Shown here: positions 1 through 64,000 of the stretch, piece after piece | How the letters are laid out: every line of letters starts with the position of its first letter | Position numbering within the stretch: the first letter of the stretch is position 1 | Source: Eledone cirrhosa | Taxonomy: Eukaryota | Direction: 5' to 3' | Length of the DNA: 64,000 nucleotides | NCBI GenBank assembly: GCA_964016885.1 | Contig: OZ024756.1 | Span: forward strand, 13,702,001-13,766,000 | The notes under the pieces: model-generated | Seen by the model: the letters and a program-made list of their open reading frames with translations, nothing else | Databases searched by the model: none | Told to the model about the DNA's origin: nothing | Made by a program: the position numbers and the translations under genes

Positions 1-119
1 GCAGATCAATCTGAACTTCAAAATCCAAACAGGTTTCGCAAACGATAGTATAAAAAGTGAAATAATCAATTTTCTGTGCTTTTCAACAGGTACCCAGAAA
101 AATTAGGTTACTTCACCTC

Positions 120-187
<68 letters not shown>

Positions 188-345
188 CAAATAAATTATC
201 GAGAATCGGAACTTCGGCCCACGAAATAACGAAACACAATCTTCGAAATGTATGGCAAAGTGCTCAATAGTTCGGATAAACCAGAGCCATAACTAACGTT
301 TAATACCAACACACTGAGACGATGCTTAAACAATCATTCGCACAG

Positions 346-402
<57 letters not shown>

Positions 403-581
403 GTGTGTGTGTGTAAGATTTAATATAGAAATGGTTTCTACAGGACTAGAAATGTTTCATTCAAAGGAAGAAATCATCAGGAAAGCCTAGTACTGTAGAA
501 GCCATTTCTTTATTAAATCTTGTATATACTTTGCTATGTGTTGAGTACCTTACTTACTGTGGTGACCCCCGATTGATCCCG

Positions 582-716
<135 letters not shown>

Positions 717-1307
717 TGAGTGTGTGTGAAAAGACAATGTTGTCTGTGATCGAGAGGAAGCGAGAATGTATTTGAATATATATATAGAAATGAGAAAACT
801 CATCACTAGGATAGCAATGGGCAAAAATGTCAGAGGGGACCAGTGGTCAACAGAGAGACAATCCACAAGGTGGGTGACAGGTAGATGAAATGTAGAAAAG
901 ATTGAAAGAGGAGGTGGACAAGAAGTGTGTTGGTGCACAGAAGTGACCGGAAGAGGAAATAAAGAGAGGCGATGTAGAAGACAAGTTTACACACATCTTC
1001 ACCCTCACCAGCTCTCAAACCAGCAAAATGGTACTTTTAGTTAAATCGTGCGAAGATATGTGTGTGTCAACTTGCACATCACTTTTCTTTATTTCCTTCT
1101 CCCAGGTCACTTCTATGCACCAACACACTTCTCCTTGTGTCACAATTATGAGGCCCCGTGTTTGATTCCCCAGTGTGACACCTTAAACTGACTTAGTGTC
1201 TTCTACTGTAATTTCTATTTATGAAACACTTATTTCTTTCGTTGTAATCCAGCTTTGCTTATATTAATCTCTCTCTTTCTTTCTCTCTCTCTCTGTATCG
1301 CACTTTA

Positions 1308-1393
<86 letters not shown>

Positions 1394-1581
1394 CTCTCCC
1401 TCACTCTATCTCGTTTTATTTCACTCTCTCTCACACACTATCCCTTAAGGAAACGATGTGTAGTCGTCCAAAGTTCCAGGTTCCAGTTAAATTTTACAAC
1501 GATTTTATTTAAATTTAATTAAATCTGATTGTGGATAAGGAAAGTTGTCAGATACATAAACTATATATTCTGCTCTACATA

Positions 1582-1646
<65 letters not shown>

Positions 1647-1648
<2 letters not shown>

Positions 1649-1837
1649 CGGAAGAAATGTGGTAAGGAACCAGGTGGACCATAACGCACCAAAGTACTCA
1701 ATACTTAGGGTATTAGAGTGGGTAATAGGAACGAGTAGGACCCCGACGGCTGAGCTCAAGCCGTTTCGACGGCTAATTCTGAGTCCAGAATTAGCCGTCG
1801 AAACGGCTTGAGCTCAGCCGTCGGGGTCCTACTCGTT

Positions 1838-1842
<5 letters not shown>
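1647..1842. mobile_element. Hairpin-containing dispersed element, copy A
   Basis: Perfect 57-bp inverted arms (1725-1781 / 1786-1842) with a 4-nt loop, embedded in (TA)n; homologous to 9539-9725. Confidence 0.8.
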
Positions 1843-1884
<42 letters not shown>

Positions 1885-2363
1885 TTTAGTATAAGTTTGG
1901 TAGAAATATCCAAAGGTAAGAGCATACAGTCCATAGGATGAGTTAAGTATAATTAGTTACAACAGTGACATGTGCAGGTACGTAAGTTTTGTTGGGTCAT
2001 ACTTGGGTCATACATCCCAGCTCAAACAGAAGTGAGCTCCACCAAACTGAAACACCAAACTGAAGCCTGGACTTAAGTCGGAATGTCCGAGAGCCGGTTC
2101 AAAACACGGTACTTGAACCGTGAAACAACCTTCAGGCATCCTGACAAAAGCATGCTACCCAGCTCGCAAACCATAAAGGGTTTCTGTACCCTTTACCCTT
2201 ACATGTATTGCTTATATATTTAAGTCTTTCAATACTGAAACAACTGAAAACATAAAAATTTATCTGTTTTCTGTCCTTTTTTTTTTTCTTGTCATTTTCA
2301 TTCCATTTCATTCCATTCCATTGTTTTTTTTTGTTTTTTGTTTTTTTTTATGCTTTGCTTCAG

Positions 2364-2777
2364 ATTTATGATAGAACCTGTCTCTATAGAATGTGAAGGA
2401 ATGACGTCAAACCGACGAAACTCTCAAAAACTAGAAAAAGTCTTCGCTTCGCTGGATAAACCTTACGCTAAAATAGTTTCTCGGCCGCCATTACTTTCGG
2501 CAATCGAAGAACAGAATACTGTTACGAGCTTGACTCAGGTGCTACCACAACAACAACAACAACATCAACAACAGCAACCCCAACAACAACAACAACAACA
2601 TCAACAACAGCAACCCCAACAACAACAGCAGCAACAACTACTACTACAACAACATCATCTGCAAAAACAATTAAAGCAACAAAAACAACTACAACGACAA
2701 CAACAACTGCAATTACAAAGACAACAAGCAGTTCTTGCAGAACCAGAAATCTTTGATGAAGAATCTTTGTCAGCATT
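2364..2777 (+). CDS. Internal coding exon of an uncharacterised low-complexity (poly-Q) protein, gene A
   Basis: Pyrimidine tract and CAG acceptor (AG 2362-2363); open frame FMIEPVSIECEG...QQQ...EESLSA; GTGAGT donor at 2778; phase 2 at both ends, compatible with the next exon. Confidence 0.75.
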
Positions 2778-3642
2778 GTGAGTAAATTCTTTCTCCTTGT
2801 TGCTGTTGTTGTTGTTGTTGTTGCTGCTGCTGTTGTTGTTGTTGTCGGTGATGGTGGGCTGTGGTAGTTGTTATTGTCGTTACTAAAAATTGTTGACATA
2901 CAGCGAAAACATGATGAAATATATGGAGAATAGAAATGGCTGTGTAGTTGCTATTTAAGGTATCTTAAAATGCAGTGGGAATACGAAGAAAGCAAGAGGG
3001 GGGGGGGGTCCTCATCAGTTGTCTACTGGGGGTCTCGGATATTTCTACGCTTTAAAGACAAGATATCTCACCCCAGGGCGTCAATAACTGGATAAGTTAT
3101 TGGAAAAACGGAGGAGGGAGGGAAGGAAAGCAAACATATATATATATAATGAAATAAATAGAGATGATATAAAGTATATATCATTCGTTTATTGCTATTA
3201 TATGCTTTGTTGGTGAATATTCAACAGAGTTATGTTCATTACAGATATGAAGCACTCTACAGATAAATGTTATCTGGAGTATTATAATATTATTAATAGT
3301 AATAAATGGAAAATATCACTATAGCATCATATTTATTTTATTATACGTATTTCAAGGATACCAAATTATGGTATGCTTTCATCAGATAAAATACAATGTT
3401 TGATGTATAGGATAATGACATATCAAAAGCATAAACTTACAACAGTTGGGCATGCCCACTGTAAGCTGAAGTTGAAAGTTTATACTTTTGATATGATATC
3501 AAAGATTGTATTTTATCTGATGAAAGCATACCATAATTTGGTATCCTTGAAATACGTAAAATAAAATAAATATGATGCTATAGTGATATTTTCCATTTAT
3601 TTCTATTAATAATAATAATAATAATAATAATATAATATGTAA

Positions 3643-3760
3643 AGGCGTGTGGCTGAGTGGTTAGAGAATTGGATTCCCAATCTTGAGGTTGTGAGTTCGA
3701 TTGCTGGACCAGGCGATGTGTTATGTCCTTGAGCAAGACACTTTATTTCACGTTGCTCCT
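3643..3760 (+). mobile_element. tRNA-derived SINE, family 2 (3'-truncated)
   Basis: A box TGGCTGAGTGG, B box GAGTTCGATT, then CCTTGAGCAAGACACTTTATTTCACGTTGCTCC shared with 21721-22025. Confidence 0.7.
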
Positions 3761-3939
3761 TCTACCTGGAGTTGCGACCGATAGATAGTATTAGCAACTG
3801 GAAAGACCAACGGAAACATTGTTTCCTTGGTCCGATTTGACGAAAGTCGATCGATCCTAAGATATATATATATATATTTAGCTTCTGTTTTCGCTATTGC
3901 TAATTGTCATGATTTTCTTTATTTTTTCAGTTCACTACC

Positions 3940-3988
<49 letters not shown>

Positions 3989-4199
3989 TTGTTCGTTTGT
4001 AGATGTTACGCGTATATAGACAACAGCAACATTCTGATACTATGCGCTGTGTTGTCTCAGCAAATGCTCCACACGGGTGACAATTCTTAATTGTAGATAT
4101 AACCCTTTCAGTATATCGGGTCACCATCTTTAGTTCCTATATCACGAATGTAGTGGCTTCTGGTTCCCTATTGAGACCTTTTGTTGACGTTGTTGTTTT

Positions 4200-4545
4200 A
4201 CGTCCCTTTACGGTCTGAGTTCAAATCCCGCCCAGGTTTGCTTTGCCTTTCATCCTTACGGGATCGATAAAATAAAGTACCAGAAACGTACTGGGGTCGA
4301 TTTAATCGACCCCCCATTACTGGCCTTGTGCCTATACTAGAAATCATTATTATCATTGGAGGTATCGGTAGAAGGTCGGACACCATGCTTTGCAGCATAG
4401 AGTTACGGCGCTTGCCATTCTGAGTTCAAATCCCGCCGAGGTTAACTTTGCCTTTCATCCTTACGGGGTCGATAAAATAAAGTACCAGTAATGCACTGGA
4501 ATAATTGCTGGCCTTGTGCCCAAAGTAGAAACAATTATTATTATT
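4200..4545 (+). mobile_element. Two tandem SINEs, family 1 (tRNA head + Deu/Nin-like core)
   Basis: GAGTTCAAATCCCGCC B box, TTTGCCTTTCATCCTTACGGGGTCGATAAAATAAAGTACCAG core, (TTA)n tails. Confidence 0.85.
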
Positions 4546-4584
4546 ATTATTATCTTATAATTTTCCTTAACATCCGTTTCACAG

Positions 4585-5700
4585 AAACAAAGCGCAGAGG
4601 CGCGGCGGAGCAGCAGAGCGCAAACCTCGGCCGAAGAGCAGTCAGCAATACGTGGCCTTACCCCCGATTCTGGTGCAGAGACCAGCCGTGAGGAAAAGCA
4701 GCCGGAGGATGACCGGTTGGTTGTCCGACTCCGACCTCAACGCCCAACGTCCGAGCGTCGACGAAACGACACGTCTTCGTCAGCAACAGCGCCGCCTGGT
4801 GCGGCGTCGCGCCCGCCGTTGCCACCACTACAGTGTGGACAGTCCGTCGGATAGTGACGGTGAGGTTGAAGAGTATGGGGAGAACGTGGCCAAAGGTCCC
4901 GACAAGGACCGCGTCAAGCAGTATTACAATGACCGCAACAGAGGTAGCGTTGCCGATGACGGCGACGATGACGACGATGACGATGACGATGATGTCGATG
5001 ACGTCGATGAAAACGATGGTGCGACGAAACCGACCATGAAACGAGATCGCTCTACTGCTGCTACTACTACTACTACTACTAATACTACTAATACTAATAC
5101 TACTAATACTGCTACTGCTGCTGCCACTACTACAGTTACGACAGCCGCTACTTCTGCTACTAATACGACAACTACTGTTGCTGCTACTGTTGCTGCTGTT
5201 GCGGCAGCAGCAGGGGAGGCCTGTTCGTGTTCATGTTCGTGTCAGGCCCAACAGAAATCTGTAGATAAAAACATACCCGAAAGAACACCTAAGCCCTCAA
5301 TGATGCGAGTTCAAACGCAATCCAAGACGAAACCGTCACCCCCACCACCACCTCTGCCACTGACACCGACACTTGTAAAACAACTTGACCCCAAGATCTC
5401 AACCGAGAAAGTACGACCCAGTAGCGAACCTATCTCACCCCGACGTCTTAAGCAATACCAACCGACTGTGCACTTTCAACCCGAGGTAGTACGAAAGGAC
5501 AAGCGTACCCAAGCCCAAGCTGAAGCAGCCAGTCGACTTCTCTCCGCCCCCACTCCGGCCAGCAAAGCTCCAAGTGGAGCGCTCACGTTGACTCTGCCCC
5601 GCCATTCGGTGTCAACGAGCTCTGTCCCACGGGCAACCCAACAGTCACTGGTGCATTCACAGCCACCTCCAACATCGATCCCTGTCGTTGTTAGTAAGAC
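4585..5700 (+). CDS. Internal coding exon of gene A (acidic, Thr/Ala- and Pro/Ser-rich disordered region)
   Basis: tttcacAG acceptor at 4583-4584; a phase-2 join puts it in the frame of the 4652..5704 ORF; GTAAGT donor at 5701, again phase 2; GC-richer than flanks. Confidence 0.8.
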
Positions 5701-5749
5701 GTAAGTACTTAAGCTCATTCAGTTTTAGCTTCGTGAATCGCTTCACCAC

Positions 5750-7830
5750 ATTTTATCGCTCTGACATCGCTATGACATTGCTGCATCATTGTCGTATCTT
5801 TGCTCTGACATCGCTATGACATTACTGCATCATTGCTGTATCTTTGCTCTAACATCGCTATGACATTGCTGTATCTTTGCTCTGACATCGCTATGACATT
5901 GCTGCATCATTGATGTGTCTTTGCTCTGACATCGCTATGACATTGCTGTATCTTTGCTCTGACATCGCTATGACATTGCTGCATCATTGTCGTATCTTTG
6001 CTCTGACATCGCTATGACATTACTGCATCATTGCTGTATCTTTGCTCTAACATCGCTATGACATTGCTGTATCTTTGCTCTGACATCGCTATGACATAGC
6101 TGCATCATTGATGTGTCTTTGCTCTGACATCGCTATGACATTGCTGTATCTTTGCTCTGACATCGCTATGACATTGCTGCATCATTGTCGTATCTTTGCT
6201 CTGACATCGCTATGACATTACTGCATCATTGCTGTATCTTTGCTCTAACATCGCTATGACATTGCTGTATCTTTGCTCTGACATCGCTATGACATTGCTG
6301 CATCATTGTCGTATCTTTGCTCTGACATCGCTATAACATAGCTGCATCATTGATGTGTCTTTGCTCTGACATCGCTATGACATTGCTGCATCATTGCTGT
6401 ATCTTTGCTCTGACATCGCTATGACATTGCTACATCATTGCTGTATCTTTGCTCTGACATCGCTATGACATTGCTGTATCATTGATGTGTCTTTGCTCTG
6501 ACATCACTATGACATTGCTGCATCATTGTTGTATCTTTGCTCTGACATCGCTATGACATTGATGTGTCTTTGCTCTGACATCGCTATGACATTGCTACAT
6601 CATTGCTGTATCTTTGCTCTGACATCGCTATGACATTGCTGTATCATTGATGTGTCTTTGCTCTGACATCGCTATGACATTGCTACATCATTGCTGTATC
6701 TTTGCTCTGACATCGCTATGACATTGCTGTATCATTGATGTGTCTTTGCTCTGACATCACTATGACATTGCTGCATCATTGTTGTATCTTTGCTCTGACA
6801 TCGCTATGACATTGATGTGTCTTTGCTCTGACATCGCTATGACATTGCTACATCATTGCTGTATCTTTGCTCTGACATCGCTATGACATTGCTGCATCAT
6901 TGCTGTATCTTTGCTCTGACATCGCTATGACATTGCTGTATCATTGATGTGTCTTTTCTCTGACATCGCTATGACATTGCTGCATCATTGCTGTATCTTT
7001 GCTCTGACATCGCTATGACATTGCTGTATCATTGATGTGTCTTTTCTCTGACATCGCTATGACATCGCTACATCATTCCTGTGTCTTTTCTCTGACATTG
7101 CTGCATCATTGCTGTATTTTTGCTCTAACATCGCTATGAGCTGGCTGCATCATTGCTGTGTCTTTTCTCTGACATTGCTACATCATTGCTGTGTCTTTGC
7201 TCTGACATCGCTATGACATGGCTGCATCATTGCTGTATCTTTGCTCTGACATCACTATGACATTTCTGCATCATTGCTGTATCTTTGCTCTGACATCGCT
7301 ATGACATTGCTGCATCATTGCTGTATCTTTGCTCTGACATCGCTATGACATTGCTGCATCATTGCTGTATCTTTGCTCTGACATCGCTATGATAGTGATG
7401 CATCATTGCTGTATCTTTGCTCTGACATCGCTATGACATTGCTGCATCATTGCTGTATCTTTTCTCTGACATCGCTATGACATTGCTGCATCATTGCTGT
7501 ATCTTTGCTCTGACATCGCTATGATAGTGATGCATCATTGCTGTATCTTTGCTCTGACATAGCTATGACATGGCTACATCATTGCTCTGAAGTCGCAATG
7601 ACATCGTTATGACAAGGCTTTGCTCTCGCTATGGCATCGCTATGACATCGCTCTAACATCGTTATGACATCACTATGACATTGTTATGTCATAGCTCTGG
7701 CGTCGCGACGACATCACTTTCGTAGTAACTAGACATCACTCTCGTATCGTTGTGATATAAGTATATCATTGCTCTAGCGTCGCTATGACATCATTATGAC
7801 ATCGTCATGACATCGCTATGATATTGCTCT
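5750..7830. repeat. Intronic minisatellite, 44-bp unit made of four related 11-mers (33-bp variants)
   Basis: TGACATCGCTA TGACATTGCTG CATCATTGCTG TATCTTTGCTC repeated; degenerates after ~7560. Confidence 0.92.
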
Positions 7831-8706
7831 GGTGTCGGTATAACTGGGATATCACTCAGCCATTATTCTGCTCCGTTTAATTGGTCCAACTCTTTCATTC
7901 CACTTTTTCCTCTATATTCTCCTGTATTATTTCACAAATATGCACAAACTCTGAGTATATATTTTTCATTGCTAAATCAATAGGAAAAACAGTACTCATG
8001 GTCGTTTTCAGGAGAATGTATCTCTAGTGAAAGAGAGGAAATTATCTTCAAACTAGAGAGCCGACCCTAATTCTTACAACAAAATTGACAGAGTTAAAGG
8101 CACCCCAAAGTCAGATAGTGGTGCTGGTGCTGGCCACATCTGTATTATTCCATAAATAAAAACAGTACTCACTACACAAAGTAGAGTTACATTGAATATT
8201 CAAGTGTGGTTCTGAAAATGGAAAAGGAAGGGAAAGGCAAAGGCTCTTGTGACACAGAAGAATGGACAAGGGGAGGGTGATGGGCTCTGGACTTAGGGCA
8301 TAGTGGTATAGAGGCTGCGACCCACGGACAAGACCACAAAAGCTTTCCCGCGGACAATGGCCAGCGACACAGGCATTGCATTTAATTATTTCGCCAATCT
8401 ATCCCACTAAACGTCAACTTTATCTATTGACCCCGATCGAAGGCAATTTTATTACCCAATAATAATTGGCAGCAGGTTCTTCACACAATTTCATTCAAAT
8501 ATTCTTTCTTTTTGTGTTTTTTCTTCCTTTTTGTTTCTTTATATTATTCTCATTTTCCTCCTGTACTTTTCTTTTCTCTCCCACCATATTTAGCCGCTGT
8601 CCAACTAATGTGAAAACATCTCAAGAGGCTCCAAACAAACGACATCAAGCCCAGAACTAACCAGAAAGTCTTTTCTATTAAACGGCACAATGTCCTTCTC
8701 TCTCTC

Positions 8707-8803
<97 letters not shown>

Positions 8804-8924
8804 ATGTATATATTTATTATAAGATCAGATTAAAGTTTAAGCAAATAATTGCTGCCTTCACCCTTAACGGGATCTTTGTTTAAACTTTAATCTGTTCTTA
8901 TAATAAATATTTGCTCTACGGGTT

Positions 8925-8994
<70 letters not shown>

Positions 8995-9404
8995 CGAGGG
9001 TAATCCCCAAAGTAAGGTCTCCAAAGCGATGGGGGCGCAGAGAAACTGTTCGTACGGCTGTTAGCAACAATGTTGTGATTGGTGCTTCCTTCACTCCCAA
9101 ACAAGCATGCGCGCGCTTCGCTGGGATGCTCAATCTTGGCTTGGCAGCCGTTGAGAATAGAGCTCCCGTTGAACGCTACCGCAGCCAAGTGCGAATTTCG
9201 CGCAGTTATTATATAGAGGGCAACCCCAAAAGTAAGATCTCCTTCCGAGGAAAACATGCGTAAAGATCGGCGGATCACTCTGGAGGCTCCCTGCATTTTG
9301 GTTCCTGAGGTTTCCCGAAGCACCATCCACTGGATTTTAACGGAAAAGTTGCAATATCGGAAGTTGCAATATCGGAAGGAGACCTTACTTTTGGGATTGC
9401 CCTC

Positions 9405-9405
<1 letters not shown>
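8995..9405 (+). mobile_element. Internally deleted mariner element
   Basis: TA-flanked TIRs CGAGGGTAATCCCCAAAGTAAGGTCTCC / GGAGACCTTACTTTTGGGATTGCCCTCG; transposase HTH remnant DRRIT...VSRSTIHWILTEKLQYRKL. Confidence 0.88.
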
Positions 9406-9443
<38 letters not shown>

Positions 9444-9491
9444 CCTTATTGAGCCGTCTTTAGATTTTAGTCTTCACATTTATTATTACTA

Positions 9492-9537
<46 letters not shown>

Positions 9538-9538
9538 C

Positions 9539-9724
9539 ATGTTTAACCCCGACGGCAGAGCTCAAGCCGTTTCGACGGCTATTTCTGGACTAGAAATAGC
9601 CGTCAAAACGGCTTGAGCTCTGCCGTCGGGGTTAAACATTTTCCTATTACCCACTCTACTACCCTAAGTATTGAGTACTCTAGTGCGTTATGGTCCATCT
9701 GGTTCCTTATCACACTTCCTTCGT

Positions 9725-9725
<1 letters not shown>
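9539..9725. mobile_element. Hairpin-containing dispersed element, copy B (opposite orientation)
   Basis: 48-bp arms (9539-9586 / 9592-9639, one mismatch) plus the same unique tail as copy A, reverse-complemented; flanked by (TA)n. Confidence 0.8.
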
Positions 9726-9802
<77 letters not shown>

Positions 9803-11213
9803 TATATAGAGCAACGTTTATGTACCAACGCAGCAATGTATCTATCATGTCTGAACCAACTACCTTCTAGGTAGACTTATGTCATATCAACTCCACCTGC
9901 CCCTTCCCTTAGATCATACCTGTTCCACACACACACACACATTTCTCGTCACTCAAAATATTCATTCATCAAGACGCTAAAACTTATGATCCCCGCATAT
10001 ATGCACTCTCTCACCTCCAATCGCCAAATATACCGCTACTACAACGGTCTCTGCTCCTCTGAAGTTCCTGGCTAGAAATACTCCTCTCACTTCCCTTCTA
10101 CGTCTCCTCCAACCTCACATACCTTTCTTTCTAACGGGAGTCAAGGACATTGTCAACACCGCCACCACATGTTGTGCTTGTTGTGGAGGTTGCAGTGGTG
10201 GTGTTGTCGCTATCAAAGTAGCAACAGGGGTGGAAGAGTTGATATGATAATTGTTGGTGCTGTTGTCGTTGTTGTTGTCCTGTACTGTCAGTCGCTCAAC
10301 TCTTCGTGAAACCGGGATAGACTCCGATCCGACGCGCCTCAAATCCCTCAACTTTGCCTTTAATCCTTTTGGGCTCGATATATAAAGTAGGAAACAGTGG
10401 TTGAGGCAGTGAATTGGTGGAATCGAGAGTCGGGCGGGATTCTTTGACTTTTTGGTATCATATCTGACTCTGTGCGTTCTGAGTTCAAATCCCACCTCCT
10501 TCTGCTAGGTGTTGTGACCGGCAGATAGTATCAGCAATGGAAAAAAAAACAATGGAAAAATAGTCTCGTTGATCCTTGGTCCTTGAAACATAGTTTCCCT
10601 GGTCCTTATTTGTTGCTCCTTTCCTTTCCTATTCTGTCGGGGAGGGGGTGGGTAAATTCATTTTAGGATGATAATATTATTTATTCATTTAGATTTTAAT
10701 TTTTGGTACATCTAATAATTAAAGAATGGTAAATGGACTTTCTTTTGTAAAAAAAAAAAAATTATATATATATATATACATATATATAATGGAAAAAATA
10801 AAATAAAATAATTTCCTTTTTATTTTGTTTTGTATTTCTCTCTCTCACTCTCAGAATTTTTGTTGTTTTTTTTTAAAATAAAAGCCGGTTCAATGCAGTA
10901 GAAAAATATGAAGAGCAATTGATGACACATAAAACAAAAGAAAGTAATGTTTTACCCAATATATTTCAACATGATCTTTCAGAGCTATTAGCTGCTTTTC
11001 AAATGTGGAGCTTAAACAGTTCAAAACAAAACGTACGATTGGTGTGTTCTTCCTCAACTGGTCTACATGTCTGTAATACGCGTGCTTTAAGTCGTTATAG
11101 AGCCAGTCAACCTCGTGCATTTCCGTTCTATTATTTACCGGTAGGGGGATGATGATATTCGCCTCTTTTGTTGTTGTTTTTGCTGCTGCTGTTGTTGTTG
11201 TTGTTGTTAGCCA

Positions 11214-11960
11214 CTCTTTTCCAGAGGACTTTCAGTCCAAGGAGCCTGGCCTTGTAGTGCTACCGGGGGAGCTTTGCCGGTTCGAGATAAACTCTACAGG
11301 CATTGAAGTACCGTCGACCGGGCCTGACCGTGATGAAACCTTCCCACATATCCATCGAGTGTGCGAGAACACCTGCTGTCACTGTGGGATGGATCCGTCT
11401 ATCAGCTGAGTCAGTCGTGATGATCACCCCCGCCACTTTCCTTTAGAGGGTAAGTACAGGCAGTTCTATTCTTCCTGGTGTCCACGGTGAAAGAGGTCAC
11501 GTGGTAGACGCGCTTGGAAGGCTTGAAGACAAGCACTTTCCTCTTCGGCGAAGCTCTAATTAACTTTTTCACGTTTCACTTGAAGAAAAAAAAGGTCAGA
11601 GTGGAGAGGGAAGTGCTGTTTTCCAACCAGTTTGTTGAAAGGTGGGTGGGGGTGGTGAGCATGGTCCGAGTGAATGAGCCTGCTCTGAGTATGCACCTGT
11701 AAATTGGAGGAAGACAACTAGGGCACGTGATCTTGCAGTGAAGGTTACCATGGCTTTTTGCGGGCTTTCTCCGCCAGTGACTCTCGGAGGTCTCCCCACT
11801 TTTTGACGAGTTTCTTATGTTGGATTTTGTAAATGTTTATTTGTTTAGTCTTTGTTATAACCCTTATTTTGCACACAAAAGAACCCACACTATATCGTCC
11901 TGTACCGTCTCTATTGTCTGATTAATGTCAACCCTGTCTGGCTAATAAAGAAACCCTTAT
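11214..11960 (+). mobile_element. Degenerate 3' fragment of a Tx1/L1-like LINE
   Basis: Similar to 14100-14920 (LKKKVRVERE segment, ERWV), frameshifted, ends AATAAAGAAA before a TTA repeat. Confidence 0.65.
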
Positions 11961-11971
11961 TATTATTGCTC

Positions 11972-12392
11972 TTGGTTTGGCCGAATCGGTAGAACGTTGG
12001 GCAACAAGCTTAGCAGCATAGAGTTATGGTTTTTTTACGTTTTGAGTTCGAATCCCGCCGAAGTTAACTTGCCTTTCATCCTTACGGGGTCGATAAAATA
12101 AAGTACCAGTAATGCACTGGGATCGGTTTAATTGACTTACTCCTCCCCCAAAATTGCCGGCCTTGTGCCTATAGTAGAAATCATTATTATTATTTTGGTG
12201 CGGTGGATTGGCAGTATCGGTAGAGGGTCGGACGCCATGCTTTGACGCAAAGAGTTACGGCCCTTTCCATTCTGAGTTCAAATCCCACCGAGGTTAACTT
12301 TGCCTTTCATCCTTACGGGGTCGATAAAATAAAGTACCAGTAATACACTGGGTAATTGCTGGCCTTGTGCCAAAAGTAGAAACAATTATTAT
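11972..12392 (+). mobile_element. Two tandem family-1 SINEs
   Basis: Two head-core-tail units; the second starts in the TTA tail of the first. Confidence 0.85.
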
Positions 12393-12619
12393 TTTGGTGC
12401 TCGATTGCAACGGACGTGTTCACATCGGCTCCAGAATATTGGTTATTTTGAGTTATTTCAAAGTGGAATTTGTTGAATATTTTTTCATGAGCTGTATAAA
12501 GGGTCCCATTCATTGGCCTGTGTAAAGGCGACCCCATAATATTCGGGCCTTTTGGCCCAAATATTTGAACTCTGTTATTTAAAAAAAATGTTTGTATGTA
12601 AAAAAAAAAAGATATGGCT

Positions 12620-14925
12620 GAGCCACGCCCCCAACTGTAAGTCTGCTGTCATGTGACAACGCCTGAAACGTTGAGAGGAGGGATACGGCGAACACAAGTA
12701 TTTATACCACAAACACATTTAGCAAAACCACCACAAACAACATGAACAACGACAGAAACGACAGCAACAGTGAGAACACTAACCTAAAAAAAGTTACAAC
12801 AGCAACCACAGCGACAACCAAAAGATAGACAACAGAAACAATGATAACAGAAACAATGACATTAACACCAACAACAAGAACATGAACAACGACAAAAACA
12901 AGGTAACAAAACCAACTGCACCGAAAACAACAACAGCAGCACCAAAGATATAACCAACAGTAACAGCGTCAACAGCAACAACACCAACAAGAACAACAAT
13001 GACAACAACAAGAACAATTTCGCTGCGGCAGCAGCCAAATAGAGGCCATGCTTCATCACGGACCTCACGAATAAAGATGAAATGTTGGCCCAAGCCTGGA
13101 AGTTCATCAAACAAGAGCAAACTTGGGCCAACTTAACTGTACCGGCAGAAACCATTGAAGCAGTGGAACGTAGAACGGTGCATTTGAGATGCATTTCAGC
13201 ATCGTACCAGAAACAAAGAGGGCGGCTTTAATTGCCCAAGCAGATCTTGAAGCCGCGCTGAGATACATCAAGGATGACATCGAGTACATAGCGAGGGGCA
13301 GACAATACGGCACCATTTCCGTGCTGTTTAAGTCAAAAGCTCTCGCTATGAAACATGCGATGACCCCTTGCAAAACGAGCATGGTCATTATGTACTCTTC
13401 CCACATGGGAAAACGAACAGCTCGTGTCCGCATTCTCGAGATTTAACACCTGGAAAACAACACCAACAAAACCATCACCACCACAGTCACGCAAATAAAT
13501 AAAACCGCACCAACAAAACATGCAAAACTTCGTCCCTGTCAGAAGGGCCAACAAAGAATTGGTGGCCATCGTAGCACGAAGTAAAGAAATTCAAACAGAG
13601 GGGGAGATTTTTGAATCGAGCATATTTCGCATACAAGAAGATTTGTTTCTGGTACGAATGTGGCTCGATTCCTATAAAGGAATTGGAGAGAGCTTTTCTC
13701 GGGACGTGAGAACTCCGACGTGAAACCCACATCAAGACTTTGAAAGGGTTTCCCAAAATATGAAAGGTTAACGGGAGCGAAACTTAACACAGAAAAGTCG
13801 GTGGGCTTGCAGCTCGGCATCTTCAGAGGCAAGTCCATGCCGTCCAACAGCAGTGAACAAGTGTGGTCGCCGTTTGTCAGACGGGCCTTTCCACAGCTCG
13901 TCTCTTTGACTGAGCTGCAGTCCTGGATCAAGAAGAGACTGGGTGACTGGCCTCTGGAATGTTGCCAGGTACTAACTGCCCTCTACCAGGCGGGCAATAT
14001 GGTCAGTGGAATTTCCACTCTCGAGTTCTATAGAGGATTAGTGGTGGGCAAGTGCGACGACGCACTCAGAGAGGCTCTGGGCGTTGACGAAGTCGAACTA
14101 GCCAAGCTGTTCCGGAGGACTTTCGAGCCAGGGACGATGGATTACTTCCAGAAATTACTCGCTTGGCAGTGCTACATGGGAGCACTGCCAATTCAAGATA
14201 AACTCTACAGGTACGGAAGTACTGTCAGACGGACCTGCCCGAGATGCGCGCAGAGCGACGAAACCGTTCTGCACGCACTTGTCCAATGTCCGTGCATTAC
14301 TGACTTGTGGAGTTATGTCGAACAGCTATTGTCGCGTGTAGAACAGATCCGGCTATCGGCCGAGTCCATAGTGAAGATCGACCCGCCGCTTTCTTTTGGC
14401 CAGGAAGGGCAGGCAATTTTCTTCTGTCTGGTGGCAGTAGCGAAAGAGGTTGTGTAGCGGACCAGGTTGAAAGGACTGAAGACAGATACTTTTCTCTTCA
14501 GCAATCCTTCATCAAACTTTTCAAATTTGACTTGGAAAAGAAGGTGAGGGTGGAGAGAGAAATGCATGTTGTGTGTGTGTGTGTGTGTCCTCAGTACCCC
14601 TTGCTGCTGAAAGGTGGGTGAATATGAGAAGAATGGCCCGTGTGAGTGGGCCTACTCTGATCATATCCTGTAGGCTGGTGAATTTGAATAGGAGAGGGGT
14701 GCACTCGAATCGTCGGCTGGTTCAGGATTGGTGGGGTACCAGATTTAACCCTGAGTGGTTACCACCCCATTGGGGTACTTCCGTTCTTTGTAATTTTCTT
14801 GTTTTACTGTTTTTGTTTTCATATTTCTTTCTCGATATTTGTGTACCCCCCCCCCCCCCACTGTCCCCGTCTATTGTACTGTCCCCTGTATGTCGGCCCT
14901 TGTGGCCAATAAATGAAACCATTAT
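12620..14925 (+). mobile_element. Rearranged or deleted Tx1/L1-like LINE (ORF1 remnant + ORF2 C-terminus)
   Basis: Broken ORF1-like frames at 13050-13720; ORF2 end with CPRC...ETVLHALVQCP zinc finger (13801-14457); AATAAA and simple-repeat tail near 14910. Left boundary approximate. Confidence 0.65.
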
Positions 14926-14964
14926 TGTTGTTCTTCTTCTTCTTGCTGCTGCTACTGCTGTTGT

Positions 14965-14995
<31 letters not shown>

Positions 14996-15061
14996 ATAGT
15001 GTTTGGTGTTGTCTGTTTACATTTCCCATGGGCTTAACATGTTTATTTTCGTCTTGTTCAG

Positions 15062-15898
15062 TATTCCACCCAGCTACCCTACCCCTTCCCCTCTCCCCCC
15101 TCTCACCAGGGTATCTCACTTCCTCACCTCCCACCTACCCTACCCTCCCCCTCTCACCAGGGTATCTCACTTCCTCACCTCCCACCTACCCTACCCTCCC
15201 CCACCACCAGGGTATCTCACCTCCTCACCTCCCAGCTACCCTCCACTTCCCCTCTCACCAAGGGTATCTCACCTCACCACCCAGCTACCCTACCCTCCCC
15301 CACTCACCAGGGTATCTCACCTCCTCACCTCCCAGCTACCCTCCACTCCCCCCTCTCACCAGGGTATCTCACCTCACCACCCAGCTACCTCCTCCCCCCT
15401 CTCACCAGGGTATCTCACCTCACCACCCAGCTACTACCCCCCCTCTCACCAGGGTATCTCACCTCACCACCCAGCTACCCCCCCTCTCACCAGGGTATCT
15501 CACCTCACCACCCAGCTACCCCCTCCACCCCTCTCACCAGGGTATCTCACCTCACCACCCAGCTATCCCCCCCCCTCTCACCAGGGTATCTCACCTCACC
15601 ACCCAGCTACCACCCCCCTCTCACCAGGGTATCTCACCTCACCACCCAGCTACCCCCTCCACCCCTCTCACCAGGGTATCTCACCTGACACCTCATTAGC
15701 ACATACCGCCACCTTAACTATCTGTCCTCGACACTTCACTGCCCCCCCCCCTCCATATACACACACACCACCACCACCACCACCACCACCACCACCACCA
15801 CCACCACCACACCACCACCAACAGTGGGTTATCTCGAGTGAAGTTATTGCCAAGTCTCTGATTTGCCAATTTCAACAAATAAAATGTACTTCCGGAAA
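15062..15898 (+). CDS. Possible further exon of gene A built largely from a C-rich minisatellite
   Basis: ttttcgtcttgttcAG acceptor at 15060-15061; phase-2 entry matches ORF 15003..15917; candidate GTATGA donor at 15899, also phase 2. The repeat lacks stops anyway, so ORF length is weak evidence. Confidence 0.35.
15085..15685. repeat. C-rich minisatellite, ~37-45-bp unit
   Basis: CCCTCTCACCAGGGTATCTCACCTCACCACCCAGCTACC repeated about 14 times with variable C-runs. Confidence 0.9.
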
Positions 15899-16324
15899 GT
15901 ATGATAGAGTCACGTGATAGCCATATTGTGTATGTATGTGTAATTGTTGTTGTTGTTATTGGACCAACGATAAATATATATATATTAGTATTGAATATCC
16001 ATGTGAAACTAGTTTTCCTTCTTCTTCTTCTTTTTCTTCTTCTTCTTCTTCTTCTTCCTCAGTGTTTGTTGTTTGGTTGGAGAATTCGTTTCGTTCCCCT
16101 TTTTCAATATATATAAATGGTTGTTCTAGTAGTAGTGGTGGTGGTGGTGGTAGTGGTAGTAGTAGTAGTAGTTATGGTGGTGGTAGTAGTAGTAGTTATG
16201 GTGGTGGTAGTGGTGGTGGTGGTGGTGGTAGTAGTAGCAGTAATAGTAGTGGTGGCAGTAGTAGTAGTAGTGATGGTAGTAGTAGTAGTAGTGATGGTGG
16301 TGGTAGTAGTAGTAGTAGTAGTCT

Positions 16325-16595
16325 TCTTTGTCCACTTGTTCCTGAGAGGGTCAGGGTGGGGGGGGGGCAGAGTCCTCAAACACTCCCTCTAGCGGCTCCT
16401 GTCAGAAACAACCGTGTCCAGTCGATCCGGCTGCTGGATCCCTCCACCAAGCGAGACCAGCCAAGCTCATGGATGTTTATCCCACCATCTTGTCCGGGGT
16501 CTACCCCCGGGGTCTCCTACCAGTTGGTTTCGCCCGTAAAATCTGTCCAGCGATTCTTTCCTTAGACATTCTAACCACATGTCCAGAGTATCGGA
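16325..16595 (-). mobile_element. RTE-type LINE 3' fragment
   Basis: - strand reads SGHVVRMSKERIAGQI...RPRGRPRTRW, typical of the RTE ORF C-terminus. Confidence 0.65.
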
Positions 16596-17028
16596 ACTTT
16601 TCGAAACAGAGACACCATAGAAACACGGTCTTATTCAGTTTCCGGCTACCAAATTCCACTCAATCCGAATCTATGATGGAAATGTAGAAGATACTTCCCC
16701 GAGGTGCTGCCGAACATGACGGAAACCACAATCACGTGGTTGCGAAGTGAAACGCTTTGACCACTCAACTATGCCAGCGTTAGAGATGAATATTTTAGCG
16801 AAGACTTAAACATACTGGCGAAGGGAATCATGGTTTTGATTGATGTTTACCAAAATCAATAATTGGTGATCGATACTAATTACTGTAATCGATGGTAAAC
16901 ATTTAATATTTTCTGATTCTCAGAAATAACGGCTATCTAAGTACAACATAATCTTTATGTGAGTACAACATTATTCTAACACCCATGTGTATGGCTTTAA
17001 ATTTGTATTTAAATCTACATATCATTTG

Positions 17029-17071
<43 letters not shown>

Positions 17072-17075
<4 letters not shown>

Positions 17076-18060
17076 CTCTCTCGTCTACGATTTCACAGAA
17101 CTTATGTTTACCGAATTCGCAGACCAGACCCCTTCTTCCTCCCGTTAGACCTGTGCGAAATTCCTTCCTTGCTCACATTTCAACCAGGTTTGATGGTCTT
17201 TATTCTCTCGTTCACGATTTCACCGAATTTAAATTCATAGAAATCTGGGACTTGTCTCTTTCTTCATCACTTTCTGTTGCTTTAACCATTTTGTTTGTTT
17301 ACCCCCGCGTCCCCTTTATTTACGTGTCCCAACGACTTTGTTTAGCCGTTGCTCGCACCAACCGGAGGTATATGGTCTTTAAAGCGATGAAATGCCTATG
17401 ATGGTTGGAAGATCACTGATGAAGGACAAACTTTTTCATATGTAACCCATTTGCAACGCCGCAGCTCCATTATTATCATATTTACACATATATTTTTTCC
17501 TCTGCTGCTACCCGTCTGTTTCGTTCTTTGTATCTTTACCCTTTCTAGCAGTCTCTCTCTCTGTTAGCCTCTTCCTCACTCTTCACTCACTCATTCTCTG
17601 TCACTACCTCTCCTCCTCCTCTTTCTTCCCGTTTGACCTGTGTGTGATTCTTTTCTCTCGCACGCTGGCCAAGCTGGTATGAATTTTTTTTCTCTCTCTC
17701 TCGTCTACGATTTCACAGAACTTATGTTTATCGAATTCGCAGACCAGACCCCTTCTTCCCCCCGTTAGACCTGTGCGAAATTCCTTCCTTGCTCACATTT
17801 CAACCAGGTTTGATGGTCTTTATTCTCTCGTTCACGATTTCACCGAATTTAAATTCATAGAAATCTGGGACTTGTCTCTTTCTTCATCACTTTCTGTTGC
17901 TTAAACCATTTTGTTTGTTTACCCTCGCGTCCCCTTTATTTACGTGTCCCAACGACTTTTTTTAGCCGTTGCCCGCACCAACCGGAGGTATATGGTCTTT
18001 AAAGCGATGAAATGCCTATGATGGTTGGAAGATCACTGATGAAGGACAAACTTTTTCATA
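17072..18060. repeat. Dispersed repeat with ~370-bp internal tandem duplication; third copy at 43160-43745
   Basis: 17075-17440 is near-identical to 17695-18060; homologous block at 43175-43740; all copies flanked by (TA)n. Confidence 0.85.
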
Positions 18061-18238
18061 TATATATATATATGTATGTTTCATATATATATATATATAT
18101 ATGTATGTTTCTCATTGATATATCCTCGTTTATTGTTTACAAATATATTATAGACGCTCTGAACGAATGTTTATTGAGCTTTTTACTGAGAAACATTATC
18201 GATACATATTTTATATGTATTGATTAAACCTAAAATTA

Positions 18239-21699
<3,461 letters not shown>

Positions 21700-21720
21700 T
21701 ATGTAAATGTTATAGTGAAG

Positions 21721-22025
21721 AGGCATGGCTCTGGGTAGAGCATCGGGCTTGCAATCGGAAGGTTGTGAGTTCGATTCTCGGGCCGGGTGATGTGTTGTGT
21801 CCTTGAGCAAGATACTTTATTTCACGTTGCTCCAATTTACTCAGCTGTAGAAATGAGTTGGCTATTGCCTTTTCCTTGGTCAACATCGGTGGCGTGGAGA
21901 GGGGAGGCTTGTATGCATGGGCGACTGCTAGTCTTCCGCAAATAACTGTGTCCGGACTTGTGCCTTGGAGGTAAACTTTCTAGGTGCAAATGTTCATTCG
22001 TGACCGAAGGGGGTCTTTACCCTTT
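21721..22025 (+). mobile_element. tRNA-derived SINE, family 2
   Basis: tRNA-like head with GAGTTCGATTC B box, shared core with 3643-3760, ends CTTTACCCTTT. Confidence 0.75.
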
Positions 22026-22114
22026 TTTAAAATGTAATAATAAAAATAACAAAATAAACGGCACAGTACATGGAAGAAATATATTAGTTTAATGCTTGAA
22101 ATAACAGGAAGAGT

Positions 22115-22152
22115 ATCTTAACGTTTCGGACACTAGACCTTCATCTGAAGAT
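22115..22152 (-). ncRNA. Degenerate minimal hammerhead ribozyme motif
   Basis: ATCTT-CAGATGA-stem-GAAA-CG-TT-AAGAT; stem I pairs, palindromic stem III, core has a U-to-A change. Confidence 0.4.
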
Positions 22153-22398
22153 AAGGTTAGAAATATATTTATTAACAGTTAAAATAGTTTTATTCACAAT
22201 TAAAATATGTTTATTAACTTGGCTTGGGCAATTGTAAATATCTTTTAATTATCAAAGAAACGTTTTTAAGATTTTTTTATGTTCAAGATTTAAGATTTTT
22301 ACTCTTAGCAAAGCTGGAACTTCCTGTCTACATTGTTGCTAGTTGTTGTTAATGAACAATCGATTACATATTAATCCCCGTTATTTGATTTGTATTTG

Positions 22399-22590
22399 AG
22401 GGCGGTGGATTGGCAGTATCAGTAGAGAGTCGGACGCCATGCTTTCCAGCATAGTTACGTCCCTTTACGATCTGAGTTCAAATCCCGCCGAGGTTGACTT
22501 TGCCTTTCATCCTTACGGGGTCGATAAAATAAAGTACCAGTAATGCACTGGGTAATTGCTGGCCTTGTGCCTAAAGTAGAGACAGTTATT
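22399..22590 (+). mobile_element. Family-1 SINE in the presumptive 3' UTR region of the 883-aa gene
   Basis: Full head, B box and core; flanked by direct repeat TTATTTGATTTGTATTT. Confidence 0.85.
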
Positions 22591-22820
22591 TGATTTGTAT
22601 TTTACTTTATCAACTCCAGAAGGCTGAAAGATGAAGTTGGTCTCGTTGGGTTTTGAACTCAGAATCTAAATCAGCTTTAGCTATATAATCCCTCCTATCC
22701 TCTTCTTGTTGTAAATATAATCAAGACCCCCCCCCCCCCACTCTCTGCATTAATTGTTGTTTTTTAATCTCTATAATTTAATATAATCGTATTTTTTCTA
22801 ATTTCAGTCATGTGTGTGTT

Positions 22821-23634
22821 TTAGTAGGGATAGTTGAAGTTACCAGGATGTTTCATGAAATATAAATTCGGATATTTTTCATACGAATCATCTTCATCTT
22901 CAGATTCAGCTTCATTTCCAGCAACGAACTGGACGTGTTTTCCTGTTTCGAAACGTTGTTTCAGTTTCATGACAGAATTACCAACACTAGCAGACGATCT
23001 GTCACGTGACGATTCTCTTTCATTGATCACTTCAGTCTCGGCATCACTTTCATCTGTTACTTCGGTTACAAAAGGAATTTCATCAAACGAACGAAATCTA
23101 CCTTGACATTTCGGTATATTTAAAAGACTCCCTTGAATCTCTTCAGAATTTGTTTCATTCAAATATATATATTTCGTATTTACAGACCGATTATTAATGT
23201 CAGGAGCAGGCGATTGGAAATAACCGGCGATTGTTTGATACGAAAGTTTGTTTGAATCTCCATTTTCTCTTACGAGGGTCTGCTGTGATATATTCATTAC
23301 ATCTCTTTTCTTAGCTTCATCGTCAACAAGGTTATCCCTGACTGGAAGCTGGGAGGCGTTTGAGTAAATTCTCTCTCTGGGAACATATTGAGAGTTGTAC
23401 AAATTATATCTTCGAAATTCGATTTCATTAGTGAATCTTTCTTGTTCTCTGGGGGGTATCATATGAATGGGTTCTTCAACCGATGGCTTTAAAACCATGT
23501 CACGCTCTCTAGAAACAGGGACACCTGGTGGTTCACGAAAGTCTTTGCGAACTATTCTTTCCTTTTTTATGGTCTGTTCTATTACTTCAGGATGTGGTTG
23601 AAGAATATGTTGTTGTTGCTGTTGTCGTTGTTGT

Positions 23635-23666
<32 letters not shown>

Positions 23667-25472
23667 ATGCTGTTGTTGTTGGAATTCTTGTTGCAGCTGT
23701 GGTTGCTGTTGTTGTTGCAGCAGCTGCTGCTGTGGTCGTTGTTGTTCTTGATGCGGTTGTTGCCGTTGTTCTTGGTGTGGCTGTTGCTGCTGTTGCTGTT
23801 GTTGTTTATACAAAGGTCTGACGTGATAAGAAGGAAAATCTACATTACTTATATTTACGTTCTGTCCATAAGTATGCTCGTCTTTCTCCACAAATGTGGT
23901 ATTTTTAACAATGACTCCTTCATCAAGTGTTATAACATTATTCTTGTGATTTTGTAAAACTACATTAGGTGGGCAAGATGGCAGTGTTTCTCCAACAAAT
24001 ACTTTATCTCTTCTCTCAGCTATTAACTTGTTCTTTTGTAAATCCGTTATATATGCCTGAAATGGATCGACTAGACTGCCACGGCTGTCAAGGTAATTTC
24101 CGTGTAAGTCCATAGAATAACTAGACATATCAATATTTCCTTCAAGAAGTTTCAGAAGACGCATAAGCATAAAAGTCTTCGCAGTCTGGTGTGGATCTTC
24201 TCCTCCCTCACGAGACACGACAGAGTTGTTTCCCCTTTGGTTAGCCATTTTCAAACTGGATTTCTTAGGTAGAATATTAAAGTTGGGAATTGTTCTCTCC
24301 AAGTATTCTAAATATTCTTCTTCGTCAATCTCATCAATATTTGCTCCGTCATTCCGATGAGGTCCATAAGGGTCTGCGAAGTTATCTTGGAAGCTGGGTG
24401 CTTCCCGATAATAAATCGGTTCGTCTAAATCAAAATTATCCTGAAGTTGTCCCCCTGGATAGTTCGGAAAATCCACGCGTGGGTTGGGTGACCTTACACC
24501 ATTCTGACTCCAGGGGTAATCATTGAAATCTAGATTGTTCATTGAATCCCATCCATATCTTTGGTTCGGATTTGAGAAGTTTGGCTGTTGAGCAGGAAAT
24601 CTATAATAATCTTGCTTTGGAAATTGCCCCGGTTGGATGTAAGAGTTATAACCACACGGGTTCATTCGTAAAGGGAGGTGATTCTGTCTGAAAGGGTAAG
24701 TATTGAAATGTGGAGGCCTAGTAGGAAAAGGAGGACGATTTATCGTATATTTAGGAAAATTACTAAATCTTTCCATATAAGGTGATAAATATGGGTTTGA
24801 AAATGACCCACGGGGATGAAATGAAAAGTTCATTTGCTGTGGGTAATTTCTTTGGGGGCATCCAAACTTATTCCGAAGGTTGTCCGAGTTTGGTGGCATC
24901 TGTTGTATTGAACTCGGAACTCGGATCAAAGCAAGAGAGTTATCTACAAGGCATTTGTTGTCATCTGTCAACCGAGTTCCTTCCAAAGGTTCTGCGTGGC
25001 TTCTCCTCTCATGGGAATCATCAATCTCATGATTCAAGCAATTGGTTGGTAATTCAGCAAGGGACGCCTGATTCAGGAGTCTGCCACCTGAACTAGACGC
25101 AAAAGCAAGAGACGTTTTATCATCATCATTGCTGTGGAAATATGGCGTTTTTCGTGTCTGTCTGTTAATATTTTCACGTTTTATTTCAAATGGCTGTTGC
25201 TGGCAAATGTCACGTTGTTCAAATGAACCTGGACAAGACAATTTGATTCGATTCAATAAGTTACATCTGTCCATGTATGAAGGCAATTGCTGATCTATCT
25301 CTGGCTCAAAATTGTGTCCATGAGAATATGATATTGCGTCAGAGTATGGGGATGTCGGCTTCCCCCAGATTTTCTTGTTGTCTGTCGTCTGCTCCATGCG
25401 GCCAAAGTTATCTGTAGGTCCACCTAGTTTTATATTACCGAAGTCATCTTCCAAATCTCTACTGTCGTACAT
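22821..25472 (-). CDS. 883-aa intronless, largely disordered protein with a single reflectin-like motif (aa ~444-471) and a poly-Q tract
   Basis: 2.65-kb uninterrupted, mostly non-repetitive ORF; ATG preceded by an in-frame TAA and a strong splice acceptor (TCTTTTTTTTTCCTTTTTTCCAG, exon start 25487); contains EGNIDMSSYSMDLHGNYLDSRGSLVDPF. Confidence 0.88.
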
Positions 25473-25579
25473 CTTTTAATATAGAAGCTGGAAAAAAGGA
25501 AAAAAAAAGATAACTTACAAATATTGTTTCAAAAATGGAAGAGCAAGGCGACAGGAAGACATGGCAGCAGCTGTATATA

Positions 25580-25730
25580 CGAGGGTCGGCTGAAACGTTC
25601 ACAGGCTGACCAAGAAACTCTCACGGGATGACCAAATGAGGTTTATTTTTCAACATAGTCCATGAACAGAATTTATACATGCAATATTTCACAGCTCTAG
25701 TCAGCCTATGAACTTTTCAGCCAACCCTCA
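25580..25730. mobile_element. Mariner-derived MITE
   Basis: TA|CGAGGGTCGGCTGAAACGTTCACAGGCTGAC ... GTCAGCCTATGAACTTTTCAGCCAACCCTCA|TA inverted ends. Confidence 0.75.
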
Positions 25731-25899
25731 TAGAATGGAGACTGAGTGGTGGTAGTGGCGGGGGGGGGGGGCTGGTTCTTGTGGTCGAAATAGGCATGGC
25801 AGGCGATGGGGAGATGAAACCGATAGGTGTCAGATCGATGAGACAGAATATGAGCAGTTGGCTCTCGATTGAAGAGGCCTTCACCTGAAATGGGCGAAT

Positions 25900-26095
25900 A
25901 ATTGTTTCTACTTTTGGCACAAGGCCAGCAATTACCCAAGTGCATTACTGGGGCTTTATTTTATCGACCCCGTAAGTATTAAAGGGAAAGTTAACCTCGG
26001 CGAGATTTGAACTCAGAACGTAAAAGGCCATAACTCTATGCTGCAAAGCTCAGTGTCTGACGTTCTACCAATACTGCCAATCCACCGAAGTTGGC
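25900..26095 (-). mobile_element. Family-1 SINE
   Basis: Reverse complement of the family-1 core and B box. Confidence 0.8.
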
Positions 26096-26513
26096 AAATA
26101 ATGGTTGAGAATTATTAGTGTTGATGTTATTGATTGAAAAACATTTTACAGGTTTCAGATAATCTGATTAGCTATCTAAAGTCTGAGGCCCTCATCAGAC
26201 AGGTGCTTATCCTGGTTTCCGTAGCGTGAAGCGACCGAGAGTAAAAGACTCCCTCCTGGGAAGGACGCCAGTCCATTGCAAAGTTAAACCCCCAGCTATT
26301 GTTGGTACTCATTTTCAGCTGATTATACAACACTAACAACAACAACAACAATAACAACACCAATACTATCACCAGCAACAACAACAATAACAACACCAAC
26401 AACACCAATACTAACACCACCACCAACAACAACAACACCAACAACACCAATACTAACACCAACAACAACAACAACAACAACAATAACAACACCAACAACA
26501 ACGCCAATACTAA

Positions 26514-26546
<33 letters not shown>

Positions 26547-26699
26547 CACCAACAACACCAATACTAACACCAGCACCAACAACAACAACAACAATAACAA
26601 CACCAACAACAACAATACTAACACCACCAACAACAACACGAGTACCACCATCACTATAACTACAACACTTCACTATGTAGTCGAAAGTCTAAAGTATGT

Positions 26700-27072
26700 C
26701 TTAAGCCAGAAAGCTCATTAGGCTGCTGCTTATCCTAGTTTCATGGCATGAAGCGACTGAGAGTACAAGACAGCCCCTGGATAAGATGCCAGTCCATCAC
26801 AGTGTTACAGTCTGTCTCATTAGGCTGCTGCTTATCCTAGTTTCATGGCATAAAGTGACTGAGAGTACAAGACTCCCTCCTTGACGGGACACCAGTCCAT
26901 CATAGGGTTAAACCACCAGCTATTGCTGGTACTCCTTTTCAGCTGAGTATACTGGAGCAACGTGAAATGAAGTGTTTTGATCAAGAACACAACACGCAAC
27001 CCAGCCCAGGAATCGAACCCACGACATTATGATCGTAAGTCCAACACCCTTGCCACTAGGCTACACGCCTCC
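26700..27072 (-). mobile_element. tRNA-derived SINE (family-2-related head, different 3' end, duplicated tail segments)
   Basis: - strand GGCGTGTAGCCTAGTGG...GGGTTCGATTCC head; tail segment repeated at 26185-26322 and 26715-26800. Confidence 0.65.
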
Positions 27073-27120
27073 ACAATTATTATTTATGCATAGATGTATC
27101 CCTATCAGGTAAATTTACAA

Positions 27121-27341
27121 CCGGCATGCCAAACATGCGGTCCGCGGGCTGCATGTGGCCCTTTACAAGCAAACCTGCGGCCCGCACAAAGGGTTTTTAT
27201 AGTGCGAGTATATTTTATTTTCGTAATATAAAATTTTAAAAAATAGTTGTAATGTGCGCAATTAGTTGTCGTGTGTGACCCTCAGGCAACACATATGTGA
27301 CCCAAGAGGCCCTTCGGGGGACCCGGCACTTGACATACCTG
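27121..27341. mobile_element. hAT (Charlie-like) MITE
   Basis: Exact 8-bp target-site duplication ATTTACAA (27113-27120, 27342-27349); imperfect TIRs; GCGGCCC subterminal motifs. Confidence 0.78.
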
Positions 27342-27891
27342 ATTTACAATACATTGATATTTTAACGAGAAAGCGTTCGGGTTGCAAGAAATAGCAGCCA
27401 AATCCACCCTCACTTCCGAAGCACACCTTAGCATCTTAAAAAATAGTTATAGATACATTTTATAATGGCGTCTTGTATACATCATATGAGAAAATAAGAT
27501 GATCATTGGATAGTCATGGCTGGAACGCTTTCATCATAGGTTTGCTTCACCAGGTCTGAGCTGGAGCTAAACAACAACAACAATATATGTTATATATATA
27601 TACATGTGCGTGTGTACGTGTGTGCGTGTGCGTGTGTGTTTGCGTGCGTGCGCAGTGTAAGCCCGAGAAGACAATAAATCACAGTAGTAGTCGGTGCATG
27701 AAATCAGAGATGGTAATCTGACACCATAGTCTAGTGACCATCCCCAGAATTTTAGAAAGGGAAATAACTCCCACACCCTGCTTCCCTAAAGAAACCGTTA
27801 TGTACATCATATGTTTACTTGTAGTGGGACTGCTACCACCGCTTTCCAAATTACAGTAGCATATCAAAGACAAGAACGTTACAACTTAACA

Positions 27892-27962
27892 CCTGTCTGA
27901 TGAAAACACGTCAAAGGGTTATTATACAATCACATTGATGTCTTTGAAATACGTATAACAGG
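27892..27962 (+). ncRNA. Type I minimal hammerhead ribozyme motif (Penelope-type)
   Basis: CCTGT-CTGATGA-[AAACACGTCAA..TTGATGTCTTT stem II]-GAAA-TACGTA-TA-ACAGG; intact core, perfect stem I, palindromic stem III. Confidence 0.65.
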
Positions 27963-28123
27963 AGATTATTTAATAAACAGAGGACAGAGGATGTATACTT
28001 AAAACCATCTCTCTTCTTTATAATATACGTATATATAATATATATAATATATATAGCATGTATTAATTTTCTTAACTAATCACTTTCCTCTCCTCTTTGA
28101 TTGGTTTGCTTGCTTAATATTTG

Positions 28124-28178
<55 letters not shown>

Positions 28179-28199
28179 TGTATGTGTGTGTGTGTGTGT

Positions 28200-28730
28200 G
28201 TTCTTCTGGTTTTATAATTTCACAAATTTTTTCCCAATAAAGAGAGAGTCGGTTTCTAACATAGACACAAGACTCTCTCATTGGAATTTACACATCAACT
28301 AGGTAGATATGTATGTATGCATGTATGTGTAGATATGGATCTTATTGTATGTGTGGATGTGGATGTTTTGAGTTGTATGTGTGCATGTGTATATGCTTTG
28401 CATCTGTACATGTATATATGCAGTTATTAGATGTAACATTTTTGGAAAGTTTTACATATTTTTATTGTTCCATTAATGGATTGTACTTGTAATTTCCTAA
28501 CTAGTTGTGTTCTTTCTGTTCCTGTGAAGCCTAGCTTCTCAAGATTTGTATTGAGGCAGTTACTAACATATCCCAATGCCCCAATAATCACAGGTATAAA
28601 TTTGAAGGTGTAATCAGGGTGGAGTATCTGTAGATTTCTCATTAGTTCTGCATAGATATTCTCCTTTTCGCTAATCTTTGATATTATATTGGCATCTGCT
28701 GGGCAGCTAATTTCCACTACTGTGCATGCT
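28200..28730 (-). mobile_element. R4/Dong-like non-LTR retrotransposon, short 3' fragment
   Basis: EISCPAD...KISEKENIY...FIPVIIGALG restriction-like endonuclease C-terminus plus 3' UTR; bounded by (CATA)n/(CA)n. Confidence 0.8.
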
Positions 28731-28830
28731 TATGTATGTATGTATGTATGTATGTATGTATGTATGTATGTATGTATGTATGTATGTATGTATGTATGTA
28801 TGTATGTATGTATGTATGTATGTATGTATG

Positions 28831-30823
28831 TTATCTCTTTCTCTTAATTTCGAGTATATTTTTTTGACCGGCCACCTTCCTGGTGGCAAGGTTGTAAAAG
28901 AAAAGAAATTGTCATCCCTTGAATCGCAAGAATGTTTTGCAAATTTTGAAGGTGCCAGCTATCGCAGCCATTTGTAGACTATGAATTAGGGAGCTGCGCT
29001 TTTTGTCCGCAAATCCAAGTTCAGTCATGCTTTGGTCCAAGCGGGTTGGTATATAACCCGTAGCTCCAATAATGATGGGTATGAAGCTAAAGGTGTATCT
29101 TGGATACTAGATTTGTAAACTCCTCATCAATGGTCCGTAGATGTCCTCCTTCTCCTGTATTTTTCTGACAACGTTTACATCAAGTGGGCAGCTGATCTCC
29201 ACAACAGAACACGTTTTCAATGTGTGATCCCAAACAACAATATCAGGCCGGTTGTGCTTTAATTTGGTGGCAGTTTTTATTTTCAGGTTCCACCAGTATT
29301 CCTTAGTGCCATCTGTCTCAATATATTCTTCCTCGTTTGTTGTTAATTTTGTTTTCCGAAATGCGTTCCAGATGGTTCTAGCTATCCCATCGTGTCTCAT
29401 GGGGAGGTAGTAGCGAGATGACATTCTTTCGCAGCTGGCAACAATGTGGCTTACATCCTCGATCTTTGTTTTACATAGCCTACATTCATTGTCAGCTGCT
29501 GGCCCTCCTCTTTTGTGCAGCAGATATTTGGTAGGGAGTTCTTGTTCCTGTATTGCATAGAGATATCCCTCAAGGTGTGATGTCATAAACTTGTCGGAAC
29601 TCCATGCCAGGCTTTTTGAGTGGTTTATCCCATCTATGGTCTGTGTTTTACGTCTCAAGTATCCATGCACAACTTTTTCTGTAAATTGGTCAATTTTTTT
29701 ATCTTGTTTGAACATTGAATACGATCTTCCGATTTCTCTGGGTGAGAGATTTATATCAGGCTTTATTCCATATCTCTCCTCAGATCAGTCGCTATTCTAA
29801 TGATTTTTTTTTTCATGCTCATAAACCTGGGCAAGATGGTTGCCAACCTTTTTCCTCTGTTGAAAGTGTTGCTTCAGTGTTACTATCCGGGTCTCATATG
29901 TTGTTAATATTGATTTTAGACCCCGGCCACCTTCCTTGCGTGAGAAGTATAGCCTATCCACATCACCATTGATGTTAAAGTTCCCAGTAACACTGAGAAG
30001 TTTGCGAGTTCTAACATCCATCTCACTTAGTTCTTGCAATGACCAGTTCAGCAGGCCAAATGTTGGCGTTAAAATTGGCACAGCATAAGTATTGTGGGCA
30101 ATGTATTTGTTGTACGTTGACAGTTCTGATGACCATATTTTCTTTACTCTTCTGAGGTATTCAGTTCTGGTTCTCTCCTTATTTATGGGTCCATCATATC
30201 TGACATTCTCATCCTGTCTACGATATCTGTAGTTGTCATCTGACTGCAGAGGTTGTATTGTCAGGCCGTTCATCTCTAGATTTCTAGAGGAGGGCACAGC
30301 TCTTCCACGTTTTACTGCCAAATATGCACACTTGGACTTCACCAAATTTCATTTTGATGTCGGTTGAAAATTGTGTAATGAGGTCCAATTGTTTCTTGAT
30401 GTCATTGATATTTGGCCCATACAACTTCAGGTCATCAACAAAGAAAAGATGGGAGATACTTCTGGGCCCACTTCTTTGTCCACCTTGTTTCCTGAGTAGG
30501 TAAGATAGTGGATTCAGTGAGAGAACGAAGAGTAACACTGACAAGCTATCACCCTGAAAGATGCCCTTCTGGTAATGTATCTTATCAGTCTTAACTTGCT
30601 CCTTCTCACCTCTAAGGATCAAATTGGTGTACCAGTTCTTGGTCAGGCGTTCAACAGCAGCTACCAATGGTTGTGGGACTTTAGCTAACTGTAAAGCCTT
30701 AATAATCCACCCATGAAATACACTATCAAATGCTTTTTGATAGTCCAGCCACACCACAGTCATGTTTCTGCGATTCTTTGTTGTTTTTTCCTGAATCATT
30801 TTGTTAGTTAGTATGTTTCTGCA

Positions 30824-30826
<3 letters not shown>
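28831..30826 (-). mobile_element. R4/Dong-like non-LTR retrotransposon, 5'-truncated and frameshifted (RT + CCHC + REL endonuclease)
   Basis: WLDYQKAFDSV, GIFQGDSLS, HLFFVDDLKLY (RT); CRLCK..EDVSHIVASC; RHD; NRPDIVVWD...VEISCP; both ends abut (TATG)n. Confidence 0.92.
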
Positions 30827-30854
<28 letters not shown>

Positions 30855-30896
30855 TGTATGTATGTATGTATGTATGTATGTATGTATGTATGTATG

Positions 30897-31014
<118 letters not shown>

Positions 31015-31436
31015 CTTGCTTTTCCCTTTGTTTCACTCACGAGATTTTCGTGCTATAAGAGGCACAATACCTTTTCCCTGTCGTCACATGAAATTCTATG
31101 TGTACTTGTCATAGCTTAATTGCTATAAGTTACTGTTTTGTGTCGACTCTTACCCCACTGGACAGCGCTTTGGCTAGTGTCTGACGTCGTGACCCGTTGA
31201 TCAGCAGTGCCGTTGGTAGGTTTCGAAACTGCCAAAGTCCATTTCAACGGCCGATGACCATGGAGTCCTGTGCCTTTCGTTTGTATTTTTATTTTCAAAA
31301 GATAATTTTTTTAAAGTTTGTTTTTCGTTTTGCTTTGCCTTGTCCTCTCTTTGTAAATGTTCCTAAGGCGCTTAGACGAGCTTAGTGAATCTCACAGGAG
31401 CAGCAGCAGCAGCAGAGAGTCATTTTTGTGCAATAT

Positions 31437-31477
<41 letters not shown>

Positions 31478-31585
31478 GTGAAATAATTATTTACATACAA
31501 TATGACATGAAAATAGACAGACAGAAGAGACGTAAGAGAATGAAAATTAAAAAAAGAAAAAGAAAAAAGAACGAAAGAAATTTAA

Positions 31586-31985
31586 CAATAATTGTTTCTA
31601 CTTTAGGCACAAGGCCAGCAATTATCTCAGTACATTACTGGTACTTTATTTTTCGACCGCGTAAGGATGAAAGGCAAAGTTAACCTCGGCGGGATTTGAA
31701 CTCAGAATGGCAAGGGCTGTAACTCTTTGCGTCAAAGCATGGCGTCCGACCCTCTACCGATACTGCCAGTCCACCGCACCAAAATAATAAAATAATGATT
31801 TCTACTATAGACACAAGGCCAGCAATTATCCCAGTACATTACTGGTACTTTATTTTATCGACCGCGTAAGGATGAAAGGCAAAGTCAACCTCGGTGGGAT
31901 TTGAACTCAGAATGGAAAGGGCCATAACTCAATGCGGCAAAGCATGATGTCTGACACTCTACCGATACTGCCAATCCACCGCCAT
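31586..31985 (-). mobile_element. Two tandem family-1 SINEs
   Basis: Two reverse-complemented head-core-tail units. Confidence 0.85.
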
Positions 31986-32126
31986 ATAGATTTAACAACA
32001 ACGTTTGGACTGAGAAATAACTAAAGACAGTTGATATGAAATATGGATGAATAAATCTGAAACGAAAAAAATAAACAACGTAAAAAAAAAAATTTAAAAA
32101 AAAACGATTATTTTTGGTCGACTCAC

Positions 32127-32300
32127 CAGTTTGCTGGGATATATATTGTTAGATATTGTTAGTCCAGTTGTTATGTAACAACATCAACAACACTTCTGTT
32201 GTCTACCATAAAGTGAAGCCTCAATGTTGTGGGACCACACGGCGGCGCCTCTGTTGGTCTACAGCAGCAGTAACTGAAATACCAAACATTACAATATGTC
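32127..32300 (-). other. Candidate 5' UTR exon of the 883-aa gene
   Basis: Unique sequence ending in CTG|GTGAGT donor on the - strand (plus-strand actcac at 32121-32126); the CDS needs an upstream non-coding exon. The 5' boundary is unknown. Confidence 0.3.
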
Positions 32301-32394
32301 GCCTCAATCATTCGAAACTGGCTTTTAATTTAAATTCCTTCTCTCTCTCTCTCCTATTATTAATCTGTTCTTTCCAATCTTCTCATCAAAAACA

Positions 32395-34101
32395 ACACCG
32401 CCGCCGCCATCACCACCATCACCATTACCACTGTCACCACTGCCACCATCACCACCATTAACGCCATCATCACCACTGCCACCATCACTACCATTAACAC
32501 CATTAACACCATCATCACCACCATCACCATTACCACTGTCACCACTGCCACCATCACTACCATTAACACCATCATCACCACCATCACCATTACCACTGTC
32601 ACCACTGCCACCATCACCACCATTAACACCATCATCACCACCATCACCATTACCACTGTCACCACTGCCACCATCACTACCATTAACACCATCATCACCA
32701 CCATCACCATTACCACTGTCACCACTGCCACCATCACTACCATTAACACCATCATCACCAGCATCACCATTACCACTGTCACCACTGCCACCATCACCAC
32801 CATCACCATTAACACCATCACCACCACCATCATCACCACCATCATCATCACCATGACCACCATCACCATTACCACTGTCACCACTGCCACCATCACCACC
32901 ATTAACACCATCATCACCACTGCCACCATCACTACCATTAACACCATCACCACCACCATCATCATCACCACCACCACCATCACCACCATCATCATCACCT
33001 CCACCACTACCACCACCACCACCAACACCACCACCACCACCACCACCATCATCATCACCACCACCATCATCATCACCTACACCACTACCACCAACACTAC
33101 CACCACCACCACCACCACCAACACCACCATCATCATCATCACCACCACCACCATCACCACCATCATCATCACCTACACCACTACCACCACCACCAACACT
33201 ACCACCACCACCAACACCACCATCATCATCATCACCACCACCACCATCACCACCATCATCATCACCTACACCACTACCACCAACACTACCACCACCACCA
33301 ACACCACCAACACCACCACCACCACCACCAACACCACCACCACCACCACCATCATCACCACCACCACCACCACCATCACCACCATCATCATCACCTACAC
33401 CACTACCACCACCACCAACACTACCACCACCACCACCACCACCACCACCACCAACACCACCATCATCATCACCACCACCACCACCATCACCACCATCATC
33501 ATCACCTACACCACTACCACCACCACCAACACTACCACCACCACCAACACCACCATCATCATCATCACCACCACCACCATCACCACCATCATCATCACCT
33601 ACACCACTACCACTACCACCACCACCACCACCACCAACACCACCATCATCATCATCACCACCACCACCATCACCACCATCATCATCACCTACACCACTAC
33701 CACTACCACCACCACCACCACCACCAACACCACCATCATCATCATCACCACCACCACCATCACCACCATCATCATCACCTACACCACTACCACCACCACC
33801 ACCACTACCACCACCACCAACACTACCACCACCACCAACACCACCATCATCATCATCACCACCACCACCATCACCACCATCATCATCACCTACACCACTA
33901 CCACCACCACCAACACTACCACCACCACCAACACCACCATCATCATCATCACCACCACCACCATCACCACCATCATCATCACCTACACCACTACCACTAC
34001 CACCACCACCACCACCACCAACACCACCATCATCATCATCACCACCACCACCATCACCACCATCATCATCACCTACACCACCACCACCACCACCACCACC
34101 A
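32395..34101. repeat. Compound (CAC/CAT/TAC)n trinucleotide array with higher-order units
   Basis: Directly visible; produces the artefactual poly-T/I and poly-V/M ORFs. Confidence 0.92.
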
Positions 34102-34529
34102 CTTTGCCTTTCATCCCTTCTTAACTTTGTCTTTCTTAATTTTGCCTTTCATTCCTTCAGGTGTCGATAAAATAAAGTACCAGCAAAGTGGTGGTGGTGG
34201 TGGTGTATGGTGGTGATGGGGCGGCGGCGGTGGTGGTGGTGATGGTGGTGATGGTGGCGGTGGTGGTGGTTTCTGCCACAGGGAACTCAATTTGGAGAAG
34301 GTAGAGAAGGGGGAGGGGGAAGAAGTATTATACTGAGTCTAGGTGAAGGTGTGGTGGTGGTGGTGGTGGTGGTGGTAGTAGTGGTGGTGACGGTGATTGG
34401 GGGGGGGGCTTATGGTTTGTGAAAAATTCCATTCCATTATTATGAGTCTTTTAATGACTGTTACTGATTAATTGAGAATTAACAGATTGAAGGAGAACGG
34501 ACAGAAAGAAAGAAAGAGAGAGAGAGGGA

Positions 34530-34572
<43 letters not shown>

Positions 34573-36086
34573 GAAGAGAATGAAATAATCAAAAGATCAG
34601 GTGACAAAATGAGATGATGTGTATAGTTGTAGGGAGGGGGGGTACTGATGCAATGGGAGGGGTTGATGGGGGTGGGGGTAGATTGATAGATTGATTATAT
34701 TGAAGGAGGTAGGGGAGATTAGTGTGACGGATAGATGGTTTGGTGTATTTATTGTGGGGTGCGCCGCGTTATCCTCAGTTTGATTCCAGAGTAACAAGGC
34801 ACAGCCATAATATAGAATATTGAAACTCTACTTCGGTATTGAGTACTCACGTCAGAGACTGAGACACGCTGCAAAATCACGCTAAGAGTATTGCAATTGC
34901 TTGTCAAATTCACACGTACGACGGTCAGATATGGCTTTTCAAAACTTGCACTCCTTGGTACATTGACGACAACTATGGATCTCCTTGGCATCTGGTGTTG
35001 CATCAGGTTGCCTGTGACCCTTCAGATGCCACTTCAGTCCTGCTACAGATCGACATTCATACATACATGGTGGCTGCCAACTCGCTTTCGAGTACGGCCA
35101 CTACTTTATATCCATGTAGGAGAACCCCTACCGATGTGCTGAACGAGTGTGACTTTTTAGTCCTGCCAGTGACTTGAAAACTCTGGTACAAACACTACAC
35201 TTGTGACAATTATTGACACACAGTGCTGGGCCCATGGTACCATGTGACGACAAGTGCAGAGAGATCTCCAGATATAAAGCAATGCCTGTGCCGTGAAGCT
35301 TTTATAGTGAGCAAAGGCACTGCACAAAGCCAGTGCCACTCTCTTAACCAAGATATTTACCAAAAAGAACAACAAGTCAACATCATTGGATACCATCAGA
35401 GTTGCAGGTGTTATATCAGAGTTTTCCTTCTCCTAGAATTCTGCCTTGACAAAGGCTAAGGGGTCATCTCTCCCCGTGATTTTGGATGGCCATTGACTCT
35501 TAAGAGCTTCTTTTCCCTTTGACAGGTTTTGTTTTTAGTCCTGCAGGATGTCCAAAGTCACCCTCCTCAGTCGCCAACGACCCGACCATGAGACAGTTTG
35601 TACTGCGATACATGTTACCAGTAGCACCAACTGGTGACCTGAGATACATATATATATATATATACATACATACATACATACATATCCACATATACATACA
35701 TATACATATCTATATATACATACATATACATATATATATATATATATACATACATATCTATATATATACATACATATACATATCTATATATACATACATA
35801 TACATATATATATATATATACATACATATCTATATATATACATATATATATATATACATACATATACATATCTATATATACACACATATACATATATATA
35901 CATACATATACATATATATATATATACATATACATATATACATACATATACATATATATATATATATATACATACATATATACACCTATATGAAAACATA
36001 TATATATATATATACATATACATATGTATATATACATACATATATATACATATATATATATATATACATACATATCTCTCTCTCGC

Positions 36087-36125
<39 letters not shown>

Positions 36126-36389
36126 CTACATATACACATGTATGTATACACACACACACATATATATATATATAGAGAGATAGATACATACATATATACA
36201 TACATATATATATTCATACACACATATAAACACATACACTCATACATACATGATGGCTGCCCCCCCCCCTACCCTCGTTATCGAGTATGGCTATTGTACG
36301 AAAAAACAAACACACATAATAACAATAACGACAATAATAATAATAATGATAACAAGGCTGCAGGTAGTGGCTTGACATTCATTTCAACA

Positions 36390-39300
36390 ACGTTCTAACC
36401 ACTCTACCATTCTATCTGACGTTCTAACCACTCTACCATTCTATCTGACGTTCTAACCACTCTACCGTTCTATCTGACGTTCTAACAACTCTACCATTCT
36501 ATCTGACGTTCTAACCACTCTACCGTTCTATCTGACGTTCTAACCACTCTACCATTCTATCTGACGTTCTAACCACTCTACCGTTCTATCTGACGTTCTA
36601 ACAACTCTACCATTCTATCTGACGTTCTAACAACTCTACCATTCTATCTGACGTTCTAACAACTCTGCCATTCTATCTGACGTTCTAACAACTCTACCAT
36701 TCTATCTGACGTTCTAACCACTCTACCATTCTATCTGACGTTCTAACCACTCTGCCATTCTATCTGACATTCTAACCACTCTACCATTCTATCCGACGTT
36801 CTAACCACTCTACCATTCTATCTGACGTTCTAACCACTCTACCATTCTATCTGACATTCTAACCACTCTACCATTCTATCTGACGTTCTAACCACTCTAC
36901 CATTCTATCTGACGTTCTAACCACTCTGCCATTCTATCCGACGTTCTAACCACTCTACCATTCTATCTGACGTTCTAACCACTCTACCATTCTATCTGAC
37001 GTTCTAACCACTCTACCATTCTATCTGACGTTCTAACCACTCTACCATTCTATCTGACATTCTAACCACTCTACCATTCTATCTGACGTTCTAACCACTC
37101 TACCATTCTATCTGACGTTCTAACCACTCTACCGTTCTATCTGACGTTCTAACAACTCTACCGTTCTATCTGACGTTCTAACCACTCTACCATTCTATCT
37201 GACGTTCTAACCACTCTACCATTCTATCTGACGTTCTAACAACTCTACCATTCTATCTGACGTTCTAACAACTCTGCCATTCTATCTGACGTTCTAACCA
37301 CTCTACCATTCTATCTGACGTTCTAACCACTCTACCATTTTATCCGACGTTCTAACGACTCTACCATTCTATCCGACGTTCTAACTACTCTACCATTCTA
37401 TCAGACGATCTAACGACTCTACCATTCTATCAGACGTGCTAACCACTCTACCACTCTACCATTCTATCAGACGTTCTAACGACTCTACCATTTTATCCGA
37501 CGTTCTAACCACTCTACAATTCTATCAGACGTTCTAACCACTCTGCCATTCTATCAGACGTTCTAACCACTCTACCACTCTACCATTCTATCAGACGTTC
37601 TAACCACTCTACCATTCTATCCGACGTTCTAACCACTCTACCATTCTATCAGACGTTCTAACCACTCTGCCATTCTATCAGACGTGCTAACCACTCTACC
37701 ACTCTACCATTCTATCAGACGTTCTAACCACTCTACCATTCTATCAGACGTTCTAACCACTCTGCCATTCTATCAGACGTTCTAACCACTCTGCCATTCT
37801 ATCAGACGTTCTAACCACTCTGCCATTCTATCCGACGTTCTAACCACTCTGCCATTCTATCAGACGTTCTAACCACTCTGCCATTCTATCAGACGTTCTA
37901 ACCACTCTACCATTCTATCAGACGTTCTAACCACTCTACCATTCTATCAGACGTTCTAACCACTCTGCCATTCTATCAGACGTTCTAACCACTCTACCAT
38001 TCTATCAGACGTTCTAACCACTCTACCATTCTATCAGACGTTCTTACCACTCTGCCATTCTATCTGACGTTCTAACAACTCTGCCATTCTATCTGACGTT
38101 CTAACAACTCTACCATTCTATCTGACGTTCTAACCACTCTACCATTCTATCTGACGTTCTAACCACTCTACCATTCTATCTGACGTTCTAACCACTCTGC
38201 CATTCTATCTGACATTCTAACCACTCTACCATTCTATCTGACGTTCTAACCACTCTACCATTCTATCTGACGTTCTAACCACTCTACCATTCTATCTGAC
38301 GTTCTAACCACTCTACCGTTCTATCTGACGTTCTAACAACTCTACCATTCTATCTGACGTTCTAACCACTCTACCGTTCTATCTGACGTTCTAACCACTC
38401 TACCATTCTATCTGACGTTCTAACCACTCTACCGTTCTATCTGACGTTCTAACAACTCTACCATTCTATCTGACGTTCTAACAACTCTACCATTCTATCT
38501 GACGTTCTAACAACTCTGCCATTCTATCTGACGTTCTAACAACTCTACCATTCTATCTGACGTTCTAACCACTCTACCATTCTATCTGACGTTCTAACCA
38601 CTCTGCCATTCTATCTGACATTCTAACCACTCTACCATTCTATCCGACGTTCTAACCACTCTACCATTCTATCTGACGTTCTAACCACTCTACCATTCTA
38701 TCTGACATTCTAACCACTCTACCATTCTATCTGACGTTCTAACCACTCTACCATTCTATCTGACGTTCTAACCACTCTGCCATTCTATCCGACGTTCTAA
38801 CCACTCTACCATTCTATCTGACGTTCTAACCACTCTACCATTCTATCTGACGTTCTAACCACTCTACCATTCTATCTGACGTTCTAACCACTCTACCATT
38901 CTATCTGACATTCTAACCACTCTACCATTCTATCTGACGTTCTAACCACTCTACCATTCTATCTGACGTTCTAACCACTCTACCGTTCTATCTGACGTTC
39001 TAACAACTCTACCGTTCTATCTGACGTTCTAACCACTCTACCATTCTATCTGACGTTCTAACCACTCTACCATTCTATCTGACGTTCTAACAACTCTACC
39101 ATTCTATCTGACGTTCTAACAACTCTGCCATTCTATCTGACGTTCTAACCACTCTACCATTCTATCTGACGTTCTAACCACTCTACCATTTTATCCGACG
39201 TTCTAACGACTCTACCATTCTATCCGACGTTCTAACTACTCTACCATTCTATCAGACGATCTAACGACTCTACCATTCTATCAGACGTGCTAACCACTCT

Positions 39301-41643
39301 ACCACTCTACCATTCTATCAGACGTTCTAACGACTCTACCATTTTATCCGACGTTCTAACCACTCTACAATTCTATCAGACGTTCTAACCACTCTGCCAT
39401 TCTATCAGACGTTCTAACCACTCTACCACTCTACCATTCTATCAGACGTTCTAACCACTCTACCATTCTATCCGACGTTCTAACCACTCTACCATTCTAT
39501 CAGACGTTCTAACCACTCTGCCATTCTATCAGACGTGCTAACCACTCTACCACTCTACCATTCTATCAGACGTTCTAACCACTCTACCATTCTATCAGAC
39601 GTTCTAACCACTCTGCCATTCTATCAGACGTTCTAACCACTCTGCCATTCTATCAGACGTTCTAACCACTCTGCCATTCTATCCGACGTTCTAACCACTC
39701 TGCCATTCTATCAGACGTTCTAACCACTCTGCCATTCTATCAGACGTTCTAACCACTCTACCATTCTATCAGACGTTCTAACCACTCTACCATTCTATCA
39801 GACGTTCTAACCACTCTGCCATTCTATCAGACGTTCTAACCACTCTACCATTCTATCAGACGTTCTAACCACTCTACCATTCTATCAGACGTTCTTACCA
39901 CTCTGCCATTCTATCTGACGTTCTAACAACTCTGCCATTCTATCTGACGTTCTAACAACTCTACCATTCTATCTGACGTTCTAACCACTCTACCATTCTA
40001 TCTGACGTTCTAACCACTCTACCATTCTATCTGACGTTCTAACCACTCTGCCATTCTATCTGACATTCTAACCACTCTACCATTCTATCTGACGTTCTAA
40101 CCACTCTACCATTCTATCTGACGTTCTAACCACTCTACCATTCTATCTGACATTCTAACCACTCTACCATTCTATCTGACGTTCTAACCACTCTACCATT
40201 CTATCTGACGTTCTAACCACTCTGCCATTCTATCCGACGTTCTAACCACTCTACCATTCTATCTGACGTTCTAACCACTCTACCATTCTATCTGACGTTC
40301 TAACCACTCTACCATTCTATCTGACGTTCTAACCACTCTACCATTCTATCTGACATTCTAACCACTCTACCATTCTATCTGACGTTCTAACCACTCTACC
40401 ATTCTATCTGACGTTCTAACCACTCTACCGTTCTATCTGACGTTCTAACAACTCTACCGTTCTATCTGACGTTCTAACCACTCTACCATTCTATCTGACA
40501 TTCTAACCACTCTACCATTCTATCTGACGTTCTAACCACTCTACCATTCTATCTGACGTTCTAACAACTCTACCATTCTATCTGACGTTCTAACAACTCT
40601 GCCATTCTATCTGACGTTCTAACCACTCTACCATTCTATCTGACGTTCTAACCACTCTACCATTTTATCCGACGTTCTAACGACTCTACCATTCTATCCG
40701 ACGTTCTAACTACTCTACCATTCTATCAGACGATCTAACGACTCTACCATTCTATCAGACGTGCTAACCACTCTACCACTCTACCATTCTATCAGACGTT
40801 CTAACGACTCTACCATTTTATCCGACGTTCTAACCACTCTACAATTCTATCAGACGTTCTAACCACTCTGCCATTCTATCAGACGTTCTAACCACTCTAC
40901 CACTCTACCATTCTATCAGACGTTCTAACCACTCTACCATTCTATCCGACGTTCTAACCACTCTACCATTCTATCAGACGTTCTAACCACTCTGCCATTC
41001 TATCAGACGTGCTAACCACTCTACCACTCTACCATTCTATCAGACGTTCTAACCACTCTACCATTCTATCAGATGTTCTAACCACTCTGCCATTCTATCA
41101 GACGTTCTAACCACTCTGCCATTCTATCAGACGTTCTAACCACTCTGCCATTCTATCCGACGTTCTAACCACTCTGCCATTCTATCAGACGTTCTAACCA
41201 CTCTGCCATTCTATCAGACGTTCTAACCACTCTACCATTCTATCAGACGTTCTAACCACTCTACCATTCTATCAGACGTTCTAACCACTCTGCCATTCTA
41301 TCAGACGTTCTAACCACTCTACCATTCTATCAGACGTTCTAACCACTCTACCATTCTATCAGACGTTCTTACCACTCTGCCATTCTATCAGACGTTCTAA
41401 CCACTCTACCATTCTATCAGACGTTCTAACCACTCTGCCATTCTATCAGACGTTCTAACCACTCTGCCATTCTATCAGACGTTCTAACCACTCTACCATT
41501 CTATCAGACGTTCTAACCACTCTACCATTCTATCAGACGTTCTTACCACTCTGCCATTCTATCAGACGTTCTAACCACTCTGCCATTCTATTAGACGTTC
41601 TAACCACTCTACCATTCTATCAGACGTTCTAACCACTCTGCCA
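36390..41643. repeat. 5.2-kb satellite, 29-bp unit, with higher-order duplication
   Basis: GTTCTAACCACTCTACCATTCTATCTGAC; a rare GATC variant recurs at 37407, 39258 and 40732. Confidence 0.96.
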
Positions 41644-41689
41644 AGTTGACCTCGTATTGTTCGTCTTATGCTTCAATTAGAATTCTGAG

Positions 41690-41995
41690 ATCGATAAAAA
41701 TAAAGTGCCAGTAATGCACTGGGTGTTGATTTAATCGACATTCTTCTCCTCAAAAACATTATTGGCCTTCTACCTAATTCAGAAACCATTGACAGAATTG
41801 GTAGAGCGCCAGACAACATGCATAGTGGCATAGAGTCATAACCCTTTACGTTCTGCGTTCAAATCCCTCCCTCCGAGGTCAGCTTTGTCTTACATCTTTG
41901 CGGGGTCGATAAAATAAAGTACCTGTAACGCACTGAGGTTGATTCAATCGACCTCCTCTTCAAAATGGTTGGCCCTGTGCCTAAATAAGAAACCG
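41690..41995 (+). mobile_element. Degenerate family-1 SINE pair followed by (GTT)n
   Basis: GATAAAATAAAGTACC core present twice; GTTCAAATCC B box. Confidence 0.7.
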
Positions 41996-42098
<103 letters not shown>

Positions 42099-42228
42099 GT
42101 GTAAACGTGATTTTTGTGTGACAACCTAGATGTGTTTATCATTTTTTTCTGCCCCAACTACAAACAACTATCAGCACTCTAAGATTACTTCAAATAAATA
42201 AACATGACTACGTTTATTTATGTAAGTC

Positions 42229-42300
<72 letters not shown>

Positions 42301-42378
42301 CCCACTCTCAAGCGCGAAACTAATACAAATATCATTTGTACTGTCTCTCTGTTTTTTTTTCTCTGTTCATTTATTAAA

Positions 42379-42449
<71 letters not shown>

Positions 42450-42593
42450 GTGTTTCCGTAGAAAAGGTAAAGGTATGAAGAGTGCTCTATGTATAGTACA
42501 GAGCTATTTGATTACATAATTTCTGTTAAGATCGTCTAGTTTCCTGAAACTGTTGGTAATGTAATAATTATATTGTGTTGTTTATTGTGTAAT

Positions 42594-42652
<59 letters not shown>

Positions 42653-42818
42653 TTTGAGTATGTGTTAGTTAATCACCGACACTACTTGAGTATGCAGTAT
42701 ATGGGTAGCACCCCAAACATATAATTGGGATTATACTAAGGTATATCCTAATGTTTGTTGAGTGAGATGGTAATCAGTCAGAGTAAAGCTTAAGGCTTTC
42801 TCTGTTAATGTATTGAAT

Positions 42819-42859
<41 letters not shown>

Positions 42860-43739
42860 TATATATATGTGTATATATATGTATAATATATATATATAAA
42901 GGTTTACATATATATATATATGTGTGTGTGTTTTGCAACGGGCCACTTTGTGGCTCAATGAAGAGTTAATAAATTAAATAATCAGAGCTATATATCATAC
43001 AACATGTCTATAGAATCACCAGATAAAATATATACCGTTTCCTCTCCCAATTAGCATAATTAACCATATAAAAATCAATTAGACCAAGCTATAAGAATAA
43101 AACCTCCTATGACGAAATCTCCGACAAATAACCGAAAGCAACCCTTTATGTATTATATATATATATATATATATCATTCTCTGTCACTACCTCTCCTCCT
43201 CCTCTTTCCTCCTCCTCCTTCAAGTTTGACCTGTGTGAAATTCTTTTCTCGCGCGTCCTGGTCAAGCTGGTATGGAATTTTTTTTCTCTCTCTCTCTTTC
43301 GTCTGCGACTTCACAAAACTTATGTTTACCGAATTCGTAGACCAGACCCCTTCTTCTTCTTCTTCTTCTTCTTCTTCTTCTTCTTCTTCTTCTTCTTCCC
43401 CGTTAGACTTGTGCGAAATTCCTTCCTTTCTCACATTTCAACCAGGTTTGATGGTCTTTTGTCTCTTGTTCACGATTTCACCGAGTTTATATTCATAGAG
43501 ATCTGGGACTTGTCTATTTCTTCTCACTTTCCGTTGCTTAAACGATTTTGTTTGTTACCCTAACGTCCCCTTTATTTACGTGTCCCAACGACTTTTTTTA
43601 GCCGTTGTTCGCACCAACCTGAGGCATATGGCCCTTAAAGCGATGAAATGCCTGGGACGGTTGGAGGGTCACTGATGAAGGACTCACTTTTTCATATGCA
43701 CCACCATTTGCAACGGGCAGCCATCATTATTATCATATT

Positions 43740-43786
<47 letters not shown>

Positions 43787-43825
43787 ATAAATAAGTCAAA
43801 TCTTTAAAATTTGGCTTCTTTTATT

Positions 43826-43882
43826 ACTGCTATATATATATTTCGGTGACAGCCATCTTTGGCTGTGACCTCTTCAGTCAGT
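43826..43882 (-). ncRNA. Type I minimal hammerhead ribozyme motif
   Basis: ACTGA-CTGAAGA-GGTCACAGCC/GGCTGTCACC stem II-GAAA-TATATATATA-GCAGT then AATAAA; downstream of the Penelope EN fragment on the same strand. Confidence 0.55.
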
Positions 43883-44052
43883 CCGAATATGTGTGGTAGA
43901 GACGAGTACACATGTTGTTGAGGTGTTTAACTTTGTCAATACTCTGATATGCCCAGTTCCTGGTTGGGTTGTTATTTCACTGAGGAACTGGAATCAGTGC
44001 TCCAATCTGCATACTGAGGTGTTGGTATACAACCAACATATACTCAAAATGT

Positions 44053-44104
<52 letters not shown>

Positions 44105-44106
<2 letters not shown>

Positions 44107-44513
44107 TTTCGTAACTCGGAAATACAAGGGTCACAACAATTATGGCCTCCTGTGTAAGACCGCGCTCTCTGGAGTAGTTTCCATTTGAGCGTAAAGGGGA
44201 TGGAGTTCCTTTTTAGGTCCTAGACATGGGTGGCGAGTGTTGTTTAGTTGGACTTGACCGGGCGTCGAAAAGAATGGGTGTGTTTGTACCAACGGGTCTT
44301 AAAGTTGCTGGAGGTCATCTCGATATACATCTTTCTCTCTTCGTTAGGACTTAAGATGACATCACATTTATATATAATTTGCTTTGTAAGGCATTTATTG
44401 CTGAAGGGGCATGCAGCCTTATCGTGGCAGTTGCACAGGACCTCAGTACCGGTATGGGTTACGGAGGTAGTAGACTTATTTAACTTAGTAATATTAATAT
44501 TGGCTAAGTTCAT
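44105..44513 (-). mobile_element. Penelope-like element fragment (GIY-YIG endonuclease)
   Basis: CNC...CPFSNKCLTKQIIYKCDV...MYIEMTSSNFKTRWYKHTHSFR matches the Penelope CCHH/GIY-YIG region, with YIG decayed to YIE. Confidence 0.8.
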
Positions 44514-44729
44514 ATATATTTATATATATATATCCATTTAGGTTTGTTGGTTCACCACTGGATAGAACTGGTCATTCCGTATAGTCAACCCCCTGATGTA
44601 ATATTAGGGAGAGCACTCGACGTAATGCAACTCACCCGTCTTCATTTGTGTTGTTGGTGGTGCGAGTACGGAGTTAATTATTATAAAATAACAGAAGGCT
44701 GAACTGCTGTAATTCCTTAAAAGTTTATT

Positions 44730-44787
44730 ATACTATGAACATTTCAATGACCGGGTTCAGTATGAATCCGGTGACATCATCAGGTAT
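44730..44787 (-). ncRNA. Type I minimal hammerhead ribozyme motif
   Basis: ATAC-CTGATGA-[CCGGATTCA..TGAACCCGG stem II]-GAAA-TGTTCA-TA-GTAT then AATAAA. Confidence 0.6.
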
Positions 44788-45242
44788 TCCGAAATTTATC
44801 CAACAAAGGAATATAATAGACATAATCCAAGGGGGTGAAAAGTAGAGAGATGCCCAAGAAGAGAAGGCGGCCAAAAATTAGCAGTTGCTAGTCCGGGTGG
44901 CCGCCTTCAAGTGAGGAATCTATTTAATCTTGTCTTGTCGATCTGGTCATACGTTTATAGTGTATATTACTACTACTACACCGTCATGGACAGATGCTAG
45001 CGGTGAGATCAGGTTACATATAAGAAGTTAGTCAGAAGTGCTAAAAAGTACTAAGAAATAAATAAAATATATACAGTGGACGGATGTACAGTAGGTTTTT
45101 TAATGTAGAGTTAGAAATTACGATTAAATATTAGAAATGTAAAATTTATGTTTAGAATTAAAAGATATAATTTAAGATAAGATTAAAGGTTAGAAAAGTA
45201 AGATTTAGGTTTAAAATTGGGAGATTTAGTTAAAGAATTTGC

Positions 45243-45937
45243 AGAAGGAAGCATTTATGAAAAGGTTAAATATATTATTGATAGTTATAATAAAGTTTTA
45301 GGGTAGAATATAAAGTTAAGATTAAAAAAGTAAGATTAAGCCCAAATTTAAGAGTGCCGTTTGGCGGTCAATATCCAGTGACGTGACGGACTCCCAGCCC
45401 ACCCAGGGCCCAATGGCGTGTCAACCGTTCCGAGTATTTTCGTCTACCGAAAGAAAGGGAAATTTATTTTTTCAAGCACTCCAGGAAGGTTAACCGACCC
45501 ATGCGCCGGAGGTGCTAGCGGGAGGTCCGTCACCGGCAGCAGATCCTTGCGTATACCAAACGATTATTAGTTATTCACACTAGGGGGGGGGGGTAGTTAA
45601 AGAAATACTAGAAGGAGGCATTTATCTAAAAGTTAAATATACTTTTGATATTCATGATAAATTTTTAAGGTAGAATTTAAAGTTAGGATTAAAGGTTAAG
45701 CTCAAAATTTAAGAGTACTGTTTGGCGGTCAATAACCAGTGACTCGACGGATTCCAAGCCCACCCAGGGCCCAAGAGCGTATCAACCGTTCCGAGTATTT
45801 TCGTTTACCGAAAGAAAGGGAAATTTATTTTTCCAAGCAGGAAGGTTGACCGACCCAAGCGCTGGCCGTGCAAGCGGTGAGGCCGTCATAACCATCGGAT
45901 CATCGCGTGTACCAAACGATTATTAGTTATTCACACC
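45243..45937. repeat. Diverged ~340-bp tandem duplication
   Basis: TTTGGCGGTCAATA..CCCACCCAGGGCCCAA..CCGTTCCGAGTATTTTCG..TACCAAACGATTATTAGTTATTCACAC occurs twice. Confidence 0.8.
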
Positions 45938-46324
45938 AATGGTGTGAAGTTTAAAAGTAGAAAAATCTGATGAAATAGGTAAAGAGACTATATTCAATCC
46001 CAAGTTAGCCCGGGATTTGAATTTATATGCAGTGTGAGTCCTGAGTGGGTACGGGGAGTAATTAAAGATAAACAGATATAAAGGGTACAGAAAGTAATAT
46101 TCTAGTGCCGTGTACTAATTTTAGGTAACAGATGAGTATAAGGATAAGTATATAAGATGAATAAAATGCAGTCATACCCAGGGTGGTAATTGTGGGAGTA
46201 AAAAATGGAAGTAAATAAGAAAATATCGAAGAAATAAAAAAACAGAAGAAATAAAATACAGATCAAGGTCTAGCAAATAAACAATAGATAACACGGTTGG
46301 AGAATATATATAAATTCAAAAACG

Positions 46325-46370
<46 letters not shown>

Positions 46371-46373
<3 letters not shown>

Positions 46374-47314
46374 GTTTTTGAATTTGTTTTCTTATCTGAA
46401 AACGTGTGTTGAAACAGATATTGTTATACTTTGGGAGGGTCATGCTGCCAATAAAAACACACGCACCTGTTGGGTTTCATTTCAATTTATTATAAATTTC
46501 CAATTATTATAAATTTTCCACTGTCCCATCTTGAGAGGCAGTGTAGGAATAAGAATATAACATACATAGGTGAAACAGTCGTAGCATAGATGAAAGGATA
46601 TGTGAAGACTGGCAAGAACTCCAGGATGGCAAGAACTCATCAGTACTCCACCAACATGCCAAAATAGAACATAGGGGCACATTAGAGAACACAGAGATAA
46701 AAATGATATCCACACACAGAAAAGATGCAATGCTCAGACAAATCACAGAGGCAACAAATATAAACGAACTCCAACCAAAATTAAACAGAAACCATGAGTG
46801 GAATAGCAACATCACAACTAGTAATTAAGGACAAAATGAAGACACACAGACACACACAAAAACCAAACAAATAAAACAAATCAGACACACACTGATAGAA
46901 CAAACAACCAACTAGTGGTAAGTAAATAAATACATGAATAAATAAACACACACACACGCGCGCACACACATACGCACACGCACACGCACACGCACACATG
47001 GATGTAACGCATGCGCAAACTAAACACAACACACAAAAACGAGATGGTGTAGGACAGAAAAACAGAGAGACACAAAATAAAAACCTAGTCGTCACTGAGG
47101 AGATCACAGAATGTGTGACGAAAGACCTTTGACAATATATAAACAACCACCCGGTTATAGAACCAACCAACCAACCGGAAATTTATAATAAATTGAAGTG
47201 AAAACCAACAGGTGCGTGTGTTTTTATTGTCAACATGACCCTCTCAAAGTATAACAATATCTGTTTCAACGCACGTTTTCAGATAAGAAATCTTGCAAAA
47301 CAAATTCAAAAACG
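46371..47314. mobile_element. Element with ~135-bp terminal inverted repeats
   Basis: 46371-46502 is the reverse complement of 47176-47314, with a few mismatches and a small indel; flanked by TA/TG microsatellites. Confidence 0.65.
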
Positions 47315-47327
47315 AATTATACATATG

Positions 47328-47398
<71 letters not shown>

Positions 47399-47705
47399 AT
47401 ATATCCTTCTATATATCTATCAATCTCTATCCATCTATCTTGCCCTCTCATTCCCTTACATTCACCGTTATCTCCAATATCCCCCTCTACACCCCCATCT
47501 ACTTCCCTGTCATCTGCTCCCTTTACAGTCTCTCTACTCTCACTACCCCTCCCTTCTCTTTTATAATTATTATCGTTTCAAAGTTTTCTTTGCCTCCATC
47601 ACCACCATTATCACCACAAACACCACCAACACCAACAAGAACAGCACCATCATCATCACCACCACCACCACCACCACTATCACCACCACGACCACCATCA
47701 ACAGC

Positions 47706-48245
47706 GGCTCTACAGCTCTACAGCTCTACTACTCTACAGATCTACAACTCTACAACTCTACAGTTCTACAACTCTACAACTCTACAGTTCTACAACTCTA
47801 CAACTCTACATATCTACTGATCTACAACTCTACAGATCTACAACTCTACAACTCTACAGCTCTACAATTCTACATATCTACTGATCTACAACTCTACAAC
47901 TCTACAGTTCTACTACTCTACAACTCTACATATCTACAGTTCTACAACTCTACAACTCTACATATCTACAACTCTACAGCTCTACAACTCTACAACTCTA
48001 CAGATCTACAACTCTACAGCTCTACAACTCTACATATCTACTGATCTACAACTCTACAGATCTATAACTCTACAACTCTACAGCTCTACAGCTCTATATA
48101 TCTACAGATCTACAGCTCTACATATCTACAGATCTATAGATATACAACTCTACAGATCTATAGATATACAGCTCTACAGCTCTACAGATCTACATATCTA
48201 CAACTCTACATATGTACAGATCTATAGATATACAGATCTACAGAT
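47706..48245. repeat. 8-bp minisatellite (CTCTACAA/ATCTACAG variants)
   Basis: Directly visible. Confidence 0.9.
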
Positions 48246-48512
48246 GTACACACCTACAAACTTATCGACATACATGCTTACAGATCTATGGACGCCCAGA
48301 TTAATAGACCTACCTCTCTTTCTCTCTTTCTCTGGAAGATATCTTCTGTATTCAGATCTGGAGAGGAGATGGGCTCCGCCAGGTTTTTTAAAATGTTCTA
48401 GAAACGCCGTATGTCAATACGGTGACCCCACGGCTCTCTCACCAGTTACGGGGGGACCATGCACGTATAAAAAATATATTTATTCTAATTTATCTATATT
48501 AAATTTAATATT

Positions 48513-48928
48513 ATTGGCAGTATCGGTAGAGGGTCAGACGCCATGCTTTCCAGCATAGTTACGTCCCTTTACATTCTGAGTTCAAATCCCGCCGAGGTTG
48601 ACTTTGCCTTTCATCCTTACGGGGTCGATAAAATAAAGTACCAGTCACACACTGGGTCGATTTAATCGACTTTCTCCTCCCCCCCCCCCCAAAAAAAAAT
48701 TACTGGCCTTGTGCCTATATAAGAAACCATTATTATTTGGCACGGTGGATTGGCAGTATCGGTAGAGGGTCGGACGCCATGCTTTCCAGCATAGTTACGT
48801 CCCTTTATGATCTGAGTTCAAATCCCGCCGAGGTTGACTTTGCCTTTCATCCTTACGGGGTCGATAAAATAAAGTACCAGTAATGAACTGGGTTATTGCT
48901 GGCCTTGTGCCTAAAGTAGAAACAATTA
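48513..48928 (+). mobile_element. Two tandem family-1 SINEs
   Basis: Near-identical heads TTGGCAGTATCGGTAGAGGGTC, B box and core. Confidence 0.87.
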
Positions 48929-49141
48929 AATTTAATTTTTTTTTTCACGTGTTGAAGTATTATTTGAAGGGTGGAACATAACCCCAGGGCACCCCCACCT
49001 CGCCCAAATCTCTCCCTCCCACCCTTCCACCATCATCTCTCCTCACCATTGTTATTAAGTTTATGAGATAACTTGAAGGATCTTACAAATAGCTTAAAGA
49101 GAAGATCACAAGCGCCGTGTGTGTCGGAGTGTACCTGTGTG

Positions 49142-49172
<31 letters not shown>

Positions 49173-49212
49173 ATTTACATGTGTGCCTCTGTGTGTGTCA
49201 GTGTGCGCGCGC

Positions 49213-49251
<39 letters not shown>

Positions 49252-49265
49252 TGTCTGTCTGTACG

Positions 49266-49299
<34 letters not shown>

Positions 49300-49564
49300 G
49301 GGGGGAGTAGATAGAACGATAGGGAAACACTTGAAATCAGATAATAATAAAATAGATTACCACCTCCACAACCGCCGCCGCCACCACCACCATCATCACC
49401 ACCACCACCATCACCACTACTACCAACACCAACACCACCAACACCACCTCCACAACCATCACCACGACCTCCACAATCACCACAATCACCTCCACAGTTA
49501 CCACCACCACCACTCCACCATCACCACCACCACCATCATCATCATCACCATCATCACCAATCGC

Positions 49565-49620
49565 TAACCAATCAGCTAGCGATTGATTATAAATACGGGC
49601 AGAGGATCGGCTATTCGACT
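49565..49620 (+). promoter_or_regulatory. Candidate core promoter (CCAAT + TATA) of the VWA gene
   Basis: CCAAT at 49568-49572 and TATAAAT at 49588-49594, about 70 bp upstream of ATG 49663, in the first unique sequence after a CAC repeat. Confidence 0.5.
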
Positions 49621-49662
49621 TATTGCGAGAAATATATCAACAGATACGTCTGGTCGTTCATC

Positions 49663-49914
49663 ATGAAACCAATATGGTGGTTGGTCACCATTCTCGTGTT
49701 AAACTACAATGTTGTGAAAGGAAGCAGCGTAGACAGAACGCTGGTGGATAGGGCTACTGGTCCCGACGTTGTTGATGCTGTCGTCGATAAAATACGTGCC
49801 GCCTGTATATTTTCCAACGACAGGTTGTTTGTTCGAAGACTGGCCTTTGTAGAATCAAAAGATGGCTACGACCATAAAACTTTCAGAAAGAATTTCTTCG
49901 GAGGAATATGGCAG
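49663..49914 (+). CDS. Gene C exon 1: signal peptide + start of lysozyme/SLT-like domain
   Basis: MKPIWWLVTILVLNYNVVKG signal-like N-terminus; RRLAFVES and GGIWQ motifs; CAG|GTTTGT donor, phase 0. Confidence 0.88.
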
Positions 49915-50041
49915 GTTTGTTATTATATTTCTTCTTCTTCTTCTTCTTCTTCTTTTTCTTTTTCTTCTTCTTCTTCTTCTTCTTCTTTTTCTTTTTCTTC
50001 TTCTTCTTCTTCTTCTTGAGATGGTCATGTGATCAGAGTCC

Positions 50042-50295
50042 TTAAACACTCCTTCCAGCGAGTCCTGTCATTCTTTCCTGAGACATTCTAACCACATGCC
50101 GATAGTACCAGAGTTGTGATCTCTCAATTCGGAGAAGTAGTAGCTCTATCTGGAGTGACTCTCTGATCGCCGAGTTACGCCCTCTACCGAGTAACGTTAC
50201 TCCAAAGACACTTCGGAGGAATCCCATTTCGGCCTCTTGTATTCGCGATCGTATTCTTTCGGTCATTACCCAAGATTCATAAGTAAGGGTTTTGC
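50042..50295 (-). mobile_element. RTE-type LINE fragment in intron 1 of gene C
   Basis: MTERIRSRIQEAEMGFLRSV.GVTLL...RN.AIRESL...IERSQLW..HVVRM. Confidence 0.75.
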
Positions 50296-50992
50296 ACGAA
50301 AACCGAATTGAAGATATCCAGTTCTTTATATTTCTTTAATTGTTATACGTACTCTCGAGTCCTAAATAATAGGGGGTGATGGAATAAGTTGGGTGGGGCT
50401 TGGACATTCGCTTAAATTCTTATAAGCGAGGCGGGGGCTGGAATAAACGAGGATTGGGAAATCGGTAATTTTGTAAATATGGGATTTCTTGTAATGTTCT
50501 TTTTTGGTCATATATAATGTTTTTTTTAATGTAAAATAAAATTATTAGATTCTCCAGCTGCTGTATCGATATGAATCACTTACAATAAAATTTCACCGGA
50601 GATAGATTAGTAAAATTTAATAAGCGTGGGAGAGGTAAATAAAAGGGGGCGGGGTGGAGAAAAACTGAAAAATTAAAAAGTGCAGGAAGGGGACGATTAT
50701 TGAAGACCTGAAAGTACCTTTTATTTTATTTCTATTTCTTCCCCCCCCCCCCACTCTCCGTTGTGTTTCTCTCTCTCAGACTTCTGCATAGTTTCCACCA
50801 ACCAAATTCTACTTACAGGGTATTGGTCAACTCAGAGCTAAAGTAAAAAAATATTCTAAAAAGTATTTCCCCTTTTGCTGTTGTTATTGTTATTGCTGTT
50901 GTTGTTATTTGCTATTGTTGTTATTGCTGCTGTTGCTATTGTTGTTATTGCTGTTTTTGTTGTTGTTGTTATTGCTATTGTCGTTTTCCTAG

Positions 50993-51278
50993 ATCACTGA
51001 GAAGCAGTACCTCGCTGGTAAAGCATGCAATGGTTTCCTAGCTCAGTCGTGCGCCAAAATACAACAAACGTTCAAGATTAACTGGCAACAGACAAATTGG
51101 AGTGATCTATTGAAGCCCTTATATTCTGGTTTAGCTGCTTATCTCTACCTGCAGCTCCGTACAAAGAACATCGCTGGTGACCTGGTTGCACAAGAGAAGG
51201 TTTGGCTACAATTCTTCCATCAAGGGATCGCCACTAACAACAACACTTTTGCAGAAGCGGCTGCACAGCTATCAGTTG
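50993..51278 (+). CDS. Gene C exon 2: remainder of lysozyme-like domain
   Basis: ttttcctAG acceptor; ITEKQYLAGKAC...INWQQTNWSDLLKPLYSGLAAYLYL...LSV; G|GTAAG donor; phase 0 in, phase 1 out. Confidence 0.88.
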
Positions 51279-51754
51279 GTAAGGCTGTCAGTTTGTGTAT
51301 GTCTGTGTTTATGTGTGTGTGTGTGTGTGTGTTTGTGTCTGTGTTTATGCGTGTGTGTATATGTGTGTGTGGGGGGGGGGGGTATGTACGAGTGAGAGAA
51401 GCGGTGTGTGAGGGGGGGGTGAGAAGGTGTGTGTATATGTGAGTGCATGTATGTCTATGTTTATGTATCTGTATGTGTGTGGGAGTGTATGTGTGTGTGT
51501 GTGAGAGAGACGGTGTGTATATGAGGGTTTAAGAGTGAGAGGGTGTGTGTATGTGCGTGAGAGAGAGATACGGTGTGGATGAGGAAGTGTGTAGGAGGGT
51601 GAGAGGATGTGTGTATGTGTGAGTGTGTGAATGTGTGTGTGAATATGTGTGTGTGTGTGAACGTCTGTATGCGAGGGTGTGACGGTGTGTGTACATGTAC
51701 GTATGTATATGTATGTTTATGTATGTATATATGTATATGTATATATCTATCTAT

Positions 51755-52216
51755 CTAGGGCGGGTAAAATTCCCGAGATCCATAGACGAGTTCTCTCCAG
51801 CAGTCTCTGTCCCTCATTATCACTGCCATGTCCTGCGTCTCCAAGAGACCAGTGCCTGTCCTTAGGGCATCAACATATGTCAACCTCGGTCTTCTTCTTC
51901 CAGTTTATCCATGCAGGGTCTCCCACAGGAACACTGAGTGCAGTGTCAACTCTGGATGTCGGTGAGCATGTCCAGCTAACTTTAGCCTCCTCTGTGTCAC
52001 TTTTGAGCTCCCGTACAGCTCTGAGTTTTTCATCCTCAGTGTATACTGATTAATGTTCAGAGCCATCCTCAGCATTCTCGTGTAGCACCCATCCACTATC
52101 TGAATGAGTTTCTTGGTCAATGTCCAAGTCTCAGACCCGTACAGCAGCACAGACTCTACAGCAACGAAGAGGCGGATCTTCAGGTCTTCACGAAGGTCCG
52201 ACTTCCACACCGATCT
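51755..52216 (-). mobile_element. RTE-type LINE 3' fragment in intron 2 of gene C
   Basis: VWKS..LKIRLF..VESVLLYGSETWTLTK...DGCYTRMLRMALNI...RRLKLAGH. Confidence 0.85.
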
Positions 52217-52937
52217 CAATATATATGTATGAGTATGCATGTATGCGTATGTGTATATATATATATATATATGTGTGTGTGGGGGGGGGGGCGTATATGG
52301 TGAATAAGACATGAGAGAAGGGACGAGAATGAAAAAGATGTAATCATGAAATGGTGAAAACTTCCAAGTAGCACATGTTTCATCGTCTAATATTCAGTGC
52401 CAGATTTAGGATAAATGAGGCCCTGTGCTATTACGAGGTCCGTAAAAAGGTTTGGGGCCTGGAGGGTGGCTCCCCCTCCCCATGGCCAACGGGGCCCTGT
52501 GCTTAAGCATACCTAATCACTATAGTATACCCGACACTGTATTAAACTGTTATTTCTAGCAGATCTTGTGACCACATAGAAGTCGGCTCATGTTGGCTCC
52601 CGACTCTGCTGTTGTTGTTGTTTTAAAGCCAGAAGCCAGGTCTTCCCTGATCCAAGAACATCTATGAGCAAAGAATATTCCAACTGCCCCCCATATATCT
52701 ACCTTCTTTTTAAAGCTATCTTGGATTAAATTATCTGATGTGTCCGTCATTTCCATTTATTGGTTTAAAGCAGTAAAGAAAGTGGATTTGACTTCTATTT
52801 CTAGTATATCCAGAGACCACATACATTGGAGGTGGGGGGGGGCAAGGAAAATGGGCCCTCTCCCTTGGCCAACGGGGCCCTATGTTTAAACACAAATAGT
52901 AAATCCTGCACTGCTAATATTTATCTTTTCATTCCAG

Positions 52938-53294
52938 GTTGTGAGAAGCCGGCTGATCTTGCATTTCTGTTGGATGAATCGGGAAGTGTTGGCCAACCGA
53001 ACTATAACAAAGTGAAACAGTTTTTAACAAAATCCATCAATAGACTGCCCATTTCCCCAAACCAGTTCCGTGTGTCGGTTACCTCGTTCAGTACTTCTAC
53101 ACATATCTATTTTTACCTGAATACTTTTTCCAGCAAAACCTCCATGATACAGAAGGTGAATGCGATGGGTTATGACGCAGGCGGTACAAATACTGCCAGT
53201 GGAATCAACACTGTGGTTAATGATGTTTTCAACATTGCTAATGGTGCTAAATCGAAAGAAGATGCTCCTAGGGTGTTGGTTCTTGTTACAGATG
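52938..53294 (+). CDS. Gene C exon 3: von Willebrand factor A domain, N-terminal part
   Basis: ttccAG acceptor; CEKPADLAFLLDESGSVG (MIDAS DxSxS), GGTNT, VLVLVTDG; G|GTAAG donor; phase 1/1. Confidence 0.93.
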
Positions 53295-53371
53295 GTAAGC
53301 TCGAAAAAAAAAAAAGACTTTTCGATTAAAAAAAAGATTTTTCTTTTAACGTTTTTCATAATCGGGTTCTT

Positions 53372-55796
53372 TCAGACACAAGACACTTCCAGACACAAAC
53401 ATTTCCAGATACAAGACACTTCCAGACACAAACATTTCCAGACACAAGACACTTCCAGGCACAAACATTTCCAGACACAAACATTTCCAGACACTAGACA
53501 CTTCCAGATACAAACATTTCCTGACACAAGACACTTCCAGACACAAGTCACTGCCATAGAGAGACACTTCCAGACACAGACACTCCCAGACATAAGACAC
53601 TCCCAGACATGAGACACTTCCAGACATGAGACACTTCCAGACATAAGACACTTCCAGACATAAGACACTCCGAGACATAAAACACATCCAGATATAAGAC
53701 ACTCCCAGACATAAGACACTATCAGACATAAGACACTATCAGACATAAGACACTCCCAGACATAAGACACTCCCAGACATAAGACACTCCCAGACATAAG
53801 ACACTTCCAGACATAAGACACTTCCAGACATAAGACACTTCCAGACATAAGACACTTCCAGACAGACACTTCCAGACAGACACTCCCAGATATAAGTCCC
53901 TTCCAGATATAAGACACTCTCAGACATAAGACATTTCCAAACATAAGACACTTCCAGACATAAGACACTTCCAGACATAAGACACTCCCAGACATAAGAC
54001 ACTTCCAGACATAAGACACTCTAAGACATAAGACACTTCCAGACATAAGACACTCCCAGACAGAGACACTCCCAGACATAAGACACTTCCAGACACAAGA
54101 CACTTCCAGACATAAGACACTTCCAGACATAAGACACTTCCAGACATAAGACACTTCCAGACATAAGACACTTCCAGACATAAGACACTTCCAGACATAA
54201 GACACTTCCAGACATAAGACACTCCCAGACATAAGACACTTCCAGACATAAGACACTCCCAGACATAAGACACTTCCAGACACAAGACACTTCCAGACAT
54301 AAGACACTTCCAGACATAAGACACTTCCAGACATAAGACACTCCCAGACATAAGACACTCCCAGACAGAGACACTCCCAGACATAAGACACTTCCAGACA
54401 CAAGACACTCCCAGACATAAGACACTTCCAGACATAAGACACTCTAAGACATAAGACACTTCCAGACATAAGACACTTCCAGACATAAGACACTCCCAGA
54501 CAGAGACACTCCCAGACACAAGACACTTCCAGACATAAGACACTTCCAGACATAAGACACTTCCAGACATAAGACACTTCCAGACATAAGACACTTCCAG
54601 ACATAAGACACTCCCAGACATAAGACACTTCCAGACATAAGACACTCCCAGACATAAGACACTCCCAGACAGCGATACTCCCAGACAGCGACACTCCCAG
54701 ACAGCGACACTCCCAGACATAAGACACTTCCAGACATAAGACACTTCCAGACAGACACTCCCAGACATAAGTCCCTTCCAGATATAAGTCCCTTCCAGAT
54801 ATAAGACACTCCCAGACATAAGACACTCCCAGACAGCGATACTTCCAGACATAAGACACTCCCAGACATAAGACACTTCCAGAAATAAGACCTTCCAGAC
54901 ATAAGACACTCCCAGATATAAGACACTCCCAGTCAGAGACACTTCCAGACATAAGACACTTCCAGACATAAGACACTCCCAGACATAAGACACTTCCAGA
55001 CATAAGACACTTCCAGACAGACACTCCCAGACATAAGTCCCTTCCAGATATAAGTCCCTTCCAGATATAAGACACTCCCAGACATAAGACACTTCCAGAC
55101 ATAAGACAGTCCCAGACAGAGACACTCCCAGACATAAGACACTTCCAGACAGAGACACTTCCAGACATAAGACACTTCCAGACATAAGACACTTTCAGAC
55201 ATAAGACACTTTCAGACATAAGACACTTTCAGACATAAGACACTCCCAGACATAAGACACGCCCAGACATAAGACACTTCCAGACATAAGACACTTCCAG
55301 ACATAAGACACTCCCAGACAGAGGCACTTCCAGACAGAGACACTTCCAGACATAAGACACTTCCAGACATAAGACACTTCCAGACAGAGACACTTCCAGA
55401 CATAAGACACTTCCAGACAGAGACACTTCCAGACATAAAACAGTTCCAGACATAAGACACTCCCAGACATAAGACACTCCCAGACATAAGACTTCCAGAC
55501 ATAAGACACTTCCAGACATAAGACACTTCCAGAAAATAAGACACTTTCAGACATAAGACACTTTCAGACATAAGACACTTTCAGACATAAGACACTTCCA
55601 GACATAAGACAGTCCCAGACAGAGACTTCCAGACATAAGACACTCCCAGACAGAGACACTTCCAGACATAAGACACTTCCAGATATAAGACACTTTCAGA
55701 CATAAGACACTTCCAGACAGAGACACTTCCAGACATAAGACACTCCCAGACAGACACTTCCAGACAGAGACACTCCCAGACATAAAACACTTCCAG
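53372..55796. repeat. 2.4-kb satellite, 17-bp unit, in the intron splitting the VWA domain
   Basis: CCAGACATAAGACACT(T/C) repeated, with 13- and 15-bp variants; joins directly to a 5'-truncated SINE at 55797. Confidence 0.95.
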
Positions 55797-55960
55797 GTTT
55801 TGAGTTCAAATCCCACCGAGGTTAACTTTGCCTTTCATCCTTACGTGGTCAATAAAATAAAGTACCAGTAATGCAGTGGGTGGATTTAATCGACTTCCCC
55901 CATCCCCTGCTCCCTTTCAAATTGCTGGCCTCGTACTCAATAAAAATAGAAACAACATTA

Positions 55961-56346
55961 CAGGTAAAATTTCCTTATAACGAATACCATTATAACGAAT
56001 TTTTCAGTATAACGACATTTTTTTTCAATCCCCGGCCACATGCTCTGTATGTTTCGGTCGTTCTCGTTTATTAAGAATTTTTCGTTATAACGAATTTTTT
56101 TATACCTCGTGAATATCGTTATAACGGAGTTTCACTGTATTTATTATTTATCTTTCTTATCAAATATATAAATTCAGTGAATCCGTTATAACGAAATTCA
56201 CGGGGCATAGAAAAATTCGTTGTAACGAAAAATTCTCTTATAACGAGATCAACCGAGACACATCGAACGTGTGGCCGGGGATTGAAAAAAATTCGTTATT
56301 CTGAAAAAGTCGTTATAATGGTATTCGTTATAGCGGAATTTCTCTG
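55961..56346. mobile_element. Two oppositely oriented copies of a Tc1/pogo-type MITE
   Basis: 55961-56137 (TA|CAG...CTG|TA, CGTTATAACG repeats) and 56175-56346 are reverse-complement homologues. Confidence 0.7.
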
Positions 56347-56426
56347 TATTTATTACCCATCTTTCTTATCAAATATATAAATATCTCAGTGAAAATCTAT
56401 CTATTTTTGTTTTGTTCTCTCTCCAG

Positions 56427-56633
56427 GTCAATCCAATAACCGCGCATTGACAGTTGCTGCTGCCGATAGAGCCAGACTACAAGGAATTGAAATCTTTTCG
56501 GTTGGAGTTGGAGCAAACGTTGATGGTGCAGAATTACTGCAAGTGGCAAAAACGTGCAACCGAGTTTTCTCCATTGCTACATTTGATGACATGGATAACT
56601 TTATTTACGAATTGATTAAAAATGCTTGCCAAG
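56427..56633 (+). CDS. Gene C exon 4: VWA domain, C-terminal part
   Basis: ctctccAG acceptor; GQSNN...GIEIFSVGVG...ELLQVA...F...ELIKNAC is a typical VWA end; G|GTTTGT donor; phase 1/1. Confidence 0.92.
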
Positions 56634-57502
56634 GTTTGTAACTAAACTCTCCACATTTTGGTACTTTCTTCAAATACAGTGTATTCGCGGGCCCGGATCT
56701 TCGCAGAATTTTCCTTAGAACCTAACTAATAATTGTACGTAGACACCACCGCATATTCGCGGAATCGTAAATATCTTCCGCAATATTTTTTATGTATTTT
56801 TTCGTGGCAAGATTTTTTAACGCTAAATTATTAATAACTATATACCGTATTTGCCAGCCTATTGGACGCCCCTTCGTATAAGACACCCCCCCCCTCTTTT
56901 TTATTATATTTTACGTTATATTTTGTTGTTTATAAGCCATTTTTTATGGACCACATCCAATATTCGCGGTCTTCACTCTTCGCGAGTGCTCGAGGAACGT
57001 GACACATGAGTTATCGTTATAGGTATACAGTTAGAGGTTGTGAGTTCTCTGTATTGTGGATAGTTTTAACGTACGGCTTTGTTTGACTCAACAAGATGTT
57101 TCCATAGTTAGGTAGCGAGTTCGCGAGAATTCCTATGCAGGTTATACTTGAAGTAATAAAATGAAAGATTGAAGAATAACATGGTCGGCTGTACAACAAG
57201 GGACTTTATTTCAAGTATTAACAATTGTTTCATTGATCAGGTGAGTCTAAAGGCCGCTAATCACTCGAAGTTGCGTAACTCGACCTCAAATACAGTGTTT
57301 ACCTCTGATCAAATCCTCAGAATACTAGAGAACTCACATATGGCAATGGTATATATAGAGATACAGCGTAGAATCAAAACAATAACATCAATAATAAAAT
57401 ATAATGGTAAGTAGGTAAAGAAGTTACAGATGTAAAAAGTAAAAAGATATAAAGAAATAAAAAATAAGTAAAAGTATATAAGTACATAATACGATAGTTG
57501 AT

Positions 57503-57720
57503 AATAATGGTTTCTTATATAGGCACAAGGCCAGCAATTTTGGGGGAGGGGAAAGTCGATTAAATCGACCCCAGTGCGTGACTGGTACTTTATTTTATCG
57601 ACCCCCTAAGGATGAAAGGCAAAGTTAACCTCGGCGGGATTAGAACTCAGATCATAAAGGGCCGTAACGCTATACTGCAAAGCATGGCGTCCGATCCTCT
57701 ACCGATACTGCCAATCCACC
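57503..57720 (-). mobile_element. Family-1 SINE (further copies at 55797-55955 +, 58120-58258 -, 59588-59801 -, 59906-60072 +)
   Basis: Same B box and core sequence. Confidence 0.85.
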
Positions 57721-58485
57721 ACCCTACGGTAGTTGATAATAGTGGTGGTGAGTAAGTGTCTGTATAAGGATGTGGGTGGAGGTAGTACTAACATGAAAAG
57801 CAATATTAGATACATACATGTAGAGAGTAAGAGGTAGTGACAAATGACAGGTAAAAGAAAAAACAATAAATTAAAAATTGAGTAACGAGGATGAGACATA
57901 AGGGCTAAGGGTGGATGGAGAAGGGGGTTTTGATATGTGTGTGTGGTTAATATTTAGCCTGCTGATTGTCTTATCTTAATGGGTTTGATGTGGCTTCAGG
58001 GGGAGAGAGTGAAAGAAAGGTTAGGAGATTTATGATCTAGTGACCAGTCGGTTAGTTGACAGCTAATAACAGTGTGGTGGTATGTATTCCGTACGTTAAA
58101 ATCCGGGTGGTTCAGTTCGAATAATAATAATTGTTTCTACGTTTGGCACAAGGCCAGCAATTATCCAGTGTATTATTGGTACTTTATTTTATCGACCCCG
58201 TAAGGATGAAAGGCAAAGTTAACCTCGGCGGGATTTGAACTCAGATCATAAAGGGCCGTTTGAATAATAATAATAACAAAAGGGACAGAGTGTTAGATCA
58301 TGATTGCATTTATAGAGGAGTGACGCGCGTATTTCAAACAAATGAAACAGTTCTAGTCCTGTATAACTCATTTCTCTATATAATAAAGATATGTGTATGT
58401 ATATAAACTAGAGAAGCAATACAATGGGAACCTATCAGTAACCGACTCTGTTTCGCTAGTTTACCTTCCTTTGGTTTTTTTACAG

Positions 58486-58628
58486 CGAAATCTATCATTG
58501 AAATTCCTGATGTTCCCAGTAATTCCACAAACTCTACTACTGATCCGGGTATTATAAGAGAGGTTCCAGACAACGGTACACGTGAAGGTGTCCTTATCAA
58601 ACCAAAAGGCAACGGAACAACCATTGTG
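58486..58628 (+). CDS. Gene C exon 5 (post-VWA region; gene continues beyond what can be resolved here)
   Basis: ttttttacAG acceptor; open frame AKSIIEIPDVPSNSTNST...GNGTTIV with N-glycosylation sequons; GTG|GTAAGT donor; phase 1 in, phase 0 out. Confidence 0.8.
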
Positions 58629-58734
58629 GTAAGTACGTGCTACCATATTTAATATAAAGGAGGATCGTTAAATACCTGCTACCATCTACTAATATATAAT
58701 AGATTTGTGTCTATTTGTCCGTCACACCCAAGAG

Positions 58735-58937
58735 ATGACTGAAGGAAGGAGGGGTAATAATGTCGACTGAGGAAGGAGGGGGTGATAACGTCGACCGAGG
58801 AAGGAAGGGGTGAGAACGTCGACCGAGGAAGGAAGGGGTGATAACGTCGACCGAGGAAGGAAGGGGTGATAACGTCGACTGAGGAAGGGTGGGCGAGAAC
58901 GTCGACTGAGGAAGGGTGGGTGAGAACGTCGACTGAG
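58735..58937. repeat. Short minisatellite, ~26-30-bp unit
   Basis: GTGA(T/G)AACGTCGAC(C/T)GAGGAAGGAAGGGG repeated about 7 times. Confidence 0.85.
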
Positions 58938-59058
58938 GAAGGGGGGGTGAGAACGTCGGTTGTGTGTGTCCAAATGTATAGCGAATTGGCTACACATATT
59001 GGCTGTTATGTTTATGTGTTTGTATATGTGTGTTTGTGTGAATTATATTTATAAATAA

Positions 59059-59586
59059 CTCGCAGTGGTACCCGGCGTTGCACGGGATAAGGTATTTTGG
59101 AACGCGGGCCGCTACAACAAAAATGCAGGTTTTCACCTAATGCATTTTTTTAATGTGCATAATATGCCTTGAAATTTAGAGCAAATCGGCTAGACGTAAC
59201 GCCTCAAAAAAGCCCTAAAAAGCTGAAAAAATGAAGTTTTTCACCTAATCCGGGCCCTAGGCCATAAAAAAAGTTAGATTTTCTTTGCTCACGGTATGAA
59301 GAGACTGACTAATACATAGTTACAATTTCAAAGAAATCGGTCTGACGTAACGCCTAAAAAAAAACCCTAAAAAGCTTTTTAAAAAACGCAGTTTTTCACC
59401 TAATGCGGGCCCTAGGGGATCAAAAAATTGAATTTTTTTATGTGCATAACACTCCCTGAAACATAAGTAATACACATGTAAAGTTTGAAAAAATCAGTTG
59501 GGAACTTCTCGAGTTTTAGGGATTCAAACTCACACACACACACACACACACAAACAAACAAACATCCTCAGTTTTATATATATAGA
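59059..59586 (-). mobile_element. Non-autonomous Helitron
   Basis: - strand 5' A|TCTATATATATAAAA, internal (GT)n, 3' hairpin CCCGTGCAACGCCGGG followed by CGAG|T (decayed CTAG); no TSD, A/T insertion site. Confidence 0.75.
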
Positions 59587-60539
59587 TGATTTCTAGTATA
59601 GGCACAAGGCCAGTAATTTGGGGGAGGGGAAAGTCAATTAAATTGACCCCAGTGCGTGATTGGTACTTTATTTTATCGACCCTGTAAGGATGAAAGGCAA
59701 AGTTAACCTCGGCGAGATTTGAACTCAGACTATAAAGGACCGTAACTCTATGCTGCAAAGAATGGCGTCCGACCCGCTACCGATACTGCCAATCCACCGC
59801 CTTTATAAATACTATGTGAGTGTATATGTGTTTATTTAGAAAGGTACATAGACAATAGAAATACAAATACACACACATCTACATATATATATATATAAAC
59901 AGACATAGGGTCGGACGCCATGTTTTGACACAAAGAGTTACGACCCTTTCCATTCTGAGTTCAAATCCCGCCGAGGTTAACTTTGCCTTTCATCCTTATG
60001 GGGTCGATAAAATAAAGTACCAGTAATGCACTGTGTAATTGCTGGCCTTGTGCTAAAAGTGGAAACAATAATTATAACATACACACACATCTATGTGATG
60101 ACTGAGGAAGGAGGGGGCTGAGAAACTATTGAAATCCAGGGTTCTAAGATTTGTCACACTTGTGTGTGTGTGTGAATGTGTGTGTATGTGTGCGTAGCGA
60201 TTTGGCTACACACATTGACTATGTGTTTGAATCACTTGTGTGAGTGAACGCAAACGAACCAACCAACAAACCAGCCAGCCAACAAATAAACAGCTCTTTT
60301 TTTTATATATTATGTATAGATATTGCAATTAATGTAAATATAAAATGAAACTCCGTCGGTTTCAACGATGATTGTCCTTATTGTTCGATGAACGGAAAAC
60401 AGCCGACTGGTTAAATTGTACATTTCACAGTTCAAATCCCACCTCCTGCCACCTCAGAATCGCTGACGGGACAAATAACAAAGGCTAATGGAAATATGCT
60501 ATCCTTGGTCCGATCTGAGTATCGGCTACTTTCATCATC

Positions 60540-63500
60540 ATCGTCGTCGTCGTTGTTGTTGTTGTTGTTGTTGATGTTTGCTGCTGCAGTTGTTGATGTT
60601 TGCTGCTGCAGTTGTTGATGCTGTTGCAGTTGTTGTTTGCTGTTGCAGTTGTTGATGTTTGCTGCTGCAGTTGTTGATGCTGTTGCAGTTGTTGTTTGCT
60701 GCTGCAGTTGTTGATGTTTGTTGCTGTTGTTGATGTTTGCTGCTGCAGTTGTTGTTTGCTGCTGCAGTTGTTGATGCTGCTGCAGTTGTTGATGCTGTTG
60801 CAGTTGTTGGATGCTGTTGTTGTTGTTTGCTGCTGCAGTTGTTGATGTTTGTTGCTGTTGTTGATGTTTGCTGCTGCAGTTGTTGTTTGCTGTTGTTGTT
60901 GTTTGCTGCTGCAGTTGTTGTTTGCTGTTGTTGTTGTTTGCTGCTGCAGTTGTTGTTTGCTGCTGCAGTTGTTGTTTGCTGCTGTAGTTGTTGATGTTTG
61001 CTGCTGCAGTTGTTGATGTTTGCTGCTGCTGTTGTTGTTGTTTGCTGCTGCAGTTGTTGATGTTTGCTGCTGCAGTTGATGTTTGCTGCTGCAGTTGTTG
61101 ATGTTTGTTGCTGTTGTTGATGTTTGCTGCTGCAGTTGTTGTTTGCTGTTGTTGTTGTTTGCTGCTGCAGTTGTTGTTTGCTGTTGCAGTTGTTGTTTGC
61201 TGTTGCAGTTGTTGATGTTTGCTGTTGCAGTTGTTGTTTGCTGTTGTTGTTGTTTGCTGTTGTTGTTTGCTGTTGCAGTTGTTGATGTTTGCTGCTGCAG
61301 TTGTTGATGTTTGCTGCAGCAGTTGTTGATGTTTGCTGCTGCAGTTGTTGTTTGCTGTTGCAGTTGTTGTTTGCTGTTGTTGTTGTTTGCTGCTGCAGTT
61401 GTTGTTTGCTGTTGCAGTTGTTGATGTTTGCTGCTGCAGTTGTTGCTTGCTGTTGCAGTTGTTGTTTGCTGTTGTTGTTGTTTGCTGCTGCAGTTGTTGT
61501 TTGCTGTTGCAGTTGTTGATGTTTGCTGTTGCAGTTGTTGTTTGCTGTTGCAGTTGTTGTTTGCTGTTGCAGTTGTTGTTTGCTGTTGTTGTTGTTTGCT
61601 GTTGTTGATGTTTGCTGCTGCAGTTGTTGTTTGCTGTTGCAGTTGTTGTTTGCTGTTGCAGTTGTTGATGTTTGCTGCTGCAGTTGTTGATGTTTGCTGC
61701 TGCAGTTGTTGTTTGCTGTTGCAGTTGTTGTTTGCTGTTGTTGTTGTTTGCTGCTGCAGTTGTTGTTTGCTGTTGCAGTTGTTGATGTTTGCTGCTGCAG
61801 TTGTTGTTTGCTGTTGTTGTTGTTTGCTGCTGCAGTTGTTGTTTGCTGTTGCAGTTGTTGATGTTTGCTGCTGCAGTTGTTGATGTTTGCTGCTGCAGTT
61901 GTTTGCTGCTGCAGTTGTTGATGTTTGCTGCTGCAGTTGTTGTTTGCTGTTGCAGTTGTTGATGTTTGCTGCTGCAGTTGTTGTTTGCTGCTGCAGTTGT
62001 TGATGTTTGCTGCTGCAGTTGTTGTTTGCTGCTGCAGTTGTTGTTTGCTGTTGCAGTTGTTGATGTTTGTTGCTGTTGTTGATGTTTGCTGCTGCAGTTG
62101 TTGATGTTTGCTGCTGCAGTTGATGTTTGCTGCTGCAGTTGTTGATGTTTGCTGCTGCAGTTGTTGATGTTTGCTGCTGCAGTTGTTGTTTGCTGCTGCA
62201 GTTGTTGATGTTTGCTGCTGCAGTTGTTGTTTGCTGCTGCAGTTGTTGATGTTTGCTGCTGCAGTTGTTGATGTTTGCTGCTGCAGTTGTTGTTTGCTGC
62301 TGCAGTTGTTGTTTGCTGCTGCAGTTGTTGATGTTTGCTGCTGCAGTTGTTGATGTTTGCTGCTGCAGTTGTTGTTTGCTGCTGCAGTTGTTGATGTTTG
62401 CTGTTGCAGTTGTTGATGTTTGCTGCTGCAGTTGTTGATGTTTGCTGCTGCAGTTGTTGTTTGCTGCTGCAGTTGTTGATGTTTGCTGCTGCAGTTGTTG
62501 TTTGCTGTTGCAGTTGTTGATGTTTGTTGCTGTTGTTGATGATGTTTGCTGCTGCAGTTGTTGATGTTTGCTGCTGCAGTTGTTGTTTGCTGCTGCAGTT
62601 GTTGATGTTTGCTGCTGCAGTTGTTGATGTTTGCTGCTGCAGTTGTTGTTTGCTGTTGCAGTTGTTGATGTTTGCTGCTGCAGTTGTTGATGTTTGCTGC
62701 TGCAGTTGTCGTTTGCTGTTGCAGTTGTTGATGTTTGCTGCTGCAGTTGTTGATGTTTGCTGCTGCAGTTGTTGATGCTGCTGCAGTTGTTGATGTTTGC
62801 TGCTGCAGTTGTTGATGTTTGCTGCTGCAGTTGTTGTTTGCTGTTGCAGTTGTTGTTTGCTGTTGCAGTTGTTGATGTTTGTTGCTGTTGTTGATGTTTG
62901 CTGCTGCAGTTGTTGTTTGCTGTTGCAGTTGTTGATGTTTGCTGTTGCAGTTGTTGATGTTTGCTGTTGCAGTTGTTGTTGCTGTTGCAGTTGTTGATGT
63001 TTGCTGCTGCAGTTGTTGATGCTGTTGCTGTTGTTGATGTTTGCTGCTGCAGTTGTTGATGTTTGCTGCTGCAGTTGTTGATGTTTGCTGCTGCAGTTGT
63101 TGTTGCTGTTGTTGATGTTTGCTGCTACAGTTGTTGATGTTTGCTGTTGCAGTTGTTGATGTTTGCTGCTGCAGTTGTTGATGTTTGCTGCTGCAGTTGT
63201 TGATGTTTGCTGCTGCAGTTGTTGATGTTTGCTGCTGCAGTTGTTGATGCTGTTGCTGCTGTTGTTGATGTTTGCGGCTGCAGTTGTTGATGTTTGCTGC
63301 TGCAGTTGTTGATGTTTGCTGCTGTAGTTATTGATATTTGTTGCTGCAGTTGTTGATGCTGTTGCTGTTGTTGATGTTTGCTGCTGCAGTTGTTGATGCT
63401 GTTGTTGATGTTTCCTGCTGCAGTTGTTGTTGCTGTTGTTGATGTTTGCTGCTACAGTTGTTGATGTTTGCTGTTGCAGTTGTTGATGTTTGCTGCTGCA

Positions 63501-64000
63501 GTTGTTGATGTTTGCTGCTGCAGTTGTTGATGTTTGCTGCTGCAGTTGTTGATGTTTGCTGCTGCAGTTGTTGATGCTGTTGCTGCTGTTGTTGATGTTT
63601 GCGGCTGCAGTTGTTGATGTTTGCTGCTGCAGTTGTTGATGTTTGCTGCTGTAGTTATTGATGTTTGTTGCTGCAGTTGTTGTTTGTTGCTGCAGTTGTT
63701 GATGCTGTTGCTGTTGTTGATGTTTGCTGCTGCAGTTGTTGATGCTGTTGCAGTTGTTGATGTTTGCTGCTGCAGTTGTTGATGTTTGCTGCTGCAGTTG
63801 TTGATGTTTGCTGCTGCAGTTGTTGATGTTTGCTGTTGCAGTTGTTGATGTTTGCTGTTGTTGATGCTGTTGCAGTTGTTGATGTTTGCTGCTGCAGTTG
63901 TTGATGCTGCTGCAGTTGTTGATGTTTGCTGCTGCAGTTGTTGATGTTAGTTGTTGATGCTGTTGTTGATGTTTGCAGCTGTTGATGCTGTTGCAGTTGT
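60540..64000. repeat. Compound GTT/GCT/GCA satellite, dominant 22-bp unit, runs off the window
   Basis: GTTGTTGATGTTTGCTGCTGCA and shorter variants. Confidence 0.95.

Follow-up and report, generated by a model that had tools for sequence, protein, structure and literature searches.

Reflectins, which underlie cephalopod iridescence, serve as a textbook case of a gene family confined to one lineage, and their origin is disputed; we know of no identified regulator of these proteins. The locus described here, from the octopod Eledone cirrhosa, raises the question of whether one reflectin-like motif, buried in the middle of a large protein that does not otherwise look like a reflectin, belongs to that family and, if so, what it may be doing there. 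The window, that is, the whole stretch of 64,000 nucleotides that was analysed, consists of repeat-rich DNA and corresponds to C17:13,702,001-13,766,000 of the 3.0-Gb genome.

The gene and its orthologues

The gene is an 883-codon ATG-to-TAA frame on the minus strand (window 25472-22821), which runs without interruption. The features of its overall layout are as follows:

22821..25472, minus strand: coding region (single open frame closed by TAA; Octopus orthologues)
23608..23806, minus strand: glutamine-rich trinucleotide repeat, far longer than in the Octopus orthologues
25488..25509, minus strand: inferred splice acceptor, consisting of a pyrimidine tract with a CAG that lies 15 nt ahead of the ATG (compare 18-19 nt in the reflectin genes of the same genome)

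Contigs of one public sequencing run, possibly from the source sample and used as an assembly check only, span 23872-24372 and show no difference. Searches of the genome for paralogues of residues 72-391 and 625-883 returned only the gene itself, which thus appears as single-copy. Pfam assigned the 883-aa protein to no family above the cut-off; a canonical reflectin of the same genome and two orthologues of the window protein also received none, and Pfam is therefore blind to reflectin kinship.

Orthologues were identified in O. vulgaris (CAI9738044.1), O. sinensis (XP_036366955.1) and O. bimaculoides (XP_014783164.1), all annotated as uncharacterised and 53-54% identical to the window protein over full-length alignments; two of the three end at the residue matching its last one, whereas the N-terminus and the glutamine run are shorter in Octopus. 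Since the three have identical motifs and fall into one 90% cluster, they amount to about one comparison. Outside Octopus, the search yielded no orthologue, with one found among 867 candidates of 485-1,546 aa and none among 614 of 30-336 aa; lengths of 337-484 and above 1,546 aa were covered by the reciprocal search described below only, in which proteins sharing 50% identity or more with the O. vulgaris orthologue are hidden in its cluster.

The acceptor-like site lies directly before a one-exon coding region, as in the reflectin genes of the same genome. A fixed acceptor rule was passed by three of those four genes, as against 2% of random ATGs; the fourth has a CAG at 19 nt and failed the tract rule. 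This layout would fit descent of the window gene from a reflectin gene, but it is weak evidence, because 5'-UTR introns near the start codon are frequent among animal genes. Reads of four public runs, which behave like DNA at low depth, contained no splice joint at this acceptor. Very high-copy interspersed repeats occupy 25577-25735 and 25897-26084, directly upstream of the inferred acceptor.

Elsewhere in the window, long tandem arrays (18243-21683, 36390-41643, 53369-55796 and 60567-63948; TA, 29-, 17- and 41-base units) account for most long open frames, and two minus-strand frames (13744-14457 and 28427-31036) resemble, by eye, fragments of non-LTR retroelements. Exon-like open frames at 2248-2781 (+), 4571-5704 (+) and 10890-11231 (-) match no Pfam family above the cut-off, and exons at 52940-53300 (+) and L059:6550-7152 (+), encoding a von Willebrand A and two chitin-binding CBM_14 domains, probably belong to one gene adjoining the window gene.

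A single reflectin-type motif

The original prediction described a reflectin-like motif with the spacing ID-x5-MD-x5-LD, and the sequence reads as claimed: residues 444-471 of the 883-aa frame correspond exactly to window positions 24143-24060. The part recovered by profiles is slightly shorter:

24060..24134, minus strand: single reflectin-type motif, residues 447-471 (profiles, shuffles, reciprocal search)

A joint HMM, built from 72 motif rows (7 N-terminal and 65 internal, four of the latter mis-anchored) of 23 public reflectin and reflectin-like proteins and leaving out both the window protein and the reflectin of its own genome, matched residues 447-471 at 27.9 bits (iE 2.1e-6 per 30,000 sequences). 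Separate N-terminal and internal models gave 21.5 and 25.9 bits, respectively, the orthologues reaching 31 bits on the former, and a stricter HMM, for which 14 named squid and cuttlefish reflectins supplied 38 rows, gave 27.0 bits for the window motif and 35.3-35.7 bits for two Octopus orthologues. The window protein contains one such domain match only. In a check set beforehand, none of 45,000 shuffles reached the real score on the joint HMM, be it after shuffling of the whole protein (0/5,000, maximum 7.5 bits), of an 80-residue segment (0/20,000, maximum 9.9 bits) or of the motif alone (0/20,000, maximum 11.2 bits), and the best background score outside reflectin-motif ORFs was 8.4 bits (20,232 segments with 941,526 residues from 664 kb of the same genome).

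For the reciprocal search, the window protein and the three Octopus orthologues were combined into one profile and compared with 1.84 billion cluster-representative proteins (E up to 0.001). It returned seven matches: the O. vulgaris orthologue, five reflectin-repeat proteins, all matched at profile positions 408-445, that is, at the motif, and one glutamine-run artefact. The best non-self matches were two long proteins without names, taken from public assemblies, P0029 (1,270 aa, E 8e-15) and P0030 (1,103 aa, E 1e-12); all named matches across the searches are cephalopod, bar the artefact. Within the Eledone genome, a search with residues 408-494 gave four matches other than itself, each a reflectin motif on C1 with a weak E-value; further matches on C3, C7, C13, C23, C664 and at C1:434 Mb were rejected as tandem repeats scoring at most 10 bits. 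Searching the PDB with the motif profile gave three unrelated matches (E 2.7-2.9), and the ESM Atlas gave no usable match for residues 375-525 or the O. vulgaris orthologue, a result that is silent on absence or novelty. Profile scores and reciprocal search thus bear out the view of this protein as a divergent reflectin-motif protein.

Composition sets the protein apart from canonical reflectins

Outside the motif, little recalls a reflectin. The protein is acidic (net charge -21, pI 5.6), with 2.0% Met, 4.6% Tyr and 6.5% Leu, compared with 12-17% Met and 0% Leu in three reflectins, and it is thus not a Met/Tyr/Arg-rich chain with almost no aliphatic residues; nor does it alternate several motifs with cationic linkers, given its one domain match and its charge. 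None of the published patterns matched the window protein or its three orthologues, whether the repeat pattern [M/F]D-x5-MD-x5-MD, in which positions one and three are here I and L/V with the spacing kept, the N-terminal motif (RMN; from passages of PMC9779258) or the relaxed 2026 rule [MZ(X)<=5] x>=3 (bioRxiv 10.64898/2026.04.14.718489), applied in our own regular-expression version. Two further features deserve mention:

24348..24890, minus strand: low-complexity region rich in Pro, Asn, aromatic residues and Arg, residues 195-375 (P 15.5, N 13.3, F 9.4, Y 8.3, R 7.7%)
22926..22940, minus strand: KHVQF, residues 845-849, candidate RVxF site (pattern match; a lead only)

The former resembles reflectin linkers (bioRxiv 10.64898/2026.04.14.718489) in composition. 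The latter is identical in both orthologues that reach that far, and a strict match occurs in 15% of shuffles. RVxF is the docking pattern of protein phosphatase 1, K/R-x-V-x-F.

Compared with the canonical set (A1/A2 type; Sepia reflectins 1, 6 and 14; Loligo methionine-rich repeat protein 1; and the cluster on C1 of the same genome), the window protein shares the motif spacing, the key columns, the single coding exon and the acceptor-like site before the ATG, but it has one motif rather than three to nine, differs in composition, charge and contig, and is missed by the published patterns. As far as its sequence allows us to judge, it is a reflectin-derived protein and not a canonical reflectin.

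Genomic setting and a second single-motif frame

The canonical reflectins of the genome lie at C1:45.75-46.15 Mb, with four intact frames and one containing stops. The copy at C1:46,146,642-46,147,196 (-) combines an N-terminal motif with a degenerate repeat, is interrupted by in-frame stops and is likely a pseudogene. In public data, the canonical O. bimaculoides reflectin XP_014779611.1 (P0020) is annotated as 'TBC1 domain family member 5 homolog A', and other octopus reflectins as 'uncharacterized'.

The window gene lies on C17, off the reflectin cluster (C1:45.66-46.15 Mb), both contigs being of chromosome scale, and linkage, another check set beforehand, is therefore absent; no other reflectin motif was found in the 464 kb made up of the window and 200 kb on each of its sides. 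Unclustered reflectin genes have been reported for D. pealeii, where the lone gene is on chromosome 26, and for A. dux in passages of PMC9068888 and PMC6962438. Across the whole genome, a degenerate 35-base pattern occurs at 25 sites, of which 23 are at C1:45.66-46.15 Mb, one is the window motif and one is a chance site.

A second single-motif ORF is located at C1:45,659,532-45,660,137 (-), with 89 kb between it and the closest canonical reflectin. It scores 36.7 bits, and 46.9 on a model of P0029 and P0030; like the window motif, it has an asparagine at a position occupied by R, K or H in all 72 public rows. Its flanks are rich in Met and Pro, and a likely upstream exon lies about 1 kb away. 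From its sequence, this ORF is a candidate octopod counterpart of reflectin C.

Could the likeness of the window motif to reflectins be due to chance or convergence? The 35-base core pattern was composed with prior knowledge of the window motif and does have chance matches, three in a reversed control and one unrelated site in 3 Gb, but the latter scores 1.0 bit as against 27.9 for the window motif. The shuffles, the genomic background and the reciprocal search all oppose such a reading, as does a genome search with the other single-motif ORF, in which all 10 matches were reflectin motifs and the window motif was the only one off C1; we regard chance or convergence as highly improbable and close to refuted. 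By its sequence, the window protein carries a motif homologous to that of reflectins, which places it in a reflectin-motif superfamily that includes reflectins B and C. The window motif and those of reflectins very probably share common descent, either because a duplicated gene moved and kept one repeat or because one repeat was captured.

Conservation of a helix-motif-helix block

The motif had been expected, in a further check set beforehand, to stand out as the conserved island of the protein. This was borne out for a larger unit: residues 435-484 form the top 50-residue window against O. vulgaris (74%; next window, 64%; overall, 54%), but the motif alone (19/26 identical) is no better conserved than the helices before it (12/17, residues 429-445) and after it (9/12, residues 472-483). 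With flanks as conserved as the motif, the conserved unit is best described as a helix-motif-helix block of about 50 residues. The block is ungapped, and in the 16 residues directly upstream of it only four are identical, with an indel. At the 26-residue scale, island 380-405 ties for first place, and several other islands are 69-77% conserved.

24135..24194, minus strand: leucine-rich predicted helix before the motif, residues 427-446 (two low-confidence models)
24021..24059, minus strand: predicted helix after the motif, residues 472-484 (9/12 identity; two low-confidence models)
24249..24335, minus strand: second conserved island, residues 380-408, with an acidic run and a predicted helix at 384-394, not reflectin-like (75-77% identical windows)

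Two AlphaFold models, one covering the whole protein (4 sequences) and one residues 375-525 (1 sequence), with mean pLDDT of 30 and 40, respectively, both have a helix, short strands and a helix at the motif block, where pLDDT is 50-58, the highest confidence outside the glutamine helix; this is a hint only of a helix-strands-helix fold. The protein is predicted to be mostly disordered, although the low values of the whole-protein model may reflect the depth of its alignment.

Within the motif, M9, M14, D15, D22 and P30, which are invariant in reflectins, are kept in all four octopod species. At four of the seven positions where the window and Octopus motifs differ, Octopus has the commonest residue of one reflectin motif type (N, F, Q, R), so that the column preferences of reflectins appear to be still in play. 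In the window motif, two arginines and two methionines are replaced by N, S, I and L, a loss that would suit packing against the protein's own helices.

A hybrid motif and its origin

The two halves of the motif had been said to match different reflectin motif types. This holds for the first half, which is internal-like (13.1 vs -3.3 bits), with the internal model favoured in each of the four species; the second half is N-terminal-like only slightly in the window copy (28.5 vs 25.3 bits), but clearly so in the Octopus orthologues (39.4 bits N-terminal vs 26.7 internal), and none of the 65 internal rows has a second half preferring the N-terminal model. The same hybrid form recurs in P0029 and P0030, each with five repeats in the middle of the protein and a Met content of 9-12%: the first half prefers the internal model in 10/10 repeats and the second half the N-terminal model in 9/10. 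The residues preceding these repeats align without gaps with those before the window motif (BLAST 438-471); this alignment reaches nine residues before the motif, and there is no likeness outside the motif. P0029 and P0030 match no Pfam family, and a stricter search of the Eledone genome revealed no orthologue of them. They are related to each other (54%) and have an acidic tail, P0029 also carrying Gly-Pro-Met repeats.

According to the original prediction, the window gene might be a relic of a single-motif ancestor predating the split of the N-terminal and internal types. Its motif is indeed intermediate in sequence between the two, and in the best unrooted tree (47 rows from 13 proteins, 32 columns), in which the three single-motif rows form a group (93/74, not starred), the hybrid rows stand with the N-terminal motifs, split from the 28 internal repeats at 100/100. 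Yet constrained trees reject neither a placement with the internal repeats (AU p 0.50) nor one with the N-terminal motifs (AU p 0.47), the tree being unrooted and of 32 columns, and the window branch (0.74) is among the longest. Moreover, the hybrid repeats of P0029 and P0030 are nearer to both consensus types than the window motif is, no orthologue was seen beyond Octopus in the protein searches, and the serine common to the window and N-terminal motifs is encoded by AGC in the window and by TCT in 5/5 N-terminal motifs of the same genome; as the codons differ, the match is possibly convergent. With the hybrid form present in other proteins, the constrained trees undecided and the serine codons discordant, the relic claim is unlikely: the hybrid motif type may be old, but the window gene itself as an ancient relic is neither shown nor favoured.

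Possible function and competing explanations

Single-motif reflectins as such are already known from squid. According to passages of bioRxiv 10.64898/2026.03.13.711711, reflectin B has the N-terminal motif only and reflectin C a single poor repeat; each of them co-phase-separates with A1, whose mobility is raised by C. According to passages of bioRxiv 10.64898/2026.08.27.747642, A-type condensates in HeLa cells become more fluid with B and C. By this preprint work, no close homologues of B and C have been described outside loliginids. Like B and C of Doryteuthis opalescens, the window protein has one motif and no block-copolymer repeat; it may likewise be disordered, going by a low-confidence prediction, and it shares a Pro-rich low-complexity region with C; judged by the descriptions of B and C, it is set apart by its 883 residues, acidic charge, low Met, presence of Leu, absence of GMXX repeats and octopod origin, as well as by a motif that is central, hybrid and flanked by conserved helices.

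By analogy with reflectins B and C, which have a single motif and co-condense with A1, the window protein could be an octopod product, likely of a reflectin-family gene, that joins reflectin assemblies as a low-valency guest and tunes them; we prefer this reading, while giving it somewhat less than an even chance. The accompanying mechanism, for which we would come nearer to even, is that the helix-motif-helix block and the aromatic Pro/Asn-rich region would bring the protein into reflectin condensates of iridocytes, leucophores or other cells that make reflectin; there, an acidic chain with one motif would dilute or screen the cationic network. That the C-terminal RVxF-like site would, in addition, bring protein phosphatase 1 to reflectin assemblies is improbable. 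Several observations count against a guest: the failure of all reflectin patterns, the Met-poor, Leu-containing composition, the losses of Arg and Met in the motif and the position of the gene outside the cluster. Isolated single motifs, according to passages of PMC9986269, spread freely in cells without condensation or localisation, and co-recruitment has been attributed, in passages of bioRxiv 10.64898/2026.08.27.747642, to overall sequence make-up, which also speaks against a guest role because the window protein is mostly without reflectin make-up.

The close rival of the low-valency guest is a motif that derives from reflectins but has been repurposed as the hairpin core of a helix-hairpin-helix module, binding itself or a partner in a non-optical setting, for example, in nerve or germ cells. 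We consider this possible, at a chance not far above one third. It would account for flanking helices as conserved as the motif, for the aliphatic residues that stand in for Met and Arg, for the helix-strands-helix prediction of both models and for the several other conserved islands, and a squid reflectin is, according to passages of PMC9839350, expressed in the brain and olfactory organ; the models, however, are of low confidence and built from 4 and 1 sequences, and the spacing and the reflectin-invariant columns are still kept in four species. A motif that merely decays as a passenger, reflectin-derived DNA needed only as a spacer, would be compatible with its modest conservation above background when taken alone (binomial p 0.04, post hoc; 4.6% of windows are as conserved) and with a window copy that scores 2-8 bits below the Octopus copies, but not readily with an ungapped block that forms the top window next to poorly aligned upstream residues, and this is very unlikely. 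More sweepingly, the reflectin motif could be a general coleoid interaction module, with a hybrid class (the window protein, the single-motif ORF beside the cluster, P0029 and P0030) that links large proteins and keeps the ancestral form of both motif types, and with the window protein docking on reflectin assemblies and delivering protein phosphatase 1 by its tail; taken as a whole, this is a long shot.

Significance

A literature search by orthologue accessions, motif peptides and keywords returned no paper on the window protein or its orthologues; no such protein appears in passages of PMC9635652, PMC13218726 and PMC11931252, and one supplement of PMC9068888 makes no mention of reflectin. 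Eight O. bimaculoides and nine O. vulgaris reflectin sequences have been collected by BLAST (bioRxiv 10.64898/2026.04.14.718489), and the Octopus orthologues of the window protein may be among them, which would lower the novelty. A large octopod protein that is not reflectin-like apart from its one reflectin motif is apparently an undescribed variant, and there are signs of a wider, unrecognised class of hybrid-motif proteins.

Pattern-based inventories, the relaxed 2026 rule included, miss members of the reflectin family, whereas profile searching recovers a pair of single-motif genes from this genome and a pair of long repeat proteins from elsewhere. A motif that is conserved without reflectin composition implies that it can persist outside a block-copolymer setting, and the window protein offers a natural experiment on the effect of a single motif. 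Co-assembly with reflectins would make this protein the first candidate for an octopus counterpart of squid reflectins B and C; expression in other places would point to a non-optical use of the reflectin motif.
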